Shown here: in pieces, positions 1 to 64,000 of the stretch
Position numbering within the stretch: the stretch's first letter is position 1
Layout: each line of letters starts with the position of its first letter
Assembly (NCBI GenBank): GCA_965203805.1
Contig: OZ241917.1
Coordinates: 768,001 to 832,000, forward strand
Reading direction: 5' to 3'
Length of the DNA stretch: 64,000 bases
Source: Candidatus Latescibacterota bacterium
GTDB taxonomy: Bacteria > Latescibacterota > UBA2968 > GCA-2709665
Notes under the pieces: model-generated
What the model was told of the DNA's origin: nothing
Database searches by the model: none
The model's input: the letters and a program-made list of their open reading frames with translations, nothing else
Program-made: the position numbers and the translations under genes

Positions 1-1
1 C

Positions 2-1594
2 GAAGTGTGGGTAACGGACGACGGCGGCGAAATCGACCTGGACCTCGGGAACTACGAGAGATTCCTGGGGCTCGATCTTCCGAGGACGAACAACCTGACC
101 ACGGGCCAGATCTACCATACCGTTATCGAGCGGGAACGCCGCGGAGAGTATCTGGGCAAGACCGTTCAGCCGATTCCACATATCACCGATGAGATCAAGC
201 AGCGAATTACCGATTCGGCGAACGGGTTCGACATCGCGCTGGTAGAAATCGGCGGCACCATTGGCGACGACGAGAATCGGCCCTTTTTGTTTGCAATGAA
301 AAGCCTGGAACGGGAGGTGGGCGAGGAAAACGTCATATACGTGCTGGTTACCTATCTTCCGGTGCCCGGTCACGTGGGCGAGATGAAAACCAAGCCCACT
401 CAGCATGCGATCCGGTCCTTGAGCGAAAACGGCATATTCGCGGACTTCATCATCTGCCGCGCGGTTGAAGCGCTCGACGACGTGAGGAAGCGAAAAATCG
501 AGATTTCGGCGAATATCTCGGCGGACCGGATTATCTCTGCACCCGACGTGGACAGCATCTACCAGGTTCCGCTGGAATATGAAAAGGACCGGCTGGGCGA
601 GAAAATCCTGGATGAGTTCGGCCTGTCTCCCAGGAAGACCCCGGACTGGGAGCGATGGTGTGAGTTGCTAAAGATGATTCGCGTACCGACGGAACGGGTG
701 CGCGTGGCGATGGTAGGCAAATATGTCGGGATAGGGGATTATGAATTTCAGGATTCCTATATCTCCGTCAACCAATCCCTCGAACACGCGGGCGCCCTGC
801 TTGACACCAAGGTGGAAATCGACTGGATAGATTCCAACCGCCTGGAACGTCACGATGTTGGCGAGGTGCTCGCCGGATATCACGGCATTATTGTGCCCGG
901 TGCGTTTGGAGAGGGTGGGGCCGAAGGCGCCATCAACGCCGTCCGTTACGCCAGGGAAAACCAGGTGCCCTTCCTGGGGCTTTGTTACGGCCTGCAGATG
1001 GTCGTGGTGGAATACGCGCGCCACGTGGCCGGATTGAACGACGCGAATTCCGTTGAAATGGATCCCGATTCGCCGCACGCAGTCATCGACATTCAATATG
1101 CGCAGCGGCAGATCATCGAAGAAAACCGATACGGCGGCACCATGAGGCTGGGAGGGTACGCGGCCGTATTGCGGCGGGAATCCCGGGTACTCGACCTTTA
1201 CGAGCGAACGGGAAGGCTGGAGGAGGATTCGTGGCGGATCCGGCAACTGTGCGAGCGCCCCGATCAGATGTTCCGGTGCGGCGTGATCCTCCCCAGCGAG
1301 AAAGCGGTGGTTGAGCGGCATCGGCACCGGTATGAAGTTGCGCCCAAATACGTGGACCTGCTTGAGGAATACGGGCTGTTCTTTTCGGGATTTCACCGCA
1401 GGGAGGACGGCACCAAGCTAATGGAGTTCGCGGAACTGCCCGATCATCCGTTTTTTGTATCAACCCAGGCGCATCCCGAGTTCAAGTCGCGTCTGGAACG
1501 CCCTGCGCCGCTGTTCTATGGACTGATCAACGCGTCCATCCGCTATTCCGGAACGGACCGGGAGGAGTCCGTGCAAATCGAGATCGAGACATGA
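2..1594 (+). CDS. pyrG: CTP synthase (5' end outside window)
   Basis: DLDLGNYERF, KTKPTQH, GLCYG (GATase Cys), RHRHRYE and HPEF motifs. Confidence 0.97.
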   Translation, partial: EVWVTDDGGEIDLDLGNYERFLGLDLPRTNNLTTGQIYHTVIERERRGEYLGKTVQPIPHITDEIKQRITDSANGFDIALVEIGGTIGDDENRPFLFAMKSLEREVGEENVIYVLVTYLPVPGHVGEMKTKPTQHAIRSLSENGIFADFIICRAVEALDDVRKRKIEISANISADRIISAPDVDSIYQVPLEYEKDRLGEKILDEFGLSPRKTPDWERWCELLKMIRVPTERVRVAMVGKYVGIGDYEFQDSYISVNQSLEHAGALLDTKVEIDWIDSNRLERHDVGEVLAGYHGIIVPGAFGEGGAEGAINAVRYARENQVPFLGLCYGLQMVVVEYARHVAGLNDANSVEMDPDSPHAVIDIQYAQRQIIEENRYGGTMRLGGYAAVLRRESRVLDLYERTGRLEEDSWRIRQLCERPDQMFRCGVILPSEKAVVERHRHRYEVAPKYVDLLEEYGLFFSGFHRREDGTKLMEFAELPDHPFFVSTQAHPEFKSRLERPAPLFYGLINASIRYSGTDREESVQIEIET

Positions 1595-2148
1595 AATCCG
1601 GCCGGATATCCCCGGTCCCAAACGGGATATGCCTGATTGTCGCTTTGATGGCGGGCTGTTCGCCGTCTTCCCGGCATTCATCTTCACACGAAATCTCCAA
1701 ACCGCCGGATCAGGAGGCCTGGGGATGGAACACGGTGGTCACCCGAAACGGCAGAAAGCGCGCCGAGGTGACGGCCGGTCATTTCCGGAAATACGATCGC
1801 ACTTCAATGGCCCTCCTCGACAGCGGGGTGGCGGTTTCCTTTTACGACGGGACCGGGCGGAACAGAGTGTCGGTATTGACCGCGCTGCAGGCGGAGATTC
1901 ACGAAGCGTCCGGTGAATTGGTGGCCATGGGCGAGGTCGACGTCGTCGCCAGCAATGGAACCAGGCTGGAAACCGATACGCTGCGCTGGAACCGTGAAAC
2001 GGATCGCATCAACGGACACGGGAGGATGACCCTCAGGCGTCCTGACGGAGAAGAGACCGGGATTGGATTCGAGGCGTCATCCGATCTGACATGGTGGAAA
2101 ATGCACCAGGTCTCTACGCGCCTGGGCGGGTCAGATTCCCTCCGGTAA
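1591..2148 (+). CDS. lptC: LPS export periplasmic protein LptC (lipoprotein-like N-terminus)
   Basis: Hydrophobic N-terminus ending MAGC; LETDTLRWN and TGIGFEA beta-jellyroll motifs; upstream of lptA/lptB; ATGA overlap with pyrG. Confidence 0.8.
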   Translation: MKSGRISPVPNGICLIVALMAGCSPSSRHSSSHEISKPPDQEAWGWNTVVTRNGRKRAEVTAGHFRKYDRTSMALLDSGVAVSFYDGTGRNRVSVLTALQAEIHEASGELVAMGEVDVVASNGTRLETDTLRWNRETDRINGHGRMTLRRPDGEETGIGFEASSDLTWWKMHQVSTRLGGSDSLR

Positions 2149-2190
2149 CTGCTCGTCCGTCCGCTCATCGTCCCCTTCCCCTCCTTCTCT

Positions 2191-3516
2191 ATGCGCTTCT
2201 CCGTTTATTTTTTTTTTCATTTCCTCGCCACGGCCTTCCCTGCACACGCGACAGAGCTGATTCGTGCCGATCGCAGTGAAACCATACTGCGTGATTCCGG
2301 TGTTTTGCGGATTGAAGCGGGCAACGTGTCGTATCGGCAAACGGAACGGCTGCTCAGCGTCAATGCAGATTCCGCACGTCTGTGGATTCCTGACAAGGGG
2401 TTGTCGGAAGCGAAATTTTTCGGTCGGGTCGTTTACCGGGATTCAGTGAGACAACTGGACGCCGCCAACCTGACGTACCTTCCCCGCACGGACGTGGCAA
2501 CCTTTTCGGGTAAGGTGAGGGTCACCGAAAACAACCGCCTCCTGACGGCACGGCGGGTGGCATACCACAAGAGTGAGCATCGGATGGATGCCGAGGGCGG
2601 GGTGACGTTGAATTACGGCCGGCAGGGGATTCTTCTGCGCGCACCGGAAATGACGTATCACGTGTTGGCGGATTCGGGCTCCGGCATAGGCGGCGTTCAA
2701 GCCGTATGTACACCGGATACATCGGGCGATTCCCTGACCGTTCGGGCGGATTCGATGGTTTTCGCCAACCAGGGTGACCGCATCGAGTTTCGGGGCCGGG
2801 TTGGAGTGGAACACGCCGGAATGGTGGCGTTTGCGCCGCGCGGCCGCTATTTCAGAGCGTCGGACCGGCTGGAACTGGACGGAGGGACATCCGCTGTCTG
2901 GATTCAGCATAGTGAAGCTCGGGCCGATTCCGCGACATTGAACGGCGAGCGGATGCACGTTCACGGCGCCGGCGGGAATACGCTGGATGAAATAGTACTG
3001 GTTGGCGACTCGCGGCTGCGGATGGAATCCGCACAGCCGGAGCGTGACGGAACGCAAACGGTTAACGGAGACTCGGTTGTGCTGGGCATGGATGGGGGAA
3101 GGATCGCCGTCATCGATGCATCAGGCGAGGCGTCGGCGATGGTGACGGCGCGAAATGGCGCCACCGTGGACCTTAAGGGTCAACAGATTTCCATGGACTT
3201 TCTGAATGGGGTTCTCGACAGCCTGACGGTTCAGGGGATCGGCAACGGGATCTACGTCTCATCTGACAGCACGACCGTAAGTCGGATTTCCGGCGGCACG
3301 ATCGCTTTCGGATTCGACCAGGGCGCCGTACGAAAAGTCGCGATCATTGAATCCGCCCGATGTACGCACCGTTCGGAAACCGATAAAACCGGAGACATCC
3401 AGCTCTCGGGAGATCGGGTGAACCTGGTCTTCGACGGCGACAGGCTAACCGATGTTCGAGCCGAAGGCGGGGTTCGAGGCCGATACAGGCCGGTTGAAGC
3501 CGGAGAGGCGCCGTGA
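2191..3516 (+). CDS. Extended LptA/OstA-like beta-jellyroll protein
   Basis: Signal peptide (AFPAHA); repeated OstA-type strands ([26 protein letters not shown]); lies between lptC and lptB. Confidence 0.75.
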
Positions 3517-4235
3517 TCCTTAGCGCTCGAAACCTTGTGAAGTCATACCAGCGCCATCGGGTTGTCGATGGCGTCGGCGTCGAGGTGAATCCCGGAGAGG
3601 TCGTGGGTCTTCTGGGCCCGAACGGGGCCGGGAAAACCACCACTTTTCACCTGATTGTGGGTCTGGTACCGTGCAACCAGGGGGAGATCTTCCTCGGCAA
3701 CGAGGAAATAACCGGCCTGCCGATGTACATACGGGCGCGAAAGGGCATCGGTTATCTCGCCCAGGAACCCTCTGTCTTCCGAAAACTCTCCGTGAGGCAG
3801 AACATCCTCGCGGTGCTGGAAACACTTCACCTGACGCACGCAGAACGGGAATGCCGCCTCGAAGAACTCCTTCACGAACTGGGACTCTCCAGTCTCGCGG
3901 ATCGCAGGGCGGACCGGCTCTCGGGCGGCGAAGCCCGCAGACTGGAGATTACCCGCGCTCTCGCCCGGCGTCCCAGATTCCTGCTGCTGGATGAACCGTT
4001 CGCCGGTATCGATCCGAAGGCGGTCGAAGATATCCACGCAATCATCCAGACGCTGAAAAGCCGGCGCATCGGACTTCTGATCACCGATCACAATGTGCGC
4101 GAAACCCTTGCAATCACCGACAGGTCCTATATACTCTCCAGCGGCAGGATTCTTACCTCCGGCAGCCCGGTCGCATTGGCGGAGAACCCGGAGGTACGGC
4201 GCGTATACCTCGGGGACAGGTTTCGATTGGACTGA
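3513..4235 (+). CDS. lptB: LPS export ABC ATPase LptB
   Basis: [53 protein letters not shown]. Confidence 0.96.
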
Positions 4236-4411
4236 CCGAAAAATGGGATTGTCAGGAGATCAGATTTTCCTTATTATTTGGTCACGCAACCAACGGGCGT
4301 CGGATTGAATATCGAACAGGCAAACCGGCACGGCCAGGCGAGTGTTGCAATTTGCAACACTTTGATAATACAGATCTTAAACGACTTTTCATCAGGGATC
4401 CTGAGATACCT

Positions 4412-5881
4412 ATGATTCAACTGACCCAGACCGTTTCTCTCCAACAGAAGCTGGCGCCCCAACTCATTCAATCCTTGCGGCTTCTGCAGATGCCCTCGCT
4501 GGAATTGGAACAATTGATTCAGCAGGAACTGCAGACGAATCCGCTTCTGGAAATCTCCGAAGAGACCGGTCGCGACGACGAGGAATGGGACCTGGAGTCG
4601 GGTCGTTCGGATGCGGAAGACATCGACACCGGCAGAAAGGACCCGGACGACGGAGACCCCCCGGAGCTGGAATTCGGCGACGCGGCAATGGCCGACGGCC
4701 GGTTCGATGAAAACCAGTGGAACGAACTCCTGAACGACGCCGGATATACCGCGCCCCGACAGGAGTTCGACCCCAATACCGAAGATTGGGAGTACGACGG
4801 CGCGGGGCAGCAGTCATTGGAAGCGGAACTGCGAGCCCAGCTCTCCCTTACCGACCTGGACGATGAAGAACGACAGATCGGCGAGTACATCATCGGCAAT
4901 ATCGACGAAGATGGATTTCTGCAGGCACAAGTCGGGGACGTTGCCAACGTGCTCGGCGAAGAGCCGGGGACCGTGGTACGGATTCTGGATGTAATACAGA
5001 GCTTCGATCCACCTGGGGTTGGTGCACGGAATCTCCAGGAATGCCTGGCGATCCAGCTCCGCGAGCAGGGACTGGAGGATTCGCTCGCGATGCGGATCGT
5101 GTGCGACCTCTGGGACGACCTGGTCAACCGCCGATACATGAAGATAGGCAGGTCACTTGGGGCGGACCGGGCGGCAATTGCCCACGCCGAAGGCGTGATC
5201 TCCGGCCTGAATCCCAAGCCGATGATCTACAGGGAAGGCCGTATCAATCACAATCTGGTTGTACCCGACCTCGAGGTTCAGAAGGTCGGCGACGAGTATG
5301 TGGTGTCTCTGATCGACCGCTCTCTGCCCACCCTGCGGGTCAGCCCGGTATACAGGACACTGTTGAGCAAGTCGGGCAAACCGGGGAGCCAGGCCAGGAA
5401 ATTCGTGGTGGATCGCCTGAATTCGGCCCGCTGGTTCATCAGCGCCATCAACCAGCGCCGTACCACCATGCTCAAGGTGATGCGGTGCATTGTCGACAAC
5501 CAACGCGCATTCTTCGACAAGGGCGTCGGATTCCTTAAGCCCATGGTCCTGCAGGAGGTTGCCGACCGGGTCGACATGCACGTTTCGACGATCAGCCGCG
5601 TCAGCAACGGGAAATACGTACAGACGCCACACGGTGTATTCGAATTGAAGTACTTTTTCGACGGCGGGTTGTCGCGCAACAACGGCGAAGACATTGCCGC
5701 GCGCAGCGTAAAACAGAAGATTGCCAGGTTTATTGCTGAGGAGAACACCAGCAGGCCCTTGAGCGATCAGAAAATCGCCAACCTGCTCAAGGACGACGGT
5801 ATCGCTATTGCCCGCCGCACTGTTGCCAAGTACAGAGATCAGCTGAAGATCAATCCGGCCAGGTACAGAAAGTCTATCTGA
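4412..5881 (+). CDS. rpoN: RNA polymerase sigma-54 factor
   Basis: Gln/Leu-rich region I (LQQKLAPQLIQSLRLLQM), HVSTISR helix-turn-helix, RpoN box ARRTVAKYR; start set at ATG 4412. Confidence 0.97.
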   Translation: MIQLTQTVSLQQKLAPQLIQSLRLLQMPSLELEQLIQQELQTNPLLEISEETGRDDEEWDLESGRSDAEDIDTGRKDPDDGDPPELEFGDAAMADGRFDENQWNELLNDAGYTAPRQEFDPNTEDWEYDGAGQQSLEAELRAQLSLTDLDDEERQIGEYIIGNIDEDGFLQAQVGDVANVLGEEPGTVVRILDVIQSFDPPGVGARNLQECLAIQLREQGLEDSLAMRIVCDLWDDLVNRRYMKIGRSLGADRAAIAHAEGVISGLNPKPMIYREGRINHNLVVPDLEVQKVGDEYVVSLIDRSLPTLRVSPVYRTLLSKSGKPGSQARKFVVDRLNSARWFISAINQRRTTMLKVMRCIVDNQRAFFDKGVGFLKPMVLQEVADRVDMHVSTISRVSNGKYVQTPHGVFELKYFFDGGLSRNNGEDIAARSVKQKIARFIAEENTSRPLSDQKIANLLKDDGIAIARRTVAKYRDQLKINPARYRKSI

Positions 5882-5908
5882 AAACGGGAAGGCAGCCAGC
5901 ACCGGAAT

Positions 5909-5970
5909 AAGAAAACCGGCGGTTCCTGGAGCGCATGCGGATAGTCGCTCCGGTCCCGCCGGTTTTTTTT
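5909..5970. terminator. Long hairpin, probably a bidirectional intrinsic terminator
   Basis: aaaaccggcgg...ggagcg / cgctcc...ccgccggtttttttt between convergent rpoN and the minus-strand gene ending at 6010. Confidence 0.75.
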
Positions 5971-6009
5971 CTGTGTACGGCTTGTCAACGCCGCCCGGAG
6001 TTACGGCAT

Positions 6010-6795
6010 TTAACCGCCGGATTGAACGGCGCTGATTTCGTCCTTTGAAATCTTGTGGACGCTCTTGGGATTGAAGGTCTGCCGTGTTCCCGTCCGAAGC
6101 GCAACTTCGATTCTTCCTCCTGTCAAAACGAAAAACTGGAGCAGGAACCCACCGCCCTGCATCGACTCGACCTGGCATTCGTCAGAGTCCATGCTGCGAA
6201 CCCATTCAGGAAGCCGCGCCGCGAATCGGGCATCGGCGCAAACGGTTTCCGGCAGTGCCATGACCAGCGCACCGGGTGACTGGCCGAGGGCCTCACCGAT
6301 GGTCCTTCGGATCCGTGCCAGATAGGGAATCACCTTCCCCGCATAATCGAAATCGTCTTCCGCGCCGCGCCCGGGCGGAACGATGCCCCACGTCATATGG
6401 TGGATGAAAGGATTGCCGTGACCCTGGGCGAGCATGTGGTCACGGGCCGCCTCATCCACGGGATGAACGACCGCGACGTAGTCAAACCAGCCCATTCCAC
6501 GGGCGGGGCTGTCCTCGGGGAGTCCCGACGGCACGTTTATGTAGTCGTGCCCGTCCACCGGCGACGGATAGCAACGGGTGTCCCAGCCGGAAACATAACC
6601 GATACGCTTCAAACGGCCGGCAACGAGGTGCGGGGGATCGACGAATATGGCCGCGTGGTCAGGATTCGGCAACAACGGGACGCCGGCGGCTGAGATTTTT
6701 CGAGCGACATCGAGGGCCTCACACAGCCGCTCCGGCGCATTGGAGATACCGAGTTGCTCGTTGAAATCGTCAGGCAGGATCACGTCACCGGGCAT
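6010..6795 (-). CDS. Hypothetical protein, possibly a VOC-superfamily (HPPD/DUF1338-like) metalloenzyme
   Basis: AAGGAG RBS before ATG 6795; motifs PDHAAIF, FIHHMTW, FLLQFF...IEVALR; the longer ORF to 7137 runs through a repeat element. Confidence 0.6.
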   Translation of the reverse strand: MPGDVILPDDFNEQLGISNAPERLCEALDVARKISAAGVPLLPNPDHAAIFVDPPHLVAGRLKRIGYVSGWDTRCYPSPVDGHDYINVPSGLPEDSPARGMGWFDYVAVVHPVDEAARDHMLAQGHGNPFIHHMTWGIVPPGRGAEDDFDYAGKVIPYLARIRRTIGEALGQSPGALVMALPETVCADARFAARLPEWVRSMDSDECQVESMQGGGFLLQFFVLTGGRIEVALRTGTRQTFNPKSVHKISKDEISAVQSGG

Positions 6796-6807
6796 CTTTC
6801 TCTCCTT

Positions 6808-6865
6808 TAGTGTTCTGTCCCGAAAATAAGTTGCCTGAATTCGGCCGTCGAGTCGCCCGGCCCGC
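6808..6865 (-). mobile_element. One end of the IS630-related MITE seen at 28567-28730
   Basis: tagtgttctgtcccgaaaataagttgcctgaattcggccgtcgagtcgcccggcccgc closely matches the reverse complement of 28672-28729. Confidence 0.8.
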
Positions 6866-7070
6866 ATCCTTCGACAGGCTCCGGACCCAGCGTCTGCCTG
6901 CCGCCTGCCTGCGCCGCTACGCTTCCCGCGGCAGGCAGGTGCTTCGCTTGGCCTGTCTGCCGTTCCAACGGGACAGGCAGGCGCAGGCAGGCAACGCCGT
7001 ATTTCGGTCACGAGGGCCGGACGCAGCCCGGATGCATTCTTTCGACGGGCCGTTTGCGAAGGGACGGCCG
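6866..7070. repeat. Nested palindromic REP-like region
   Basis: gcctgcctgcgcc / ggcgcaggcaggc outer stem; gcctgtctgccgtt / aacgggacaggc inner stem; repeated ggcag/ctgcc units. Confidence 0.6.
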
Positions 7071-7461
7071 CGATCATCCAGGAGTTGCCGATCAAGGAAA
7101 ACAGACGACGGGCTTTGACAGGAAACACGGGCGCCACCGGCGTGTAAAATTGCCTGATGCCGGCGCGGTGTCAAGCGGATTCCGGTTTGGGGAGGCGAAA
7201 GGGCATCGATCTGACGGCAGTCATTCGCGCATCGGACGCATCTGCGCGAAGATCCGTTGAACCAATAATTGGTACACGGGGCGGCAGCCTCGCGGAAACA
7301 CCTCCACGACCGTGAAACCGGTCGTGTTTTTTTGGTTCGCAGGCAAGTTTTCAAATTCGGGATCCATTCTGAAAACTCTATTCAAACCAAAACGGAATGC
7401 GTCCGCGGTTCTCCGATTGCAACCCTTTGATAAATTTTCATTTACGTTCGGTCATTAAAAC

Positions 7462-7477
7462 TGGCACAGTGATTGCA
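7462..7477 (+). promoter_or_regulatory. Sigma54 -24/-12 promoter
   Basis: TGGCAC-agtga-TTGCA, consensus sequence and spacing, about 43 bp upstream of the GTG at 7520. Confidence 0.85.
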
Positions 7478-7519
7478 ACCCACTGATTTGCGTGTCGGTA
7501 CGTACGGAAGGAGAATCGC

Positions 7520-10500
7520 GTGAAACAGGTCTTTTTTCTCATTGTCGTGTTTCAGTTCCTGGGACAGAGCGCGTTGCGGGCCGGGATAATCGCGACGCCG
7601 GATACGCTTCGCTTCGGCCCAACGCGCACGGGGACTTCCGTCATGGACAGTGTCGTTGTGGTGAACAGAGGGCAGGCCGACCTGGCATTTTCCTCCGTGG
7701 ACATTGACGGGACTGCCTTCCACTTGCCGGACGGTCTCCATTACGACGAAGGCGTAACGCTGCCGCCCGAACAAGGCATTGGCGTGAAGGTCCGGTTTGC
7801 ACCAGAGGACCAGGCTGACTATTCCTCAACTCTGACCATCGGGATCGGCAGCGGCGTCCTGAGTATAACCCTGGAGGGCGAAGGCGTTCGCGAAGTCGTT
7901 GTTATTCAGGAGGTTCTTGCCGACCCCCCGGCAGACGCGGACGGTGACGCCAACAGGGACGGGACTCGCCACTCCGCTCAGGACGAATTCGTGGAACTGC
8001 TCAACATCGGATTCAGGACGGTCGAGTTGAGTGGATGGCAACTGACCGACGCGGGGACTGCGCCGGCGTCGAGGTTTACGTTTCCGGATAACACCGAGTT
8101 GGGACCCGGCGAGCGTGTGGTGTTGTTCGGGGGTGGCTCACCCACGGGTTTTTCGGGATCCGTGTTCGCGGATGACGGATCGATTGGCGGCGGTCTGAGA
8201 AACGGGGGCGACTCGGTTTTCCTGATCGATCCAACGGCGCCGGATACCATTGCGTCCGCGGCCTATGGTTCCGAAGGAAACAAGAATCAATCGCTGGTGC
8301 GCCAACCGGAAGGAAGGGGTCCATTTGTTCTCCATAGTGCATTTCCCGGTGACGGCGCATTGTTCTCGCCGGGCCGGGCGCGATCGGTCACTGAGCCGGC
8401 GGAAGTCGCACCCGGCGATACCTCCGCGGCCCCCATCGGCAAAGACACCGGGCAAGCGCCTGTTCCATCCGGAAGCGCGGGGGCGCGCGTTGTGATTGAT
8501 GAAATCCTGGCGGACCCGGCTGCCGGTCCGCCGGGCGACGCCAACCGGGACGGTGTCAGAGACGGCAAGGCGGACGAGTTTGTGGAAATCTGGAATGTTG
8601 ACTCGAAGCCGGTGACAATAGGCGGCTGGTGGCTAAGCGACGACGACGTGGGGACCAACGGGCGGTTTTATTTTCCCGAAGGCCTGGTACTTGAACCTGG
8701 AATGCGCGCGGTATTGTTTGGCGGCGGAAATCCGCGAGATCTGCCCGGTCCCGTATTTGTGGACGACGGCAGCATTGGAAACGGGTTAACCAATAAAGGA
8801 GATCTGGTGCTGTTGGTCGATCCGGTCTCCGATGATACGGTGGCAGTTGCCCGGTTCCAGGTAGCAGGAGACCTGAACCGATCCGTAGTAAGATTCGCGG
8901 AGGGGGTTTACGTTCCACATCCCGACCTGCCGGGTGGCGGGGGCATTTCGCCCGGTCTGCCGCACCCGAGACCCGCGCCTCCGGGTGGATCCGAACGATC
9001 TCTCCGACCCGAGTTTCTGGATGCACCGCCATCCTGGTGTCGGGTTGGCGCCCTCTGTCGGTTCGCGCCCAGAATCCGCAATCTGAACGGCGGATTTGTG
9101 CATCTGGAAACCCGCGCGCAGGGCGTTGTGTGGGATCGATTCACGGGTGAGATACGATGGCGGCCGGATAAGGAAGGGCGTTTTCGTTTCTGGCAGACCG
9201 CGGTCAGTGGCTCGGGGGCGAAGACCGTCAGGCAGTTTGACGTGCGGGTCGAACCCCGGCCGCAGATTGCAATTGTCGAAATTCTGGCCGACCCTCCGCC
9301 GGGTCCGGCCGGAGACGTGAATCGGGACGGGACCCGGGACAGCCAGGCGGATGAATTCGTGGAGATCCAGAATAGAGGGCCGGCTCCGGTCTGGATTACA
9401 GACTGGCGGCTGAGCGACGACGATGTCTCGTCACGCCGGCAATTCAGGTTTCCAGAATTCTCGAGACTTCATCCTGGCGAACGCGCCGTCCTGTTCGGGG
9501 GAGGTCGACCTGAAGGATTCGAGGGCCAGGTTTTCGTGGACGACGGCAGTATCGGCAACGGATTGACCAACACGGCGGACGTGATCCTGCTGATAGATCC
9601 CGTGTTGAACGATACACTCGCCAGGGCAACCTATAACACTGAAGATGATATTGACCAGTCTCTGGTGTGGGACGGGGACGGCTGGGTCCCCCACCGGACA
9701 CCTCCGGGAAAAGGGGCTTATTCACCGGGATTGCCGTCTGAATCGGGGATGGTGTTCGCGGAAAACGACGAAAACCGGCAAACCGGCGGAACAGACAGCG
9801 ACGGTGCAGGGCCGAATGCCGGAGACGCAGGACCTGACGATCCGTCGGGGCCGGCAGCGGTTATCATCAGCGAAATACTCGCGAACCCCGCCTCCGGTAC
9901 CGGCGGCGACGCCAACGCCGATGGAGAACGTCACGGATATCGGGATGAATTCGTCGAACTGTGGAACCCGGGGCCCGACACAGCCCGCCTCGAAGGATGC
10001 AGGCTTGGGGACGACGATACCCCGTGGAACCGTATGTTTGGATTTCCCGCTGGTACGATGCTTCCGCCGGAAGGGTTCCTGGTTCTCTTTGGCGGTGGAA
10101 CGCTCAAGAATTTCACGGGGGCCGCATTTGCGGATGACGGTCGGATCGGCGACGGCCTCTCGAATTCGGGCGATACCGTCTTCTTTCTGTCACCCGACGG
10201 CGAGGACACGCTGGACGCGGTCAGCTTTGGGAGCGCTCCCTCCGGAACCTCGCTGGTGCGCCACGAGGATGCCACGCTCCATCGTCACGATCTTCTGCCG
10301 TACACCGGATTGATCTCGCCGGGCCGAGCTGCCCCGTTGCTGGTCGCCATTCGCGTCGTGCCTGACACGATTGGCATGGAACCCGGGTCCGTCCGCACCG
10401 TCGCCGCGAACGGATTATTCGATTCAGAAGACCTGGTGGATGTAACGGACGAACTGACCTGGATCGTGGAGGACTCCACCGTAGCCCGACTTGAATCCGG

Positions 10501-11911
10501 GTTTCAGTTGCGTGCTCTGGCGCCAGGTGAGACGTCGGTACATGCCCGATTCGGGCGCGTCACGTCACAGGCCGTCGTCAGTGTCTTTTCTGAGAAGACG
10601 GACGAAAGCGGCGGTGCGGATTCCACTGCAAATCTTCCGCCAGTGATCCTCTCACGCCCCGATACGCTTGTCATCGCAGGCCTCAAGTATGCGTACCTGC
10701 CGGTCGCCGAGGATCCCGAGGGCGATTCCGTGGTCTTTTTTGCACCACGGAAACCGGCGTGGCTGCACTGGACGGGATCCCGATTGGACGGAACACCTGA
10801 AGATGCCGGTCTATGGCCGGTTGCCGTCAGGGCGACCGACGGTCGTGACACGACAGAACAGGCGTTCACCATCCAGGTTGTAAGACCCGGCGCCTCACGG
10901 GAAGGCCGACCGGACAGCATCGCCTACGTCGGTGTGACATGGCGGCTCTCTCTGGATCTCGGCGGCGGGATTCAGGTTCAGGCAGAAGGCGGACCCGTTC
11001 CCGAAGCTTCGGGCGAATCCCTGGTGTGGCGCCCCCAATCCGGCGACGAAGGCCGGCGTGAAATCACGGTTTCCATGAGTGGACACGGCTCCGCGAGCCT
11101 GGTCCTGACATTCCGGATCATGGTCCATCCACGGCCGCAGATCGAGGTCACGGAGATCCTTGTCGATCCGGTAGAGGATGTAAGCGGAGATGGAACCCTG
11201 GACCGTTTCGGCGATCAATTCATCGAATTGTTCAATCCCGTCGAGTTTGAGGTGGACCTGTCCGACTGGACGCTCGGTGATGACGACGGGGAGCCGTTTG
11301 AGTTCCCGAGGGGAACGGTATTGAATGGGGGTGAACGTTTGACCCTATTCGGGGGCGGGCTGCGGGAGGCCCGAGAGGGCCGGTTCAGCGCAGGCGGGCG
11401 AATCGGAAACGGGCTGGACGAAGCGGACCGGCTCCTGCTGATCGCGCCGGACGGACCGGATACGCTGGTCGAGACCCGCTATACCGGCGGTCTTATCGGC
11501 GCGTCTCTAGTTCCCGACCCGAAGAACCCCGGCGGTTGGCTGCCCCACAACCAGATTTCCAGCCTGTTGTTTTCACCGGGGCTTGCCACACCGGCAGCGG
11601 ATTCCGCTGCGGCCCACGCGGAAAACGCCGCCAATGGCGTTGAGTCTTTTCCGGCTCACCCGTTTCCAAACCCGTTCAATATTCACACGACCATCGGGTT
11701 TCGCAGCACCGGCGATCCGGCTGAATTGACGGTATACAACATTCTCGGACAACCCGTACGGCGGTTTCCGGTCGCAGACGGCGCGGGTTTTCAGCAACTG
11801 GTGTGGGACGGATGCGACGACCTGGGGCGACCTGTCGGAACGGGCGTATACCTCATTCGAATTCGAAACGGATTGCACGTCCGCACAATGCGAGTGTTGC
11901 TGGTAAAGTGA
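7520..11911 (+). CDS. Large secreted protein: Ig-like domain, five lamin-tail (LTD)-like domains, further Ig-like domains, FlgD/T9SS-like C-terminal domain
   Basis: Signal peptide; five repeats of EILADP...DANRDG...DEFVE...GERxVLFGGG...GNGL; C-terminal PFPNPFN...VYNILGQ...WDG...GVYLIR; AAGGAG RBS. Confidence 0.85.
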   Translation: MKQVFFLIVVFQFLGQSALRAGIIATPDTLRFGPTRTGTSVMDSVVVVNRGQADLAFSSVDIDGTAFHLPDGLHYDEGVTLPPEQGIGVKVRFAPEDQADYSSTLTIGIGSGVLSITLEGEGVREVVVIQEVLADPPADADGDANRDGTRHSAQDEFVELLNIGFRTVELSGWQLTDAGTAPASRFTFPDNTELGPGERVVLFGGGSPTGFSGSVFADDGSIGGGLRNGGDSVFLIDPTAPDTIASAAYGSEGNKNQSLVRQPEGRGPFVLHSAFPGDGALFSPGRARSVTEPAEVAPGDTSAAPIGKDTGQAPVPSGSAGARVVIDEILADPAAGPPGDANRDGVRDGKADEFVEIWNVDSKPVTIGGWWLSDDDVGTNGRFYFPEGLVLEPGMRAVLFGGGNPRDLPGPVFVDDGSIGNGLTNKGDLVLLVDPVSDDTVAVARFQVAGDLNRSVVRFAEGVYVPHPDLPGGGGISPGLPHPRPAPPGGSERSLRPEFLDAPPSWCRVGALCRFAPRIRNLNGGFVHLETRAQGVVWDRFTGEIRWRPDKEGRFRFWQTAVSGSGAKTVRQFDVRVEPRPQIAIVEILADPPPGPAGDVNRDGTRDSQADEFVEIQNRGPAPVWITDWRLSDDDVSSRRQFRFPEFSRLHPGERAVLFGGGRPEGFEGQVFVDDGSIGNGLTNTADVILLIDPVLNDTLARATYNTEDDIDQSLVWDGDGWVPHRTPPGKGAYSPGLPSESGMVFAENDENRQTGGTDSDGAGPNAGDAGPDDPSGPAAVIISEILANPASGTGGDANADGERHGYRDEFVELWNPGPDTARLEGCRLGDDDTPWNRMFGFPAGTMLPPEGFLVLFGGGTLKNFTGAAFADDGRIGDGLSNSGDTVFFLSPDGEDTLDAVSFGSAPSGTSLVRHEDATLHRHDLLPYTGLISPGRAAPLLVAIRVVPDTIGMEPGSVRTVAANGLFDSEDLVDVTDELTWIVEDSTVARLESGFQLRALAPGETSVHARFGRVTSQAVVSVFSEKTDESGGADSTANLPPVILSRPDTLVIAGLKYAYLPVAEDPEGDSVVFFAPRKPAWLHWTGSRLDGTPEDAGLWPVAVRATDGRDTTEQAFTIQVVRPGASREGRPDSIAYVGVTWRLSLDLGGGIQVQAEGGPVPEASGESLVWRPQSGDEGRREITVSMSGHGSASLVLTFRIMVHPRPQIEVTEILVDPVEDVSGDGTLDRFGDQFIELFNPVEFEVDLSDWTLGDDDGEPFEFPRGTVLNGGERLTLFGGGLREAREGRFSAGGRIGNGLDEADRLLLIAPDGPDTLVETRYTGGLIGASLVPDPKNPGGWLPHNQISSLLFSPGLATPAADSAAAHAENAANGVESFPAHPFPNPFNIHTTIGFRSTGDPAELTVYNILGQPVRRFPVADGAGFQQLVWDGCDDLGRPVGTGVYLIRIRNGLHVRTMRVLLVK

Positions 11912-12099
11912 CCGGGGGTAACATCGATGCGCAACCGCGTCAGTACAAGAAAAACACCGCTATTGTGGACGTTGTGTACGCCGCTGGCGGTTGCGACAGG
12001 CCGCCGCCTTGCCGACGATGAGAACAGGCGGAGTACTTTGCCGGCATATGCTCGACAGCAACAAGCACGAAAAACCATCGCGGAAAGGGGGTGGATTTC

Positions 12100-12360
12100 A
12101 TGGCGCAGCCCGAGATTACGTTCAGGCATGGTTCCTGCAGCGCTTCGATATTTGAGAACGAATACAACCGCGGCAAGGAGAGCTTCAACGTCCGAACGGT
12201 TTCGTTTCAGAGGAGCTACCGGGACAAGCAAGGCGAGTGGCAGCGTTCCAGCAGCCTGCGGGTGAACGACATACCGAAAGCGATTCTGGTACTCAACAAA
12301 GCCTATGAGTACCTGACGTCCAACGGTCAGGCCGAAGTCGAGGAAGAAGCTGCAAGCTGA
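12100..12360 (+). CDS. Small hypothetical protein, possibly PC4-like nucleic-acid-binding
   Basis: RBS aagggggtg; SASIFEN...VSFQRSYRDKQGEW...NDIPKA pattern; own terminator downstream. Confidence 0.7.
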   Translation: MAQPEITFRHGSCSASIFENEYNRGKESFNVRTVSFQRSYRDKQGEWQRSSSLRVNDIPKAILVLNKAYEYLTSNGQAEVEEEAAS

Positions 12361-12383
12361 AGCAGGATATACCGTAGGTTGCG

Positions 12384-12424
12384 AAGAGGGATAACCGGTT
12401 CCATTTCCCGGTTATCCCTCTTTT
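12384..12424 (+). terminator. Intrinsic terminator
   Basis: aagagggataaccgg / ccggttatccctctt stem ending in a T tract. Confidence 0.85.
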
Positions 12425-12700
12425 GCATAATTTAGCCTTAATGCGACAAATTCAGCAACTCGGCGTCGCGACAACACCTTTCGAATTGGGCCGAAAAGGT
12501 CGTCCGGAAGGGCATTTTTTCCGTTCACGTCCAGTGACCTGAAGGATCATAGAAATCAGCAGTTAAATCGCCTTTATCCGCTTGCATATACTCGAATTAA
12601 CGTCCCCGAAAAATGACGGATCAAGATCAGGTTCTATTGTTGTTTCCAAGACGATTTGTTCGTATCTTCGGTGGAACGTGAATAGGAAGGGCTAACGAGC

Positions 12701-13636
12701 ATGTGGAGCGTTCTCATGGAAGACGAGCAGATCAATGTTGAGAAATCTCTGCGTCGGCTGACCGGCGAAATGCAGAATTTCCAGGACATCGTCAAGCATA
12801 TCAAGCCGCCTTCGGGTGAAATCCCGGAATTGGACGGAATCGATATTTTCGGGGAAACCATTCCGCTGTACGACCAGATCGGCGGGGACCACATTATATA
12901 TATCGACTTTAAGAAACGTTACGATCTGGAGGCGCGAGTCAGGCAGGCTGAGAACGAGGGCCGCAACTGTGTAGCCGCAAACCTGAGAAGATGCCAAAGG
13001 ATGGCCGGGATTGCGCTTGTGGATGTGTCGGGTCACCAGATCACCGATGCGATGCTGGCAGGCATGCTGCACGGCGCATTCCTGCTAGGCGCGATATATG
13101 AATTGGACCAGTTTGGAATTATAACCGAGAGACTCTTCGAGAACCTGAACACCAGGATCTACAATTCTTCCAGCGTGAGCAAGTTCCTGACGATGATCTA
13201 CGGGGAAATCAGCGAAGACGAGACGTTCAAGTTCCTTTCTGCCGCACACCCGATGCCGATTGTCTTTTCCAATGCCCAGAATCGGATTATGGACATCAGT
13301 GAAGACCTGTTTGTGAATTTTCCTCCGATAGGAACGTTGCCATCGAAAGAGGATATCGACCGGGACGCGGTCCAGAGTGTTCTCGGCTTCAAGGAGAAAT
13401 ACGAGATTAATGAATGGACGCTGAAGGGTTCCGGAGACATCCTTTTGTTGTATACCGATGGATTGACGGACCACCGCCGGGGAGACGAAGAGTACTTCCC
13501 CATTGGCCTCGAAACCGTACTCCGCAGGGAAAAAGAGCGCTCGGCGCGCGGAATTTTCGATGCCATCAAGAAGGACCTGCTCGACTTTGCCCAACCCGTA
13601 GACGATATCAGTCTTGTTGTAATAAAGAGGACATAG
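12701..13636 (+). CDS. PP2C-family (SpoIIE/RsbU-like) Ser/Thr phosphatase
   Basis: IGGD, DVSGH, LLYTDG and DDISLVVI motifs; the start may instead be ATG 12716. Confidence 0.88.
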   Translation: MWSVLMEDEQINVEKSLRRLTGEMQNFQDIVKHIKPPSGEIPELDGIDIFGETIPLYDQIGGDHIIYIDFKKRYDLEARVRQAENEGRNCVAANLRRCQRMAGIALVDVSGHQITDAMLAGMLHGAFLLGAIYELDQFGIITERLFENLNTRIYNSSSVSKFLTMIYGEISEDETFKFLSAAHPMPIVFSNAQNRIMDISEDLFVNFPPIGTLPSKEDIDRDAVQSVLGFKEKYEINEWTLKGSGDILLLYTDGLTDHRRGDEEYFPIGLETVLRREKERSARGIFDAIKKDLLDFAQPVDDISLVVIKRT

Positions 13637-13712
13637 CAGTATCCCTCCGGCCGCGGGCGTCGAAGAGCCGGACCGGATCCGAATCGGACGGAATACCGCA
13701 GGAGGCAATGCC

Positions 13713-15122
13713 ATGAAGATGTTTGTCAATTCCCGCTGGACGGACAAGAGTGAGAAGATCGAAGTGCTGAATCCGTACGATGGCTCTGTGATCGACACGG
13801 TACCACGGGCCGATGGCGCCGACGTACAGGCCGCCCTCGCGACGGCGGTCAGGGGCGCCGAAATCATGGGGGCGATGCCGGCACACGAGCGATACCGCAT
13901 TCTTCACCGCGCCGCGGAGTTGATGGCTGACCGTCAGGATGATTTCGGGTGGACCATCTCCGCCGAAGAGGGAAAGATCATATCCGAGGGGCGCGGGGAA
14001 GCCGCACGGGCGGTCGATACGATGACGCTATCGGCGGAAGAAGCGAAACGGCTTTACGGAGAGACGATTCCGCTGGACGGCGCGACCGGCGCGGAGGGCA
14101 AGTTCGGGTTTACCGTAAGGGTTCCCTGCGGCGTTGTCGTTGCCATTACGCCTTTTAATTTTCCGTTGAATCTGGTCTGCCACAAGGTTGGCCCGGCGCT
14201 GGCGGCTGGAAATTCCGTGATCGTAAAGCCGGCCACCGACACGCCTCTTTCTGCCATGAAACTCGTGGAGGCGCTTCTGGATGCGGGCGCACCGGCCGAA
14301 GCCGTGCAGTGTATCACCGGACCCGGGGGCGAAATCGGAGACATCCTGTCGTCTGATTCCAGAGTACGTAAGATCTCCTTCACGGGCAGCAGAGACGTCG
14401 GCGAACGAATCTGCAAAGCGGCGGGGTTGAAGAAGGTGACGATGGAACTGGGGTCCAATTCGCCGCTGATTGTAATGCCGGACGCCGATCTGGAAAAGGT
14501 GGCTGAAGCGACAGCCGCGACCGGATTTGCAAATGCCGGGCAGGTCTGCATTTCAGCGCAGCGGGTAATGGTAAACAAGGCGGTCTATGAGGACTTCATC
14601 GAGGTACTCCTGCCGCGAGTGGAGGCCATGACAACGGGCGACCAACTGGATGAATCCGTATCCATGGGGCCGATGATTCGAGAGATCGATGCGGAGCGGG
14701 TAAGCGACTGGATACACGAGGCGAGCGAAGGCGGAGCAAGGGTAATCGCGGGCGGTGACCGGAACGGTACATTACACGCACCCACAGTGGTCGCGGACGT
14801 CGATCCCAGGATGCGGATTTCCTGCGACGAACTCTTCGGTCCGGCCGTCGGACTGACTCGATTCGAGACCATCGATGAGGCCATCGCCTCGGCAAACGAC
14901 AGCAATTACGGATTGTCGGCCGCCCTGTTCACTGAGAATCTGGACCACGCGATGCAGTTCGTCAACAAGGTGGAGTCAGGCAATATTATGGTGAATTGGG
15001 GCCCTCAATGGCGGGCTGACCTGATGCCTTACGGAGGACTCAAGGAAAGCGGGATGGGCAAGGAAGGGCCCAAGTACGCCGTGGAGGAAATGACAGAGCT
15101 GAAGATGGTGGTTTTTCATTAA
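13713..15122 (+). CDS. NAD(P)-dependent aldehyde dehydrogenase
   Basis: PFNFP, FTGS, MELG (catalytic Glu), GQVC (catalytic Cys), ELFGP, PYGGLKESG; GGAGG RBS. Confidence 0.95.
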   Translation: MKMFVNSRWTDKSEKIEVLNPYDGSVIDTVPRADGADVQAALATAVRGAEIMGAMPAHERYRILHRAAELMADRQDDFGWTISAEEGKIISEGRGEAARAVDTMTLSAEEAKRLYGETIPLDGATGAEGKFGFTVRVPCGVVVAITPFNFPLNLVCHKVGPALAAGNSVIVKPATDTPLSAMKLVEALLDAGAPAEAVQCITGPGGEIGDILSSDSRVRKISFTGSRDVGERICKAAGLKKVTMELGSNSPLIVMPDADLEKVAEATAATGFANAGQVCISAQRVMVNKAVYEDFIEVLLPRVEAMTTGDQLDESVSMGPMIREIDAERVSDWIHEASEGGARVIAGGDRNGTLHAPTVVADVDPRMRISCDELFGPAVGLTRFETIDEAIASANDSNYGLSAALFTENLDHAMQFVNKVESGNIMVNWGPQWRADLMPYGGLKESGMGKEGPKYAVEEMTELKMVVFH

Positions 15123-15246
15123 TCGCGGGGGCGTGAACCAGCCGACTGCAGGACGGTGGTGCGGGTCGCTTAAAGAGGTGCGCGACGCCTGCATGACCGC
15201 GTGTGAAGTGCGCGAATTTGTGAAATCCAGCCCGTTTTCGGGCATT

Positions 15247-15282
15247 AAAAAAAGCGGGGTGCCCTGGTTGGCGCTCCGCTTT
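15247..15282 (-). terminator. Intrinsic terminator downstream of the HU/IHF gene
   Basis: aaagcggggtgcc / ggcgctccgcttt stem with an A7 tract (U tract on the minus strand). Confidence 0.65.
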
Positions 15283-15397
15283 CTGCGTTTGCATTGGATC
15301 TATCTGGACGTGCGGCCGGCTGTTTTTTTGACGATTGAACCCCGATGTGACGGGTTGCCTGCCGAACCGGCCGGAAATTTCGTAAGATCAACAGGCG

Positions 15398-15712
15398 TCA
15401 GGAACCCTGACGTTCGGTTGGATCAAGGGGCCGGTGGAGCGCTTTTTTGATGAGCACGCCGGCCTTGAAATAGCTCTTCTTCCGTGCGGGCACATACACG
15501 ATTTCACCTGTCCGGGGGTTGCGCGCCGCAGGTTTGGGCTTGGTATTCTTTACGCCAAGAACGCCAAACCCGCGAATTTCGATGCGATCTCCTGAAATGA
15601 GGCTCTCGCGCATAGCCTTGAAGAGCGTGTCTACAACCTCGTAGGCGAGTTGTTTCCTCACGCCCAGGCGTTCGGAAATCTCGAGCGCCAGATCTTTCTT
15701 GGTTGTCGTCAT
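15398..15712 (-). CDS. HU/IHF-family DNA-binding protein
   Basis: TKKDLA...RIEIRGFG...ARNPRTGE signature; GGAG RBS before ATG 15712. Confidence 0.93.
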   Translation of the reverse strand: MTTTKKDLALEISERLGVRKQLAYEVVDTLFKAMRESLISGDRIEIRGFGVLGVKNTKPKPAARNPRTGEIVYVPARKKSYFKAGVLIKKALHRPLDPTERQGS

Positions 15713-15752
15713 TTTCTCCTCCCGATTGGCCTGCTCGATTGAGCCGAATCGT

Positions 15753-15782
15753 AATATAGAACCAAAGTGTCGATTGTTGCAA
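15753..15782 (-). promoter_or_regulatory. Putative sigma70 promoter of the HU/IHF gene
   Basis: Minus strand TTGCAA-18 nt-TATATT next to an AT-rich region. Confidence 0.5.
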
Positions 15783-16091
15783 GAAAAAAATTTACTAGAA
15801 GTTACACGGATTTCCACCACACCGGAACCCGCCTGCACGATTTGGACTCCCTTATAATTGGTTGTTTTTAATAAACTTACATGGGAATTAATATATCTTA
15901 TTGAAATTTAATCACTTACACGAATTATTTCTCTTTTGGATTTTTCTTCGAACGCGCCAACAGGACGCGGGGGAGGCGTGTGGACCCTGAACAACGTGGC
16001 GAACTTCGGACGGAAATGCCCGCAATCGCCGATGCCCGGGCTGGGCATCGTTAACGAGCTTTCGCACGAGGGCCGGAGTATTTGCCGGAAC

Positions 16092-17306
16092 TCAGCCGAT
16101 TCGCTGTTCGCGCAAGGCTTCCAGCAGGCAGTCGACGTGGTCGAATCCGTTGATGATGTGGGTAGACACCCGGATCCAGTGGGCCCCGTCTATCCTTTCC
16201 ACCGGCACGGTGATCCGAAATCTATCGTAAAGGTCGAGGCTCTCGAAGCCCGCAACGTGGAATGCAGAGATTAAACCCGACATGCCGGCGCCGGACGGTG
16301 TGAGCAGTCTTGCCCATCCGGTTGCCGCCATGCCTTCCCGAAGATAGGCCGCCAACGCCCTGCCTCTATTCAGAATACGATACTTGCCAACCTGTTCCTG
16401 GAAATCGACGGCTTCAGCTACGGCGGCGAATACGGCCTGATCCCGGGTGCCCCAGTTCTCAAGCCCCCACATATACGGACGGTCGCCCAGTCTCAACACG
16501 CCGTCCGCATCGCGTCTTGGGCCCTCTCGGTTGTATCCCCAGCTTACGATGACGTGATCCAGATGCTCTTGCGCGAGCGGAGACGCGTAGAGGAACCCCG
16601 TACCCTTCGGCGCGCATAGCCACTTGTGACAGTTTCCGCCGTAAAAATCACAATCCATGGCATTCAGGTCCAGGGGGATCATGCCCGGGGCATGGGCGCC
16701 GTCGACTGCAATCATCGCACCTCTCTGGCGGGCAAGGCGCGCCAGCGCGCCAATTGGCGCGATCAGGCCGGTGCGGGTGAAAATGTGACTGCAGAGGACC
16801 AGCCGTGTGCGGCCGGTAAACCCCTCTTCAAAGGCATCCACGATATCGTCGGGATTGTTCGTCGTCAGCGGAATCCTGGCGCGCTTCACGACAACCCCGC
16901 GTCGTCGTTCCACATGGTGGAGGCAGTGATCGATTGCACCATATTCCTTGTCAGAGGCGAGGATTTCATCTCCGCGGCGCCAATTCAGACCATTGATCAC
17001 CATATTGATCGCGACTGTAACGTTGCAGGTAAACGCGATGTTCTCCGGCGGCGCGTTGATAAAGCCACCCAGCCGGCGGCGACCTTCGTCCACGGCACCC
17101 GCGTGTTTTGCACGATTTCGGATCGGGCTGCGTTCAACGTCCTCGAGAATCGCGGTCATTTGCTCGAAGACCCGCCTGGGCTGAACGCCAACGGATCCGG
17201 TGTTGAGATAGATCTCGTCGGCGCCGATCATAAACGATTTGCGAATCTTTCGCCAATAGGCTTCCTCGGCCGTGGAAGTGGGCCAGGCCGCGTCAGGAGA
17301 GTGCAC
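16092..17306 (-). CDS. Class V PLP-dependent aminotransferase (isopenicillin N epimerase / cysteine desulfurase-like)
   Basis: YLNTGS, DGAHAPG, NCHKW (PLP Lys), WGTRD, IRVSTH; GGGAGG RBS before GTG 17306. Confidence 0.88.
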   Translation of the reverse strand: MHSPDAAWPTSTAEEAYWRKIRKSFMIGADEIYLNTGSVGVQPRRVFEQMTAILEDVERSPIRNRAKHAGAVDEGRRRLGGFINAPPENIAFTCNVTVAINMVINGLNWRRGDEILASDKEYGAIDHCLHHVERRRGVVVKRARIPLTTNNPDDIVDAFEEGFTGRTRLVLCSHIFTRTGLIAPIGALARLARQRGAMIAVDGAHAPGMIPLDLNAMDCDFYGGNCHKWLCAPKGTGFLYASPLAQEHLDHVIVSWGYNREGPRRDADGVLRLGDRPYMWGLENWGTRDQAVFAAVAEAVDFQEQVGKYRILNRGRALAAYLREGMAATGWARLLTPSGAGMSGLISAFHVAGFESLDLYDRFRITVPVERIDGAHWIRVSTHIINGFDHVDCLLEALREQRIG

Positions 17307-17682
17307 CGGTACCTCCCGGTCTGAAAGCGTACAACGGTTTGAGCCAGCGACAGCTGTGGCCCGGGAAAGGACGGACTGCGGGTTGCCGCACAATTGTAAA
17401 TTCCAGACCGTCTGCAATCAAGTCCTTTGTGCGCGAAACCGGGATCGTTCCCGGGAATGCCGGGCGCATCGCCGGGGTCCGCTGCCGTGTCGTTCTCCTT
17501 GCGGAAACCTGGACGACTGAACACGTTCGGCGAGACCTGCAGGTGTTTCGGGTGCGGCGCGGGCCGGAATCCTTCACGAGGTCGCAACCCGGCCGATCGG
17601 GGACTTTCGATCGGCGAGGCGCGTCGGGGTCCGGCGTGATTGTCCCGGCGACACCACGAGGTTCGGTCTGCTGTAACCTACC

Positions 17683-17711
17683 TTGACAGCGTAATTTATC
17701 TTGTCTATATT
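17683..17711 (+). promoter_or_regulatory. Sigma70 promoter upstream of the FDH operon
   Basis: TTGACA-17 nt-TATATT. Confidence 0.7.
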
Positions 17712-17991
17712 ATCTTGAGCAATCGCCGGCGGCTGCCGTTTGCAAGGCGTTTGACTGCGGTTTTCGCTGGTGCACGCAAGACGGGCAATCGATGTCTTCA
17801 TTATCCGTCGATCGCTTCAGGAATCATTCCGTATCGTTGCACTTGTTTCTGTTTGGATTCGGTGAACTGAAGCGCGGCCGGTCGACGATCTGAAATCGTC
17901 TTTCTGGTTCCGGCCGATTCCCGGCGAAAGCAGCCTGGTCGATCCGGATTCAGGCGGGTGGTTTGCCAACAGGCATCGATGGGAGCGTACA

Positions 17992-19653
17992 ATGGGGGGC
18001 CTTCGAGACGACGAGCTGGTTCGACGCTGGAAAGACGAGCCGGCGCCCCTGCTGCCATTGTTGCACGCGTTCCACGACCGGGATGGATATGTCTCCGATG
18101 AGGCCATCCGATCCATATCCGCGGGCTTGAAAACACCACTGGCGGATCTGTTTGGAACCGTTACGTTCTACCATCACCTATCCCGCAAGCCCGGGGGCCT
18201 GGATGAATATCGGGTGTGCACCGGCCCGGTATGCGCGCTTCGGGGAGCGCGGGAGATGTGCGATGCCCTTAACGGGGTTCCAATGGCATGCCCGGGCAGG
18301 TGCGATCAACCGGTACCCGTAATTCAGAACCACCGCGTACTCGTGGGTTCGAATGCAGGGTGCCTGCGGGAGGTCCCGACGCCACTGCCGGAAGACAACC
18401 CGGGCGGCTTCGATGAATGCGTCTTTCGTCATATTCGCGCGTCGAGCCGCTCGGAACTCCAGGGGTATCGCGAAACCCGCGGATACGACGGTCTGGAAGA
18501 AGCCGTAACCAGGATGGCGCCATCGGAGGTCGTGGAACGGGTCAAGGAGAGCGGGCTGGCGGGGCGCGGAGGGGCAGGCTTCCCCACGGGCGCAAAATGG
18601 AAGGCGGTTGCGGACGCCGGCGGCGGTACGAAGACGGTTGTATGCAACGCCGACGAAGGGGAACCCGGCTGCTTCAAGGATCGTGCCCTGATGGACTATG
18701 ATCCCCACTCAGTGCTGGAGGGAATGGCCATTGCCGCCTACGCAACCGGCGCCAAACGGGGGTTCATCTATCTTCGGTACGAGTACCCGCAGACGTTGAA
18801 CGTCCTGGAACGCGCCATCGGAGAAGCCGAGGCCGCCGGATTGCTTGGCAACGGCATTATGGGGACTGACTTCGACTTTCGGGTACATCTTCGGCGCGGG
18901 GGAGGGGCGTACGTGTGCGGAGAAGAGGGGTCGCTGCTCAACAGCCTGGAGGGCAAACACCCGTTCCCGAGAAACCGCCCGCCCTATCCCGTAACACACG
19001 GGTTCGAAGATATGCCCACGGCGGTAAACAACGTTGAAACGCTGGTTGCCGTACCTCAAATCCTCCGGAAAGGTGCGGATTGGTACCGGGCACTCGGACT
19101 GAACGGACATCCAGGCACCAAAATTATCAGTCTGTCGGGCGATATATCGAAGCCGGGGAATTACGAGGTCCCATTCGGCCTGCCGCTGAAGACCCTGCTG
19201 TACGATTGGGGTGGCGGCGCGCCCGGGGGTCGGAGCATCCAGGCGGTCACCATGGCCGGGCTGTCCGGAGGGTTCATCGCGGGTGAGGCACTGGAAGCCA
19301 CGCTGGATGAACCCGGCCTCCGCAGTTTCGGTTCTTTTCTGGGCGCCGGTGGCATCATCGTCTTTGACGCCAGCCGGAACATGGTCGAGGTTGCCCACGG
19401 CGCGATGGCCTTCTTTGCAGACGAGTCCTGCGGCAAGTGTTTTCCGTGCCGCATCGGGACTCGCCGGCTGTCCGAGAGGCTTAAGGGCGACGGCCCCCGG
19501 CATGCCGGGCCGTGGCGGGCGGAGGTCCATGATATCGGCCAGACCATGATGGCGACCAGCGCGTGCGGATTGGGCACGGCGGCGCCTCTGGTGACCGAAA
19601 GCCTCATGAAGTACTTTCCGAATCAGGTGGAGACGCACATCGCACGCCAGTAG
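17992..19653 (+). CDS. NuoE-NuoF fusion (FdsG/FdsB-like diaphorase subunit of an NAD-linked FDH)
   Basis: TVTFYH, CTGPVC and CPGRC (2Fe-2S); GRGGAGFP, NADEGEPG, GAYVCGEE (FMN/NAD); ESCGKCFPC...CGLG (4Fe-4S). Confidence 0.92.
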   Translation: MGGLRDDELVRRWKDEPAPLLPLLHAFHDRDGYVSDEAIRSISAGLKTPLADLFGTVTFYHHLSRKPGGLDEYRVCTGPVCALRGAREMCDALNGVPMACPGRCDQPVPVIQNHRVLVGSNAGCLREVPTPLPEDNPGGFDECVFRHIRASSRSELQGYRETRGYDGLEEAVTRMAPSEVVERVKESGLAGRGGAGFPTGAKWKAVADAGGGTKTVVCNADEGEPGCFKDRALMDYDPHSVLEGMAIAAYATGAKRGFIYLRYEYPQTLNVLERAIGEAEAAGLLGNGIMGTDFDFRVHLRRGGGAYVCGEEGSLLNSLEGKHPFPRNRPPYPVTHGFEDMPTAVNNVETLVAVPQILRKGADWYRALGLNGHPGTKIISLSGDISKPGNYEVPFGLPLKTLLYDWGGGAPGGRSIQAVTMAGLSGGFIAGEALEATLDEPGLRSFGSFLGAGGIIVFDASRNMVEVAHGAMAFFADESCGKCFPCRIGTRRLSERLKGDGPRHAGPWRAEVHDIGQTMMATSACGLGTAAPLVTESLMKYFPNQVETHIARQ

Positions 19654-19693
19654 CTGGCGCGTATTAACCGTAACCGAATCCGGAAGGCGGGGA

Positions 19694-22423
19694 ATGATGG
19701 TTGCAGATGGGGATAAAGCCGATACCGCCACAATGACGCTGGACAGCCAGACGGTCGGGTTTTCCGACGGGGAAACCGTTTTTGACGTTGCGCAAAGGCA
19801 CTCGAAATTCGTGCCGACCCTGTGTTACGATTCCCGCCTGAAACCCTTCGGCAGCTGCCGCCTCTGCGTGGTCGACGTGGAAGGCGAGCGAACCCCCCTT
19901 GCGTCGTGCACGACGCCTGCAACGCCCGGGATGGTGGTTCGCACGCAAACGGATGCAATACAGAAACACCGTAAGGTGTTGCTGGAGTTGGTGGCCTCCG
20001 AAAACCCTGAAGTGGATGTAGACCCCCTTAGCGGCTATGCCTCCCAGGAACTGGCCACGCTTGTCGATCAATACGGCGCGCGGACGGGCCGGTTCAGAGG
20101 CGACCGTTCCGGACGCAGCAAGCCGGAGGACGACAACCCGTTTCTGCTGCGAGATTACGACAAGTGCATTTCCTGTTACCGTTGCGTCCGGGTGTGCGCC
20201 GAGCAGGAGGGTGACGACGCAATCAGCGTGATGAACCGCGGCTTCGACACTCAGATCGTTACCGAATTCGACGGCTTGCTGAAAGCGTCGTCGTGTACAT
20301 TCTGCGGGCAGTGTATTCAAACGTGCCCAACGGGCGCCCTTGCGGACCGGAAAGCGCTCCGGGCGGCCGGCGAACCGGGAAAAATAGAAAAGATCCGGAC
20401 TGTCTGTCCGTATTGCGGGGTGGGTTGTTCGGTTGACATGATGACAAAAGGGGAGAAGATCGTAGGCATCCAGCCCGCTATGGACGGTCCTGCGAACCTG
20501 GGTGCGCTTTGTGTAAAGGGGCAGTTTGCGTTCGATTTCGTGCAGCACCGCGACAGGTTGCAGACGCCGCTGGTGCGGCGGGAAGACGGCAGGCTGCACG
20601 AATCCGGCTGGGAGGAGGCGCTGGATCGTGCGGCGCAGGGATTCATGGATGCGCGGGCGGCACATGGAGAACTGAGCGCGTACGGCATCGCGTCCGGCCG
20701 TGCGCCAACGGAGGCCGCTTATGTGATGGGCAAATTCATCCGCGCCGGATTCGGTACCAACTATATAGACAACTGCAGCCGTGCCTGACACGCCCCTACG
20801 GTTGCCGGTCTGGCAGCCACGGTCGGACGGGGCGCGATGTCGAATCCGCTGGTCGACATGGAAAAGCCCGATGTGTTCTTCTGCATCGGGACGAATATGA
20901 CCGAGTGTCATCCGGTGGCGGCCACGCGGATGAAGAAAGCGGTACGCGGGGGTGCGAAGCTGATCGTGGCGGATCCTCGGCGCATCCCGCTGGCGGAGAT
21001 GGCGGATCTGTATCTTCCGTTGCGTGTGGGGTCGGATGTTGCCCTTCTGCTTGCGATGGCGCACGTGATTGCGAGGGAGGGGTTGATCGACAGGGGGTTT
21101 GTCGAGAACCGGACGACGAAGGCCGCGGACTTTCTTGAGCACGTGAAGGAATATCCCCCGGAGTGGGCCGAACGGATTACGGGGGTGCCGGCGAAGGATA
21201 TCGAACTCGCCGCGATCTGGTACGGCATGGCGGACAAGGGCGCCATCTACTATACGCTGGGCATCACAGAACACATCTGCGGCGTCGACAACGTTCAGAG
21301 CCTGTGCAACCTGGCGCTGATGACGGGAAACGTGGGCCGCGAAGGTACAGGCATCAATCCCATGCGCGGTCAGAACAATATCCAGGGCGCGGGGGATGCA
21401 GGCGCTATCCCGGACAAATTCCCCGGGTTCCAGGCGTGCGATGATCCCGGGACGGCGGCGAGATTCTCGCGAATTTACGGACGGCCTCTGAAACCGGAAA
21501 AGGGAATAACGAAGGTGGCGGCGCTGAACCTGTGCGGAGACCGCATCCGCGCCATGATGATCGACGGCGAGAACACGGTCGTATCCGATCCTGACAGGGC
21601 GCACTGCGAGCGCGCATTGCAGAGCCTGGACCATCTGGTCGTGATCGACATCTTCCTGACCGAAACGGCCAGACTTGCCGACGTCGTGCTGCCGGCGACG
21701 GCATGGGGCGAAACGGACGGGACGTGTTCGAACACGGAGCGGCGCGTCCAGCGTCTGCGCGCCGCGGTCCCGCCCCCCGGTGAGGCCCGCCCGGATTGGT
21801 GGATCGTCAGCGAGATTGCGAAACGGATGGGAGCGCAGGGGTTCGACTTCACTTCCGCGAAAGACGTGTTCAACGAACTGTGCGCCGTGTCCCCGATATA
21901 CGCGGGATTGAATTGGGATCGAATCGAACATGGCCAGTACCATTGGCCGGTCCCTGACGCCGATCATCCGGGCACGCCGATGCTGCACGAAGGCGAATTC
22001 GTGAATGGCCGAGGCATCTTCACAAAGCATCGCTATCGCAATCCGGCGGAGACGGTCAGCGAAGACTATCCCGTATGGTTGACGACCGGCCGCAGACTGC
22101 ACGCGTACCATACGCGGACTCAGACCGGAAGGGCCGCGGGGATGGACTATTTTCTTTCCGAAGAGTCGCTGGAGGTGCATCCGTCGGACGTAGCGGCCTG
22201 GGGGCTTAGCGACGGCGGCTGGTGCCTGATGTCGAGCGCACGCGGTTCCATCCGGATCAAGGTCAAGGCGACCCGGCAGTCTCCCCGGGGGACTGTGTTC
22301 GCCAGTTTCGGCTTCAACGACGTTCCGGTGAATATCCTGACGGGTTCGGGCTACGATCCGGTGACGGAAACGGCCGAATTGAAGGTATGCCCGGTTCGTA
22401 TTGAATCAGTTGTGCCAAAATGA
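19694..22423 (+). CDS. fdhF: Formate dehydrogenase alpha subunit, selenoprotein (Sec at TGA 20786-20788)
   Basis: The two ORF-track halves are in frame and join as NCSRA-U-HAPTVAGL; Fe-S motifs CRLC, CISCYRC, CTFCGQC, CPYCGVGC; RGQNNIQG; TTGRR. Confidence 0.93.
20789..20836 (+). promoter_or_regulatory. Bacterial SECIS element
   Basis: ggttgcc-ggtct-ggcagcc hairpin beginning about 11 nt after the UGA, the same layout as the E. coli fdhF SECIS. Confidence 0.88.
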
Positions 22424-22444
22424 TTTAATCCCGAAAGTTAAAGG

Positions 22445-23275
22445 TTGAATTCAGGCATTACACAGCGCGACGTGTCGAGGGTGAACAACGGCTTTCCGGC
22501 GCGTCCGGTTCAGGACGATATCGCGGTTGAAGAGCCCCTGGAAATCCGCGTGGCCGGGGATCCCGTTGCCGTAACGATGCGGTCGCCGGGAGACGACGCC
22601 CGGCTTGCGGTGGGATTTCTCTTTTCAGAAGGGATTATTGCGTCCATCGAGGACGTCGGACGGGTATTTCACTGCGGAAGGCCGGGGACGGAGGGGTACG
22701 GAAACGCGATCGACGTGCTGCCCGCGCCCGGCCACAGCCTGGATATCGAGCGGGTCGCCGCCAGCCGCCGGGGAACACTCACGACGTCGGCGTGCGGGGT
22801 CTGCGGGCGCCAGGGCGTCGAAGACCTGATGGCGCGTTGTTCTGTTTTGCCGCCCGGGCCGCGGATATCGGCAGAACTGCTCCTGGATACGATTGAACGG
22901 ATGACGCGGATTCAGCCCACGTTCACCCATACCGGCGGCGTGCACGCCGCCGCCGCGTTCGGCCGGGACGGCCGCCCGCTTGTGTGTTCTGAAGACGTCG
23001 GCCGCCACAATGCCGTGGACAAGACGATCGGCGCCCTGCTGTTCGACCGTCTGGTGGGCGCGTCATCGGGCGCGGCCCTGCTGGCCGTAAGCGGCAGAGC
23101 GAGCTTTGAAATCGTGCAGAAAGCGGCGGTCGCGAAAATCCCGATTGTCGCAAGCGTTTCCGCGGCCAGTTCTCTCGCGGTCGATCTCGCAGCCGATGCG
23201 GGCATCACCCTTGCGGGTTTCGTACGCCGCAAGGGCTTCAACCTGTACGCGCACCCCGAACGGATCGGACAATAA
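22445..23275 (+). CDS. fdhD: FDH accessory sulfurtransferase FdhD
   Basis: EEPLEI, MRSPG, SACGVCG, TGGVHAA, EDVGRHNAVDK, SGRASFE. Confidence 0.96.
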   Translation: MNSGITQRDVSRVNNGFPARPVQDDIAVEEPLEIRVAGDPVAVTMRSPGDDARLAVGFLFSEGIIASIEDVGRVFHCGRPGTEGYGNAIDVLPAPGHSLDIERVAASRRGTLTTSACGVCGRQGVEDLMARCSVLPPGPRISAELLLDTIERMTRIQPTFTHTGGVHAAAAFGRDGRPLVCSEDVGRHNAVDKTIGALLFDRLVGASSGAALLAVSGRASFEIVQKAAVAKIPIVASVSAASSLAVDLAADAGITLAGFVRRKGFNLYAHPERIGQ

Positions 23276-23503
23276 ATGCCTATCTTCGAGTTCATCTGCG
23301 GCAGTTGCCGCCATCCCTTCGAGGCGATCATTCAGGGGTCCCGGGAGCCGCGCTGTCCGTCCTGTGGCAGCGCCGAACTTGAGAAGCAGCTTTCGGTTTT
23401 CGCTGTCAGCGGGGGCAGCGGTCGGACGGAGGCGCCCGCGCCCACGGGACCATGCAGAACCTGCGGAGACCCCAGGGGCCCGGGCGCCTGTTCGATCAGC
23501 TAG
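23276..23503 (+). CDS. FmdB-family zinc-ribbon protein
   Basis: MPIFEFICGSC...CPSCGS...LS, followed by a C-terminal CxxC-x7-C. Confidence 0.88.
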   Translation: MPIFEFICGSCRHPFEAIIQGSREPRCPSCGSAELEKQLSVFAVSGGSGRTEAPAPTGPCRTCGDPRGPGACSIS

Positions 23504-23606
23504 GAGCCCGTCCCGAAAATATGTCACCATCCATCCGCCGATTCATCGCGACCCGGCGCCCGAATTCAGGCGATCGGTCTCCGGTACGGAACACCGGACA
23601 TCATAG

Positions 23607-23633
23607 CCCGGTTCATAACACCGGGTTTTTTTT
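23607..23633 (+). terminator. Probable intrinsic terminator of the FDH operon
   Basis: cccggt...accggg followed by T8. Confidence 0.65.
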
Positions 23634-23870
23634 GTGTACATAAAACGAGGAATCAACACATTTTCAACCGAACCCCATGAACTCGGAGATCGTCTTCCGC
23701 GTTAACGTTGCAAGAATTGCATTTGTGCATTCTGACATACGAACCTATCTTTGGCGGCGTCGGCTGATTCTTACGTTGTCCCGCGAGATTGACCGCGTGA
23801 ACGCATGTTTTGCGTGGTCCCGGTCGAACCGGAACGAACGCGGTCCGGCCTTGCCCGGGGAGAATGCTGT

Positions 23871-25607
23871 ATGAGCGGCCTCTACTCGAAAGCCTACCAG
23901 CGGATACGACGACTGTTCGCGGAGGACCGTTGTGTGATTCTGGACGGCGGCGTCGCAACGGAACTGGAACGCATAGGGCGTCGGGACCACGCCGTCAGCG
24001 ATCACAGCCTCTGGGGGACGTCGGCGCTGTACCATGAACCCTATTCGGTTCTTGATGTACACAGACGGTTCGCAGAGGCCGGCTGCGACCTGATTTCAAC
24101 CAACACGTGGGGGATCCTCGACGCGGCGGAGATGGGCGGACAAGGGTTGGACTCCGTGGCCGGCATCTCGCACTGGATGGACGTTGCGCGACGTGGTATC
24201 AGGTTGGCGCGACAGGCGAATCGGGAGTCGGGCCGGGAAAACGAGTGTGCGGTGGCTTTCAGCATGAATGGAGACATTGATACGCCCCAACGTCTCGAAC
24301 GACTGCAGCTGCTTTCGAGGGTATTTACAGACGACCCGCCCGATCTCATTCTGCTGGAGACGATGTCCATTATCCGGGACGATCTCACGCTGCCTGCCGT
24401 CGAGCTGATGATCCAATCGGGGATTCCGGTGTGGCTGAGTTTTCGGCGCTGCCGGAAGGGGCTGTGCGGGGTCCACGGACAGCATTGGGGCGGTCCGGAA
24501 GGCGATTATTTCGGCAGATTGGCCGGCCGTTTTGAACGAATGAAAATAGGCGCCCTCCTGATCAATTGTCTCCCGGTGGACCACGTACCGGGCATGATCT
24601 CCTGGCTGAGGGATTTTACGGATCTCCCGCTGGGCGTGTACCCGAACCTGGGGCGTTACCTTGACCCGGGGTGGAAATTCGACGAGACCGTCGGCCCCCC
24701 GAGTTTTGCCGCGCTGGCCCTTGCATGGCGCGACGAGGGCGCGCAGATCGTCGGCGGGTGCTGTGGCGTCACACCCGATCACATTGCCGCAGCACGGGAG
24801 GCGCTGGCCGGTACCCTGCCGGGACGAAAGCGGGTCCGGCCGCAAACAACCCCGGCGGCCGGAAGCCGGAAGGACGAACCGGTTGTTCCGCGCCCGTGGG
24901 TGGACACGGACGGGGGGGCGCTCTTTCCGCTGCCGTTCCCTGAGATTATGTGCGACCCGGGAGTATTCGCACCCACGCAGGGGAGCTTTCTGATCTGGAA
25001 GCACCTCTTTCGAACGGGCGCCGGGCAGGGCAAACGCTGTCTGGACGTGGGTTGCGGCACCGGAATCCTCTCCGTGCAACTCGCGTTGAACGGAGCGGAA
25101 CAGGTTGTGGCAATCGATATCCAGAAAGAAGCCATCGGCAACACGATGACGAACGCATTTCGAAACGGCGTGGCCGACCGTATTTCCGCGCGGGTCGAGG
25201 ACCTCTACACCTACACTCCGGAAGAGCGGTATGACCTGGTGATCGGCAGCCTCTATCAGATGCCCGTGGATCCTGTCCGGCATACGACCGGGCACCGACC
25301 CGCGGATTTCTGGGGCAGGAATCTGTTCGATCATCTCATTGCGCTGCTGCCTGAGATGCTGGCTGATGACGGTGTCGCCTACCTGATGCAGATATCGGCC
25401 TTGAGTCAGCTTCGGTCATCCGAACTGATTTCAGCCGCCGGTCTGAAAGCGAAGGTCATCGACTTCAGCTTTTTTCACTTCGGCCCGGTATTCAATGAAA
25501 ATTCCGATCAGATCCGGCGGGTCGCCGAGCTGTCGGACGCCTTTTACCTGAGCTTTGGCCGGGACAACGTCATGGTGATGTACCTGCTTGAGATCAACTC
25601 GAATTGA
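23871..25607 (+). CDS. Homocysteine S-methyltransferase domain fused to a class I SAM-dependent methyltransferase
   Basis: N-terminal ILDGGVATEL, LINC, GVYPN, GGCCG; C-terminal LDVGCGTGI, VAIDI; GGGGAG RBS before ATG 23871. Confidence 0.88.
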   Translation: MSGLYSKAYQRIRRLFAEDRCVILDGGVATELERIGRRDHAVSDHSLWGTSALYHEPYSVLDVHRRFAEAGCDLISTNTWGILDAAEMGGQGLDSVAGISHWMDVARRGIRLARQANRESGRENECAVAFSMNGDIDTPQRLERLQLLSRVFTDDPPDLILLETMSIIRDDLTLPAVELMIQSGIPVWLSFRRCRKGLCGVHGQHWGGPEGDYFGRLAGRFERMKIGALLINCLPVDHVPGMISWLRDFTDLPLGVYPNLGRYLDPGWKFDETVGPPSFAALALAWRDEGAQIVGGCCGVTPDHIAAAREALAGTLPGRKRVRPQTTPAAGSRKDEPVVPRPWVDTDGGALFPLPFPEIMCDPGVFAPTQGSFLIWKHLFRTGAGQGKRCLDVGCGTGILSVQLALNGAEQVVAIDIQKEAIGNTMTNAFRNGVADRISARVEDLYTYTPEERYDLVIGSLYQMPVDPVRHTTGHRPADFWGRNLFDHLIALLPEMLADDGVAYLMQISALSQLRSSELISAAGLKAKVIDFSFFHFGPVFNENSDQIRRVAELSDAFYLSFGRDNVMVMYLLEINSN

Positions 25608-25741
25608 AGGGGTCTGCAGACGCCGCGCACCGGCATTGTGCGGTTCGATAGACTGCGCGGCGGTATCGCGCATCTCCGTACCCGGCGTACAGGAGCGATT
25701 TGCCCGGGCAGAGCGAATTCGATAGACACGGGGAATGCAAG

Positions 25742-26572
25742 ATGGACGATCGGTTCCTGAAGGGACGCGCCGCGATTGTCACGGGAGGCGCAAGTGGACT
25801 CGGCAGGGCAATCGCGTTGCGCCTGGCGCACCGCGGCGCGGACGTCTGCATCATGTCCCTGAGCAGCCAGCGGGTGGAGAAAGTCGATAGCGAGGTCAAA
25901 TACTTCGCGGACGTCGGCGAAATCGAGACGACCCGTCGGGAGATACGGGAATCGGGTGTACGGTGTATCGGTCTGGACGGAGACGTCAGTTCGACGTCGG
26001 ACGTAGAGGATATGATCGTTCGGACGGTCGAGACATTCGGCAGGCTGGACGTCCTGGTGAACAATGCCGCGACAAACGTGATCCATCCCGTCCTCGGCCA
26101 CGACAACCGGGCCTGGCGGCGAGTGATCGATGTCAATCTGTTCGGTCCCTACCTTTGCGCGCGGAACGCGCTGCCCCATATGATTGAGAATGGCTGGGGA
26201 CGCATCGTCTCAATCGGTTCCACAAATTCCCATGTCGGCGCGTCCAGTTACAGTGCCTACGCCGCATCGAAGCACGGGCTGCTGGGGTTCAGCCGATCCC
26301 TCGCGCTGGAAGTGGCCCACTACCACATTACGGCCAACACCATCAGCCCGGCGACGATCGAGACGCCATCCGGGCGGATGCATCTGCTCCGGTGGGCAAA
26401 GGACCAGGGCCTTTCTCCCGAAGCCATGCGCGGAGAGTTCATGAAGTCCTATCCGCAGGGGAGATTCCTTCGCCCGGAAGAGATCGCAGACCTGGTTGTC
26501 TATTTGTGCCGGGAAGAAGCGCGGGGAATCAACGGCGAAGATATCCGTGTGACAACGGGCGCGATGTACTGA
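25742..26572 (+). CDS. Classical SDR oxidoreductase
   Basis: TGGASGLG, NNA, YAASK. Confidence 0.92.
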   Translation: MDDRFLKGRAAIVTGGASGLGRAIALRLAHRGADVCIMSLSSQRVEKVDSEVKYFADVGEIETTRREIRESGVRCIGLDGDVSSTSDVEDMIVRTVETFGRLDVLVNNAATNVIHPVLGHDNRAWRRVIDVNLFGPYLCARNALPHMIENGWGRIVSIGSTNSHVGASSYSAYAASKHGLLGFSRSLALEVAHYHITANTISPATIETPSGRMHLLRWAKDQGLSPEAMRGEFMKSYPQGRFLRPEEIADLVVYLCREEARGINGEDIRVTTGAMY

Positions 26573-26619
26573 GATGAACCGCAGGGTCCTCTCACGGGTT
26601 TCCGATTGTTGAGGAGACG

Positions 26620-27405
26620 GTGATGGATCTGGGATTGAAAGGCCGCCGGGCCCTGGTGACAGGCGCGAGCAAGGGGATCGGCCGGGCAATTGCATACGAG
26701 CTGGCAACGGAAGGCGCGGACCTGGCAATCTGCGCCCGCGGACCGCGCGCCCTTGAGGATACGGCGGCGGCGTTGGAGGCGGCAACGGGCGTGAACGTGT
26801 TCGCGGGCACGGCGGATGTAACGGTTGACCGCGAAGTCCGGGCTTTCGTGGACGAGGCCGCCGCCGCGCTGGGCGGGCTCGATGTCCTCGTGAACAACGC
26901 CGGGAGTGCGCTTCCGGGCACCTTCGAAGAGGTGGACGAGGGTCGCTGGCGCGCGGACCTGGACGTAAAGCTTTTCGCCGCGATGCGATGCGTGCGTACC
27001 GCCCTTCCTCATCTGAAACAGAGTCCGCAGGCCAGGATCATCAATATAAACTCGATTGTCGGACGCCAGATTGCACCGGAATACATCGCCAACAGCACCG
27101 ATCGAGCGGCGTGTCTGGCGTTCAGCAAAGGCCTGGCTGACAATCTGGCAAAGTACGGCATTCTTGTAAACAGCGTGAATCCCGGCAACGTCAGAAGCCA
27201 GGCATGGGACAGCACGCTGGACTACTTCGCGCCGGACGCGGAACTGGAAGACTATTACGTCCAGGCGAGCCGGGAAACGCCGCTGGGCAGGGTGGCGGAC
27301 GCGGGCGAGATTGCCGCGGTGGTGGCCTTTCTGGCCAGCAAGCGGGCAAGCTACATCACGGGAGCCTCCATCGATGTGGACGGCGGACTGGTGAGGTATA
27401 TCTAG
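26620..27405 (+). CDS. SDR oxidoreductase lacking the canonical YxxxK
   Basis: TGASKGIG, NNAG, NSVNPG, TPLGR; NSTDRAA at the YxxxK position. Confidence 0.9.
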   Translation: MMDLGLKGRRALVTGASKGIGRAIAYELATEGADLAICARGPRALEDTAAALEAATGVNVFAGTADVTVDREVRAFVDEAAAALGGLDVLVNNAGSALPGTFEEVDEGRWRADLDVKLFAAMRCVRTALPHLKQSPQARIININSIVGRQIAPEYIANSTDRAACLAFSKGLADNLAKYGILVNSVNPGNVRSQAWDSTLDYFAPDAELEDYYVQASRETPLGRVADAGEIAAVVAFLASKRASYITGASIDVDGGLVRYI

Positions 27406-28565
27406 TGTTTCGTCCCAGGAGTAACTTGCAAAAATAGTTCACTTGCCATAGATTCCCTATAGCGAAAGGAGGAATCTATGGCCAGGGGACGTCCGTTAGC
27501 GCCACTGAGTATTGGGGATGAGGTTCGTGCGCAACTGGAAACCATTTCCCGTTCAAGAAGCATGTCGCACAGTCTTGTGTGCCGGGCGAAGATCGTTCTG
27601 ATGAGTGATCAAGGGCTGTCGAATCAGCAGATCGGACGACAGCTTGGTCTGTCGGGAGCCACAGTCGGGAAGTGGCGCCGTCGGTTTTTAGAACAAGGTC
27701 TGATGGGGCTTTATGATGAATTGCGCCCCGGGGGGCCCCGCTCGATCAGCGATGAGCGCATCGCCTCGCTGATTCATGCAACGCTCAAAGACAAGCCGTC
27801 GGGAGCCACCCACTGGACCTGCCGCTCTCTGGCAGCCCAGACGCAACTGTCCAAGTCCACGGTTCAGCGCGTGTGGAAAGCGTTTGGTCTACAGCCGCAC
27901 CGGCAAAAACACTTCAAGCTGTCCAATGATCCGTTCTTTGTCGAGAAGGTACGTGACATTGTCGGACTGTATCTGAACCCTCCCGACAACGCGATGGTAT
28001 TATGCGTTGACGAAAAGAGTCAGATCCAGGCATTGGAACGAACGCAGCCGATATTGCCTTTGGGGTTGGGCTATGTGGAAGGGGTCACCCACAATTATAT
28101 CCGGCACGGCACCACGACCTTGTTCGCCGCGCTGGAGGTCGCTTCCGGCAAGGTGCTGGCCCAATGCAAACCCCGACATCGACACCAGGAATTTTTACAA
28201 TTCCTCAAATATATCGACCAAAACGTCCCGAAGGACCTTGACATTCATCTCGTCGTCGACAACTACGCCACGCACAAGCACGAAAAAATCAAACGCTGGA
28301 TCGCAGCCAGGCCCCGATACCACGTTCACTATACACCGACCTATGCGTCCTGGCTCAACCAGGTCGAGATCTGGTTCGGCATCATTACCCAGAAAGCCAT
28401 CCGACGCGGGACCTTCAAAAAGGTGAAAGACCTCATCGCCAACATTCAGGATTTCACCAACCATTATAACGCCAACTCACGACCGTTCGTCTGGACCGCC
28501 ACCGCAGAATCGATCCTTGACAAGATTACCAGACTTTTTGAACTAATTCATGGGACAAGACACTA
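27403..28565 (+). mobile_element. IS630-family insertion sequence (about 1.16 kb)
   Basis: Imperfect TIRs tagtgtttcgtccca / tgggacaagacacta; CTAG at both ends (TA duplication typical of IS630); intact transposase. Confidence 0.93.
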
Positions 28566-28566
28566 G
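27478..28566 (+). CDS. IS630 transposase
   Basis: N-terminal HTH; DDE motifs VDEKSQIQAL, VDNYATHK, SWLNQVEIWF; the stop codon falls in the terminal CTAG; AAAGGAGG RBS. Confidence 0.96.
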   Translation: MARGRPLAPLSIGDEVRAQLETISRSRSMSHSLVCRAKIVLMSDQGLSNQQIGRQLGLSGATVGKWRRRFLEQGLMGLYDELRPGGPRSISDERIASLIHATLKDKPSGATHWTCRSLAAQTQLSKSTVQRVWKAFGLQPHRQKHFKLSNDPFFVEKVRDIVGLYLNPPDNAMVLCVDEKSQIQALERTQPILPLGLGYVEGVTHNYIRHGTTTLFAALEVASGKVLAQCKPRHRHQEFLQFLKYIDQNVPKDLDIHLVVDNYATHKHEKIKRWIAARPRYHVHYTPTYASWLNQVEIWFGIITQKAIRRGTFKKVKDLIANIQDFTNHYNANSRPFVWTATAESILDKITRLFELIHGTRH

Positions 28567-28729
28567 TGTCCTGTCCCAAAAATACCTCACCATTCTTCCG
28601 CAGATTCATCCCGTCTCGCGGCGTTGCCATCGCTCGCCGACCGTGCCAGGTCGCCTGCGCTCCGGCGCCTTGCGAGCCGGGCGACTCTGCGGCCGAATTC
28701 AGGCAACTTATTTCTGGGACAAGACACTA
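28564..28729. mobile_element. Non-autonomous IS630-related MITE (164-bp unit)
   Basis: TIRs tagtgtcctgtcccaaaaata / tatttctgggacaagacacta; the last 15 bp are identical to the IS630 right end; CTAG-flanked; partial second copy at 6808. Confidence 0.88.
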
Positions 28730-30985
28730 GTGTCCAATCCTCGTTTCGAGAGACTGTCGCCCGTCCCCGGCCTCGGGCTGGAGGGCTACGCCGACGAGAT
28801 GACGATCCCGGCCGGAGCGGAAATCGCGTTCAAGCTGGGCGGACCGCCAGGTGAGGTGGACGTGAACGTCGCGAGACTGATTCACGGAGACCCCGATTCC
28901 CGCGGACCGGGTTACAGGGAAGAACGTGTCTCGTGGGGGCAGCCGGATCGGGTTGCGGTAGAGGAACGGGCCACGGATTACGGATCGTTTGTCGAGATTC
29001 CACACGCCGCAACCCTGAATCCGGCAGACGCGTTTACCCTGGCGCTCTGGTTTCTGCCGACGCTGGGCGGCGGGGGATGGCGCGCCCTTATGGTGAAGTG
29101 GGCGCGCGAAAATCTGTGCTACGGGATTTTCTTCGCCGGCGAGCGTTTTCTGACCGCTGCCGTGTCTCAGGACGGGAGGAAGACGCACTGGGCAACGGCC
29201 AGAGAGAACATCCATATTGGCAACTGGCAGTTCGCGGCGTTCTCGTACCGCCCGGAACCGGGTGAAATTCGTCTGTACCAGCTGATCGGGGACACCGCGG
29301 GTGTGGTCGAAACCCGTTCGTCTTCCGATGCGCTGAGTTGCATATCGAAGAAAACCGGAACAGGCCCGGTCTTCGCGGGAACCGCGCCGCTGGTGTTCGG
29401 CGCCTGTCCGGACCCAGACCGGAAAGGCAGCCACTGGGCGCATTTTACGGGAAAGATAGGACACCCGGTGCTTTTTGGTACCGCTCTGGATCGGGAGGCG
29501 ATCCATGCCCTCGCGGGGGGACAGGACCCCTCATCCCTCGGCCCGCTGCTGGGTTGCTGGCATCTGGGCGAGGAGGTGACCGGCGCCCGCGTCGTCGATC
29601 TTTCCGGAAACGAGAATCACGGGCACGCCGTAAATGCGCCGGGGCGTGCGGTTACGGGCCCGTTCTGGCGGGGAATGCCATCCCGGCTCTATACCGATCG
29701 GCCCGGGGATTACAACGCGATCTATCTGCACGAAGACGACCTGGAAGACGCAGGATGGCCGACTTCCTTCCTGGCCGAAGTTCCCGCCGACGCCAGGTCA
29801 GGCATCTATACGCTCCGCGCCGAGACGGGTGCGGACACACTCTTCGTTCCGTTCATCGTGACGTCGAAGAAACCGCTGTCGGAACTGGCATGCCTGATCC
29901 CCACGCTTACGTGGCAGGCCTACGGAAGCAACCGCGCGGCGTACAGTTTTACGGAAGACGGGGTGCTGGACCGCACCCTGTGCACCTACGACGTTCACAG
30001 CGACGGGTCGATGGTAACCTATTATTCGCGACTGCAGCCCACGCGGGGCTGGAACCCCGGTGCGGGCTTCCAGAACTGGGGCGCGCACAATATCACCGCG
30101 AATCTCTACCTGATTGACTGGCTGGAAGCGCTTGACTTCGAATACGAAGTCTTTGCGGACGAAGACCTGCATCGCGGCGGCGCCGGGCTCCTCTCGAAAT
30201 ATCGGTGTGTAATTCTGGGCAGCCACCCCGAATACCACACTGAAACCATGGTGGACAGCCTAGCCGCGTACGTGCGAAACGGGGGCCGCCTCGTCTATCT
30301 GAGCGGCAATGGCCTGTACTGGGTGATGTCCATCGACTCCCGCCGTCCGCACCTGATCGAACTTCGCCGGGGAGGAGAAGGCGACTACGGCCCCACGTAC
30401 GATCCCCCACCGGGTGAATCCCAGCACAGCACGACGCTCGAACTGGGGGGCCTGTGGGCAAGGCGCGGGCGTCCGCCCCGCAGGACGGTCGGCGTCGAAC
30501 ATGCGTCCAATTCCTGGATAGAAGCCGGAGAAAAAAGGGGATTCCGTCGCCTGCCGTCGAGCAAAGACGCCAGGTACGCGTGGATTTTCAACGGCGTCGG
30601 TGACGATGAGGCCATCGGAGACTTCGGCCTGAATCTGGGCAGCGCGGCCGGATTTGAAATGGATGCCGTGCAGTCCTGGGCATGGGACGAGTCCACACCC
30701 GAACCCGTGGTACTCGCACGGGCGGCGCATCCCGGATTCACCCCCGCCCGTCGCACGCACGTTCCGCCCACCGCGGACATGGCCATTATGGTATATCCGG
30801 GGGGAGGCGCGGTCTTTTCGGCGGGTTCCGTAACCTGGACCGGAAGCCTCTCCCACAATGATTATCGGAACAATGTTTCCGCCATCACCCGAAACGTGAT
30901 TCGCAGATTTCTGGAAGCGCCCGAAGGAGGCACGGTGCTCGAAGGCGCCGTTGATACATCACCGCCGGGCGCATCCTGGACATGA
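28730..30985 (+). CDS. N,N-dimethylformamidase beta-subunit family protein with a LamG-like insert
   Basis: LIHGDPD..GPG; EDDLEDAGW; TWQAY; TYDVHSDG; SHPEY; YLSGNGLYW; GFEMD; VFSAGSVTW. The likely start is GTG 28730; the longer ORF-track start lies inside the IS/MITE. Confidence 0.88.
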   Translation: MSNPRFERLSPVPGLGLEGYADEMTIPAGAEIAFKLGGPPGEVDVNVARLIHGDPDSRGPGYREERVSWGQPDRVAVEERATDYGSFVEIPHAATLNPADAFTLALWFLPTLGGGGWRALMVKWARENLCYGIFFAGERFLTAAVSQDGRKTHWATARENIHIGNWQFAAFSYRPEPGEIRLYQLIGDTAGVVETRSSSDALSCISKKTGTGPVFAGTAPLVFGACPDPDRKGSHWAHFTGKIGHPVLFGTALDREAIHALAGGQDPSSLGPLLGCWHLGEEVTGARVVDLSGNENHGHAVNAPGRAVTGPFWRGMPSRLYTDRPGDYNAIYLHEDDLEDAGWPTSFLAEVPADARSGIYTLRAETGADTLFVPFIVTSKKPLSELACLIPTLTWQAYGSNRAAYSFTEDGVLDRTLCTYDVHSDGSMVTYYSRLQPTRGWNPGAGFQNWGAHNITANLYLIDWLEALDFEYEVFADEDLHRGGAGLLSKYRCVILGSHPEYHTETMVDSLAAYVRNGGRLVYLSGNGLYWVMSIDSRRPHLIELRRGGEGDYGPTYDPPPGESQHSTTLELGGLWARRGRPPRRTVGVEHASNSWIEAGEKRGFRRLPSSKDARYAWIFNGVGDDEAIGDFGLNLGSAAGFEMDAVQSWAWDESTPEPVVLARAAHPGFTPARRTHVPPTADMAIMVYPGGGAVFSAGSVTWTGSLSHNDYRNNVSAITRNVIRRFLEAPEGGTVLEGAVDTSPPGASWT

Positions 30986-31016
30986 ATGGTGACGTCACAC
31001 GGGAGAGCACGATCCC

Positions 31017-32084
31017 ATGAAAGCCGTACATTCAGAAGCCCCCCGGGACCTGATGCAGCGCCTGGACGAAGACGGAGTCATATGCGCAGAGGGATATCTG
31101 TTTGAACTCGAGCGTCGAGGGTATCTGCAGGCGGGCCCTTTCGTGCCTGAAGTCGTGCTGGAGCATCCCGAGGTCGTCGCGGGGTTGCATCGGGAATTCT
31201 GGCGCGCGGGTTCGGACGTGATCGAGGCGTTTACCTATTACGGACACCGCGAAAAGCTGCGACTTATCGGCAAGGAACACCTTCTGGAACCCCTGCAGAA
31301 GCGCGCGCTGGCGATCGCGAAATCGGTAGCCGCCTCGGTCGACGGAGAACCCCCGCTGGTTGCCGGAAATATCTGCAATACCAACGTCTGGGATCCGGCC
31401 GATCGCGCGACCGACGCTCAGATTTCGGAGATGTTCGACGAACAGGTAGCCTGGGCGGCCGATGCCGGCGTCGATTTCATGATTGCCGAGACTTACTCCT
31501 TTTTCGGCGAGGCCGCACTGGCGTTGAAAGCCATCAAGCGCGCCGGCATGACGGCGGTGGTGACGTTTGCCCACCATCGGGAGAAAGGGCTGCGGGACGG
31601 CGTCCTGCTTGATGAGGCCGCAAAACGTCTGGAACAGGCCGGCGCCGAGGTGGTGGGGGTAAACTGCACCAGAGGGCCGCAGACGATGTTGCCCGACGTG
31701 GAACGCATTCGGCGTGCGGTATCCTGTCACGTGGCGGCATTGCCGGTGCCGTATCGAACCACTGAGGACCAGCCCACGTTTCAGGCGCTCCGGGAGGCGG
31801 GTTCCGAACCTCTTCCCGAGGGGCGTTCGTTTCCGACGGCTTTGGATCCCTTTACCTGCCACCGGTACGAAATGGCCGCGTTTGCTCGTCGGGCCTTCGA
31901 AATGGGTGTCCGGTACCTGGGTGTCTGCTGCGGGTCCGGACCCCATCACGTCCGATCCATCGCCGAAGAACTGGGGCGAACCCCGCCGGCCAGCCAATAC
32001 TCTCCCGATATGTCCAGGCACTACGCGCTGGGGAGCGACTCCAGCCTGAAGCGCCACAATCGGGCGTTTATCGAAAAGCTTTGA
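31017..32084 (+). CDS. Betaine-homocysteine S-methyltransferase-like protein
   Basis: ERRGYLQAGPFVPEVVLEHPE, FTYYGH, GVNC, LPVPYRT, GVCCG (Zn ligands), typical of the BHMT subgroup. Confidence 0.88.
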   Translation: MKAVHSEAPRDLMQRLDEDGVICAEGYLFELERRGYLQAGPFVPEVVLEHPEVVAGLHREFWRAGSDVIEAFTYYGHREKLRLIGKEHLLEPLQKRALAIAKSVAASVDGEPPLVAGNICNTNVWDPADRATDAQISEMFDEQVAWAADAGVDFMIAETYSFFGEAALALKAIKRAGMTAVVTFAHHREKGLRDGVLLDEAAKRLEQAGAEVVGVNCTRGPQTMLPDVERIRRAVSCHVAALPVPYRTTEDQPTFQALREAGSEPLPEGRSFPTALDPFTCHRYEMAAFARRAFEMGVRYLGVCCGSGPHHVRSIAEELGRTPPASQYSPDMSRHYALGSDSSLKRHNRAFIEKL

Positions 32085-32161
32085 GGCAACCCCGCGGCCG
32101 CGCCTGATCGTCAATTGTACGTTCGACCGGAAGTTGCCAGTGCCACGGAGCGTTCAAGCCG

Positions 32162-33766
32162 ATGCCATCCTGTGCGGAGGCCATTGCCGAATCCCTGCAC
32201 GAAGAAAAGGTCCGGTACGTTTTCGGTCATCCCGGCGGGGAGATCGTGGATCTGATCGACGCGCTGGAGAATGCCGGTATCCGATTCGTACTGACGGGGC
32301 ACGAGGCAGCGGCCGCCTTCATGGCCAGCGCGACGGGGCGGCTTACGGGGACGCCGGGCGTGTGCCTGGCGACGCTTGGACCGGGCGCATGCAATCTGGT
32401 GCTGGGCGTCGGCGCCGCCTATCTCGACCGGGATCCGATGCTGGCCGTTTCCGCGCGCAGCCCGGCATCGCGGGCCGGGGTCAGCCAGAAACAGAATCTG
32501 TCTCTTCACGAGGTGTTCGATCCCGTCTGCAAATGGTCCGTAGCCCTTGAAGAGAGCGGCGTTGAAGCCACCGTGCGGTCCGCTATGGGGCTTGCTGCTG
32601 CGGCGCCGGCCGGCCCGGTGTACCTCACGATTCCCAATGACGTCGCCGTGGCCGACGCGTCACCGGCCGGGGGGGTGCGTGCGCCCGAACGCCCGGAATG
32701 CGCGCGCGCCGGTGATCCCGATACAATCTTAAAGGCGCTGAATCGGGCGAAACGCCCCGTCGGCGTTGTCGGCGTCGCGTTGAACGTCCGGCAGGATTCC
32801 GCCGCAGTGCGTCGGTTTTTCGCAACGTCACGCATTCCGTATGTGGTCCTGCCGCAGGCCAAGGGCGTCGCGGACGAATTCAGCGCGGGATATCTGGGTA
32901 CGGTGGCGTCGGCCGCGGGAGACGCCGCCCTTGTGAAGCTGATCCGGAGAAGCGATTGCCTGCTGGGCGTGGGCTTCGACCCCGTCGAGTCGGCCCAGGA
33001 ATGGCATCTGCGCCAACCGGTCTACTCCGTGGCCAACGCCCCGATTGCCTTCGGCGACTTCGCGCCGGAGCGCGAGTGCGTGGGCGACGTCACAACCCTG
33101 CTCAACCGGCTGCTGGAGGGGTATGACGGACGACCGACCTGGACGGCGGATGATATCCGCGAATCCCGGAACGCGGTCGCGCATGCGATCTGTCCCGGCG
33201 CGGGCGCCACACCCAGAGGCGCATCCCCTTACCATCTGCTGCGTGAACTGTACGAGACGATGCCCGGGGAGACGATTCTGTCGGTGGACGTCGGCGCTCA
33301 CAAGATGCTGATTTCGCAGGTGTGGCGGGCGCGTTCCCCGGGGACGTTTCTAACGTCAAACGGCCTGTCCGCGATGGGCTACGGACTGCCGTCGGCACTG
33401 GCGGCGGCGCTGATCCGGCCGGGCCGGCCGGTGGCGGGCGTGTTTGGCGACGCCGGATTCGCGATGATGGTCCAGGAGTTGGAAACGGCGCGCAGGCTGG
33501 ATGTGCGCCCGTTACTGGTGGTGCTGTGCGACCGGTCTCTGGCCATCGTCAAGGTCGCGCAGGCCATGCGCCGCATTCCCTTCAGGGGCGTCGACTTCCA
33601 ACCGGTGGACTGGGCGAGGGTCGCCGACGGCTTCGGCGCCAGAGGCGTAAACGTGACGAGCCCGGAGGAAATGCGAAGGGCGGGGGAGGAGTGGCTGGCA
33701 AAGCCGGAACTGACGGTTGTGGCCGCCCGCGTGGACGAGGGATTATACACCGCGATGGAATATTAA
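32162..33766 (+). CDS. ThDP-dependent enzyme, acetolactate synthase-like
   Basis: FGHPGG, HEAAAAFMA, TLGPG, SAMGYGLP, GDAGFAM. Confidence 0.9.
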   Translation: MPSCAEAIAESLHEEKVRYVFGHPGGEIVDLIDALENAGIRFVLTGHEAAAAFMASATGRLTGTPGVCLATLGPGACNLVLGVGAAYLDRDPMLAVSARSPASRAGVSQKQNLSLHEVFDPVCKWSVALEESGVEATVRSAMGLAAAAPAGPVYLTIPNDVAVADASPAGGVRAPERPECARAGDPDTILKALNRAKRPVGVVGVALNVRQDSAAVRRFFATSRIPYVVLPQAKGVADEFSAGYLGTVASAAGDAALVKLIRRSDCLLGVGFDPVESAQEWHLRQPVYSVANAPIAFGDFAPERECVGDVTTLLNRLLEGYDGRPTWTADDIRESRNAVAHAICPGAGATPRGASPYHLLRELYETMPGETILSVDVGAHKMLISQVWRARSPGTFLTSNGLSAMGYGLPSALAAALIRPGRPVAGVFGDAGFAMMVQELETARRLDVRPLLVVLCDRSLAIVKVAQAMRRIPFRGVDFQPVDWARVADGFGARGVNVTSPEEMRRAGEEWLAKPELTVVAARVDEGLYTAMEY

Positions 33767-34016
33767 TCGGGATACGTCGTTTTTCGGGAATGTTAAACCG
33801 AATATATGCAAGTTAATAGAGGCGATTTGACGTCGGATTTCCAGGAACCTTCAGGTCACTGGACGTGATCGGAAATGGTGTCCTTCCGGACGACCTTTTC
33901 GGCCCGTTTCGGAAGTTTTCGTCGCGGCGGCACGTTGCTGTTTCTGTGGAATTAAGGGCTACGTCAGGCGGCGTTTTCGGCCCCGGACGAACCAGGATGT
34001 GAACGGGAGGCAACCC

Positions 34017-35354
34017 ATGGGTGTACCCGAACACACGACATATCTCATTATAGGCGCGGGTGTGCACGGTTTGAGCACCGGCTATCACCTGGCGCGGGAA
34101 TTGAAAAGGCGGCGCAGAGGCGGCGGAGCCGAGGTGCTGATCGTAGACAAGACGGGGGTGGCCGCGGGCGCTTCCGGCATCGCCTGCGGCGTGATCCGCA
34201 ACAACTACTTCCAGCCGGCCATGCGCGAACTGATGGCGCACAGCGTCGATATATGGGAGTCCGATCCGGAAGCGTTCAGTTACCACCCGGTCGGCTACAT
34301 GCAGATCAGCCCCGAGTCCATGCACGAGGACGTCGCCGGCATCGCGCAGCAGCAGCGCGAGATCGGTTACGAATCGGAGTTTATAGAAGGCGGCGCAGAC
34401 TGTCAGAAATATATGAGGGGTCTCTTTCACGACTGGCAGGCGAAGGGCGTCACGTCCGTACTTCACGAGAAGAGAGGGGGTTACGCGAACAATCGTGCGT
34501 CGATGACGGGCCTGGCCGCAAAGGCCGAAACCGAAGGCGTCAGGATTCTGGAAGGCGTCCAGGTGACCGGATTCCGGTTCGGCGGAGGGACGATTTCCGC
34601 GGTGGAAACGGATTGCGGCGTGGTCCGGGCAGACGAGATCGTCATCGCCGTGGGGCCATGGACAAAACTGCTCTGGGACATGCTGGATCTGCCCGGATCG
34701 GTGAGCATCAAGGGCGCGGACGGGGCCCTTCACCACAAGATCCCGATGTGGAGCTACTGGTGTCTGCAGGAAGGCACATTGGGCGTAGACCCCCACTATC
34801 TCAAGACCAACGACGGGAGGATGCCGCCCGTAATCCATCTGGACACGGACGCGCCGCTGCATTCAGATGTCGACGGTTCGCTGATTACGGACCGCGAATG
34901 GGGCATCTACTACAAACCGGATTTCCATTTCGGGGGAGTACAGGGGGGGGCAATGCCCTACCGCGTTGAGAAACCGGCTGACGAGGTGGCGGTGGATCCC
35001 TACGGCCCGGAATCCCCCGATTTCATCGTAGGCGACCGGTTTGCGCATCAGTGGTGTTCCGCCCTGGCATTTTGCCATAAACGGTTTGAAGGAAAGTCCA
35101 CGCTCTTCAAGAAAGAACCATCCGGCGGCATCGGCGCGTTCACACCCGACAGTTTCCCGGTGTTCGACCGGTTTCACGGGAACGGCTATATAATCGCGGA
35201 TTCCAACCACGGGTACAAGATGATCGGCGTCGGCAGGCTGGTCGCCGAGGAACTCGTGGGCGGACGCTCCCGCCTCCTGGAGCCGTTCCGCTTCTCACGT
35301 TACGCCGAGGGCAGGCTGCATCCGGTTTCCAGCAGCCCGTTTCCCTGGAGCTGA
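34017..35354 (+). CDS. FAD-dependent oxidoreductase (DAO family, sarcosine oxidase beta-like)
   Basis: IIGAGVHG, GASGIACG, FTPDSFP, HGYKMIG; GGGAGG RBS before ATG 34017. Confidence 0.88.
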   Translation: MGVPEHTTYLIIGAGVHGLSTGYHLARELKRRRRGGGAEVLIVDKTGVAAGASGIACGVIRNNYFQPAMRELMAHSVDIWESDPEAFSYHPVGYMQISPESMHEDVAGIAQQQREIGYESEFIEGGADCQKYMRGLFHDWQAKGVTSVLHEKRGGYANNRASMTGLAAKAETEGVRILEGVQVTGFRFGGGTISAVETDCGVVRADEIVIAVGPWTKLLWDMLDLPGSVSIKGADGALHHKIPMWSYWCLQEGTLGVDPHYLKTNDGRMPPVIHLDTDAPLHSDVDGSLITDREWGIYYKPDFHFGGVQGGAMPYRVEKPADEVAVDPYGPESPDFIVGDRFAHQWCSALAFCHKRFEGKSTLFKKEPSGGIGAFTPDSFPVFDRFHGNGYIIADSNHGYKMIGVGRLVAEELVGGRSRLLEPFRFSRYAEGRLHPVSSSPFPWS

Positions 35355-35424
35355 CCACCGACCGCGTGGGTGCCGGAAGGAAGTCCCGGGATACAGTCCG
35401 GGAACGCAGACGGAGCATGCACCG

Positions 35425-36672
35425 ATGGTAGAACCCGACGTCCGGCGGCACATGCGGGTCCGGCATACGGACTGGGGCGACGCTGTGCGCATCGATCTCA
35501 ACCAACTCGGCGCGCGGCTGCCCGCGCAGGGGGCGCCCGGCGCGACATGGTCGGAAGCAACCGGCGAGTCGTTGCTGGACGAATGGGCCGAAGCCCAGAA
35601 CGAAGCGCTGTGCGACACGATGGCGGACGTCGCCGCCTGCTCCGGAGGAGGCTTCGATTCGTTCGCTGAGTGGACGGTGCTGCACAACAGGCGGTACGAC
35701 GGCGCCCACATGCGCGAATTGCGGCGGAGACGGTTCCCCCAGGGCTACCGTGCCGCGATCACGACGCTCGGATGGGCGCATCCGGGAACCCCCCTTTCCA
35801 TGTCCATTCAGGCCGTGGCTTACGTGCCGAAAACCGGTGCTGGTTTCAAACAGGCCGTGTGGCGGCCTGAGTCGCTTTACGATACCGAATTCATGGCGCT
35901 CGCGCCCGCCGTGGTGACGGATTTCGGGGGAGGCCGGCAGATCCATCTGTCGGGCGTTGTCGCGTGGGACGAGCGGATTAATCCGCTCTTCGAAGGGCAG
36001 CCGGAGCGTCAGATCTCCCACGTATTCGACCTCATCCAGGACGTTTTCAGCGAATGCGGCGGATCCCTGGGGGACGTTGTGAGGCTGCGTCCATTCGCCC
36101 ACTCTTCGGAGATCGCGCGGATCATCCGGGCGGAAGTCAGCCGCCGGTGGGGGGGGCGTCCGAAGCCCGTGGTCATGATGTCGGACAGCCGGCATTTTGG
36201 CGACCCGCCCAGCCTGTATGCGGAAATACAGGTTCTGGGCGTGATGTCGGACGGCCAGTGTGGAGTACGACACCGGGAAGCGGAACTCCCCCGCGGGACG
36301 ATTGACGAAGACGCAACCCGCATCCGCTGCAGCCGCGCGCGTGAATGGGAAATGGTCCATGTGGGTGAATTACGCGGGCGCCCTGCCTCCGGTTGGAAGC
36401 GGGAGGCGGAGCAGGTCGCCGGGCAGATCAGCTCGGTTCTCGAACGGATGTCGCTCACACCGGACGACGTCTGTCTGACACTTGCCTATGTGAGTTCACC
36501 CGAAGCCGCCGCGGCCTTCCCGGAAACGGTGACCGGGGCGGTACCTGTAGAAACCGTGCACGTGCTGCCGTGTCCGGCAATGCCCGAATTGGACGGCCGC
36601 TGCATCAAGGTGGAGATGACGGCCCGAAGACGTCTGGATCCGGCCTCCCGGTCGCGCGCCGGGCCCGCCTGA
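35425..36672 (+). CDS. Multi-domain RidA/YjgF-like protein
   Basis: Central IHLSGVVAWD...QISHVFDLIQDVFSECGGSLGDVV...AEIQ; degenerate flanking copies. Confidence 0.6.
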   Translation: MVEPDVRRHMRVRHTDWGDAVRIDLNQLGARLPAQGAPGATWSEATGESLLDEWAEAQNEALCDTMADVAACSGGGFDSFAEWTVLHNRRYDGAHMRELRRRRFPQGYRAAITTLGWAHPGTPLSMSIQAVAYVPKTGAGFKQAVWRPESLYDTEFMALAPAVVTDFGGGRQIHLSGVVAWDERINPLFEGQPERQISHVFDLIQDVFSECGGSLGDVVRLRPFAHSSEIARIIRAEVSRRWGGRPKPVVMMSDSRHFGDPPSLYAEIQVLGVMSDGQCGVRHREAELPRGTIDEDATRIRCSRAREWEMVHVGELRGRPASGWKREAEQVAGQISSVLERMSLTPDDVCLTLAYVSSPEAAAAFPETVTGAVPVETVHVLPCPAMPELDGRCIKVEMTARRRLDPASRSRAGPA

Positions 36673-36788
36673 CGGGATGGCCGGTGAATGGTCGTTCTGC
36701 GCATGTTGCACGCGGGCCCTCGCGGGAACGATTCTCACCGCAGAAATGTCTAATGCATAGAGCGCAGTTTTTCATGATGGGGCTGGAA

Positions 36789-37679
36789 ATGCGTATATCG
36801 GCAACGGGATTGACAAAAGTCTATCCGAAGGGGACCGTACCCGCGCTGGACAACGTCGACCTGGAAGTCGGACGGGGGACGTTCGGTCTGTTGGGCCCGA
36901 ACGGTGCGGGAAAAACCACGCTGATCAAGGTTCTTTCAACACAGATGGCGCCAACGGCCGGTCACGTCAGGATCGGCGCCTGGGACCTGCAGAGAAACCG
37001 TTCCGAAGTGCGGCGGCGGCTGGGTTACCTTCCCCAGCACTTCGGAGCATATCCGCAACTGACGGCGTGGGAGTTTCTGGACTATATGGACCGGCTGGCA
37101 GCCGGGCGACGTCGGACCGGGCGGAGGGCGCGGGTGCGCGATGCGCTTGAAAACGTGGGGCTGTACGACGCGCGGGACCGACGGACCGGCGCCTTTTCCG
37201 GTGGAATGATGCGACGCCTCGGGATTGCTCAGGCCATTGTCGGCGATCCGGAAATCCTGATTGTGGACGAGCCCACCGTGGGTCTCGATCCGGAAGAACG
37301 CATCCGTTTTCGTGGGATTCTCGCGCGGCTGAGTCGGGACAGGACGATCCTGATTTCCACTCATATCGTAGGCGATATTTCGAGCACCTGCGATGACCTG
37401 GCGGTGCTGAATGAAGGGCGGATTATCTACAGGGGATCGCCCGATGCCCTGGTCGCTCGCGCGAATGACAAGACCTGGCGGGTACAGGCGGACGACGCGG
37501 AGTTCGACACGATATCCCGGCGATTTCTTGTTGTGACGGTCGCAGTGGACGGCGGACGAATGGACCTCCGGTTCGTGGGCGACGGCCAGCCGCCCGCCCA
37601 CGCCGAACCGGTACCGCCAAACCTCGAAGACGCATACGTGTATTTTATGGGCAGGGAGAGTCAGGAAAAGGCAGCCTAG
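36789..37679 (+). CDS. ABC transporter ATP-binding protein
   Basis: [35 protein letters not shown]. Confidence 0.95.
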   Translation: MRISATGLTKVYPKGTVPALDNVDLEVGRGTFGLLGPNGAGKTTLIKVLSTQMAPTAGHVRIGAWDLQRNRSEVRRRLGYLPQHFGAYPQLTAWEFLDYMDRLAAGRRRTGRRARVRDALENVGLYDARDRRTGAFSGGMMRRLGIAQAIVGDPEILIVDEPTVGLDPEERIRFRGILARLSRDRTILISTHIVGDISSTCDDLAVLNEGRIIYRGSPDALVARANDKTWRVQADDAEFDTISRRFLVVTVAVDGGRMDLRFVGDGQPPAHAEPVPPNLEDAYVYFMGRESQEKAA

Positions 37680-37682
37680 GCC

Positions 37683-40600
37683 ATGGAAACGGTTTATACC
37701 GTATTGTCGGTCGCAAGATACGAGCGCAAGATGCTGATGCGGACGATCCGATTCCGGATCCTGGGCGGAATCGGCGTGCTCATTCCCGTTGCTCTGGGCG
37801 TCGGCCTGGCGATCGCGGAATCCAGAGGCATCGCATTCGAGTCTGTCAGCGGCATCGGCGCCTATATGCCCTTTTTCGTCTACAGTCTGCTGCAGACCGT
37901 CGTGATCGCGTTTATCGTTGGAGATTTCCGCGCCTCGGACGAGCGCGCCGGAATCTACGAAGTGGTTGCGGCCCGGCCGCTTTCTACGGCCGAACTGGTC
38001 ATGGGCAAATACCTGGGGGTCCTGGGGGCGCTGATTACGCTGAGCCTGGTCGTTCTGGTGCTCAGCCTGGCAGTGCAGGCGGCCAAGATCAGCGTTACCG
38101 GCGCGCCGTTTGCGATCCGACCTTATCTGACGTACCTGCTGCTGCTGAACCTCCCCGGGCTGGTCTATATGTCCGCTCTTACGTTTTTTTTCGGGGCGGT
38201 ATTTCGCCGGCAGGCCGCAGTGACCGTGCTGACCATCGCTTACGTCCTTATCGTTCTGCTGTTTCTTGGAAGGCGATACGGCGGTATCTACGATTTCGGC
38301 GCATTCTTCGCCCCGGTGTTCTACTCGGATATGCTCGGCCTCGGCGATATCCGGCGGGTGGTGGAGATCCGGGGCTTCTACACGTTTCTTGCCCTGTTTT
38401 TCTTTGGTTTGTCTATAGACCGGTATCCGCGGCTTCCTCAGTCCCGGGCCTGGCGCAGATTCGGTCGATGCCTGACCGCCGGCGGTTTCGTCGCCGCGGT
38501 GTGCCTGTACGCGTATATGGAAAGACGGGACTCGTCAGACCTCGCCTACCGGATGGCGCAACTGGAAGTCCAGGAAGGAATCGCCGGTCAGCCAATGTCG
38601 GCCGTTACGCATTATGCGCTCGACCTGGACCTCGCGAATGGCCGTACGCCACTGCGGGGCAGGGCGGTTCTCAGCGTTTCGAACCCTCACCCCGTAACGC
38701 TCGACACCCTCGTTTTCAGTCTCAACCCCGGGTTGGAATTGCAATCGGTGAATGCAGTTGCGGAGAAGGACGTCGATATCAGCTGGCAGCGTGAGTATTC
38801 TGTCGTGAGAATCGCGCGTCCGCTTAAGCCCGACAGTCTGGTGACGTTGGCGTTCGTTTACGACGGCTCGATCGACCTCAGCGGATTCGATCTGAGGCGA
38901 CATCCGGAAGCAAGACGCCTGCAGAAGCGGCGAACGGGGCCGGGAAGGAAAGGGGACCTGACCGCCTGGATCCGCCGGAACTCCGTATTCCTGCCGCCAC
39001 GCAGCAGGTGGTATCCCTCGCCGGGCGTGGACTACGGTCATCAGGATGGCCGCCCCCAGTCCTTCGCCACCGCAGATCTGGATATTGCGCTTCCCGCGGG
39101 ACTGGAAGTCGTGACCCAGGGTGTGCCGGTGGGCCGGAAGAAAGAGGGCGGCCGCGAGACTCATACTTGGAAAGTGGAACGCCCCGTACCCGTTCTTTCG
39201 CTCAACGCGGGCGTGTACCATGTCTTTCAGGCCGAAATCCACAATATCCAATGCGCCATATACGTACATCCGGCCCACGCCAGGCAGGTTACCTTCTTCC
39301 ACGACGCGAGGGACGACGCATTGAAAACGCTGGGCGAGATCCTGGATAGCGTTGAACAGGAAACCAGCCTGGCCTATCCGTACCAACGCCTGTCGGTTGT
39401 GGAGGTGCCATTCCAGGTACAGTGGTATTACGACGGATGGGAGGAGGCTGGCGGACTGGTGCAGCCCGGCGTGCTGATGCTGGAAGAGGACGTCCTGATG
39501 CGGCTGAATCTGCAACGCCGTCTGAAGTGGATGCAGCGGCGACAGCGGCGTAACGACGACCCTGCCAGAATCAAGCGGGACCTGCTGGTCAGGACGGTGC
39601 TGAACACGTTTCTCGCGCGGGAATCGACTCAAAGCGGCATCTACAGGAGTCCGGTGGCGCAACTCTGGTCGTTCAACCGGGGATTCGAAGGCGAACACTA
39701 TTCCCTGCTCAAACGCGGCATGCCAGTCTATATGCAGCAGAATCTCGGGACCACAATGCAACAGAGCTTCTACTCGAGGCGGGGACGGTTTCGAGGCCGG
39801 TTCCGGCGGAACAGGAGCGCGCGCGGCGTTTCCTGGGATACCGTAACGGCCAGGATGCGGCAGCGTTCTTTTGCGGAACTCGACCCGACTGCCGACGCGG
39901 AACTCTACCGGGCGGTCGTCGACGCCAAGGGCGCCTCCATGTTCGGAATGATGCAGGCCGTGGTGGGCGAAGATGCATTCAGAGACGTGGTCAGCGGATT
40001 CGAGGAGGCGAGCCGGCACGCGGGAGTCGACTTTGCGTCGTTTGAGCGCGCGGCTGTCGGCGATTCGTCGAGGCAGGCGGAACGGCCCAGCCTGAATCGA
40101 CTCGTCCGGGACTGGCTTCACGGCACCCAGGTTCCGGGCTACACCCTGACAAGGGCAAAAGCATATAAGGTGGACGACGGATGGGGCATGATGACGTATC
40201 AGGTCATCGTGCGTATCCGGAACGGCGAGCCGGGGCGCGGATTTGTCCAGATTCGAGCCATGGGGACCGAAGACGAGGCTGTCAAGGGCGTTGAGATCGA
40301 GGGCGGACAGGAGGTTGAGGTGGGACTGATCCTCTGGGAAAGGCCTTTGAGGATAAGCGTCGAGCCGTTCTTTGCTCGCAACCGCCGGGTCCTGATGGCG
40401 CCGTTACGCATACCCGAGCAACCAATGGAAGGATCGGCCGCGACCTATGTAAGGGAGGTCGCGCCGGACGAGACCGGATTGACCGAGATTATTGTGGACA
40501 ACGATGACGAAGGCTTCGAAATGCCGGTCCGCAGGGTGCGGCGCTATCTCCGTCCGCAGTTGAAAGGCGACAACTGGCAGGAACGCCAGATGCCGTTCTC

Positions 40601-41054
40601 TTTCGGCAGGTACGAAAACAACTACAGGTGGAAGAAACCGGGCGACGGCGCGCAACCGGCCGTCTGGACGGCCCGATTACCGCACAGCGGGGATTACGAC
40701 GTCTACTACTATTTCCTTCATCCCAGGTTCTCCAGGCGCATGCGTATGGCGTCGGAATTCAGTCTGGCCGTCTGTTACGGCGACGAGGTGGATACGCTGG
40801 CGGTCGAATCGAACAACCTGAAGGCCGGCTGGAACGTCTTGGGACGATACCGGTTCGAGGGCGGAGAACTGGCCCGGGTCGAGTTGTCCGACCGCGCCAA
40901 CGGCCGCCTTTACGCCGACGCGGTGCGCTGGCGATACGTGGATCCCGACCATCCGGAAGAGGTGTACGAAGAGGATCTGCCGACCTGGATTTTCGGTCAC
41001 GGCGGCCGGGGCGGTCGAGGCGGCGGCGGATCGCGGCGTGGGAGAAGCTGGTAA
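37683..41054 (+). CDS. ABC-2-type permease fused to an M1-aminopeptidase-like domain and a C-terminal golvesin/CBM-like beta-sandwich
   Basis: About 7 N-terminal TM segments with ARPLS..ELVMGK; HYALDL...FSLNPGL...WYP...YPYQRLSVVEVP...AKG M1-like scaffold; IIVDNDDEGF...GDYDVY...GWNVLG...ADAVRW. Confidence 0.75.
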   Translation: METVYTVLSVARYERKMLMRTIRFRILGGIGVLIPVALGVGLAIAESRGIAFESVSGIGAYMPFFVYSLLQTVVIAFIVGDFRASDERAGIYEVVAARPLSTAELVMGKYLGVLGALITLSLVVLVLSLAVQAAKISVTGAPFAIRPYLTYLLLLNLPGLVYMSALTFFFGAVFRRQAAVTVLTIAYVLIVLLFLGRRYGGIYDFGAFFAPVFYSDMLGLGDIRRVVEIRGFYTFLALFFFGLSIDRYPRLPQSRAWRRFGRCLTAGGFVAAVCLYAYMERRDSSDLAYRMAQLEVQEGIAGQPMSAVTHYALDLDLANGRTPLRGRAVLSVSNPHPVTLDTLVFSLNPGLELQSVNAVAEKDVDISWQREYSVVRIARPLKPDSLVTLAFVYDGSIDLSGFDLRRHPEARRLQKRRTGPGRKGDLTAWIRRNSVFLPPRSRWYPSPGVDYGHQDGRPQSFATADLDIALPAGLEVVTQGVPVGRKKEGGRETHTWKVERPVPVLSLNAGVYHVFQAEIHNIQCAIYVHPAHARQVTFFHDARDDALKTLGEILDSVEQETSLAYPYQRLSVVEVPFQVQWYYDGWEEAGGLVQPGVLMLEEDVLMRLNLQRRLKWMQRRQRRNDDPARIKRDLLVRTVLNTFLARESTQSGIYRSPVAQLWSFNRGFEGEHYSLLKRGMPVYMQQNLGTTMQQSFYSRRGRFRGRFRRNRSARGVSWDTVTARMRQRSFAELDPTADAELYRAVVDAKGASMFGMMQAVVGEDAFRDVVSGFEEASRHAGVDFASFERAAVGDSSRQAERPSLNRLVRDWLHGTQVPGYTLTRAKAYKVDDGWGMMTYQVIVRIRNGEPGRGFVQIRAMGTEDEAVKGVEIEGGQEVEVGLILWERPLRISVEPFFARNRRVLMAPLRIPEQPMEGSAATYVREVAPDETGLTEIIVDNDDEGFEMPVRRVRRYLRPQLKGDNWQERQMPFSFGRYENNYRWKKPGDGAQPAVWTARLPHSGDYDVYYYFLHPRFSRRMRMASEFSLAVCYGDEVDTLAVESNNLKAGWNVLGRYRFEGGELARVELSDRANGRLYADAVRWRYVDPDHPEEVYEEDLPTWIFGHGGRGGRGGGGSRRGRSW

Positions 41055-41098
41055 ACCGTTGGACAACGTCAGACGATAACCCTTTTGCGAGGTGCAAT

Positions 41099-42175
41099 TT
41101 GAACAGGCGATTCCTGAGCGATTACTGCATTGCATTCACGGCTGTTGTCGTTGTAGCCGGCTGCGGCGGGCAAACCGAGCAGCGGTCCGTGGACCTGACC
41201 GTCCCGGTCACCGTCCAGGCCGTTCGCCTGGACACCATGGAGGCGACTGTGGCCGCCACCGGTACGCTCCGGCCCTCCCGGGAGGCCCGCATACAGACCG
41301 AGGTCGAAGGTATTCTTCAATATGTCGCCCGGGGCGTCGGAGGACGACCGAGCGAAGGAATGCGGGTCACCCGGAACCAGGAGATTGCCCGGCTGGTGAA
41401 CAAGGAGCTTGTCGTAAACGCACGCATGGAATCCCGGCAACTCGCACGCGCCACCGCGAAACGAACGCTGCGCGAGCAGGAGGTACTCGTTGAACGAAAG
41501 CTGGGCACGGAGAGAGACCTGGACGAAGCGCGCCGCGCCCTCGCCGAGGCCGAATCCAATTACGAAGACGCGCTCGTTCAGATCGCCAAGACGACAATCA
41601 GGACGCCAATCAGCGGTTTTCTGACGGGATTGGCCGACATTACAGAGGGTACGCTGGTGGAAGCCCGAACGACCATCGCTACCGTGATGGATTACAGACA
41701 GGTGCTCGTCGATCTGAAGATTCCAAACGCCTATATCGCATCCGTTTCACCCGGCCAGGTCGTGCGAGTGGAAAACTATGCATTGCCCGGAAGGCGGTTT
41801 CTGGGAACCATCAGGGTCGTGGACCCGGCCATCGATCCGGCCACGCGTACCTTCCGGGTCGTTGGGGCCGTGAAGAATCCGAACCTGATGTTGCGTCCCG
41901 GCATGTTTGTGAAAGCCGAGATTGTCACGGAGTCTCACGAAGACGCGGTGGTGATCCCTCGCCGCTTCGTCCTGACCCGCCGGAATCGCAAAGTGGTGTT
42001 CGTGGAAGCGGAGGGGAGGGCTCAGATGCGCGACGTGGAACTGGGTTTGGAGGGCCCCGAGCAGGTCGAGATTCTGGAAGGGCTTGAAGCGGGCGAGCGC
42101 CTCATTACCAGCAATTACGAGACGCTGCGCCCCCGTACCCGTGTGCGTGTAACCGGCGTGGGCGTGCAGCAATGA
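41099..42175 (+). CDS. RND periplasmic adaptor (MFP) lipoprotein
   Basis: TTG start with GAGGT RBS; lipobox VAGC; IRTPISG, PAIDPATRTF, LRPGMF, VEILEGL. Confidence 0.92.
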   Translation: MNRRFLSDYCIAFTAVVVVAGCGGQTEQRSVDLTVPVTVQAVRLDTMEATVAATGTLRPSREARIQTEVEGILQYVARGVGGRPSEGMRVTRNQEIARLVNKELVVNARMESRQLARATAKRTLREQEVLVERKLGTERDLDEARRALAEAESNYEDALVQIAKTTIRTPISGFLTGLADITEGTLVEARTTIATVMDYRQVLVDLKIPNAYIASVSPGQVVRVENYALPGRRFLGTIRVVDPAIDPATRTFRVVGAVKNPNLMLRPGMFVKAEIVTESHEDAVVIPRRFVLTRRNRKVVFVEAEGRAQMRDVELGLEGPEQVEILEGLEAGERLITSNYETLRPRTRVRVTGVGVQQ

Positions 42176-42284
42176 ATGCGAATACCGTGCGCACGTCGCC
42201 GGGAGCGCCCGTCGCAATTTTCCGGTAACGGTTCGCCGCGGACGGAACATCATTCGAAATCATCGGGTAAGTTGTCGTTTGGAC

Positions 42285-42333
42285 CCCTCTGGGGCCCAGG
42301 GACTGCGTGTGGGCCTTCCGGAGGGTTTTTTTT
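42285..42333 (+). terminator. Terminator-like hairpin inside the transporter cluster
   Basis: ccctctggggccca / tgggccttccggaggg followed by T8. Confidence 0.6.
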
Positions 42334-42408
42334 GATCTTGATCCGTCCCTTCTCGGGGACGTCAATTCGAGTATATGCAAGCGGATCTCATTACTAAGGG
42401 CCGATACC

Positions 42409-45400
42409 ATGCCATTGCCCGAATTTTCGACGAAATATCCGGTAACGGTTGCCATGGCAACGCTGGCCGTCGCGCTCCTGGGCTGGATTTCGCTGGAGCG
42501 GCTGGAAGTGGACCTGCTTCCCGACCTGCGTTCTCCCGTGATTACCGTGGACCTGCGATTTCCGGGCAAAACCCCCAGGGAGATGGAGGAACGATATGCG
42601 CGTCGTCTGGAAGGGGATATCGGCACGGTACGCCACGTCAAACGCGTTCACTCCGTGTCCCGTTCCGGGCAGGCCGTGGTGATCGCGGAATTTGAATGGG
42701 ATGCGGACATGGATTTCGCGCTGCTCGATGTGCAGAAGAAAGTGGCGCGGTACGCTTCGGATCCCGATATCACGAGTCTGGACGTCACACAGGAAGACCC
42801 CCAGGCGTTGCCGGTGATGCGTCTGGCCGTCTCGGGAGCGGACTGGCAGGATCCTGATGAACTGCTGGGCAACGCGGAAACCGTCATCCGGCCCAAACTC
42901 GAGGGGTTGTCCGGGGTGGCTTCGGTGGAAATCGAGGGGGGAGCCGAAAAAGAAATCCGGATCACACTGGATTCCTATCTCCTTCAAGCATTCGGAGTCA
43001 CTTCGGAGACGGTCGTCTCGCGGATACGTGAAGCCAATTCGGATGTCTCCGGCGGAACGTTGAAAGACGGACAACGTACCTATCTGGTCAAAGGCCTGGG
43101 ACGTCTGACCGACTTGGCAGACGTGAACAACCTGGTTGTCGGTGAGCGCCGCGGCGAATCTTCGAATGGCGGGGAAGACGCCTCGACCCAGCGCGTGCCC
43201 GTCACGGTAAGCGATGTGGGTACGGTAGGCCTGCTATATAAGGAGAGGGAAACCATCGTGCGCCTCGACGGCTTGGAGTGCGTCGGGCTTTCCGTTTACA
43301 AGGAAGCCGGCGCGAATACCTCGTCGGTGGTCAACGGGGTTCTCGGGGAACTGGAAAGACTCGAGGCCGATCTGACCGGCATCCGGTTTACGGTGGTGGA
43401 GAACCAGGCCCGCTTCGTCGAAAACGCGGTAAGTGAAGTGGAAGAGGCGGCCGTTCTTGGCGCCTTGCTTGCAGTGGGCGTGTTGCTGGCTGCGCTCCGG
43501 CAGTGGACCGCCACGCTGGTGATCGGACTCGCCATACCGATTTCCGTTCTGGCCACGTTCACGCTGATGTATTTCCAGGGGCTGACGCTGAACGTCATGA
43601 CCCTGGGCGGCCTGGCGCTGGGCGCCGGCATGCTGGTGGACAACGCCATTGTCGTGATTGAGAACATCTACCGGCACCTCGAGAGGGGAGAAACGGCCGC
43701 AGAGGCCTCCGTCAGAGGCGCCAGTGAGGTCGGGGTCGCGATTCTGGCGTCCACGTTGACCACGGTGTCCGTGTTTCTGCCCATTGTCTACCTCCACGGG
43801 TTGGCGGGCGAACTCTTCAAGGAACAGGCCTGGACGGTCGCGTTCTCGCTGGTTTCGTCTCTCGCGGTGGCGATGACCGTGGTGCCCATGCTGACCGCCC
43901 GGCTCTTCAGGCGGTATCCGCGACGGTCCGCAGGGATCGCGGGGGCGCGGTCCTTCAGGCGTTTTCTAAGCCGTTCACTCAACCATAAGGGACGTACGAT
44001 GGCGGTGCTCGCGGCCTGCCTGCTGGCCGCCTTCTATATGGCAAGGTCCATCCATACGTCTTTTATCCCCACGGAAGACGAGGGTGTGCTCCACGTGGAT
44101 CTCGCGCTGCCGGAGGGCACGCGACTCGAGTCGACAGACAGGGTGGCGAGGCGAGTTGCCGCCATTACCCAGGCGGTTGCCGGAGAGGAAGCGCGCCACA
44201 TCTACCTGCGGGTTGGAACCGATCCGAACCGGTTTACCGCGGTGGGAGAACCCACCGGCCCGAACAGAGCCGAACTGACGGTCGTGCTGGGCCGGCAGGC
44301 GGACCGTCGCAGCGTCTCCGAACTCACCACGGTTCTGGATACAGCCCTCCTCGAAGTCCCTGACATTAAGGTTAATTATCGGCTTCAAAAAGCTGCATTG
44401 GAAGGACTTATACGAGGTCACACTGCGCCGGTCCAGGTCGAGGTCAGCGGTGAGAACCTGGACCTGCTTCGGGAATTGACCACAGATCTGAAGCGGCGAA
44501 TGGACGCGTTGTCCACGGTGTATAACGTGCGGACCAGCTTTCAGGACGGTCAGCCCGAGGTAGACGTGGTACTGCGACCGGATATCACCGCCGCGTTCGG
44601 GCTTACCTCACAGAATCTCGTGCGCGAACTCGAGCGCAGGCTCGGCGGCGAGGAAGCCGGAGAACTCTCCAAGGACCAACGGGCGCGAACGATCCGGGTT
44701 GGGTTCGAGGACGTGGACCTTCGGGAACTGCAGCACGCGAGAATCGACGGTCCCGACGGGGCGATGCTCACGCTGGGAGATCTCGCCGACCTGCGGGTCG
44801 TGCAGGGTCCAAGGGAAATCCTGCGGGACGGTCAGCGCAGGGTGGGGCGGGTGTCCGCCTTCCTGACCGACGGTGTGGTCTTGAGCCAGGCGGCAACGCA
44901 AATCAGGCAGGCAGTGGGACAGATGGCCATCCCGCACGGATACCAGGTGACCGTAACCGGAGAGGAACGGGAGCGGGCCGAATCATTCGGCGGCCTGCAA
45001 TTCGCCCTTCTGCTTTCGGTGGTGCTCGTCTATATGGTCATGGCTTCGCTCTTCGAGTCTCTGCTTCATCCGTTTACCGTCATGCTGACGGTGCCGCTGG
45101 CGGGCATCGGCGTGGTATTCGCATTCTGGAGCCTGGGAGAAGCGTTCGGCGTGATGGCGTTCATCGGCGCGATCATGCTGGGCGGTATCGCCGTTAACGA
45201 CGCCATCATTCTGGTGGACCACATCAACCAGTTGCGGCGCGAGGCGGGCGACGTGCGACAGGCCGTACTCCAGGCCGCGCAGGATCGGCTGCGTCCGATC
45301 CTGATGACCAGCGCCACGACCATTCTGGCGCTGTTGCCCATGGCGGTGGGCGTCGGCGAAGGCGCGCGCCTGCGGGCCCCGATGGCGGTGGCCGTTATCG

Positions 45401-45492
45401 GCGGTCTGGTCACGTCCACATTGATGACCCTTGTGGTGATTCCCGTCGTTTACGAACTGATTGAAGGGCTCAGAAGGAGGAGGGCGGCGTGA
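42409..45492 (+). CDS. RND permease (AcrB/SwrC-like)
   Basis: DLLPD, GMLVDNAIVVIENI, ASLFES..HP, RLRPILMT, IGGL. Confidence 0.95.
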   Translation: MPLPEFSTKYPVTVAMATLAVALLGWISLERLEVDLLPDLRSPVITVDLRFPGKTPREMEERYARRLEGDIGTVRHVKRVHSVSRSGQAVVIAEFEWDADMDFALLDVQKKVARYASDPDITSLDVTQEDPQALPVMRLAVSGADWQDPDELLGNAETVIRPKLEGLSGVASVEIEGGAEKEIRITLDSYLLQAFGVTSETVVSRIREANSDVSGGTLKDGQRTYLVKGLGRLTDLADVNNLVVGERRGESSNGGEDASTQRVPVTVSDVGTVGLLYKERETIVRLDGLECVGLSVYKEAGANTSSVVNGVLGELERLEADLTGIRFTVVENQARFVENAVSEVEEAAVLGALLAVGVLLAALRQWTATLVIGLAIPISVLATFTLMYFQGLTLNVMTLGGLALGAGMLVDNAIVVIENIYRHLERGETAAEASVRGASEVGVAILASTLTTVSVFLPIVYLHGLAGELFKEQAWTVAFSLVSSLAVAMTVVPMLTARLFRRYPRRSAGIAGARSFRRFLSRSLNHKGRTMAVLAACLLAAFYMARSIHTSFIPTEDEGVLHVDLALPEGTRLESTDRVARRVAAITQAVAGEEARHIYLRVGTDPNRFTAVGEPTGPNRAELTVVLGRQADRRSVSELTTVLDTALLEVPDIKVNYRLQKAALEGLIRGHTAPVQVEVSGENLDLLRELTTDLKRRMDALSTVYNVRTSFQDGQPEVDVVLRPDITAAFGLTSQNLVRELERRLGGEEAGELSKDQRARTIRVGFEDVDLRELQHARIDGPDGAMLTLGDLADLRVVQGPREILRDGQRRVGRVSAFLTDGVVLSQAATQIRQAVGQMAIPHGYQVTVTGEERERAESFGGLQFALLLSVVLVYMVMASLFESLLHPFTVMLTVPLAGIGVVFAFWSLGEAFGVMAFIGAIMLGGIAVNDAIILVDHINQLRREAGDVRQAVLQAAQDRLRPILMTSATTILALLPMAVGVGEGARLRAPMAVAVIGGLVTSTLMTLVVIPVVYELIEGLRRRRAA

Positions 45493-48400
45493 TTCTCCCC
45501 GATCTTGCGGTCCGGCGGCCCGTAACGACGTCGATGTTCTTTGCCGCATTCGCCATATTGGGAGTCGTGTCGTGGACGAGGCTTCCGGTACAGCTTTTTC
45601 CGGAGTTGATCTTTCCGGAAGTGTTCGTCACGCTGTCGCTGCAGGGGGCATCTCCGGAACAGGTGGAACGAGATCTGCTGGTTCCCGCTGAAGGGGAGAT
45701 CGGCAAACTGGACGGCGTCCAGGAGATGGAGTCGTTCGCGATGGCCAACAGGGGAGGTATTCGCATATCCTACGCGCCCGACGTGGATATGAAGTTCGCC
45801 CTGCTTCAACTGCAGAGCAACCTGAACAGACTGCAGCCGACGCTGCCCGAGCGTACTCAGTCCGACGTCAGGAGGTTCGATTCGACGGATCTCAGCAGCA
45901 GCATTATGGAGCTTCACGTGCTCGCCGACTGGGACCTGAACCCGTTGCGGGAGTTCACGGAAGAAAAAATCCGGCCCGAACTGGAGTCAGTCGACGGTGT
46001 CGTCAATGTGTCCGTGTTGGGCGGACGGCGCAGCGCCGTTGAAATCGTCCTGGATCCGTTCCTGCTCGAGGCGCATGGCCTTTCGACGGGACAGGTTCGG
46101 GCACGCCTGAACAGCTATAACCGGCGGCGTGAGTACCTGGGGCGCGTATTCGACGGGAATCGGGCCTATTCGGTGAGCATTCAGGGGCAGTTTACGGACC
46201 TTCGTCAGATTCGCGATCTCGTCCTGAACGCGGACGGCACGCTCAGGCTGGGCGACGTTTCCCGGGTGGGATTCGGACTCCAGGAACAGGCCGATCGGCA
46301 CAGAGTCAATGGAAGACCGTCGGTGGGCGTCCGCATCCAGAAGGACGACGAAGCGAATCTGATCGAGGTTGCCGCGGCGGTCGAAGCCGCCATCGGCAGG
46401 CTGAATCGCGACTTCAAGAGCGCGGGTGTGGAACTGGGCGTGAGTTCCTCACAGGCGGATCTGATGACCGGAGCGCTTTCCACCCTGAAGCAGGCGGCCA
46501 TTGCCGGCGCCGTGCTCGGACTGATCGTGCTCTTTCTGTTTCTTCGGAACCTTCGTTTCGTTTCGGTCCTCCTGCTGGCCATACCGATTTCTCTCCTGAT
46601 GACCTTCAATCTGATGTACCTCGGCGGGCTGTCCGTCAACGTGCTGTCTCTGTGCGGTCTCGCCCTGGCGATGGGCATGCTTGCTGACAACGGCATCGTG
46701 GTGATGGAAAATATCTTCAAGCACTACGAGCGGGGAAAGTCGCCCGCCGACGCGGCACGGGACGGGGCGGCCGAGGTCGGGCGCGCCGTGGTTGCGGCAA
46801 CCGCAACAACCGTAACCGCATTCCTGCCGGTTCTGTTCATCGAGAGCGACGCGCGGGACCTGCTGCGGGAACTCGCGTTGTCCATGGCGTTTCCGCTGCT
46901 GGCGTCGTTGCTCGTGGCCCTGACGCTGGTTCCGGCCCTCGCCGTCCGGGCGTTGAGCCGCGGGGTCCGACAGCCTCCGGACGTTCGCGGGTTGCTCGAA
47001 CGGTATACGCTGCTGCTGAAGACTGCTCTGCGCCACCGCGCATCGGTGGTCCTGTCCGCAGGAGTGGCGCTCGCGTTGACACTCGTGTTGGCGTTCTTCT
47101 ACCTGCTGCAACAGCAGGTACGCAGGGAGGAGACACGTTTTACGGTCTACGTGAACCTTCCGGAAGGAGCCACGCTGGACGCGACGGACGAGGTCGTGAA
47201 ACAGGTGGAGGCATCCGTACGGGACGTGCCCGGTCTGGACCGGTTTACGACGTCGGTCCGTGAGGCGGAAGCCGACGTGAATGTATTGCTAGACAGACGT
47301 TCTGACCGGCCCGGCGGCATCTCGCTGGATGAAATCAAAGAGCAACTCGACGACAAACTGCAGAATGTACGGGGAGGGGTTGTCGGATACGAAGCCAGGC
47401 CCCGCGCGGGGAGGGGCGGGCGCGGGCAGGGGATCGGACAACGTCGGAGACGCAGTTCCGGAGGATTCGATCTGACCGGGGCCACGCCGAACGAACAGGT
47501 TGTGGTTCGAGGATACGACTTCACGATACTGACGATGATTGCCAATGACCTGGTTTACCGCCTCGAAGAACTGGAGGAGGTGGATGCCAACAGCGTACGC
47601 GCCGACGCCGAACGGAGTTCGCCCGAGGTGCAGGTGATACCCGATGCGGCCGCCCTGTTCGACCGGCGGCTCGGCGCACAGGAAGTGCTCGCCGCCATGG
47701 GTGACACCCGTTGGGACGGGTTTCGCACAACGGTCCCGTTCCTGCTGCCCGATGCAACCGAGGTACCCATCGAAGTGCGTACGATCGAAGAGGAGGACCG
47801 CGACCGCTACGGGCTGGCTGAATTCAGGGGTTCACGCATTCTGAACCGGGACGGGCATTACGTACCTCTGTCCGAAGTGGCGAGGGTCCGGACGGATGAG
47901 GGCCGGAGCAGCCTGTTGCGGACCGACCAGACCCGTCGGATTGTGGTTTCCTACCGGTATCCTTCGGAGATTCTGGATTCCCAGCCGCGGTTGGATCTTG
48001 CGAGACGGGTCGTGCGAACGACGCTGCAGGACATGGTTCTGCCGGAGGGGTATTCGATCGAAATCATCGAGGCGCACGAGGAGATGATCTACTATTGGAT
48101 GATGGCGGTCGCAGCTGTACTCATCTATATGATCCTGGCGTCGCTGTTTGAGTCTTTCGCCTCGCCGATCATCATTCTGTGTACGCTGCCGCCCGCGGCC
48201 ATCGGCTCCTGCTGGGCGCTGATGATGTCGGGCACGGGCCTGAGCCAGCAGGAGGGACCCATGGCGCTTCTGGGACTTATCGTCCTGCTGGGTATTGCGG
48301 TGAACAACGGCATCATCCTGATCGACGCGGTCGGCGTGCTCAGGACCCGATTCGGCTTTCGACGGGAACGCGCGGTGCTGACCGCGGCGCGGTCGCGTGT

Positions 48401-50201
48401 TCGACCCATCCTGATGACAACGGCCACGACGCTTCTGGGCGTTCTTCCACTGGCGCTCGAATACGGCGGCGATTTTGAAATCTGGCCGCCGTTCGCAATT
48501 ACCGTTCTGGGCGGGCTGTCGGTTTCCATGGTCTCCACGCTGATCCTGATTCCGGTGGTCTACATGGGACTGGATCAGATCGGCGCCTGGCTTGCCGACA
48601 TGGGGGTTATCGCCGTCACGCTGTCGCTGCTGGCGACCGCCGCGGCCGGGTATGGCGTTTATGTGCGGTACGAAAGCGTTTTCTGGGCAACGCTGTCGAT
48701 ATTGCCCATCTGGGGCGCGTGTCTGGCAGCGGTATGGACCGTCCTGAAAATACACCGCGCCCGGGTCGCGGCCCGGCGGGTATCCGGCGCCGTTCATTCC
48801 ATACAGCTGAGAAATCTTACCAAGGTCTACGGCGCGCCCGGGCGGTTTGTACGGGAGTGGGCGCGCAACGAGCGCCGGCGAGGGCGGATGATGGAAACCG
48901 GTCCGGAGCCACACGACCGCAGGGCGGTCCGTGACGCGCTCATCTGGAAGCTGCCGTTGCTCGCGCTGTTGTCGGTCTTCACGACCTATTTCGAGGACGA
49001 GATCTGGATCTATCTGCACGGGCTGGCGCTGGCATCCATGATTGCGCACGTGGGGAGATGCGTCGGAGACCTGAGAGAAAGGCAACTTCCGGCGCCGATC
49101 GCCCGCATTGGCGCCCTGCTGCTCAAAGCCGTGCTGCCATTGACGTTTGTCGGCTACGTGCACTTGCGGCTGAACCTGCTTTCTGTCACACTTGCCACGT
49201 TCGGGCTGTGGGTCGTCTATCGACTGGTGCGGTGGCTCGCCGACAGGGTACGTTCCGGGGAGATCGATCCCGATGCCTTGTCCGGACGTCTGGCGCGGCC
49301 GCGCATGTGGAGCTATCGAATGGCCTCGGCCATGCCGATCGTCGGCGTCCCCCGGCCGGAGTTTCGGGCGCTGGCGGGCGTCAACCTGGAAATCGGCAGG
49401 GGGATGTTCGGGCTACTGGGCCCCAACGGCGCCGGCAAGACCACATTGATGCGCATTCTCTGCAGGGTACTCGAACCCAGTTACGGCTCCATTCTGATCG
49501 ACGGTCGAAACGTCCTGAACAGGGGATCGATTCACGGTCTGATCGGCTACCTGCCGCAGCATTTCGGCAACTACGGACACCTTTCCGCATACGAGTATCT
49601 GGAATACCGTGCACTTCTGGAGGGTTACAAAGACCGGAAAATTCGGGACGCCCGGGTGATCGAATCCCTGGAACAGGTCAATCTGATCGAACGGAAAGAC
49701 GATCCCGTCGGCTCGTTTTCAGGCGGAATGAAGCAGCGCCTCGGCATTGCCCAGACCCTCCTGCACACCCCGCTGATCGTGGTGGTGGACGAGCCCACGG
49801 CGGGTCTCGATCCGCTGGAGCGCATCCGGTTCCGCAACCTGCTTGCCAGGTTGAGCCAGGATCGCATTGTCATTTTCTCCACGCACATCGTGGAAGATAT
49901 CTCCGGAAGCTGCAATCGTCTGGCAGTACTGGACCATGGGTGTCTTCTGTATACGGGAACACCGGAGGAAATGAGGAATCTGGCGACGGGACGGGTGTGG
50001 GACACGGTGGTATCGGAGCGGCGTTTTTCGGAGATGGAGGACAACCTTAAGCTCATTTCGCATCAGCGAACGCCCGGCGGGGTCCGGATGCGGTTCCTGT
50101 CGGAACACGCGCCGGTCGATATCGGCGCGCAGAGCGTGGACCCAACTCTGGAAGACGCGTACCTGTACCTGCTTGGCGGAGGGGAGGGACAGCCGTGCTG
50201 A
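45489..50201 (+). CDS. RND permease fused to a C-terminal ABC ATPase domain
   Basis: RND motifs (GMLADNGIVVMEN, ASLFES, RVRPILMT) followed in frame by extra TM segments and [27 protein letters not shown]. Confidence 0.92.
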   Translation: MILPDLAVRRPVTTSMFFAAFAILGVVSWTRLPVQLFPELIFPEVFVTLSLQGASPEQVERDLLVPAEGEIGKLDGVQEMESFAMANRGGIRISYAPDVDMKFALLQLQSNLNRLQPTLPERTQSDVRRFDSTDLSSSIMELHVLADWDLNPLREFTEEKIRPELESVDGVVNVSVLGGRRSAVEIVLDPFLLEAHGLSTGQVRARLNSYNRRREYLGRVFDGNRAYSVSIQGQFTDLRQIRDLVLNADGTLRLGDVSRVGFGLQEQADRHRVNGRPSVGVRIQKDDEANLIEVAAAVEAAIGRLNRDFKSAGVELGVSSSQADLMTGALSTLKQAAIAGAVLGLIVLFLFLRNLRFVSVLLLAIPISLLMTFNLMYLGGLSVNVLSLCGLALAMGMLADNGIVVMENIFKHYERGKSPADAARDGAAEVGRAVVAATATTVTAFLPVLFIESDARDLLRELALSMAFPLLASLLVALTLVPALAVRALSRGVRQPPDVRGLLERYTLLLKTALRHRASVVLSAGVALALTLVLAFFYLLQQQVRREETRFTVYVNLPEGATLDATDEVVKQVEASVRDVPGLDRFTTSVREAEADVNVLLDRRSDRPGGISLDEIKEQLDDKLQNVRGGVVGYEARPRAGRGGRGQGIGQRRRRSSGGFDLTGATPNEQVVVRGYDFTILTMIANDLVYRLEELEEVDANSVRADAERSSPEVQVIPDAAALFDRRLGAQEVLAAMGDTRWDGFRTTVPFLLPDATEVPIEVRTIEEEDRDRYGLAEFRGSRILNRDGHYVPLSEVARVRTDEGRSSLLRTDQTRRIVVSYRYPSEILDSQPRLDLARRVVRTTLQDMVLPEGYSIEIIEAHEEMIYYWMMAVAAVLIYMILASLFESFASPIIILCTLPPAAIGSCWALMMSGTGLSQQEGPMALLGLIVLLGIAVNNGIILIDAVGVLRTRFGFRRERAVLTAARSRVRPILMTTATTLLGVLPLALEYGGDFEIWPPFAITVLGGLSVSMVSTLILIPVVYMGLDQIGAWLADMGVIAVTLSLLATAAAGYGVYVRYESVFWATLSILPIWGACLAAVWTVLKIHRARVAARRVSGAVHSIQLRNLTKVYGAPGRFVREWARNERRRGRMMETGPEPHDRRAVRDALIWKLPLLALLSVFTTYFEDEIWIYLHGLALASMIAHVGRCVGDLRERQLPAPIARIGALLLKAVLPLTFVGYVHLRLNLLSVTLATFGLWVVYRLVRWLADRVRSGEIDPDALSGRLARPRMWSYRMASAMPIVGVPRPEFRALAGVNLEIGRGMFGLLGPNGAGKTTLMRILCRVLEPSYGSILIDGRNVLNRGSIHGLIGYLPQHFGNYGHLSAYEYLEYRALLEGYKDRKIRDARVIESLEQVNLIERKDDPVGSFSGGMKQRLGIAQTLLHTPLIVVVDEPTAGLDPLERIRFRNLLARLSQDRIVIFSTHIVEDISGSCNRLAVLDHGCLLYTGTPEEMRNLATGRVWDTVVSERRFSEMEDNLKLISHQRTPGGVRMRFLSEHAPVDIGAQSVDPTLEDAYLYLLGGGEGQPC

Positions 50202-50917
50202 ACTGGCGGGAATTGCTGCTGACCACGTGGCGGCTTTATCGGCTGAGCTGCAGGATCATATTCCACAGGAAATTGATGTTCATGGGCATCGGCCTTCTCG
50301 TCTATTACGCCGCCATGTACGCGTTCGCGGTGTGGCGCCCCGACGAGGGGTTCGGCGTATCGCAGGCGCTCAACGTCCTGGTTGAAATCCCCGGTATTGC
50401 GCTTGCCATTTATCTGACGATGGATCTCGTTGCGGGCGAACGAGACCGGAATACACTTGAAACCCTGTTCAGCACAACCTCTACCCATTACAAGATCTGG
50501 ACGATCCGGATGGTGGGGGTGTATCTGGTTCTGGCGGGAACCCTCATGGGAATGACGGTGGTCGCGTATTTCGTCTTCGCCGAACTTCCGATTTTCCGGG
50601 GCGGGTTGAATGCTTTTCTGCCGGCATGTCTTGCCGCCGGACTCACGTTCTACTTCTCCGTTCTCTGCCGAAGCGGCAACGCGGCCGCAATGCTCGCGAC
50701 CGGGGTGATGGTCCTGGCTCTGGTCGTTTCGAAGTCCCTGCCCGATTCTCCCTTCGTGCTCTTTCTGGACACGTTCGATCCACCGGTGGGCATGGAAGAC
50801 ACGCTTTGGGGCGACCGGGTCCTGCTGAATCGTCTGGCCGTCGTGCTGCTGTCGGGCTTGCTGCTTTTTATCGGTCTACGCAGAATGGAAGCAAGGGAAC
50901 GGCTGGTATCTTCGTAG
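50195..50917 (+). CDS. ABC-2-type permease
   Basis: About 6 TM segments; GERDRNTLETLF coupling-helix motif; overlaps the stop of the RND-ABC gene. Confidence 0.8.
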   Translation: MLNWRELLLTTWRLYRLSCRIIFHRKLMFMGIGLLVYYAAMYAFAVWRPDEGFGVSQALNVLVEIPGIALAIYLTMDLVAGERDRNTLETLFSTTSTHYKIWTIRMVGVYLVLAGTLMGMTVVAYFVFAELPIFRGGLNAFLPACLAAGLTFYFSVLCRSGNAAAMLATGVMVLALVVSKSLPDSPFVLFLDTFDPPVGMEDTLWGDRVLLNRLAVVLLSGLLLFIGLRRMEARERLVSS

Positions 50918-50964
50918 GGGCGGGTCTCCTATGCCGCAGTCGCGGCGGCCGTCGGGTGCCCATC

Positions 50965-52107
50965 CTATTCTTTTCTTACGTCCAGCCGGACTTTTCGGGG
51001 CGCTACGTTCACGACCGCCAGATCGGTCCCATGCCTGATCGACTCGACGCCGAACTCGAACGTCCTGCGCCCGATCCCGACGTAGCCGGCATCGATTACG
51101 AGCCGAAAGGCGTCTTTGGGCGCGAGCAGAAGGGCGCGTCGGGGACCCTTCACAGTGACGTCTACGGCGGCTGGTCTCACGCTCTCCAGTGCATATCCGC
51201 CCGGCAGATTCTCCACGCCGACCGCCACTTCATACGTCGCTTCCTGGACCGACGCGCCCGGCACCAGAAAGACCCATGCGCCGAACGCCAGCGCGAGGGA
51301 GAGCACGCCTTCCGAGAGATGCCGCGCCAGCCTGCCCCGACCGGTCTTGGGCGCACTGCGGACCGCATGCTGCGCGTGCTCCTGCAACCTGGAAAGCAGT
51401 TCGTCGGGGTCGTTAACGATTTCCAGTCGACCCCGACGCGCGACGGCGATGGTGCCGCGCTCCTCGGAAACGACCAGGCAGAGGGCGTCGCTGCGTTCTG
51501 TCAGCCCGAGCGCCGCGGCGTGGCGAGTTCCTCCCGGCCCGAGTTCGCTGCGGTTTTCCGACAGCGGCAGATGGACGGCAAAACGCTCCAGCCGGTCTTC
51601 CCTCATCACCAGCGCCCCGTCGTGACCGGCCGAAGTCGTGCCGAACAGGCTGTCGATGAGCTCCTCGCTGATCGTGGCATGCAGTACAATCCCGCCCTGC
51701 AGGAGCCGGTCGAGCGGTTCCCGTCCGGGCAGGACCACCAGGCCGCCCCGCCGATTCGCCGCCAGTTGATGCATTGCGCGAACCAGAACCGCCAGACTCC
51801 CGCCGTGGGGCCGAGATGCCCTTCTGCCCAGGCCCAGTGCGGCAATCTGCTCGAAGAGCCTCCGCAGGTCGTCCTGGAAGACAACAACCAGCAGCACGAC
51901 GAGGACGGCAAAGAACCCCTGGAATATCCACGCCGTCAGCTGCAGTTCGAACTGGCGCGCCAGGAGATAGAAAGCGCCCAGAAACGCAAGCCCGACCAGC
52001 GCCATGCGGGCGTGCATCCTCCGGGTCCAGGCCAACAGCCCCCAGAACAGCGCGCCCACCACCGCTATGTCCACGAAATCTGAAAATGTGACCTCAAGCA
52101 GCGTCAT
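50965..52107 (-). CDS. Diadenylate cyclase (CdaA/DisA_N) fused to a YbbR-like domain
   Basis: 3 TM segments, FQDDLRR, HDGA, GTRHAAALG, VVSEERG; then a TM segment and VENLPGG...VTVKGP. Confidence 0.9.
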   Translation of the reverse strand: MTLLEVTFSDFVDIAVVGALFWGLLAWTRRMHARMALVGLAFLGAFYLLARQFELQLTAWIFQGFFAVLVVLLVVVFQDDLRRLFEQIAALGLGRRASRPHGGSLAVLVRAMHQLAANRRGGLVVLPGREPLDRLLQGGIVLHATISEELIDSLFGTTSAGHDGALVMREDRLERFAVHLPLSENRSELGPGGTRHAAALGLTERSDALCLVVSEERGTIAVARRGRLEIVNDPDELLSRLQEHAQHAVRSAPKTGRGRLARHLSEGVLSLALAFGAWVFLVPGASVQEATYEVAVGVENLPGGYALESVRPAAVDVTVKGPRRALLLAPKDAFRLVIDAGYVGIGRRTFEFGVESIRHGTDLAVVNVAPRKVRLDVRKE

Positions 52108-52444
52108 ATTCTATGTTTTCCGCCAGCCGGATTCGGTCGATTGAGGGCGATAGGGCACCCGACGGCGTGTGCATACCCGCCAGCCCGAAATATGGGCAAT
52201 CTTCCTCGTTTCGTCAAGACCGCCGCTGCCGGTTTGCTTCGTGGCCGATCGACGTCTGCCGGATTCCGCAGCTGCAGGACCGCGGTCCGGTCCGGGTGGT
52301 ACAAGTTCCCCCGTTGAATCGATCCGTGGTTCTCGTCTTTCGTTTGGTCGGTCCCGGGAAAATACCTATATTTGGAGACGTTCAGGGACAACCGGAACGG
52401 GTCAACACCAAATTTCACGCGGTAATCGGACGGAGGCAAGCGAC

Positions 52445-53125
52445 ATGCAGGGACCTCGGGGGCGAATGACCAGGCGGGAACTCAGGCAGGACGAATTTGT
52501 CAACAGGATGTTGGCCGCATGGGCTTACGTGGAAGAGAACTATGTCCGCGTGCTCGCCGCTGGCGCGGGGGTGGTGGTCCTCATCCTGCTCGGCATTTTC
52601 ATAATGAACCGGATGGACGCCCAGGCAAGAGAGGCGGTGGATGCGGAGGGGCAGATCCGGATCCTGTTGCTCCAGGGTCGGGTCGACGATGCCATCCTGG
52701 AAGCCGAACGCGTCTCGGAAACATACAGCGGAGAAGCAGCAGCCGGACGGGCGCTGCATTTGGCCGGCGGCCTCTATTTCGAAACCGGGAGGCACGCGGA
52801 GGCACAGGCCGCATTTGAAAGATACCTCCAGGAGTTCGACGCGACGGGGCCCACGGGATACAGCGCATGGTCCGGTGTGGCCGCCGCACTGGAAGAACAG
52901 GGCGATTCCGCGGGCGCGGCGGCCAGATACGAGGCTTTCGCCGATGAGTTCGAAGACTCTCCGTTCGCGCCCAATGCGCTCAAGGAGGCGGCCCGCTGCT
53001 ATCGGATATCGGGCGATACCGGTCAGGCCAGGATTCTACTACAGCGCATTCTGGACCGGTATTCGAGGAGCCCCGTTGTCCGAAGCGCAGAGGAGGAGCT
53101 CAAGCAGATGGGTGGTATCCCATGA
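52445..53125 (+). CDS. Membrane-anchored TPR protein (YfgM-like)
   Basis: RRELRQDEF, a single TM segment, TPR-like helices; GGAGG RBS. Confidence 0.8.
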   Translation: MQGPRGRMTRRELRQDEFVNRMLAAWAYVEENYVRVLAAGAGVVVLILLGIFIMNRMDAQAREAVDAEGQIRILLLQGRVDDAILEAERVSETYSGEAAAGRALHLAGGLYFETGRHAEAQAAFERYLQEFDATGPTGYSAWSGVAAALEEQGDSAGAAARYEAFADEFEDSPFAPNALKEAARCYRISGDTGQARILLQRILDRYSRSPVVRSAEEELKQMGGIP

Positions 53126-56100
53126 CCGGACCGGAACTGAGTCTCACCCGTACGCGCGAATTTCACCCGACCGACCTGGCCGACGATGTCCTGCTGGTCG
53201 TACCGGACGACGTACAAGGGCATGCGGCCGTCGCCCGTGTTGTGGAAGCGGTGGGGGAGGCGGGACGCCTCCCCGAGACGATCCCTCAGAGCCGCTTTCG
53301 GCAGGCGCTGTTCCGGGAAAAACACGTTATTGCCTTCGGAAATCTGGCAAATAACCGGGCGATTCAGCGTCTTTATACCGCCCGGTGTTGTTTTGTGGAC
53401 ACCTTTTTTCCCGGCGCACATGGATATCTTGTCAAGTCGATCTCAGATCCGTTCGGATACGCCCGAAATTGCATTGTCGCGGGCGCCAGCACGGACGAAG
53501 GGCTGGAGGCTGCTCTGAACGTCTTCACGGACATCGTCACCGCCGGTAATGGCCGGTTGAAGCGCGTCCACGCCGCGTCTTTCGACCACGATCTTCCCCG
53601 TTTGCCGGATGATTCCGAGATGGAACGCATGGTTCGGGACGATTTGAAGATCTGGGGGACGGGGTGGTCGGCTTCGCCGTTCCGGGGCGGCGGGCTGTTG
53701 TCCTATCTCTGGCAGCATTATCTGACGGATCACCCGGTATGGGCGAGGGCGGCGGCGGAAATTCTGAAGGGTTCGATTGAACCGTGGCGTGCGGAATGTC
53801 GTGCGCATCCGGAGGCCTACCATTGTTTCTTCAACCTCCACCTCTACGTCCATCTGTGGGACCTGGTGGAAGACAACCCGCTTTTTACCCCGGAAGACCG
53901 TCGGGCGGCCGTCACGATGTTCGGCGAGTTATTGAGACATCTCATGACGCTCTCTTACGTCTCGGAGGAAGTGAATCCTCCAGGCGAAATCCGACAGAAC
54001 CACACGACGTTCATCGGATTAAACCTGGCGGTGGGCGGCGACTACATGACCCGGCGCCACGGTGTTCGGGAGTTTCGACGGGCGAATGAAATCGCACGGC
54101 GCATATTCGAAGGTCAGATGGACAGTTATAAGCCGGATGACGACGGGGGAGTGGGGTACGTCTGGCACGTGCCCCAGGAAACGCTGAGCTATTTTCTGTA
54201 CCGCGGCGACGACCGTTACATCACCGGGGGCCACGTGGCGGACCTGTGCAAGCTGGCGGTCGTGACAACCGACAATATGCGCAGCGAGTGCGGCTACGGC
54301 GATACCTCGGGGTATGCCGGTTTTTCTTCAAACGGATGGGATGCCCGGCTCTGGCCGCTGATGGTCTCTCTCTGGCATCATCCGGATGCCGCGCACCTTT
54401 GGACGTTGAACTGGCTTGGAGAAGGGAAACGACCTTCGCCGGAACGGACGCTGCACGGTCTCTATTCGGCCGTGGACTACGTGGACGGCGGATTCGCCAT
54501 GGCGGCGTGTAAGCCGGTCGTACCCCGCGAACTGCTCGGCATCTGTGTGATGGATATGCCCGAGCCAGTGCTCGACTGGGTACGACGTTACTCGCCGCAG
54601 GCCCATCATCCGCGTCCGGGGAGAAGGTATTTCGACAAATTGTCCCTGCGGCGCAATTTCGAGCCCGGGGGGGAATACCTGCTGCTGGAAGGACTGGGAA
54701 CGACCTGCCACGGACACGAAGATACCAATGCGATCGTCCGGCTGACCTGGAACGAGAGGGCGTGGCTGGCAGACGGGGATTACATCCGGGCGGCGCCCGC
54801 GTTTCACAATTCCGTCGTGGTCATGCGAGACGGCGAGGGAGTTCTCGAATCGCCCGGAGACGGCGTGGTGATCCCGCCTTTGGCGTCCTTAAACGTCTGT
54901 AGCGACGGCGCGGAACTCGCGATGTTTCGCTCGGAAGCCGCGGGTTACAACGGTGTGGACTGGCAGCGGGAGATTTTCTGGCGCAAGGGTCGATATATGG
55001 TCGTCATGGACCGGCTTCGCTGTTGCGAACCGGGAGACTATCATCTCCAGTGTCTCTGGCGAATGGTGGGGGATCCGGCCCGGGAGACGGACGGCGTTCG
55101 CATCCGGCAGGCGGGGGAGCACTTTCATATTCGTAACGCGGACGGTTCCGCGCAGGAAATCGTTCCGGACATGCACGTCAAGAGCCGCTGGGGAAGCTAT
55201 CCGCATTCGAACGGAACCATTTCCGTGTTGCATCAGCGAACGGGGTGCAGCCTCGAAGCCGGCACGTCGTTTACCTTTATGAATCTGCTCACCCCGGACC
55301 CTCAGATTCGACTGGAACGGGTCGGCCCAGGCGCGGTCAGGGTAACGGACGGGGATGAAGTCACGTTGTTGGGTGGGGGAACCCTGGAACAGGACGATCT
55401 GGATCTTTCGGGGAGCGTGTTCGCGTGCCTGGCCCGCGGTAACGGGGTGCGCTTACAGGGCGTCGAACGCCTGGCCGGACGGGAGGTCGAACCATCGGAA
55501 CAGGTTCTGGACCGACCCGAACTGGCGGCGGCGGTCCGGTCCGTACGGGCCGTCCCGGCCGTGACGCCCGCGGCGCGACGTCCGTCGGTTTCGGGCGGGT
55601 TGGCGCATCGGTGGCGCCGGGCTTTCCCGGCCGATATCCGGGATATCTCCGTCTCGGACGACGGCGAACTGCTGCTGGCCAGCGGCCGTGACGTCGTGCG
55701 GCTGAACGCGGAAACGGGGGAGTCGGTCTGGTCCCGGCCGGTTGACGCGGAAGGCGGTGCCAGCCGGGTCCTTGGATCGGATATCGACGGAGACGGAAAA
55801 CCGGAAGTGATGCTGGGAACTGAAGACTCACAACTGGTTGTTCTGGAAGGGGATACCGGTGAAGAACGCTGGCGGCGCGGGCTGGTGAATATGTGGAATC
55901 GCGGCACGAGGGTTTCTGCGGTTGCCGTGGCCGATCTGGAGGGCAATGGAGAGCTGAACGTGCTTGCCGGTACCGAAGGATGGTTTGTGAACGCGTTCGC
56001 GGCCGACGGCGCGCCCAAATGGGCCGAATGGTTTCGATATCACGCGACCACCGCGCTTCAAGCCGCGGACGCGGATGGAGACGGGAAGGCCGAGATTCTG

Positions 56101-56664
56101 GTCGGTACCGAATATTATACGCCGCTTACCGTGCACAATTTCGACGGATCGTTCCGCTGGTCCACGTTCGAGCAGGTCGGATCGCACGGGAACGCAACAA
56201 CGCCCAGACGCGGCATCTGTCTGAAACAGATGGTGCTGTGCGACCTGGACGGCGACGGCGTTATGGAAGTCATTTACGGAACGGAAGACGGCTGGATCTA
56301 CGCCGTCAAACCTCAGGACGGCGCCGAACTCTGGCATGTCAATCTTGTGGGGGAAATTACGGGGCTCGTCGTTCTCGATGGCGTTCTGATCGCGGCGTGC
56401 GAGTTCGGCGCGCTGTATGGAATCGATTTTGCCGGCAATCTGACGTGGCGCCGCCACGAAGCGCAATGGATCCATGCCGTCGCGGAGTCCCGCGGCATGA
56501 TCGCCGTTGCCGCCGACCGGCGGGAAATCCGAACGGTCGACAGTGAGGGGCGCTGCCAGGGTCTGATTGAAATGCCGGCGAACGTCACGTCGCTCGCCGC
56601 AACGGACGGCGGTTTCATCTGTGTCTACGGACAGGGGATTGCCAGCCTGGATCTGATTTCCTGA
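53122..56664 (+). CDS. Heparinase II/III-like protein with a C-terminal FG-GAP/PQQ-type beta-propeller
   Basis: HGHEDTN, HNSV, WQREIFW...VMDRL; repeats DIDGDGKPE, DLEGNG, DADGDGKAE, DLDGDG. Confidence 0.6.
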   Translation: MTGPELSLTRTREFHPTDLADDVLLVVPDDVQGHAAVARVVEAVGEAGRLPETIPQSRFRQALFREKHVIAFGNLANNRAIQRLYTARCCFVDTFFPGAHGYLVKSISDPFGYARNCIVAGASTDEGLEAALNVFTDIVTAGNGRLKRVHAASFDHDLPRLPDDSEMERMVRDDLKIWGTGWSASPFRGGGLLSYLWQHYLTDHPVWARAAAEILKGSIEPWRAECRAHPEAYHCFFNLHLYVHLWDLVEDNPLFTPEDRRAAVTMFGELLRHLMTLSYVSEEVNPPGEIRQNHTTFIGLNLAVGGDYMTRRHGVREFRRANEIARRIFEGQMDSYKPDDDGGVGYVWHVPQETLSYFLYRGDDRYITGGHVADLCKLAVVTTDNMRSECGYGDTSGYAGFSSNGWDARLWPLMVSLWHHPDAAHLWTLNWLGEGKRPSPERTLHGLYSAVDYVDGGFAMAACKPVVPRELLGICVMDMPEPVLDWVRRYSPQAHHPRPGRRYFDKLSLRRNFEPGGEYLLLEGLGTTCHGHEDTNAIVRLTWNERAWLADGDYIRAAPAFHNSVVVMRDGEGVLESPGDGVVIPPLASLNVCSDGAELAMFRSEAAGYNGVDWQREIFWRKGRYMVVMDRLRCCEPGDYHLQCLWRMVGDPARETDGVRIRQAGEHFHIRNADGSAQEIVPDMHVKSRWGSYPHSNGTISVLHQRTGCSLEAGTSFTFMNLLTPDPQIRLERVGPGAVRVTDGDEVTLLGGGTLEQDDLDLSGSVFACLARGNGVRLQGVERLAGREVEPSEQVLDRPELAAAVRSVRAVPAVTPAARRPSVSGGLAHRWRRAFPADIRDISVSDDGELLLASGRDVVRLNAETGESVWSRPVDAEGGASRVLGSDIDGDGKPEVMLGTEDSQLVVLEGDTGEERWRRGLVNMWNRGTRVSAVAVADLEGNGELNVLAGTEGWFVNAFAADGAPKWAEWFRYHATTALQAADADGDGKAEILVGTEYYTPLTVHNFDGSFRWSTFEQVGSHGNATTPRRGICLKQMVLCDLDGDGVMEVIYGTEDGWIYAVKPQDGAELWHVNLVGEITGLVVLDGVLIAACEFGALYGIDFAGNLTWRRHEAQWIHAVAESRGMIAVAADRREIRTVDSEGRCQGLIEMPANVTSLAATDGGFICVYGQGIASLDLIS

Positions 56665-56792
56665 AAAAACCGCATTTGGCAGTCACGGTAAACAGTTCAA
56701 CGATAACCCCGCACAAAACCGGTATAAGATGTATTATGTAAACTTGCGGTTGTTTCAAGTGGGCTGTTTCGCAGAAATTTCCATTCATTCGA

Positions 56793-57458
56793 TTAATGGG
56801 CCACCTCCTGCCCTGTCTTGTCCCGCAGAGCGGACAACTCGGTTTTCAAGCGTCCGATTTCGCGATTCTTCGCCGCCAGGTCCTCTTTAAATGCCTCGCA
56901 GCTGTTTTCGAGCGTCCTGTTTTGATCCGCCAACCGGCTTTGTTCTTTTCCGAGGCGGTTCAGTTCTTTTCTGAGCCAATGCGCCGTTAATGTCGCTTCC
57001 TCTCGGGCTTTATCCGCAGCGCGGAGGTTTTCGCGCAACCCTTGGACGTCGTCCTTATATCTTCTCGCTTCGGTCCATCCGGATGCGGACGAGGCCTCCA
57101 GTTCGGTCCGACGTTCGCTCAGTGCCCGAAGTTCGGCCGTTCGTTCAGCCAGCGCCCGCTCAATGGCGTCCAGTTTGCCGACACGCCGTTGCAACAGGTC
57201 GTAATCGTCCCGCTGGAGTTGCACGAGGGATTGGCTCTGGAGTCCTTCGAGCCTTTCCGGTTCCATTTTTTTTCCATATTTCTTCCTGTAAATTTCCAAC
57301 AAATCTTCTTTGGGAATTCTCCACGCGCCATTCCACTTCCGGGCGTTCAGATAATCCCGCTCGATGTAGTTTCGGACCGTTTTCGTGGTCACTTTGAGCA
57401 GATTTGCGGCCTGATCGATGGTAAGATGCTCAGTCCGGACGTCGCTGGAATCGGTCAT
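56793..57458 (-). CDS. Excisionase-type helix-turn-helix plus coiled-coil protein
   Basis: LTIDQAANLLKVTTKTVRNYI...WRIP followed by a long heptad-rich tail; GGAG RBS. Confidence 0.8.
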   Translation of the reverse strand: MTDSSDVRTEHLTIDQAANLLKVTTKTVRNYIERDYLNARKWNGAWRIPKEDLLEIYRKKYGKKMEPERLEGLQSQSLVQLQRDDYDLLQRRVGKLDAIERALAERTAELRALSERRTELEASSASGWTEARRYKDDVQGLRENLRAADKAREEATLTAHWLRKELNRLGKEQSRLADQNRTLENSCEAFKEDLAAKNREIGRLKTELSALRDKTGQEVAH

Positions 57459-57573
57459 TGATTGCTCCATTGCTTGAATATTTTTACTTTTTTCCATAAT
57501 TATTATAGGAAATTTCACCCCCGAATTCAAGGACGATTCACGACACAACATTGTATCGAGAAGGAAAACTCAG

Positions 57574-58683
57574 ATGGAAAGCGAAGCCCTGAAACGCACC
57601 CCACTCTACCGGCAGCATGTCGAATTAAACGCGAAAATGGTGGAATTCGGAGGATGGGAGATGCCCGTCCAGTATACCGGAATCGTTGCGGAACACCGTG
57701 CCGTGCGAACATTCGCAGGACTGTTCGACGTCAGCCACATGGGCCAGATCCAGGTCTCGGGCCCCGGGGCGAGGGATTTCCTGCAATATCTGGCGGCCAA
57801 CGACATCAGGAAACTGCAGAACGGCAGATGCCAGTATTCCTTTCTTCTGAACGAGCGGGGCGGCACGATTGACGACATGATGGTCTACCGGACCGGTCCG
57901 GACGCGTTCACGCTTGTTGTGAACGCGTCCAACGCGGAAAAGGACTGGGCTCACGTGGTGGGGGTGGGCGCCGGGCGGAAGGACGTCCACCTGGAAAACA
58001 GAAGCGGTGACCGTGCCCTGCTGGCATTCCAGGGGCCCGCCGCCGGCGCTATTCTGTCTAAGCTGACGCCGGACAACGTCGAGGCGATTCGATTCCACGA
58101 TGTCCGGCCGTGTACCGTTGCCGGCCTGCCGGTATGGCTCGCCGCGTCCGGTTATACCGGCGAAAACGGATTTGAGGTCTTCGTGGATTCGAACGAGGTT
58201 GAACAGCTGTGGCGCGCGCTGCTGGACGCGGGAAGAGACGCCGGGGCGGTGCCGGTCGGCCTGGGAGCCCGCGATACGCTTCGCCTGGAGGCGTCGCTCG
58301 CCCTCTACGGGCACGAACTGGACGCAAATACGTCCCCGCTGGAGGCAAATCTCGGTTTCGCCGTGGCAAAGACCGGTACCTATATCGGTTGCGAAGCGAT
58401 CCGGGAACAGCGGGCACGAGGCGTAGGCAGGAAACTGGTGATGCTGGAAATGGTCGACAGAGGCATTCCACGCCAAGGTTACGAGATTCACGCGACAGGC
58501 GGCGAGGCCGCCGGCGAGGTCACCAGCGGGTCGGTCTCGCCCTGGACCGGAAGGATTATTGCTATGGGTTATGTTGACGCCAATCTGGCAAAACCGGGCC
58601 AGGTATTATCTGTTTCCGTCCGGAACCGGCGGCTCCGGGCGAAGGTGGTTCGCAGACCGTATTACCGTCGGCCGGGCAGCTAG
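57574..58683 (+). CDS. gcvT: Glycine cleavage aminomethyltransferase GcvT
   Basis: RTPLY, FGGWEMPVQY, LFDVSHMG, GYTGE, GLGARDTLRLEA, LYGHEL. Confidence 0.95.
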   Translation: MESEALKRTPLYRQHVELNAKMVEFGGWEMPVQYTGIVAEHRAVRTFAGLFDVSHMGQIQVSGPGARDFLQYLAANDIRKLQNGRCQYSFLLNERGGTIDDMMVYRTGPDAFTLVVNASNAEKDWAHVVGVGAGRKDVHLENRSGDRALLAFQGPAAGAILSKLTPDNVEAIRFHDVRPCTVAGLPVWLAASGYTGENGFEVFVDSNEVEQLWRALLDAGRDAGAVPVGLGARDTLRLEASLALYGHELDANTSPLEANLGFAVAKTGTYIGCEAIREQRARGVGRKLVMLEMVDRGIPRQGYEIHATGGEAAGEVTSGSVSPWTGRIIAMGYVDANLAKPGQVLSVSVRNRRLRAKVVRRPYYRRPGS

Positions 58684-58743
58684 CGTTCTACCCCTCCCCT
58701 GCTCTCCACAACCACCCGAAATTGCAGGGAATACCGCAGAAAA

Positions 58744-58777
58744 GAACCCGGAATCGATTAACGACGCCGGGTTTTTT
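58744..58777. terminator. Hairpin between convergent gcvT and leuS
   Basis: aacccgg / ccgggtt stem with a downstream T tract and upstream A-rich tract. Confidence 0.55.
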
Positions 58778-58779
58778 GC

Positions 58780-61233
58780 CTACGCCACGATGTTTACGAG
58801 GCGATTGGGAACGACAATCACCTTTCTGGGTACTTTGCCCGCCAGATGGTTCCTCACATTCGGCTGCTCCAGTGCCAGCGTCGTGACGTCGTCGTCTTCC
58901 GCGTCCACCTCCACCTGGAACCGGGCGCGGACCTTCCCGTTGACCTGCACCGGCATCTGGATGGTGGCTGGACGCGCAAGCTCCTCGTCCCATTCGGGCC
59001 ACGCCTGCTCGTGAACGCTGTAGCGTTCGCCGATACGTTCCCACAACTCTTCCGACAGATGCGGCGCAAAGGGCGCCAGCAGCAGGCACAGCGACCGGAT
59101 GGCGTCTTTCCACGCGTCCGATTCGGCGACCGCCGCGGATCTTGCCTTGCCGAGCCGGTTGACGAAGGTCATCAGCGCCGCGACTGCCGTGTTGAAGTCG
59201 AACGACTCCAGGTCCGCCGAGACCTTCTTGATCGCCTGGTGGGTCATCCTGCGTAACTCGGTTGTCTCCGCTTTACCCGGTGGTTTGCCCGGCGACGACG
59301 CGGGCTCGACGACAAGCGCCCACACCCGGTTCAGAAATCGCGGAACGCCTTCCACGCCGGCCGAGTTCCAGGGGCCGCCCTGGTCCCAGCGGCTGATAAA
59401 CATGAGATACACCCGCACGCTGTCAATGCCGTGCGAATCGATGAGTTCGTCCGGGTTTACCACGTTTCCCCGGGACTTGCTCATTCTTTCGGAATCCTCG
59501 CCGAGAATGATGCCCTGGTTGAACAGCCGGACCATGGGCTCGGCCTGGTCGGTGGCGATCAACCTCATGTCCCGCATCGCCCGCGTAAAGAAACGGGTAT
59601 AGAGCAGGTGCATGGTGGCGTGTTCGATGCCGCCCGTATACTGATCCACCGGCAGCCAGTACGCCCCCTCTTCCGGATCGAACGGGCCGGCGGCGAAATG
59701 CGGACTGAGGTACCGGTACTGATACCATGATGAACACATGAACGTGTCCATCGTATCGGTTTCTCTTTGCGCGTCCCCGAGACATTCCGGGCATGTCGTA
59801 TGCAGGAACCCCTCGTGATGTTGCAGCGGAGATTCGCCGGTTGGAAGGAATTCCGCATCGTCGGGCAGCCTCACGGGCAGGTCCCGTTCCGGGACCGGCA
59901 CCACGCCGCATTCGGCGCAGTAGATGATCGGTATGGGGCAACCCCAGTACCGCTGACGGGAAATCAGCCAGTCGTGCAGCCGGTAGTTTACCTTCCGCTC
60001 CCCGATTCCCCGATCCTCCAGGTCCTGTGATACCGCGTGCTTCGCGGCGTCGGACGGCATTCCGTTGAACCGGCCGGAATTGACCAGCGTGCCCTTTCCC
60101 TCGTAGGGACGCTGCAACGGGCGGCCGTCCCAATCCGGCGGCGCGATGACCGTGGGAACGGGCAATCCGTACCGTTTCGCGAAGCCGAAGTCCCGTTCGT
60201 CGTGTCCGGGCACGGCCATGATCGCGCCGGTCCCGTACGTTGTGAGCACGTAGTCGGCGATAAAGATCGGCACCTCGGCTTCGTTCATCGGGTTGATCGC
60301 ATACGCGCCCGTAAAGACACCGTCCCGGTCTTTGTCCAGCGACAGCCGGTCGATTTCGGACTGCCGGCCGGCCTTTTCGCGGTACGACGCGACGTCGGCC
60401 GCCTGAGCCCGGGTTGTAATCGCATCGACAAGCGGGTGTTCCGGCGCCAATACCGCGAACGTTACGCCGAAGATCGTATCCGCGCGCGTGGTGAACACCC
60501 GAAACGACGCCCCGGAACCCTTCACGTTCATTTCAAATTCCACCCCTTCGCTGCGGCCGATCCAGTTGGTCTGCATCGTCTCGACCCGGTCGGGCCAGTC
60601 CAGGCCTGAAAAATCCAGCAGCGAATCCGCGTATTTCGTGATCCGGAACAACCACTGATCCAGGTCTTTCTTCACGACGGGCGTATCGCAGCGTTCGCAG
60701 TGGCGGTCGTCGCCCCACACCTGCTCCCTTGCAAGCGTGGTATTACAGCGCGGGCACCAGTCTACCGGGGCCTTCTTACGATAGGCCAGCCCGTGGCGAT
60801 AGAATTGGAGGAAGAGCCACTGCGTCCACTTGTAGTATTCGGGTTCGCACGTAACGATCTCCCTGTCCCAGTCGAACATCGCGCCCATTCTCTTCAGTTG
60901 CCGCCGCATTCTATCCACGTTGTCCAAGGTCCACTTTGCCGGGTGGATCCCCCGCTCGATGGCGGCATTCTCCGCCGGCAGCCCGAAAGCGTCAAAGCCG
61001 ATCGGGAACAGCACGTTGTACCCTTTCATCCGCATCCATCTGGCGCGCGCATCGGAGGGCGCCATCGTATACCAGTGTCCGATATGCAGGTCTCCGGATG
61101 TATACGGCAGCATGGTCAGCGCGTAGTGCTTGGGTTTGCCTTTCTTGACGGCGCTCTTGTAGATTCCGGTCTCTTCCCAGCGCGCCCGCCACCTGGACTC
61201 GATCGAAACAAAATCATACACACTTTCAGCCAT
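58780..61233 (-). CDS. leuS: Leucine--tRNA ligase
   Basis: HIGH, RMSKS, DWLISRQRYWG, VQVNGKVR. Confidence 0.98.
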   Translation of the reverse strand: MAESVYDFVSIESRWRARWEETGIYKSAVKKGKPKHYALTMLPYTSGDLHIGHWYTMAPSDARARWMRMKGYNVLFPIGFDAFGLPAENAAIERGIHPAKWTLDNVDRMRRQLKRMGAMFDWDREIVTCEPEYYKWTQWLFLQFYRHGLAYRKKAPVDWCPRCNTTLAREQVWGDDRHCERCDTPVVKKDLDQWLFRITKYADSLLDFSGLDWPDRVETMQTNWIGRSEGVEFEMNVKGSGASFRVFTTRADTIFGVTFAVLAPEHPLVDAITTRAQAADVASYREKAGRQSEIDRLSLDKDRDGVFTGAYAINPMNEAEVPIFIADYVLTTYGTGAIMAVPGHDERDFGFAKRYGLPVPTVIAPPDWDGRPLQRPYEGKGTLVNSGRFNGMPSDAAKHAVSQDLEDRGIGERKVNYRLHDWLISRQRYWGCPIPIIYCAECGVVPVPERDLPVRLPDDAEFLPTGESPLQHHEGFLHTTCPECLGDAQRETDTMDTFMCSSWYQYRYLSPHFAAGPFDPEEGAYWLPVDQYTGGIEHATMHLLYTRFFTRAMRDMRLIATDQAEPMVRLFNQGIILGEDSERMSKSRGNVVNPDELIDSHGIDSVRVYLMFISRWDQGGPWNSAGVEGVPRFLNRVWALVVEPASSPGKPPGKAETTELRRMTHQAIKKVSADLESFDFNTAVAALMTFVNRLGKARSAAVAESDAWKDAIRSLCLLLAPFAPHLSEELWERIGERYSVHEQAWPEWDEELARPATIQMPVQVNGKVRARFQVEVDAEDDDVTTLALEQPNVRNHLAGKVPRKVIVVPNRLVNIVA

Positions 61234-61257
61234 CTGACGACTCCCTCATCTCATGTT

Positions 61258-62553
61258 TTATGGGTAAAGCCGCTGCAGCATCCGGGGAAACGGAATGGTC
61301 TCCCGCACATGCCGCAACCCGCAGATCCAGGCCACGGTTCGTTCGATGCCCAAGCCGAAACCGGCGTGAGGCACCGATCCGTAGCGTCTCAGGTCCAGAT
61401 ACCACTGGAAAGGGGTCTCGTCAAGTCTGTGTTGGGCGATCTTCCGCCGCAATTCCTCCAGGTTGTCCTCCCGCTGCCCGCCACCGATGATTTCTCCGTA
61501 TCCTTCGGGCGCCAGCATATCCATGCAAAGCGCCAGCCGGCCGTCGTCCGGGTCGCCCTTCATATAAAAGGCCTTGCACGAGGCCGGATACCTGTGCACC
61601 AGGACCGGTCGATCGAACTGTTCGGCAAGAACGGTTTCCTCGTCACCGCCGAAATCGTCGCCCCACGTATGCGACACGCCCTGCCGGTTCAGGATGTCAA
61701 CCGCTTCCGTATAGGAGATCCTCGGGAAGGGTTTTTTCACGCGTTCGAGCGGGGCGATATCCCGTTGCAGCAGCGCAAGTTCCTCCTGGCGCCTTTCCAG
61801 AACCTGCTGAACGACGATGGAGACAAAATCCTCCGCCAGATCCATGTCGCCATTCAGATCCAGATAGGCCACTTCCGGCTCGACCATCCAGAATTCGGTA
61901 AGGTGCCGCCGGGTCTTGGACTTCTCCGCTCTGAACGTCGGCCCGAAGCAGTATACTTTTCCGAAGGCCATGGCACTGGCCTCCAGATACAACTGACCGC
62001 TCTGGGTCAGATAGGCCTGGTCGTCGAAGTAGTCGGTCTGGAAAAGCGTTGTCGTACCCTCGCAGGCCGAAGGTGTAAAGATCGGCGAGTCCGTGAGCAC
62101 GAACTCTCTTTCGTCGAAATAGGTCCTGCACGCCCGGATGACATCGCTTCGTACGCGCAAAATAGCGTGCTGGCGCGAGGAACGCAGCCAGAGATGGCGA
62201 TGGTCCATCAGGAAGGCGGTCCCGTGTGCTTTAGGCGTTATGGGATAGGGCTCCGAGGCATGGACGACCTCAATATCGGAAACGCCGACCTCGAAACCCA
62301 GGGGCGAGCGTTTGTCCTCGCGAACGATCCCGATTACCCGGAGCGACGACTCCTGGGTCAGGCCGCTCGAACGCTCGAACACATCGGCCGACACGTCGCC
62401 CTTGAACACCACGCATTGCACCACGCCGGTTCCGTCTCTCAGCTGGAGAAAATGCAGCTTTCCACTGGCGCGCTTGTTGTGCAGCCATCCCTGAAGCAGG
62501 ACGTCGCGCCCTTCGTACTCGCCGATTCTTGAAATTGAAATGGGTACGGCCAT
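61258..62553 (-). CDS. asnS: Asparagine--tRNA ligase
   Basis: [39 protein letters not shown]; start ATG 62553 with GGAGG RBS. Confidence 0.96.
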
Positions 62554-62749
62554 CGTGTTCCTCCCCGGACGCGCGGTCGATACATCCGGTTTCTCCTCAT
62601 GTTTCAACACCTGCGAACCCAATCCGCAGAGCCCAGGGCAAGGACGCCGTGATTCGCAATGACGGGTTCTCAGCGCAACGTCACAAAACCAAAAAAGACG
62701 ACCGGAAGTTGCCGATCGCCTTTTGCCGACCACTTTCTTACCTGGCGGG

Positions 62750-64000
62750 TCAGCGCCGGTTTGGCCTTCTCGGGCCCCGGGATTGGCGCGGCGGGGGCTC
62801 AACGTATCCGGGCGGAGGCTCGAACGTCGCCTTGCGACTAAGTCGAACCTTGCCCTGGTCGTCGATGGAAATCACTTTGACGTCCAGCGTGTCCCCTTCG
62901 GACAGCACGTCTTCGACCTTGTTCACCCGGCGGTAATCCAATTCGGAAATGTGGCAGAGCCCCTCTTTCCCCGGCAGAATCTCGATAAAGGCGCCGAAGT
63001 CCAGAGTTCGCTTTACGGTGCCGTTGTAGACGCGGCCCACCTCCGGGTCTTCCACGAGCGCCTTGATCATCTCCATGGCTTCTTCGCCGGCCCTGGCGTC
63101 GACCGAACTGACGGTTATCAGCCCGTCGTCTTCCACCGCAACGGTGGCGCCCGTCTCTTCGATGCTGCGTATGGTCTTCCCGCCGGGGCCGATCACCGTG
63201 CCGATTTTTGCGGGATCGATATACAGGGACAGGATACGCGGCGCGTAGGGCGACAGTTCCGGGCGCGGACGGCCGATCGCTTCGTTCATGATACCCAGAA
63301 TGTGGTCAAGCGCACCCCGGGCGCGTCCAAACGCCTCCTGCATGATTTCGAAACTGATTCCCTTGATTTTAATGTCCAGCTGAATCGACGTCAGTCCCTC
63401 GGCCGTCCCCGCGATCTTCAGGTCCATATCGCCAAGATGGTCTTCCGCGCCGAGAATGTCGGTCAGCAGTTCCCAGCCGGAACCGTCGTCTCCCATCACC
63501 AGACCGACACCCGCGCCGGCAACCGCGGTCTTGATGGGTACTCCCGCGTCCATGAGTGCGAGCGATCCGCCGCACACCGTGGCCATGGACGACGAACTGT
63601 TCGATTCCAGGATTTCGGAAACGACCCGAATAGTATAGGGAAAGTGCTTCTCATTGGGCACGACCGGAACCAGCGCCTTTTCCGCGAGGACGCCGTGTCC
63701 GATCTCGCGCCGTCCGGGTGCGCCGATCCGGCGGGTCTCCCCCACGCTGTACGACGGGAAGTTGTAGTCCAGCATGAAACTCTTGTACGACATTCCCTCC
63801 AGATCGTCCACCATCCGGGTATCCAGCTTGCTTCCCAGCGTGGCCACGCACAGCGCCTGGGTCTGGCCCCTCGTAAACACGGCCGACCCGTGCGCGCGCG
63901 GCAATACCCCGAGTTCAATCTGAACCGGCCGAACTTCGTCCAGGGCGCGTCCGTCGATCCGGCGTCCCTCCTCCAGGATCATCCGACGCATCTCCCCCTT
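62750..64000 (-). CDS. pnp: Polyribonucleotide nucleotidyltransferase (5' end outside window)
   Basis: [31 protein letters not shown] domain IGPGG, S1 domain. Confidence 0.97.

Follow-up and report, generated by a model that had tools for sequence, protein, structure and literature searches.

An RND permease fused to an ABC ATPase in a six-gene cluster of a marine Candidatus Latescibacterota bacterium, and a candidate composite envelope exporter

Six co-oriented genes in the genome of a marine Candidatus Latescibacterota bacterium include a single open frame in which an RND permease continues into an ABC ATPase domain. RND pumps are proton-driven, ABC transporters are ATP-driven, and the two are normally separate systems. 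In this cluster the two kinds of pump, which textbooks treat as distinct, appear to be combined in a single machine for envelope export. On balance, we favour reading the six genes as a single composite envelope exporter, in which an RND tripartite pump and an ABC-2 transporter are covalently joined and work in a two-step order. The first-pass annotation knew of no characterised covalent hybrid, and no published description of an RND–ABC fusion was found in literature searches or in the part of a review covered by a term look-up (PMC8277102).

The cluster spans 36789–50917 of the window, which is the whole 64,000 nt stretch of DNA that was analysed (C1:768001–832000). All six genes lie on the plus strand at the positions first annotated (Table 1), and the inventory of two NBDs, two TMDs, two RNDs and one MFP was borne out, with both permeases probably of the ABC-2 kind. 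Adjacent coding regions overlap twice, by 4 nt where RND1 stops and RND2 starts and by 7 nt where the fusion gene stops and PERM2 starts, which fits co-translation.

Table 1. Features of the cluster, numbered from the first nucleotide of the window
Feature	Position	Strand	Description
NBD1	36789..37679	+	stand-alone ABC ATPase, ABC-2/DrrA-like kind, 296 aa
PERM1	37683..41054	+	putative ABC-2-type permease with large periplasmic domain, 1123 aa
MFP	about 41099..42175	+	periplasmic adaptor lipoprotein of RND pumps
Hairpin and eight U	42285..42333	+	within the 233-nt MFP–RND1 gap
RND1	42409..45492	+	unfused RND permease, 1027 aa
RND2::NBD2 fusion gene	45489..50201	+	single open frame, 1570 aa
RND2 part of fusion	45489..48578	+	residues 1–1030; ACR_tran
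Two extra membrane helices after RND helix 12	48606..48776	+	fusion residues about 1040–1096; predicted in AlphaFold2 model
NBD2 first beta-strand and A-loop	48798..48830	+	residues 1104–1114, IQLRNLTKVYG; detached from remaining domain
Four-helix membrane insertion inside NBD2	48918..49253	+	residues about 1144–1255; predicted in AlphaFold2 model
NBD2 core, all catalytic motifs	49362..50201	+	residues 1292–1570; ABC_tran
PERM2	50195..50917	+	small six-helix permease, putatively of ABC-2 type, 240 aa

The RND2::NBD2 fusion

In the 1570 aa product of the fusion gene, the Pfam models ACR_tran and ABC_tran matched residues 5–1027 (598.8 bits) and 1297–1438 (93.3 bits), respectively, confirming that one NBD is in frame with an RND. 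The corresponding E-values within the one frame, 1e-179 and 1e-26, are far past chance. An assembly or annotation artefact, in which a frameshift or chimeric join had merged an RND gene with the adjacent ABC gene, has no observation in its favour and can be given practically no credence. Both ACR_tran (PF00873) and ABC_tran (PF00005) were present in all 120 homologues among the matches listed, most of which were 1540–1646 aa. Full-length matches in the genomes of relatives are open frames of 1570 aa or more, and the junction is crossed without insertions or deletions by independent DNA contigs from three other studies, namely contigs of 15,231 nt (spanning 47800–49441), 13,832 nt (47800–49058) and 1,397 nt (48670–50066). 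On these three grounds the artefact reading was rejected; the fusion is not an assembly artefact. Nor is it unique to this contig: at least 120 homologues exist and, of 168 genomes from the phylum, 82 have one copy each, including 34 of 52 high-quality genomes and 27 of 49 genera. In one coral metatranscriptome, contigs from the RNA library, which may also contain DNA, align with four regions of the fusion gene at 0–2 differences.

NBD2 is split. In an AlphaFold2 model of fusion residues 1001–1570, two predicted helices follow the RND part (model residues 40–61 and 64–96; block pLDDT 81–92), and the first NBD2 strand (104–114) lies about 180 residues ahead of the rest of the domain with four predicted membrane helices between (144–164, 171–196, 202–228 and 231–255). 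Structural alignment revealed an NBD fold (Z 25–29). Solved NBDs align from model residue 101–104 onward and skip the four insertion helices; with 1vpl, 234 residues of the model (103..563) and chain (2..239) were aligned with a Z of 27.1 and an rmsd of 1.7. L1110, K1112 and Y1114, together with Walker A, Q1357, SGGM, D1434/E1435 and H1466 of NBD2, are invariant in 30/30 fusion proteins.

A search with the linker only returned just 48 cluster representatives among 1.84 billion. Among its matches there was no complete linker-family member lacking the fusion; the short ones either share 90% clusters with 1565–1570 aa proteins or sit on 1.5–5 kb contigs. One lineage has kept the fusion with a short linker and without the membrane insertion, and we conclude that the design can do without it.

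Components of the cluster

Both NBD1 and NBD2 are ABC ATPases, with ABC_tran matches above the cut-off and five motifs each, and reading of the motifs upheld the claim that Walker A/B, signature and H-loop are retained in both. NBD1 (ABC_tran, 109.5 bits) starts at MRISATG, in agreement with the start annotated earlier, and contains Walker A, a Q-loop, the signature FSGGM, the Walker B ILIVDEP and the H-loop STHIV. The two domains are 45% identical. The best NCBIfam match of both is drrA (TIGR01188), but the scores of NBD1 (198 bits) and NBD2 (169.7 bits) are below the cut-off of 312.45 and neither is assigned to the DrrA subfamily.

RND1 and RND2 belong to the RND superfamily, with ACR_tran scores of 752.5 bits (model positions 3–1020) and 598.8 bits (3–1019), respectively, against a Pfam cut-off of 28 bits. 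Neither reached the cut-offs of the HAE-1 models NF033617, NF000282 and TIGR00915 (1250, 1250 and 940 bits), the scores being 627.6, 462.2 and 403.2 bits for RND1 and 515.9, 370.1 and 319 bits for RND2, or those of the MdtB and MdtC equivalogs (332–403 bits versus 1584 and 1774). MdtB and MdtC are the best equivalog-level NCBIfam matches of the two RNDs, and MdtB is also the solved chain nearest to RND2 (9lyq_B, E 2.8e-84). In E. coli MdtABC–TolC, two paralogous RND genes likewise adjoin one another after one adaptor gene and the channel is of the TolC type; the stoichiometry is reportedly an MdtB2C heterotrimer. Unlike the cluster, MdtABC includes neither ABC genes nor an RND subunit with an ATPase.

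Both RNDs had been annotated as keeping the TM4 Asp and RPILMT. Alignment with E. coli AcrB showed this to be correct, as equivalents of D407, R971 and T978 and the RPILMT motif are present in both, but D408 and K940 are replaced by Asn in both, with an Asp at position 941 in RND1. The full AcrB-type proton relay (D407, D408, K940, R971) is therefore found in neither. The TM4, TM10 and TM11 motifs are VDNA, AVND and RLRPILMT in RND1 and ADNG, AVNN and RVRPILMT in RND2. The lack of D408 and K940 also marks unfused RND paralogues elsewhere in this genome, and so carries no particular information on how energy is coupled.

The AlphaFold2 model of PERM1 (pLDDT 78.8, pTM 0.73) begins with an amphipathic helix followed by membrane helices, seven of which are predicted in residues 1–300. 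A modelled 46-residue helix (255–300) runs into a periplasmic domain of ~820 residues that comprises an M1-aminopeptidase-like fold (about 307–813), a beta-sandwich (820–907) and a C-terminal Golvesin_C/CBM-like, i.e. carbohydrate-binding-like, end (964–1082; Golvesin_C, 57.6 bits). The Pfam match to ABC2_membrane_3 was weak (28.1 bits, below the 31.6 cut-off); PERM1 relatives carry precomputed PF12698. When Foldseek was used to compare PERM1 with the PDB, IRAP, ERAP1/2 and PepN were returned (E 7.5e-18 to 4e-15, probability 1.00) in alignments of about 630–690 columns with 10–13% identity. Though the fold matches that of these M1 zinc aminopeptidases, PERM1 cannot be classed with them: Peptidase_M1 scored 17.9 bits against a cut-off of 27.7, and no HExxH motif, which with a distal Glu makes up the zinc site of these enzymes, was found in 33 PERM1 family rows. 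A low-confidence profile alignment (probability 11%) with E. coli PepN places NTFLA, R678 and D747 opposite HEYFH, E320 and Y381. PERM1 further differs from these enzymes in that its M1-like domain is fused to ABC-2 membrane and CBM-like domains. The M1-like fold without a zinc motif, the carbohydrate-binding-like end and the split in NBD2 are new details. Scoring of 8000 candidates yielded 132 PERM1 relatives at E<=0.001; of these, 120 were listed, most with lengths of 1080–1215 aa and some shorter and on short contigs, and all but three include Golvesin_C.

PERM2 matched ABC2_membrane_2 weakly (E 4.9e-4; 19.9 bits, below the 27.2 cut-off) and is found directly 3' of the fusion gene in 25 of the 26 loci searched, L032 being the exception. 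In a profile comparison with hhalign, PERM2 aligned colinearly with the membrane domain of PERM1 (probability 55%, E 1.2e-4, 208 columns), which marks it as a distant relative of that domain and suits a heterodimer. No FtsX or MacB family was among the Pfam or NCBIfam matches of either permease. In the PERM1 model the periplasmic domain follows helix 7 instead of lying between helices 1 and 2, as it does in the four-helix MacB/FtsX layout.

The MFP is an RND adaptor (TIGR01730 RND_mfp, 190.4 bits, model positions 1–321, above the 94.9 cut-off; HlyD_D23, 89.5 bits) with an in-frame TTG start and the lipobox VVAGC. The hairpin and U8 tract downstream of it is a possible internal terminator or attenuator, and with a 233-nt gap of this kind the six genes may form two transcripts in this genome. 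Folding of 42270–42345 gave −29.9 kcal/mol, which is not exceptional against shuffled sequences (z −1.67), and the hairpin was not listed in a consensus scan. The gap is missing from L110, a relative of another family.

Distribution and gene order

Records of fusion relatives come from Gemmatimonadota, Latescibacterota, Acidobacteriota, KSB1 and Calditrichota. At the search threshold the module was absent from 86/168 genomes of the phylum and, as about half lack it, it is not essential. The genes nevertheless co-occur elsewhere, even in shuffled order, the same gene set being found in three arrangements. Gene order was identical in 6/6 relatives fetched and, within a second arrangement, in 5/5 Bacteroidota loci, while the third, in the L032 lineage, has the same seven components in another order, including a PERM1 homologue (hhalign 99.8%) and an OEP gene. 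Genes flanking the cluster are not conserved among relatives, hence the module itself is the conserved unit.

RND1 sequences from all three arrangements form one clade (SH-aLRT 100). Support for the RND2 clade was 100 for two arrangements and 70 once the third was included. Since the two RNDs fall into separate clades whose branching is mirrored, we conclude that the pair has been together since before the lineages split.

The window was correctly described as lacking a TolC gene: the 5.87-Mb genome has 14 OEP domain matches, from seven OEP genes, and all of them lie outside it. Yet two of the three arrangements, those of Bacteroidota (including the cultured Labilibacter sediminis) and of L032, have a TolC gene inside the cluster. 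OEP genes were found in the homologous clusters of L. sediminis (159.3 bits), L111 and L032 (97 bits), and in the first two the gene lies between PERM1 and MFP. This suggests, at the level of gene content, that the machine is probably a TolC-dependent trans-envelope pump.

Proposed mechanism and alternatives

In the composite exporter that we favour, the RND part would consist of RND1, RND2, one adaptor lipoprotein and a TolC-type outer-membrane channel, encoded elsewhere in this genome and inside the cluster in other lineages. The ABC-2 part would pair two different ATPase domains, NBD1 and NBD2, with two different permeases, PERM1 and PERM2. As NBD2 is the C-terminal part of RND2, the two parts would be held together covalently, through six predicted extra membrane helices, four of them inside the ATPase fold. 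A dimer could be reconciled with a trimer if the RND trimer contained only one fused RND2 protomer, by analogy with the reported MdtB2C heterotrimer, and lay beside one NBD1–NBD2 heterodimer. Judged from sequence, two-step export driven by ATP and the proton-motive force is most likely. Starting in the cytoplasm or the inner leaflet, a substrate that is amphiphilic, a peptide or sugar-bearing would be carried to the periplasmic face by the ATP-driven ABC part. There the inactive M1-peptidase-like/carbohydrate-binding-like domain of PERM1 would receive or hold it, and the RND part, drawing on the proton-motive force, would then expel it from the cell by way of the adaptor and TolC. The first-pass proposal that the ABC flips or extracts a substrate and hands it to the RND, with two energy sources, is consistent with these data. 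RND pumps take up substrates from the periplasm or outer leaflet, and inner-membrane transporters are known to feed them. Part of one article states that trans-envelope efflux is further potentiated by other transporters (PMC4338810).

Alternatively, the ABC part may move no substrate over the inner membrane, with the NBD1–NBD2 ATP cycle instead gating, priming or powering entry to the RND/TolC duct by force relayed to periplasmic domains through PERM1's long stalk helix and the six helices added in the fusion. Mechanotransmission, the working mode of MacB, LolCDE and FtsEX, provides the model. The conserved four-helix insertion right after the A-loop of NBD2 is placed where it might link nucleotide state with the RND membrane domain, the 46-residue helix recalls stalk helices, and the periplasmic domain has what looks like a catalytically dead binding-type fold. 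We consider this unlikely, as the permeases look to be of the ABC-2 rather than the FtsX/MacB kind, the short-linker lineage keeps the fusion without the insertion, and the TM4 Asp and TM11 Arg are present in both RNDs, as they are in unfused paralogues, so that both look self-powered. The cluster could also encode two separate pumps, co-encoded and co-localised, each handling its own substrates, with the fusion serving only equal dosage or joint membrane placement and perhaps with a shared adaptor and TolC. That there is a single MFP gene for both systems and a possible internal terminator between MFP and RND1 would fit, and E. coli YbhFSR, in the part of the literature consulted, exemplifies an ABC-2 transporter working with an adaptor. 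But several phyla and three gene orders have retained the covalent link, the trees of the parts are mirrored, no complete unfused relative was seen among the linker matches, and such long retention is hard to account for by dosage alone; we regard this explanation as quite improbable.

Known systems resemble the proposed composite exporter in part. Mycobacterial PDIM lipid export needs both MmpL7, of the RND superfamily, and DrrABC, a DrrA-type ABC-2 exporter. These are separate proteins in a different type of envelope, without adaptor or TolC. YbhFSR is likewise of the ABC-2 type with two non-identical membrane subunits and two NBDs, and YbhG, encoded in the same operon, is its adaptor. Its NBDs are fused to each other in YbhF, with YbhS and YbhR separate, according to parts of two papers (PMC13739795, PMC7190983), whereas NBD2 is fused to an RND. 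YbhFSR has no RND subunit, large periplasmic M1-like domain or NBD membrane insertion. In MacAB–TolC, an ABC ATPase, adaptor and TolC span the envelope as proposed here, and the MacB permease has a large periplasmic domain, as described in part of a review (PMC8277102). In MacB, a protein of the FtsX/type VII kind, NBD and permease are parts of one chain, while the permeases of the cluster look to be of the ABC-2 kind and the fused NBD is carried by an RND.

Gene content of the cluster

Pfam and NCBIfam searches identified six genes, all on the plus strand, within positions 36789-50917 of the window (see table). They encode two ABC ATPase domains (NBD1 and NBD2), two ABC-2-type permeases (PERM1 and PERM2), an RND adaptor (MFP) and two RND proteins, with RND2 and NBD2 in a single frame. 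The gene list and coordinates in the first-pass annotation were correct, including the start of NBD1. The RND1 stop and RND2 start overlap by 4 nt, and the fusion gene stop and PERM2 start by 7 nt. None of the cluster proteins reached the cut-offs of the curated NCBIfam subfamily models for MdtB/C, HAE-1 and DrrA, and no Rfam family reached its gathering score within the window. A promoter and terminator scan gave no signal, with 3 promoter-like sites found and 3.9 expected, and 9 terminator-like sites found and 13.6 expected.

Coordinates, strand and best matches of the cluster genes and adjacent features in the window
Feature	Position	Strand	Description
Overlapping frame	35140-36360	-	No family match
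RidA-like protein, 415 aa	35425-36672	+	Endoribonuclease L-PSP / RidA-like, 42.6 bits
NBD1	36789-37679	+	ABC ATPase, ABC_tran 109.5 bits; best subfamily match drrA 198 bits, cut-off 312
PERM1, 1123 aa	37683-41054	+	N-terminus, weak ABC-2 permease matches; weak Peptidase_M1; C-terminus, Golvesin_C 57.6 bits
MFP adaptor lipoprotein	about 41099-42175	+	TIGR01730 190.4 bits, passing cut-off of 94.9; lipobox VVAGC
Non-coding gap MFP/RND1	42176-42408		233 nt
Hairpin	42285-42333		GC-rich, followed by eight U (T in DNA)
RND1	42409-45492	+	ACR_tran 752.5 bits
RND2::NBD2	45489-50201	+	One 1570-codon frame; ACR_tran residues 5-1027 (598.8 bits), ABC_tran residues 1297-1438 (93.3 bits)
RND2 periplasmic loop	about 47400-47530		Gly/Arg-rich; fusion residues about 640-680
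PERM2, 240 aa	50195-50917	+	Weak ABC-2 match
CdaA-type diadenylate cyclase	50965-52107	-	DAC 107.8 bits and CdaA_N membrane domain
TPR protein	52169-53125
Beta-propeller protein, 1180 aa	53122-56664	+	PQQ_2 / BamB-like and FG-GAP repeats

The hairpin between MFP and RND1 resembles an intrinsic terminator or attenuator within the cluster, and may split it into two transcripts in this genome. In a relative from another family (locus L110), MFP and RND1 are just 2 nt apart, without a gap. The periplasmic part of RND2 carries the Gly/Arg-rich loop 'RAGRGGRGQGIGQRRRRSSGG', and a consensus built from 30 fusion proteins repeats its glycine pattern.

The RND2::NBD2 fusion

The fusion of RND2 to NBD2 is genuine on four lines of evidence. 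When residues 1030-1570 were used as a query, at least 120 homologues were listed, and every listed one contained both PF00873 and PF00005. They are mostly 1540-1646 aa and 39-99% identical, and the named sources among those listed include Gemmatimonadota, Latescibacterota, Acidobacteriota, KSB1 and Calditrichota assemblies. In related genomes, a query of the linker plus NBD2 gave end-to-end matches, each within an open frame of at least about 1570 aa, with a second, NBD1-type match 11.6-12.7 kb upstream on the same strand. Exactly one linker-plus-NBD2 match (E<=1e-90) was found in 82 of the 168 genomes of the phylum, covering 34/52 high-quality genomes and 27/49 genera; the remaining 86 contained no match at that threshold. 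Finally, the junction sequence is present in 20 public runs from seven studies of sponge, coral and marine metagenomes, and in three of these studies contigs span it free of insertions and deletions. The concern that the fusion might be an assembly artefact or unique to this contig was not borne out by these homologues, genomes and indel-free contigs, and we regard an artefact as scarcely credible.

In one metatranscriptomic library, contigs agree with four parts of the fusion gene to within 0-2 differences, which is a hint that it is expressed, with DNA carry-over possible. These RNA contigs leave 48808-49311 and 49732-50067 uncovered, and the gaps are uninformative as contigs drop rare sequences. 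A separate scan for loci relied on generic Walker A and B patterns, so ordinary ABC genes make up most of its 80 loci. Three seemingly long matches in it (L065, L051 and L054) proved to be separate genes or unrelated.

An AlphaFold2 model of residues 1001-1570 (33 aligned rows, pLDDT 79.8, pTM 0.53) places after RND helix 12 two more membrane helices, a beta-strand (model residues 104-114, protein residues 1104-1114, 'IQLRNLTKVYG'), a short helix, four membrane helices and, from model residue 292, the remainder of the ABC ATPase domain. Alignments to solved ATPase domains begin at model residues 101-104 and skip the four-helix insertion. The match to 1vpl has Z 27.1 and rmsd 1.7 with 234/238 residues aligned (model 103..563), and that to 4yer_B has Z 28.9. 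The A-loop tyrosine sits on the detached strand, where L1110, K1112 and Y1114 are invariant in 30/30 fusion proteins. As the structural alignments skip the insertion and the detached strand bears the A-loop tyrosine, the model indicates that NBD2 is a complete ATPase domain broken by a four-helix membrane hairpin pair. NBD2 would stay cytoplasmic, as the inserted segments all have even helix numbers. The possibility that the six additional helices conceal an ABC-2 membrane domain was rejected (PERM2 versus the fusion profile, probability 0.4%).

When 1.84 billion proteins were searched with the 266-residue linker, 48 cluster representatives were returned. In every full-length match (1559-1590 aa) the linker lies at about 1020-1300. 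Seven shorter hits were looked up: three belong to 90% clusters with full-length proteins (1565-1570 aa) and another three are on contigs of 1.5-6.1 kb, so the shorter hits look like fragments. No complete, unfused linker-plus-NBD2 was found as a stand-alone gene among the short hits of this search. By sequence comparison, the linker is specific to the fusion family. In one arrangement of the cluster (arrangement C, below), a short soluble loop is all that occupies the linker position, so the tether is the constant feature and the membrane insertion a lineage-specific elaboration.

Conservation and arrangements of the gene set

The gene set is conserved in three arrangements, and the co-occurrence and synteny that the first-pass annotation had proposed to check are therefore found. 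Arrangement A, the window's order without TolC, was found in relatives L110, L112, L113, L114 and L115; the earlier statement that the window holds no TolC gene held. Arrangement B keeps this order and has an additional gene (about 1.5 kb) separating PERM1 from MFP, and was found in five Bacteroidota loci (L029, L030, L031, L033 and L034). In L030, from the cultured isolate Labilibacter sediminis, this extra gene belongs to the outer-membrane efflux protein (OEP) family (159.3 bits). Arrangement C (L032) has the order MFP, NBD1, small ABC-2 permease, RND1, PERM1 homologue, RND2::NBD2, OEP, with a PERM1 homologue of 922 aa (hhalign probability 99.8%) and a fusion protein of 1437 aa.

A phylogeny was built from the RND parts of the clusters, 11 other RND paralogues of the window's own genome and Escherichia coli AcrB, with no rows dropped; par_o216, AcrB and par_o275 have long branches and their own placement is uncertain. 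All RND1 proteins fell in one clade (SH-aLRT 100), and the RND2 proteins of arrangements A and B in a separate clade (SH-aLRT 100), which RND2 of L032 joins with support of only 70. As the RND1 and RND2 clades are separate and have mirrored branching orders, the two RND genes and the fusion have kept company for a long time.

One genome of the window's own class (L111, G057:C2:2838500-2858499) has arrangement B with a TolC that is 44% identical to that of Labilibacter, and in the RND tree its parts lie closer to those of Bacteroidota. This Bacteroidota-type cluster and its position in the tree suggest that the whole module has moved horizontally between phyla.

The genes flanking the cluster vary between lineages, and those in the window are unrelated housekeeping-type genes encoding a TPP enzyme and RidA-like, CdaA-type cyclase, TPR and beta-propeller proteins. 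Just upstream of NBD1, two long frames overlap on opposite strands, of which the minus-strand one is probably a high-GC shadow frame. The CdaA-type cyclase gene lies directly downstream of the cluster, and this adjacency is not conserved in the distant relatives examined. L114 has a homologue of the 1180-aa beta-propeller protein close to its cluster; it is encoded on the opposite strand and shares 50% identity across residues 620-1167.

A candidate two-engine exporter

All catalytic motifs are present in NBD1 and NBD2, in agreement with the first-pass annotation. Its further claim that both RND proteins keep the TM4 Asp holds for the equivalent of AcrB D407 but not for its neighbour: R971 and T978 are also kept in both, while the positions of D408 and K940 are Asn in both and position 941 is Asp in RND1 and Asn in RND2. 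The Labilibacter pair has identical residues at these relay positions. That the proton relay of RND2 is degenerate, with ATP replacing the proton-motive force, was considered and rejected, as its 'DN...NN...R' state is shared by five unfused paralogues in its own genome (o47, o174, o172, o206 and o216). This state is therefore a lineage habit and not a sign of lost proton coupling in the fused subunit.

The PERM1 model (pLDDT 78.8, pTM 0.73) has an N-terminal amphipathic helix and membrane helices through a long seventh helix (255-300), then a beta domain (307-528), a helical domain (530-813), a beta-sandwich (820-907) and the Golvesin_C region. As there are seven helices, with an Arg-rich loop ahead of the seventh, the predicted topology puts the 820-residue domain in the periplasm. 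Foldseek matched this domain to the M1 aminopeptidases IRAP, ERAP1/2 and PepN (E 7.5e-18 to 4e-15); the alignments span about 630-690 columns at 10-13% identity. The HExxH motif was found in 0/33 PERM1 family rows, and a low-confidence profile alignment with E. coli PepN (probability 11%) placed non-ligand residues at the zinc and catalytic positions. The most plausible interpretation of the large domain is an M1-fold binding module that lacks catalytic activity. Golvesin is reported to carry a CBM6-CBM35-CBM36-like carbohydrate-binding domain, and two Bacteroides proteins with this domain to be lectins (PMC9166713). If that domain is the same region as Pfam Golvesin_C, as we infer, this suggests by analogy that the end of PERM1 binds sugar, a lead rather than a result.

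The fixed set is two ATPase domains, two ABC-2-type permeases, two RND proteins and one RND adaptor, with TolC in many lineages and one ATPase domain covalently attached to one RND. We consider it probable that they form a composite, cooperating export machine. NBD1 and NBD2 are paralogues (45% identical) and PERM2 and the membrane domain of PERM1 align colinearly (probability 55%, E 1.2e-4), which points to the ABC part being a single heterodimeric transporter. A complex prediction for PERM1 residues 1-300 and PERM2 gave scores of 0.14 and 0.05 against a mark of 0.32, and is uninformative on pairing either way. The transporter would stand beside an RND heterotrimer with a single fused protomer, which would reconcile twofold with threefold symmetry and account for the retention of two paralogues each of RND and NBD. 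An ATP-driven step would bring the substrate to the periplasmic face, and a later, proton-driven step would expel it via the adaptor and TolC. Lipids, glycoconjugates and peptides with a bearing on envelope biology or on host association are possible substrates.

More tentatively, and with some doubt, the cluster may form a one-piece, dual-energy route from cytoplasm to outside. Here the ABC-2 heterodimer (NBD1/PERM1 and NBD2/PERM2) would be docked 1:1 on the RND heterotrimer by the fused protomer. ATP would power extraction from the cytoplasm or inner leaflet and protons the expulsion through TolC, the two steps being coupled both mechanically and in space, and the dead M1-peptidase/carbohydrate-binding domain of PERM1 would be the periplasmic hand-over station. 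ATP might instead only operate or gate the RND part, which we consider rather unlikely; the relay state of the fused RND is that of its unfused paralogues. It is quite improbable that these are two independent pumps that are merely tethered: the tether itself is constant, and the RND1 and RND2 clades mirror one another.

Textbooks give the inner-membrane engine of a tripartite pump as ABC, RND or MFS. Here, a natural, widely conserved protein unites two engine types, and does so in a fixed set of genes that includes an adaptor and, often, TolC. Among near systems, MdtABC-TolC has two RND paralogues and one adaptor, YbhFSR with its adaptor is of ABC-2 type with two different permeases, MacAB-TolC is an ABC-driven tripartite pump, and MmpL7 and DrrABC are a functional pair. 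In none of these is an ABC domain fused to an RND subunit, as it is in RND2::NBD2. No published description of an RND-ABC fusion was found in the literature searched, which did not extend to subscription journals and supplementary files, so the system does not seem to have been characterised already, as the first-pass annotation had allowed it might be. In the portion of a 2021 Chem Rev review of tripartite pumps considered here, the engine is ABC, RND or MFS, and 'fused', 'hybrid' and 'chimeric' occur in other contexts only (PMC8277102). The cluster represents a genuine and conserved hybrid that joins two well-known pump classes and has apparently not been described before. Its components are known ones; their combination is new, and so is the split ATPase domain. 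If the 1:1-docked, dual-energy reading is true, the cluster would define a new tripartite pump class and be the first RND system to access cytoplasmic substrates directly. Whether an RND pump can be fed from the cytoplasm, how a dimeric ABC engine fits a trimeric RND engine, and whether ATP and proton-motive force act within one transport cycle become testable questions. Experiments are feasible as the system occurs in bacteria of sponge, coral and marine metagenomes and in the cultured Bacteroidota isolate L. sediminis.

The window's own genome contains 13 RND genes and seven OEP genes. Five of the seven TolC-like genes adjoin other RND genes, e.g. the OEP at 5556997-5558235 beside the RND at 5558782-5562831. 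The remaining two lie near 1.476 Mb and 1.982 Mb, more than about 70 kb from any RND gene, and are candidates for the channel of the fused system.

Follow-up and report, generated by a model that had tools for sequence, protein, structure and literature searches.

RND pumps are textbook secondary transporters, driven by protons, and ABC pumps are textbook primary transporters, driven by ATP. A conserved protein in which an RND permease and an ABC ATPase are covalently joined, such as the one encoded in a 64,000-nucleotide stretch of a Candidatus Latescibacterota genome (contig OZ241917.1; hereafter the window), raises the question of whether ATP can feed, gate or power an RND cycle.

Organization of the RND-ABC fusion protein

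The open reading frame at 45489-50201 (+) is, in the ORF analysis of the window, a single unbroken frame encoding a protein of 1570 aa. This protein comprises, in order, an RND permease, two transmembrane (TM) helices, a strand holding β1 and the A-loop of an ABC ATPase, four hydrophobic helices and a catalytically complete ABC-2-type nucleotide-binding domain (NBD). The permease domain (RND2, residues 1-1028; 45489..48572, +) gives a full-length, 12-TM match to PF00873, with two large periplasmic loops, over residues 5-1027 (profile positions 3-1019 of 1021, E 2.3e-179). It is followed by two extra TM helices (residues 1036-1058 and 1064-1086; 48594..48746, +), seen as hydropathy peaks of 1.73-1.89 and in the family-mean profile, which contain no Lys or Arg and are predicted to bring the chain back to the cytoplasm. 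Next come the detached β1 strand and A-loop, SIQLRNLTKVYG (residues 1104-1115, including Lys1112 and Tyr1114; 48798..48833, +), and an insert of 179 aa (residues 1115-1293; 48831..49367, +), recognized from hydropathy, the family-mean profile and the charge pattern. The NBD restarts at β2, residue 1294, and continues to the end of its C-terminal domain (residues 1294-1570; 49368..50198, +), as seen with PF00005 (E 2.6e-26, above cut-off) and a profile of free NBDs. The fusion gene overlaps at its start with the stop codon of the preceding gene, which encodes an unfused RND permease (RND1), and its own stop codon overlaps the start of a gene for a 240-aa membrane protein.

The initial annotation of this DNA had described an ABC ATPase split by a membrane-spanning insertion. 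Additional to that description are the two TM helices preceding β1, the nature of the whole protein as an RND-ABC fusion, and the second NBD and second, unfused RND that this conserved operon also encodes.

Conservation of the fusion

The RND-ABC fusion is represented by hundreds of database entries, and the best 120 database matches, from many sources, all have the same PF00873+PF00005 architecture in an uninterrupted frame of ~1570 aa (mostly ~1550-1620 aa). Within the phylum, the module was found in open frames of ~1570-1600 aa in 84 of 168 genomes, and in 34 of the 52 high-quality ones, being single-copy in the window's own genome. Among the 88 matches listed across the 84 genomes, 87 lie in frames without internal stops, the exception being a weak second match in genome G121. 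The fusion is also present in records labelled Gemmatimonadota, Acidobacteriota, KSB1, Calditrichota and Bacteroidales (including Muribaculaceae and Bacteroidaceae), and the Bacteroidales loci are single-frame in five cases out of five. Since the same frame is conserved across the database, the genomes and the Bacteroidales loci, we consider as refuted, with a probability that is practically nil, the explanation that a frameshift or an assembly error fused separate RND, membrane-protein and NBD genes, in favour of which we found no evidence. Many bacteria of the environment and of the gut share this unusual split RND-ABC design.

Three short database entries resemble unfused forms (P0123, 501 aa; P0150, 526 aa; P0203, 539 aa). 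In all five genome loci akin to P0150, the match to the RND and that to the C-terminal part fall in one frame (5/5), with read-through of the junction in the three loci inspected, so that the short entries are probably fragments or shortened gene calls. The only names given to members of the family are automatic ones, of the type "efflux RND transporter permease subunit". The ESM Atlas returned no entry for the window protein, and for the homologue P0066 only PF00005+PF00873 fusion clusters with automatic names and no model. In the openly searchable literature, including text of a 2021 Chem Rev review, no description of an RND-ABC fusion or of a TM insertion in an NBD was found.

The ATPase domain and its detached first strand

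The best PDB and NCBIfam matches of the fused NBD are ABC-2/ABCA-type NBDs (DrrA, GldA, NosF, ABCA1/4/7; PDB 4yer, 1vpl), with which it has the catalytic motifs in common, namely Walker A (K1317), Q1357, the signature (S1411-G-G), Walker B (D1434-E1435) and H1466, residues that are invariant across 46 sequences. The window also encodes a free ABC-2-type NBD of 296 aa (36789..37679, +; PF00005 E 6.6e-31), with a contiguous β1/A-loop and its P-loop at 36894. This paralogue shares 45% identity with the fused NBD over 277 aa, in an alignment that begins directly after the A-loop, and is matched by the GldA model from profile position 1. A profile built from 49 free NBDs aligns its positions 16-289 (of 293) with residues 1292-1565 of the fusion (353 bits), and because this match begins at position 16, the contiguous fused NBD is short of only the first 15 positions; its PDB and GldA matches likewise begin at chain or profile positions ~16-17. 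A contiguous β1 with an A-loop aromatic, about 22-34 residues before Walker A, is absent from the fused NBD.

Free NBD relatives are 45-53% identical to the fused NBD and have the same C-terminal domain, and the fusion is adjoined by an ABC-2-like permease gene. They carry β1 and the A-loop 4-6 residues before β2 (~17 in the outlier P0208), whereas in the fusion these elements are 179 residues apart, across four hydrophobic helices, and the NBD unit, unlike its free relatives, is covalently joined to an RND.

The strand itself was located with a β1/A-loop matrix of 13 columns, derived from 47 free NBD relatives. The best site in the 1570-aa protein is at residues 1104-1116 (23.9 bits), followed by a runner-up site scoring 0.57, and none of 500 shuffles attained the same score (highest, 12.9). 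The match is thus not a chance one, as the site is unique and no shuffle reaches its score. The Walker A Gly lies 207 residues after the start of the motif and 197 after Tyr1114. The strings quoted in the initial annotation for the free and the fused NBD are both present in the window, and in the fused NBD LTKVY lies at residues 1110-1114 and ALAGVN at 1294, leaving exactly 179 residues between them (1115-1293, window 48831-49367). Among 148 long homologues, 132 retain the strand at a distance of 150-320 aa on the N-terminal side of Walker A, invariably with the Lys (132/132) and an aromatic (132/132; Tyr in 127 and Phe in 5), and Lys1112 is invariant in the family alignment A1.

It could be argued that the distal NLTKVYG is an evolutionary relic, the intervening region a membrane-anchored linker, and that the NBD works without β1 or by means of Tyr1276, a second, nearly invariant aromatic 18 residues before β2, which in principle could serve as A-loop. 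Both Tyr1276 and the PxIGxxRPxF element before β2 are highly conserved, with a similar element in fusions that have a short insert (see below), and hmmsearch with the free-NBD profile leaves the distal strand unjoined to the domain, giving one domain only, without recovering the short β1 match. In BLASTP of the free against the fused NBD, the β1 match did come up, but its HSP was far from significant (E 89). A relic would drift, yet the Lys and the Tyr/Phe are kept in every one of the 132 homologues, and the alternating hydrophobic β pattern is intact among sequences only ~40% identical; the aromatic of the free relatives, moreover, stands 4-6 residues before β2, not 18. We therefore find a relic very unlikely.

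The insert between β1 and β2

The insert begins with an Arg-rich conserved flank (GAPGRFxREWxRxxRR), continues with four helices in two hairpins (Ha 1150-1168, Hb 1172-1192, Hc 1204-1226 and Hd 1230-1250), and ends with a second conserved flank (GxVDPE..GRL..Y1276..P1283-IG), the two presumably cytosolic flanks having ~35 and 43 residues. Its Kyte-Doolittle hydropathy (17-aa window) has four peaks, starting at 1150, 1172, 1207 and 1228, with values of 1.56-1.76, and the same four appear in the family-mean hydropathy of 46 sequences. In the 132 homologues the insert has 163-261 residues (median 180), and a crude count of its hydrophobic segments gives four in 58 of them, three in 56, two in 15, five in two and one in a single case. 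The earlier estimate of about four hydrophobic helices holds for the window protein and the family mean, but the crude count arrives at four in only 58/132; the position assigned to the bundle, directly after the A-loop Tyr and between β1 and β2, is supported by sequence statistics and family-wide conservation. Since Lys and Arg are abundant in the flanks (10 and 8) and rare in the two 3-residue turns (0 and 1; residues 1169-1171 and 1227-1229), the charge pattern fits an insert with both ends in the cytoplasm. This positive-inside pattern is seen in the window protein and in the family. Hc and Hd contain two Lys/Arg each.

A Pfam search of the insert at E ≤ 10 identified no family, and the only candidate, PhoR, was rejected with an E-value of 0.022, below cut-off. 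We also rejected the possibility that the insert, or the six-helix region, is a disguised ABC-2 permease similar to the downstream 240-aa protein (hhalign probability 0.2% local, 0.1% global). In a duplication test, hhalign comparisons among the three helical hairpins gave 58%, 2% and 70% in local mode and 6%, 0.7% and 7% in global mode, a signal that probably reflects composition.

The regulatory insert of CFTR NBD1 lies directly after the A-loop aromatic, between β1 and β2, at the same topological site, with no homology. It is ~32 residues long, disordered, soluble and phospho-regulated, whereas the present insert has 179 residues, is conserved and is made mostly of hydrophobic helices, rather than being a short, disordered, phosphorylatable loop. 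The CFTR insert corresponds to residues 405-436 (PMC3776845). Six other RND-NBD fusions of 1389-1445 aa (P0167, P0168, P0170, P0175, P0192 and P0218) belong to the same NBD subfamily, have β1 apart from β2, and display a similar G-x-RP-x-x-[FI]-x-AL element before β2, but their inserts have only 28-54 aa, with no segment that is hydrophobic, and they show no clear sign of the two extra TM helices. With inserts at this site in these six fusions and in CFTR NBD1, the NBD evidently tolerates insertions there.

From the sequence data we infer the packing of β1, the membrane insertion of the helices and all contacts. The detached strand would fold back beside β2, completing the NBD sheet, with Tyr1114 supplying adenine stacking, and the four-helix insert would anchor the tip of the β1-β2 hairpin in the inner membrane, next to the RND transmembrane domain. 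The long flanks and four helices that separate β1 from β2 mean that geometry does not force pairing in cis, and the β1/A-loop of one protomer could instead complete the NBD of a neighbour (or of the partner of the paralogous free NBD), creating a defined dimer within the RND oligomer. Such a swap in trans would suit NBDs that must dimerise attached to RNDs that trimerise, and the cluster does contain a paralogous NBD. However, the free NBD owns its β1, closure of a hairpin in cis is the simplest fold, and the short-insert relatives would favour cis, so that we regard the swap as improbable and retain folding in cis as the preferred arrangement.

The two RND permeases

RND1 (42307..45492, +; PF00873 E 9.7e-226), whose true start is probably near 42409, and RND2 form a tandem pair behind a single adaptor gene, as in MdtABC/MuxABC. 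The genes of two adjacent RND paralogues and one adaptor are conserved together, in an MdtBC-type arrangement. Among solved chains, MdtB (9lyq_B, E 7.8e-86) is the closest to the fused RND domain, whose top NCBIfam equivalog models are those of MdtC and MdtB, with scores far below the cut-offs (363.6 vs 1774 for MdtC, and 332.5 vs 1584); NF033617 (515.9, cut-off 1250) is not reached either.

The proton-relay motifs are "DN" in TM4 and "VNN" in TM10 for RND2 (the latter in 14/14 aligned sequences), and "DN" and "VND" for RND1 (conserved in 14/15 orthologues). Compared with MdtB, whose positions we equate with AcrB numbering, both proteins have "DN" for the "DD" of TM4 and "N" for the relay Lys of TM10. 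RND2 is without the AcrB-type TM10 Lys and also without the TM10 acid that unfused RND1 retains, while the TM11 Arg is present. The AcrB-type triad of TM4 Asp-Asp and TM10 Lys, as the relay residues are defined in PMC8277102, is accordingly not found in RND2. As both RNDs depart from this triad, the loss of the Lys is not particular to the fused one. Other RND families use other relays. As in MdtABC, the two paralogues differ in their relay residues. The MdtB2C1 complex (PMC7015380) provides a precedent for an RND heterotrimer. Unlike in MdtABC, the second RND here bears six extra helices and an ABC ATPase, and the TM4 DD and TM10 K of MdtB are replaced as described.

Gene neighbourhood

The free NBD gene is followed by that of a 1123-aa protein (37683..41054, +) with an N-terminal ABC-2-like permease (ABC2_membrane_3, E 1.4e-6, below cut-off), a Golvesin_C domain (E 1.9e-15) and a stretch with weak resemblance to M1 peptidases. 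Then comes the gene for an RND-type periplasmic adaptor (MFP; 41135..42175, +), assigned by a HlyD_D23 match and by TIGR01730, which covers ORF residues 194-508 (E 1.1e-55, above cut-off). Since the listed ORF (40628-42175) runs into the preceding gene, the start given for the adaptor is an approximation. Downstream of the fusion, the 240-aa membrane protein (perm240; 50195..50917, +) is a probable distant ABC-2 permease, judging from Pfam evidence that for the window protein is below threshold (ABC2_membrane_2, E 4.9e-4; 19.9 bits against PF12679, cut-off 27.2) and from its orthologues, 6 of 17 of which match an ABC-2 model at E ≤ 0.01 (best 3.9e-6). The perm240 profile retrieved no PDB chain at E ≤ 10.

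The order MFP, RND1, RND2::NBD, perm240 is common to every locus examined that has upstream coverage, and perm240 lies directly downstream of the fusion gene in every locus examined. The longer synteny, beginning with the 1123-aa permease gene (ABC2_M1) in the same relative position, was seen in 14/14 close loci and 12/12 distant loci, as well as in L020, one of two usable loci (with L019) from an alignment-based scan with the patterns GPNGAGKTT and VVDEPTAGL that otherwise returned mostly generic NBDs. Four Bacteroidales loci have MFP, RND1, RND2::NBD and perm240, and a fifth, truncated locus has RND2::NBD-perm240. The paralogous NBD, with its 45% identity, belongs to the same conserved cluster as the fusion. 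In a gap of the distant locus L111 we noted by eye an OMF-like gene of 516 aa.

Possible modes of energization

Overall, we favour, with a probability of about 0.6, a composite tripartite pump whose ABC module would be anchored in the membrane next to an RND heteromer. This multi-gene machine would include the adaptor, RND1, RND2::NBD, the small putative ABC-2 permease, and the paralogous NBD with the large ABC-2/M1-like permease, and, in distant relatives, possibly an outer-membrane factor. For its mechanism, the leading candidate, at slightly less than even odds, is that the NBD joins the putative ABC-2 permease encoded downstream in an exporter or flippase powered by ATP. Held against an MdtBC-like RND1/RND2 heteromer, this unit would pass substrate from the cytoplasm or the inner leaflet to the RND/adaptor/outer-membrane conduit. 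MacAB-TolC differs in having no RND, and MacB is of a separate type VII fold, with an uninterrupted NBD that is N-terminal to a 4-TM permease. What it has in common with the proposed pump is ATP-driven transport coupled to an adaptor and an outer-membrane duct (PMC8277102).

A regulatory role for the NBD, in which ATP binding gates or assembles the RND complex with no ABC-permease transport, would be in line with the weak ABC-2 match of the downstream permease and with the conserved C-terminal domain that the NBD has in common with its free relatives. Yet no variation is seen in the Walker B Glu, the H-loop His, the Q-loop or the signature, as one would expect of a hydrolysing transport ATPase, and the translationally coupled permease gene is never missing, so we give this role a low probability.

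Returning to the composite pump, a stronger variant, which we advance tentatively and consider rather unlikely, is that ATP binding and hydrolysis are relayed via the insert to RND2, making the heteromer part ATP-driven and part proton-driven (via RND1); RND2 would be the protomer that has lost the charged TM10 relay residues. The initial annotation had likewise proposed that ATP binding is mechanically coupled, in a direct way, to a membrane module beside the RND; the putative ABC-2 permease conserved downstream would give the NBD a more ordinary role. In its most specific form, which we hold to be a little less likely again, the pump would be a hybrid-energised tripartite RND1(2):RND2-NBD(1) assembly, where insert-relayed ATP drives or gates the relay-deficient RND2 and RND1 is proton-fed, and the single tethered NBD would pair with the free paralogous NBD of the operon, solving the mismatch between three-fold and two-fold symmetry.

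If true, this hybrid would define a class of efflux machine of its own, in which primary-active RND transport and an ABC sheet threaded through the membrane would both be seen for the first time. The family indicates that the β1-β2 hairpin of an NBD tolerates very large insertions, and a sheet broken by membrane helices precisely at the nucleotide-sensing A-loop would be a natural construct in which to study how motions of the NBD are transmitted to the membrane.

Architecture and conservation of the RND–ABC fusion

The fusion protein (RND2::NBD) is encoded in a single open frame of 1570 residues on the forward strand (45489-50201), where a full-length RND permease domain (Pfam PF00873, residues 5-1027, profile positions 3-1019 of 1021, E 2.3e-179) precedes an ABC ATPase domain (PF00005, residues 1297-1438, E 2.6e-26). 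Two strongly hydrophobic helices (residues about 1036-1058 and 1064-1086) lie between these domains, ahead of the detached first strand of the nucleotide-binding domain (NBD). The catalytic motifs of the NBD are intact: an alignment of 46 homologues, taken from the best database hits, shows no variation at Walker A Lys1317, Q-loop Gln1357, signature Ser1411-Gly-Gly, Walker B Asp1434-Glu1435 or H-loop His1466; a rival view would assign the NBD a purely regulatory role. A Gly/Arg-rich low-complexity stretch (…ARPRAGRGGRGQGIGQRRRRSSGG…; window ~47340-47470, residues ~618-660) lies within the second periplasmic region of the fused RND, and its poly-Gly patch is also present in the family consensus. 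Long Arg/Pro/Gly-rich antisense frames over the fusion gene, such as 47832-49163 (reverse strand, 443 aa), most likely arise spuriously from the 62% G+C content of the coding strand.

A word-indexed homologue search with residues 1040-1570 as query gave 120 best hits, all with both PF00873 and PF00005 and mostly of ~1550-1620 aa, from sources including Latescibacterota, Gemmatimonadota, Acidobacteriota, KSB1 and Calditrichota. The insert module occurs in 84 of the 168 genomes of the window's phylum (34 of the 52 of high quality), nearly always within an open frame of ~1570-1600 aa, and as a single copy in the window's own 5.87-Mb genome. This conservation rules out that the fusion is an assembly artefact and, judged by sequence comparison, the RND–ABC fusion with its split NBD is real and conserved. 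Public databases already list the proteins, with automatic names such as 'efflux RND transporter permease subunit' and 'ATP-binding cassette domain-containing protein'; JGI records bear the double label AcrB/ABC ATPase, and in the ESM Atlas the PF00005 and PF00873 pair recurs in several clusters, which have 64-143 members. A search of the open-access literature gave no paper on an RND–ABC fusion or on a membrane insertion inside an NBD.

The detached β1 strand

The initial annotation had proposed an ABC ATPase split just after the A-loop Tyr by ~179 residues, and the two protein strings it quoted are both exact in the window translations. The free NBD, an unfused ABC-2-type ATPase at 36.8 kb, reads ...ISATGLTKVY-PKGTVP-ALDNVDLEV...GPNGAGKTT, and in the fused NBD LTKVY occupies residues 1110-1114 and ALAGVN starts at 1294, which leaves 179 residues in between. 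By sequence the fused NBD groups with ABC-2/ABCA-like NBDs, but it lacks their contiguous β1. As a reference set we used 49 free relatives of ~290 aa from an all-against-library search; their HMM aligned fusion residues 1292-1565 to profile positions 16-289 of 293 (353 bits) and, since it aligned only from position 16, all that the contiguous domain lacks by this measure is its initial 15 positions, corresponding exactly to β1 and the A-loop. Alignments to the GldA model and to NBDs of known structure (4yer, 1vpl, NosF) also start at chain or profile position ~16-17.

With a 13-column matrix of β1 and the A-loop, built from 47 of the 49 free NBDs, the top site in the 1570-aa protein was 1104-1116 (SIQLRNLTKVYGA), which scored 23.9 bits, against 0.57 for the runner-up and a maximum of 12.9 in 500 shuffles. 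Because hmmsearch with the free-NBD profile reported one long domain and did not recover the distal strand as its own, and BLASTP matched the strand only in an insignificant HSP (E 89), it is the matrix scan and the conservation that support its probable identity as β1. The alignment of 46 homologues shows no change at the Lys of LTKVY, and at least 90% of the sequences keep each of L, T, Y and G. Among 148 long homologues (at least 1300 aa), 132 have their best β1 site (score at least 9) at 150-320 residues before Walker A, with the conserved Lys in every case and, as the A-loop residue, Tyr in 127 and Phe in 5. The rival that the strand is a relic, with Tyr1276 of the insert serving as A-loop, is disfavoured by these data, as a relic would not hold an invariant Lys and a Tyr/Phe-only position at 40% overall identity. 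We favour a functional strand, which would come back, pair with β2 and supply the A-loop Tyr; a strand swap in trans is a rival reading.

Six other long proteins are RND–NBD fusions with a same-site insert of 28-54 aa devoid of hydrophobic segments, and 10 of the 148 fit neither class; among these are four divergent fusions whose motif scores are weak, as well as long ABC proteins that are unrelated. The short-insert fusions (database proteins P0167, P0168, P0170, P0175, P0192 and P0218; 1389-1445 aa) form a second clade, possibly an evolutionary intermediate toward the four-helix insert.

The probable membrane insert

The insert (median 180 aa, range 163-261 in the 132 homologues) had been thought to hold about four hydrophobic helices, and four Kyte-Doolittle peaks of 1.56-1.76 (17-aa windows from 1150, 1172, 1207 and 1228) bear this out. 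The same four peaks, and the two helices preceding β1, appear in the family-mean hydropathy. The helices, as predicted from hydropathy, form two hairpins with the 3-residue turns EDE and RLN. Lys and Arg are abundant in the long flanks (10 and 8) and scarce in the middle loop (2) and turns (0 and 1), a pattern shared by the family means and compatible with an even number of membrane crossings that leaves both ends in the cytoplasm, where the NBD must be. Two observations weaken this picture: the second hairpin has two Lys/Arg in each helix, and a crude hydrophobic-segment counter, applied to the 132 homologues, gave four segments in only 58, against three in 56 and two in 15.

Both flanks are conserved, with GAPGRFxREWxRxxRR right behind the A-loop and GxVDPE...GRL...Tyr1276...Pro1283-Ile-Gly ahead of β2, which suggests a structured neck and not a floppy tether; Trp1153 is invariant. 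The insert matched no Pfam family. A relationship to the downstream 240-aa permease was considered and rejected, as the two share no homology.

Gene cluster

The conserved cluster, on the forward strand, starts with the free NBD (36789-37679), a paralogue of the fused NBD (45% identical). It is followed by a 1123-aa protein (37683-41054) that begins like an ABC-2 permease, weakly resembles M1 peptidases over a further stretch (E 0.0025) and contains Golvesin_C (E 1.9e-15), which no NCBIfam model matches and which is kept beside the pump genes in all 27 covered loci (14 close, the Bacteroidales locus L020 and 12 distant). The RND adaptor frame (40628-42175) lies between this protein and the unfused permease RND1 (42307-45492), whose stop overlaps the fusion start. 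The adaptor frame overlaps the preceding gene by ~430 nt and matches its family from residue 194, and orthologue alignments of RND1 start at residues 31-37; both listed starts are probably too early, that of RND1 probably being the ATG near 42409. The start of the 240-aa membrane protein overlaps the fusion stop. This protein matches ABC-2 only below Pfam cut-offs (E<=0.01 in 6 of 17 orthologues, best 3.9e-6) and had no relative in the PDB; it is at best a distant ABC-2 permease.

The order from the 1123-aa protein through adaptor, RND1 and fusion to the 240-aa protein is kept in 14/14 close loci, in L020 and in 12/12 distant loci, drawn from the phylum search with identities down to 23-45%. 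The free NBD lies upstream in four loci, those whose retrieved region extended that far. Adaptor, RND1, fusion and 240-aa protein occur together in four loci from Bacteroidales, in records that bear the names Muribaculaceae, Bacteroidaceae and Bacteroidales; in a fifth locus, whose upstream part is cut off, the fusion and the 240-aa protein are present. The distant locus L111 has an extra 516-aa gene (2923-4473) between large permease and adaptor, where L112-L116, L121 and L122 have ~1.5-kb gaps; with its signal-peptide-like N-terminus and TolC-like coiled sequence, its product looks by eye like an outer-membrane factor. The cluster in the window's lineage has no counterpart of it. Directly downstream of the cluster lies a convergent gene (50965-52107, reverse strand) whose product matches the diadenylate cyclase CdaA model TIGR00159 (E 1.5e-42, 145.7 bits, under the 188.8-bit cut-off); a CdaA-like gene is directly downstream in 13 of 14 close relatives and about 2.3 kb farther in L011.

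The two RND paralogues

The solved chain nearest to the fused RND domain is MdtB, whose positions we take to correspond to the AcrB numbering of the proton relay. Its TM4 Asp-Asp and TM10 Lys are Asp-Asn and Asn in both window RNDs, which retain the TM11 Arg. At the next TM10 position RND1 has Asp ('VND' in 14/15 orthologues) and the fused RND2 (45489-48572) has Asn ('VNN' in 14/14 aligned sequences); with 'DN' in TM4, RND2 thus keeps a single membrane carboxylate. The RND part belongs to PF00873 but lacks the AcrB triad and scores below all NCBIfam cut-offs. The AcrB relay is D407/D408/K940 with R971 (PMC8277102). The conserved asymmetry between RND1 and RND2 is a lead, not proof, for lost proton coupling in RND2, because other RND families use other relays.

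Proposed mechanism

If the returned strand pairs with β2, the tip of the β1-β2 hairpin would be anchored in the membrane by the two helical hairpins, beside the RND transmembrane domain. Since an ABC-2-like permease gene adjoins each NBD, the most economical function, to which we give a probability of slightly under one half, would be an ATP-driven ABC-2 exporter or flippase held against an RND1/RND2 heteromer and feeding substrate into the RND-adaptor-outer-membrane route. A bolder variant, which we hold to be rather unlikely, would have the insert transmit nucleotide-dependent motion of the A-loop hairpin to RND2, the protomer deficient in the relay. Tandem RND paralogues have a precedent as a heterotrimer in MdtB2C1 (PMC7015380). 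We speculate that the tethered and free NBDs pair in an RND1(2):RND2(1) trimer, which would reconcile three-fold with two-fold symmetry.

MacAB-TolC is likewise an ATP-driven tripartite pump, but has another fold and no RND. CFTR NBD1 carries a disordered regulatory insert of ~32 residues (405-436; PMC3776845). This insert is neither hydrophobic nor homologous to that of the fusion. Presumably the two occupy the same topological site, in which case the site would be permissive.
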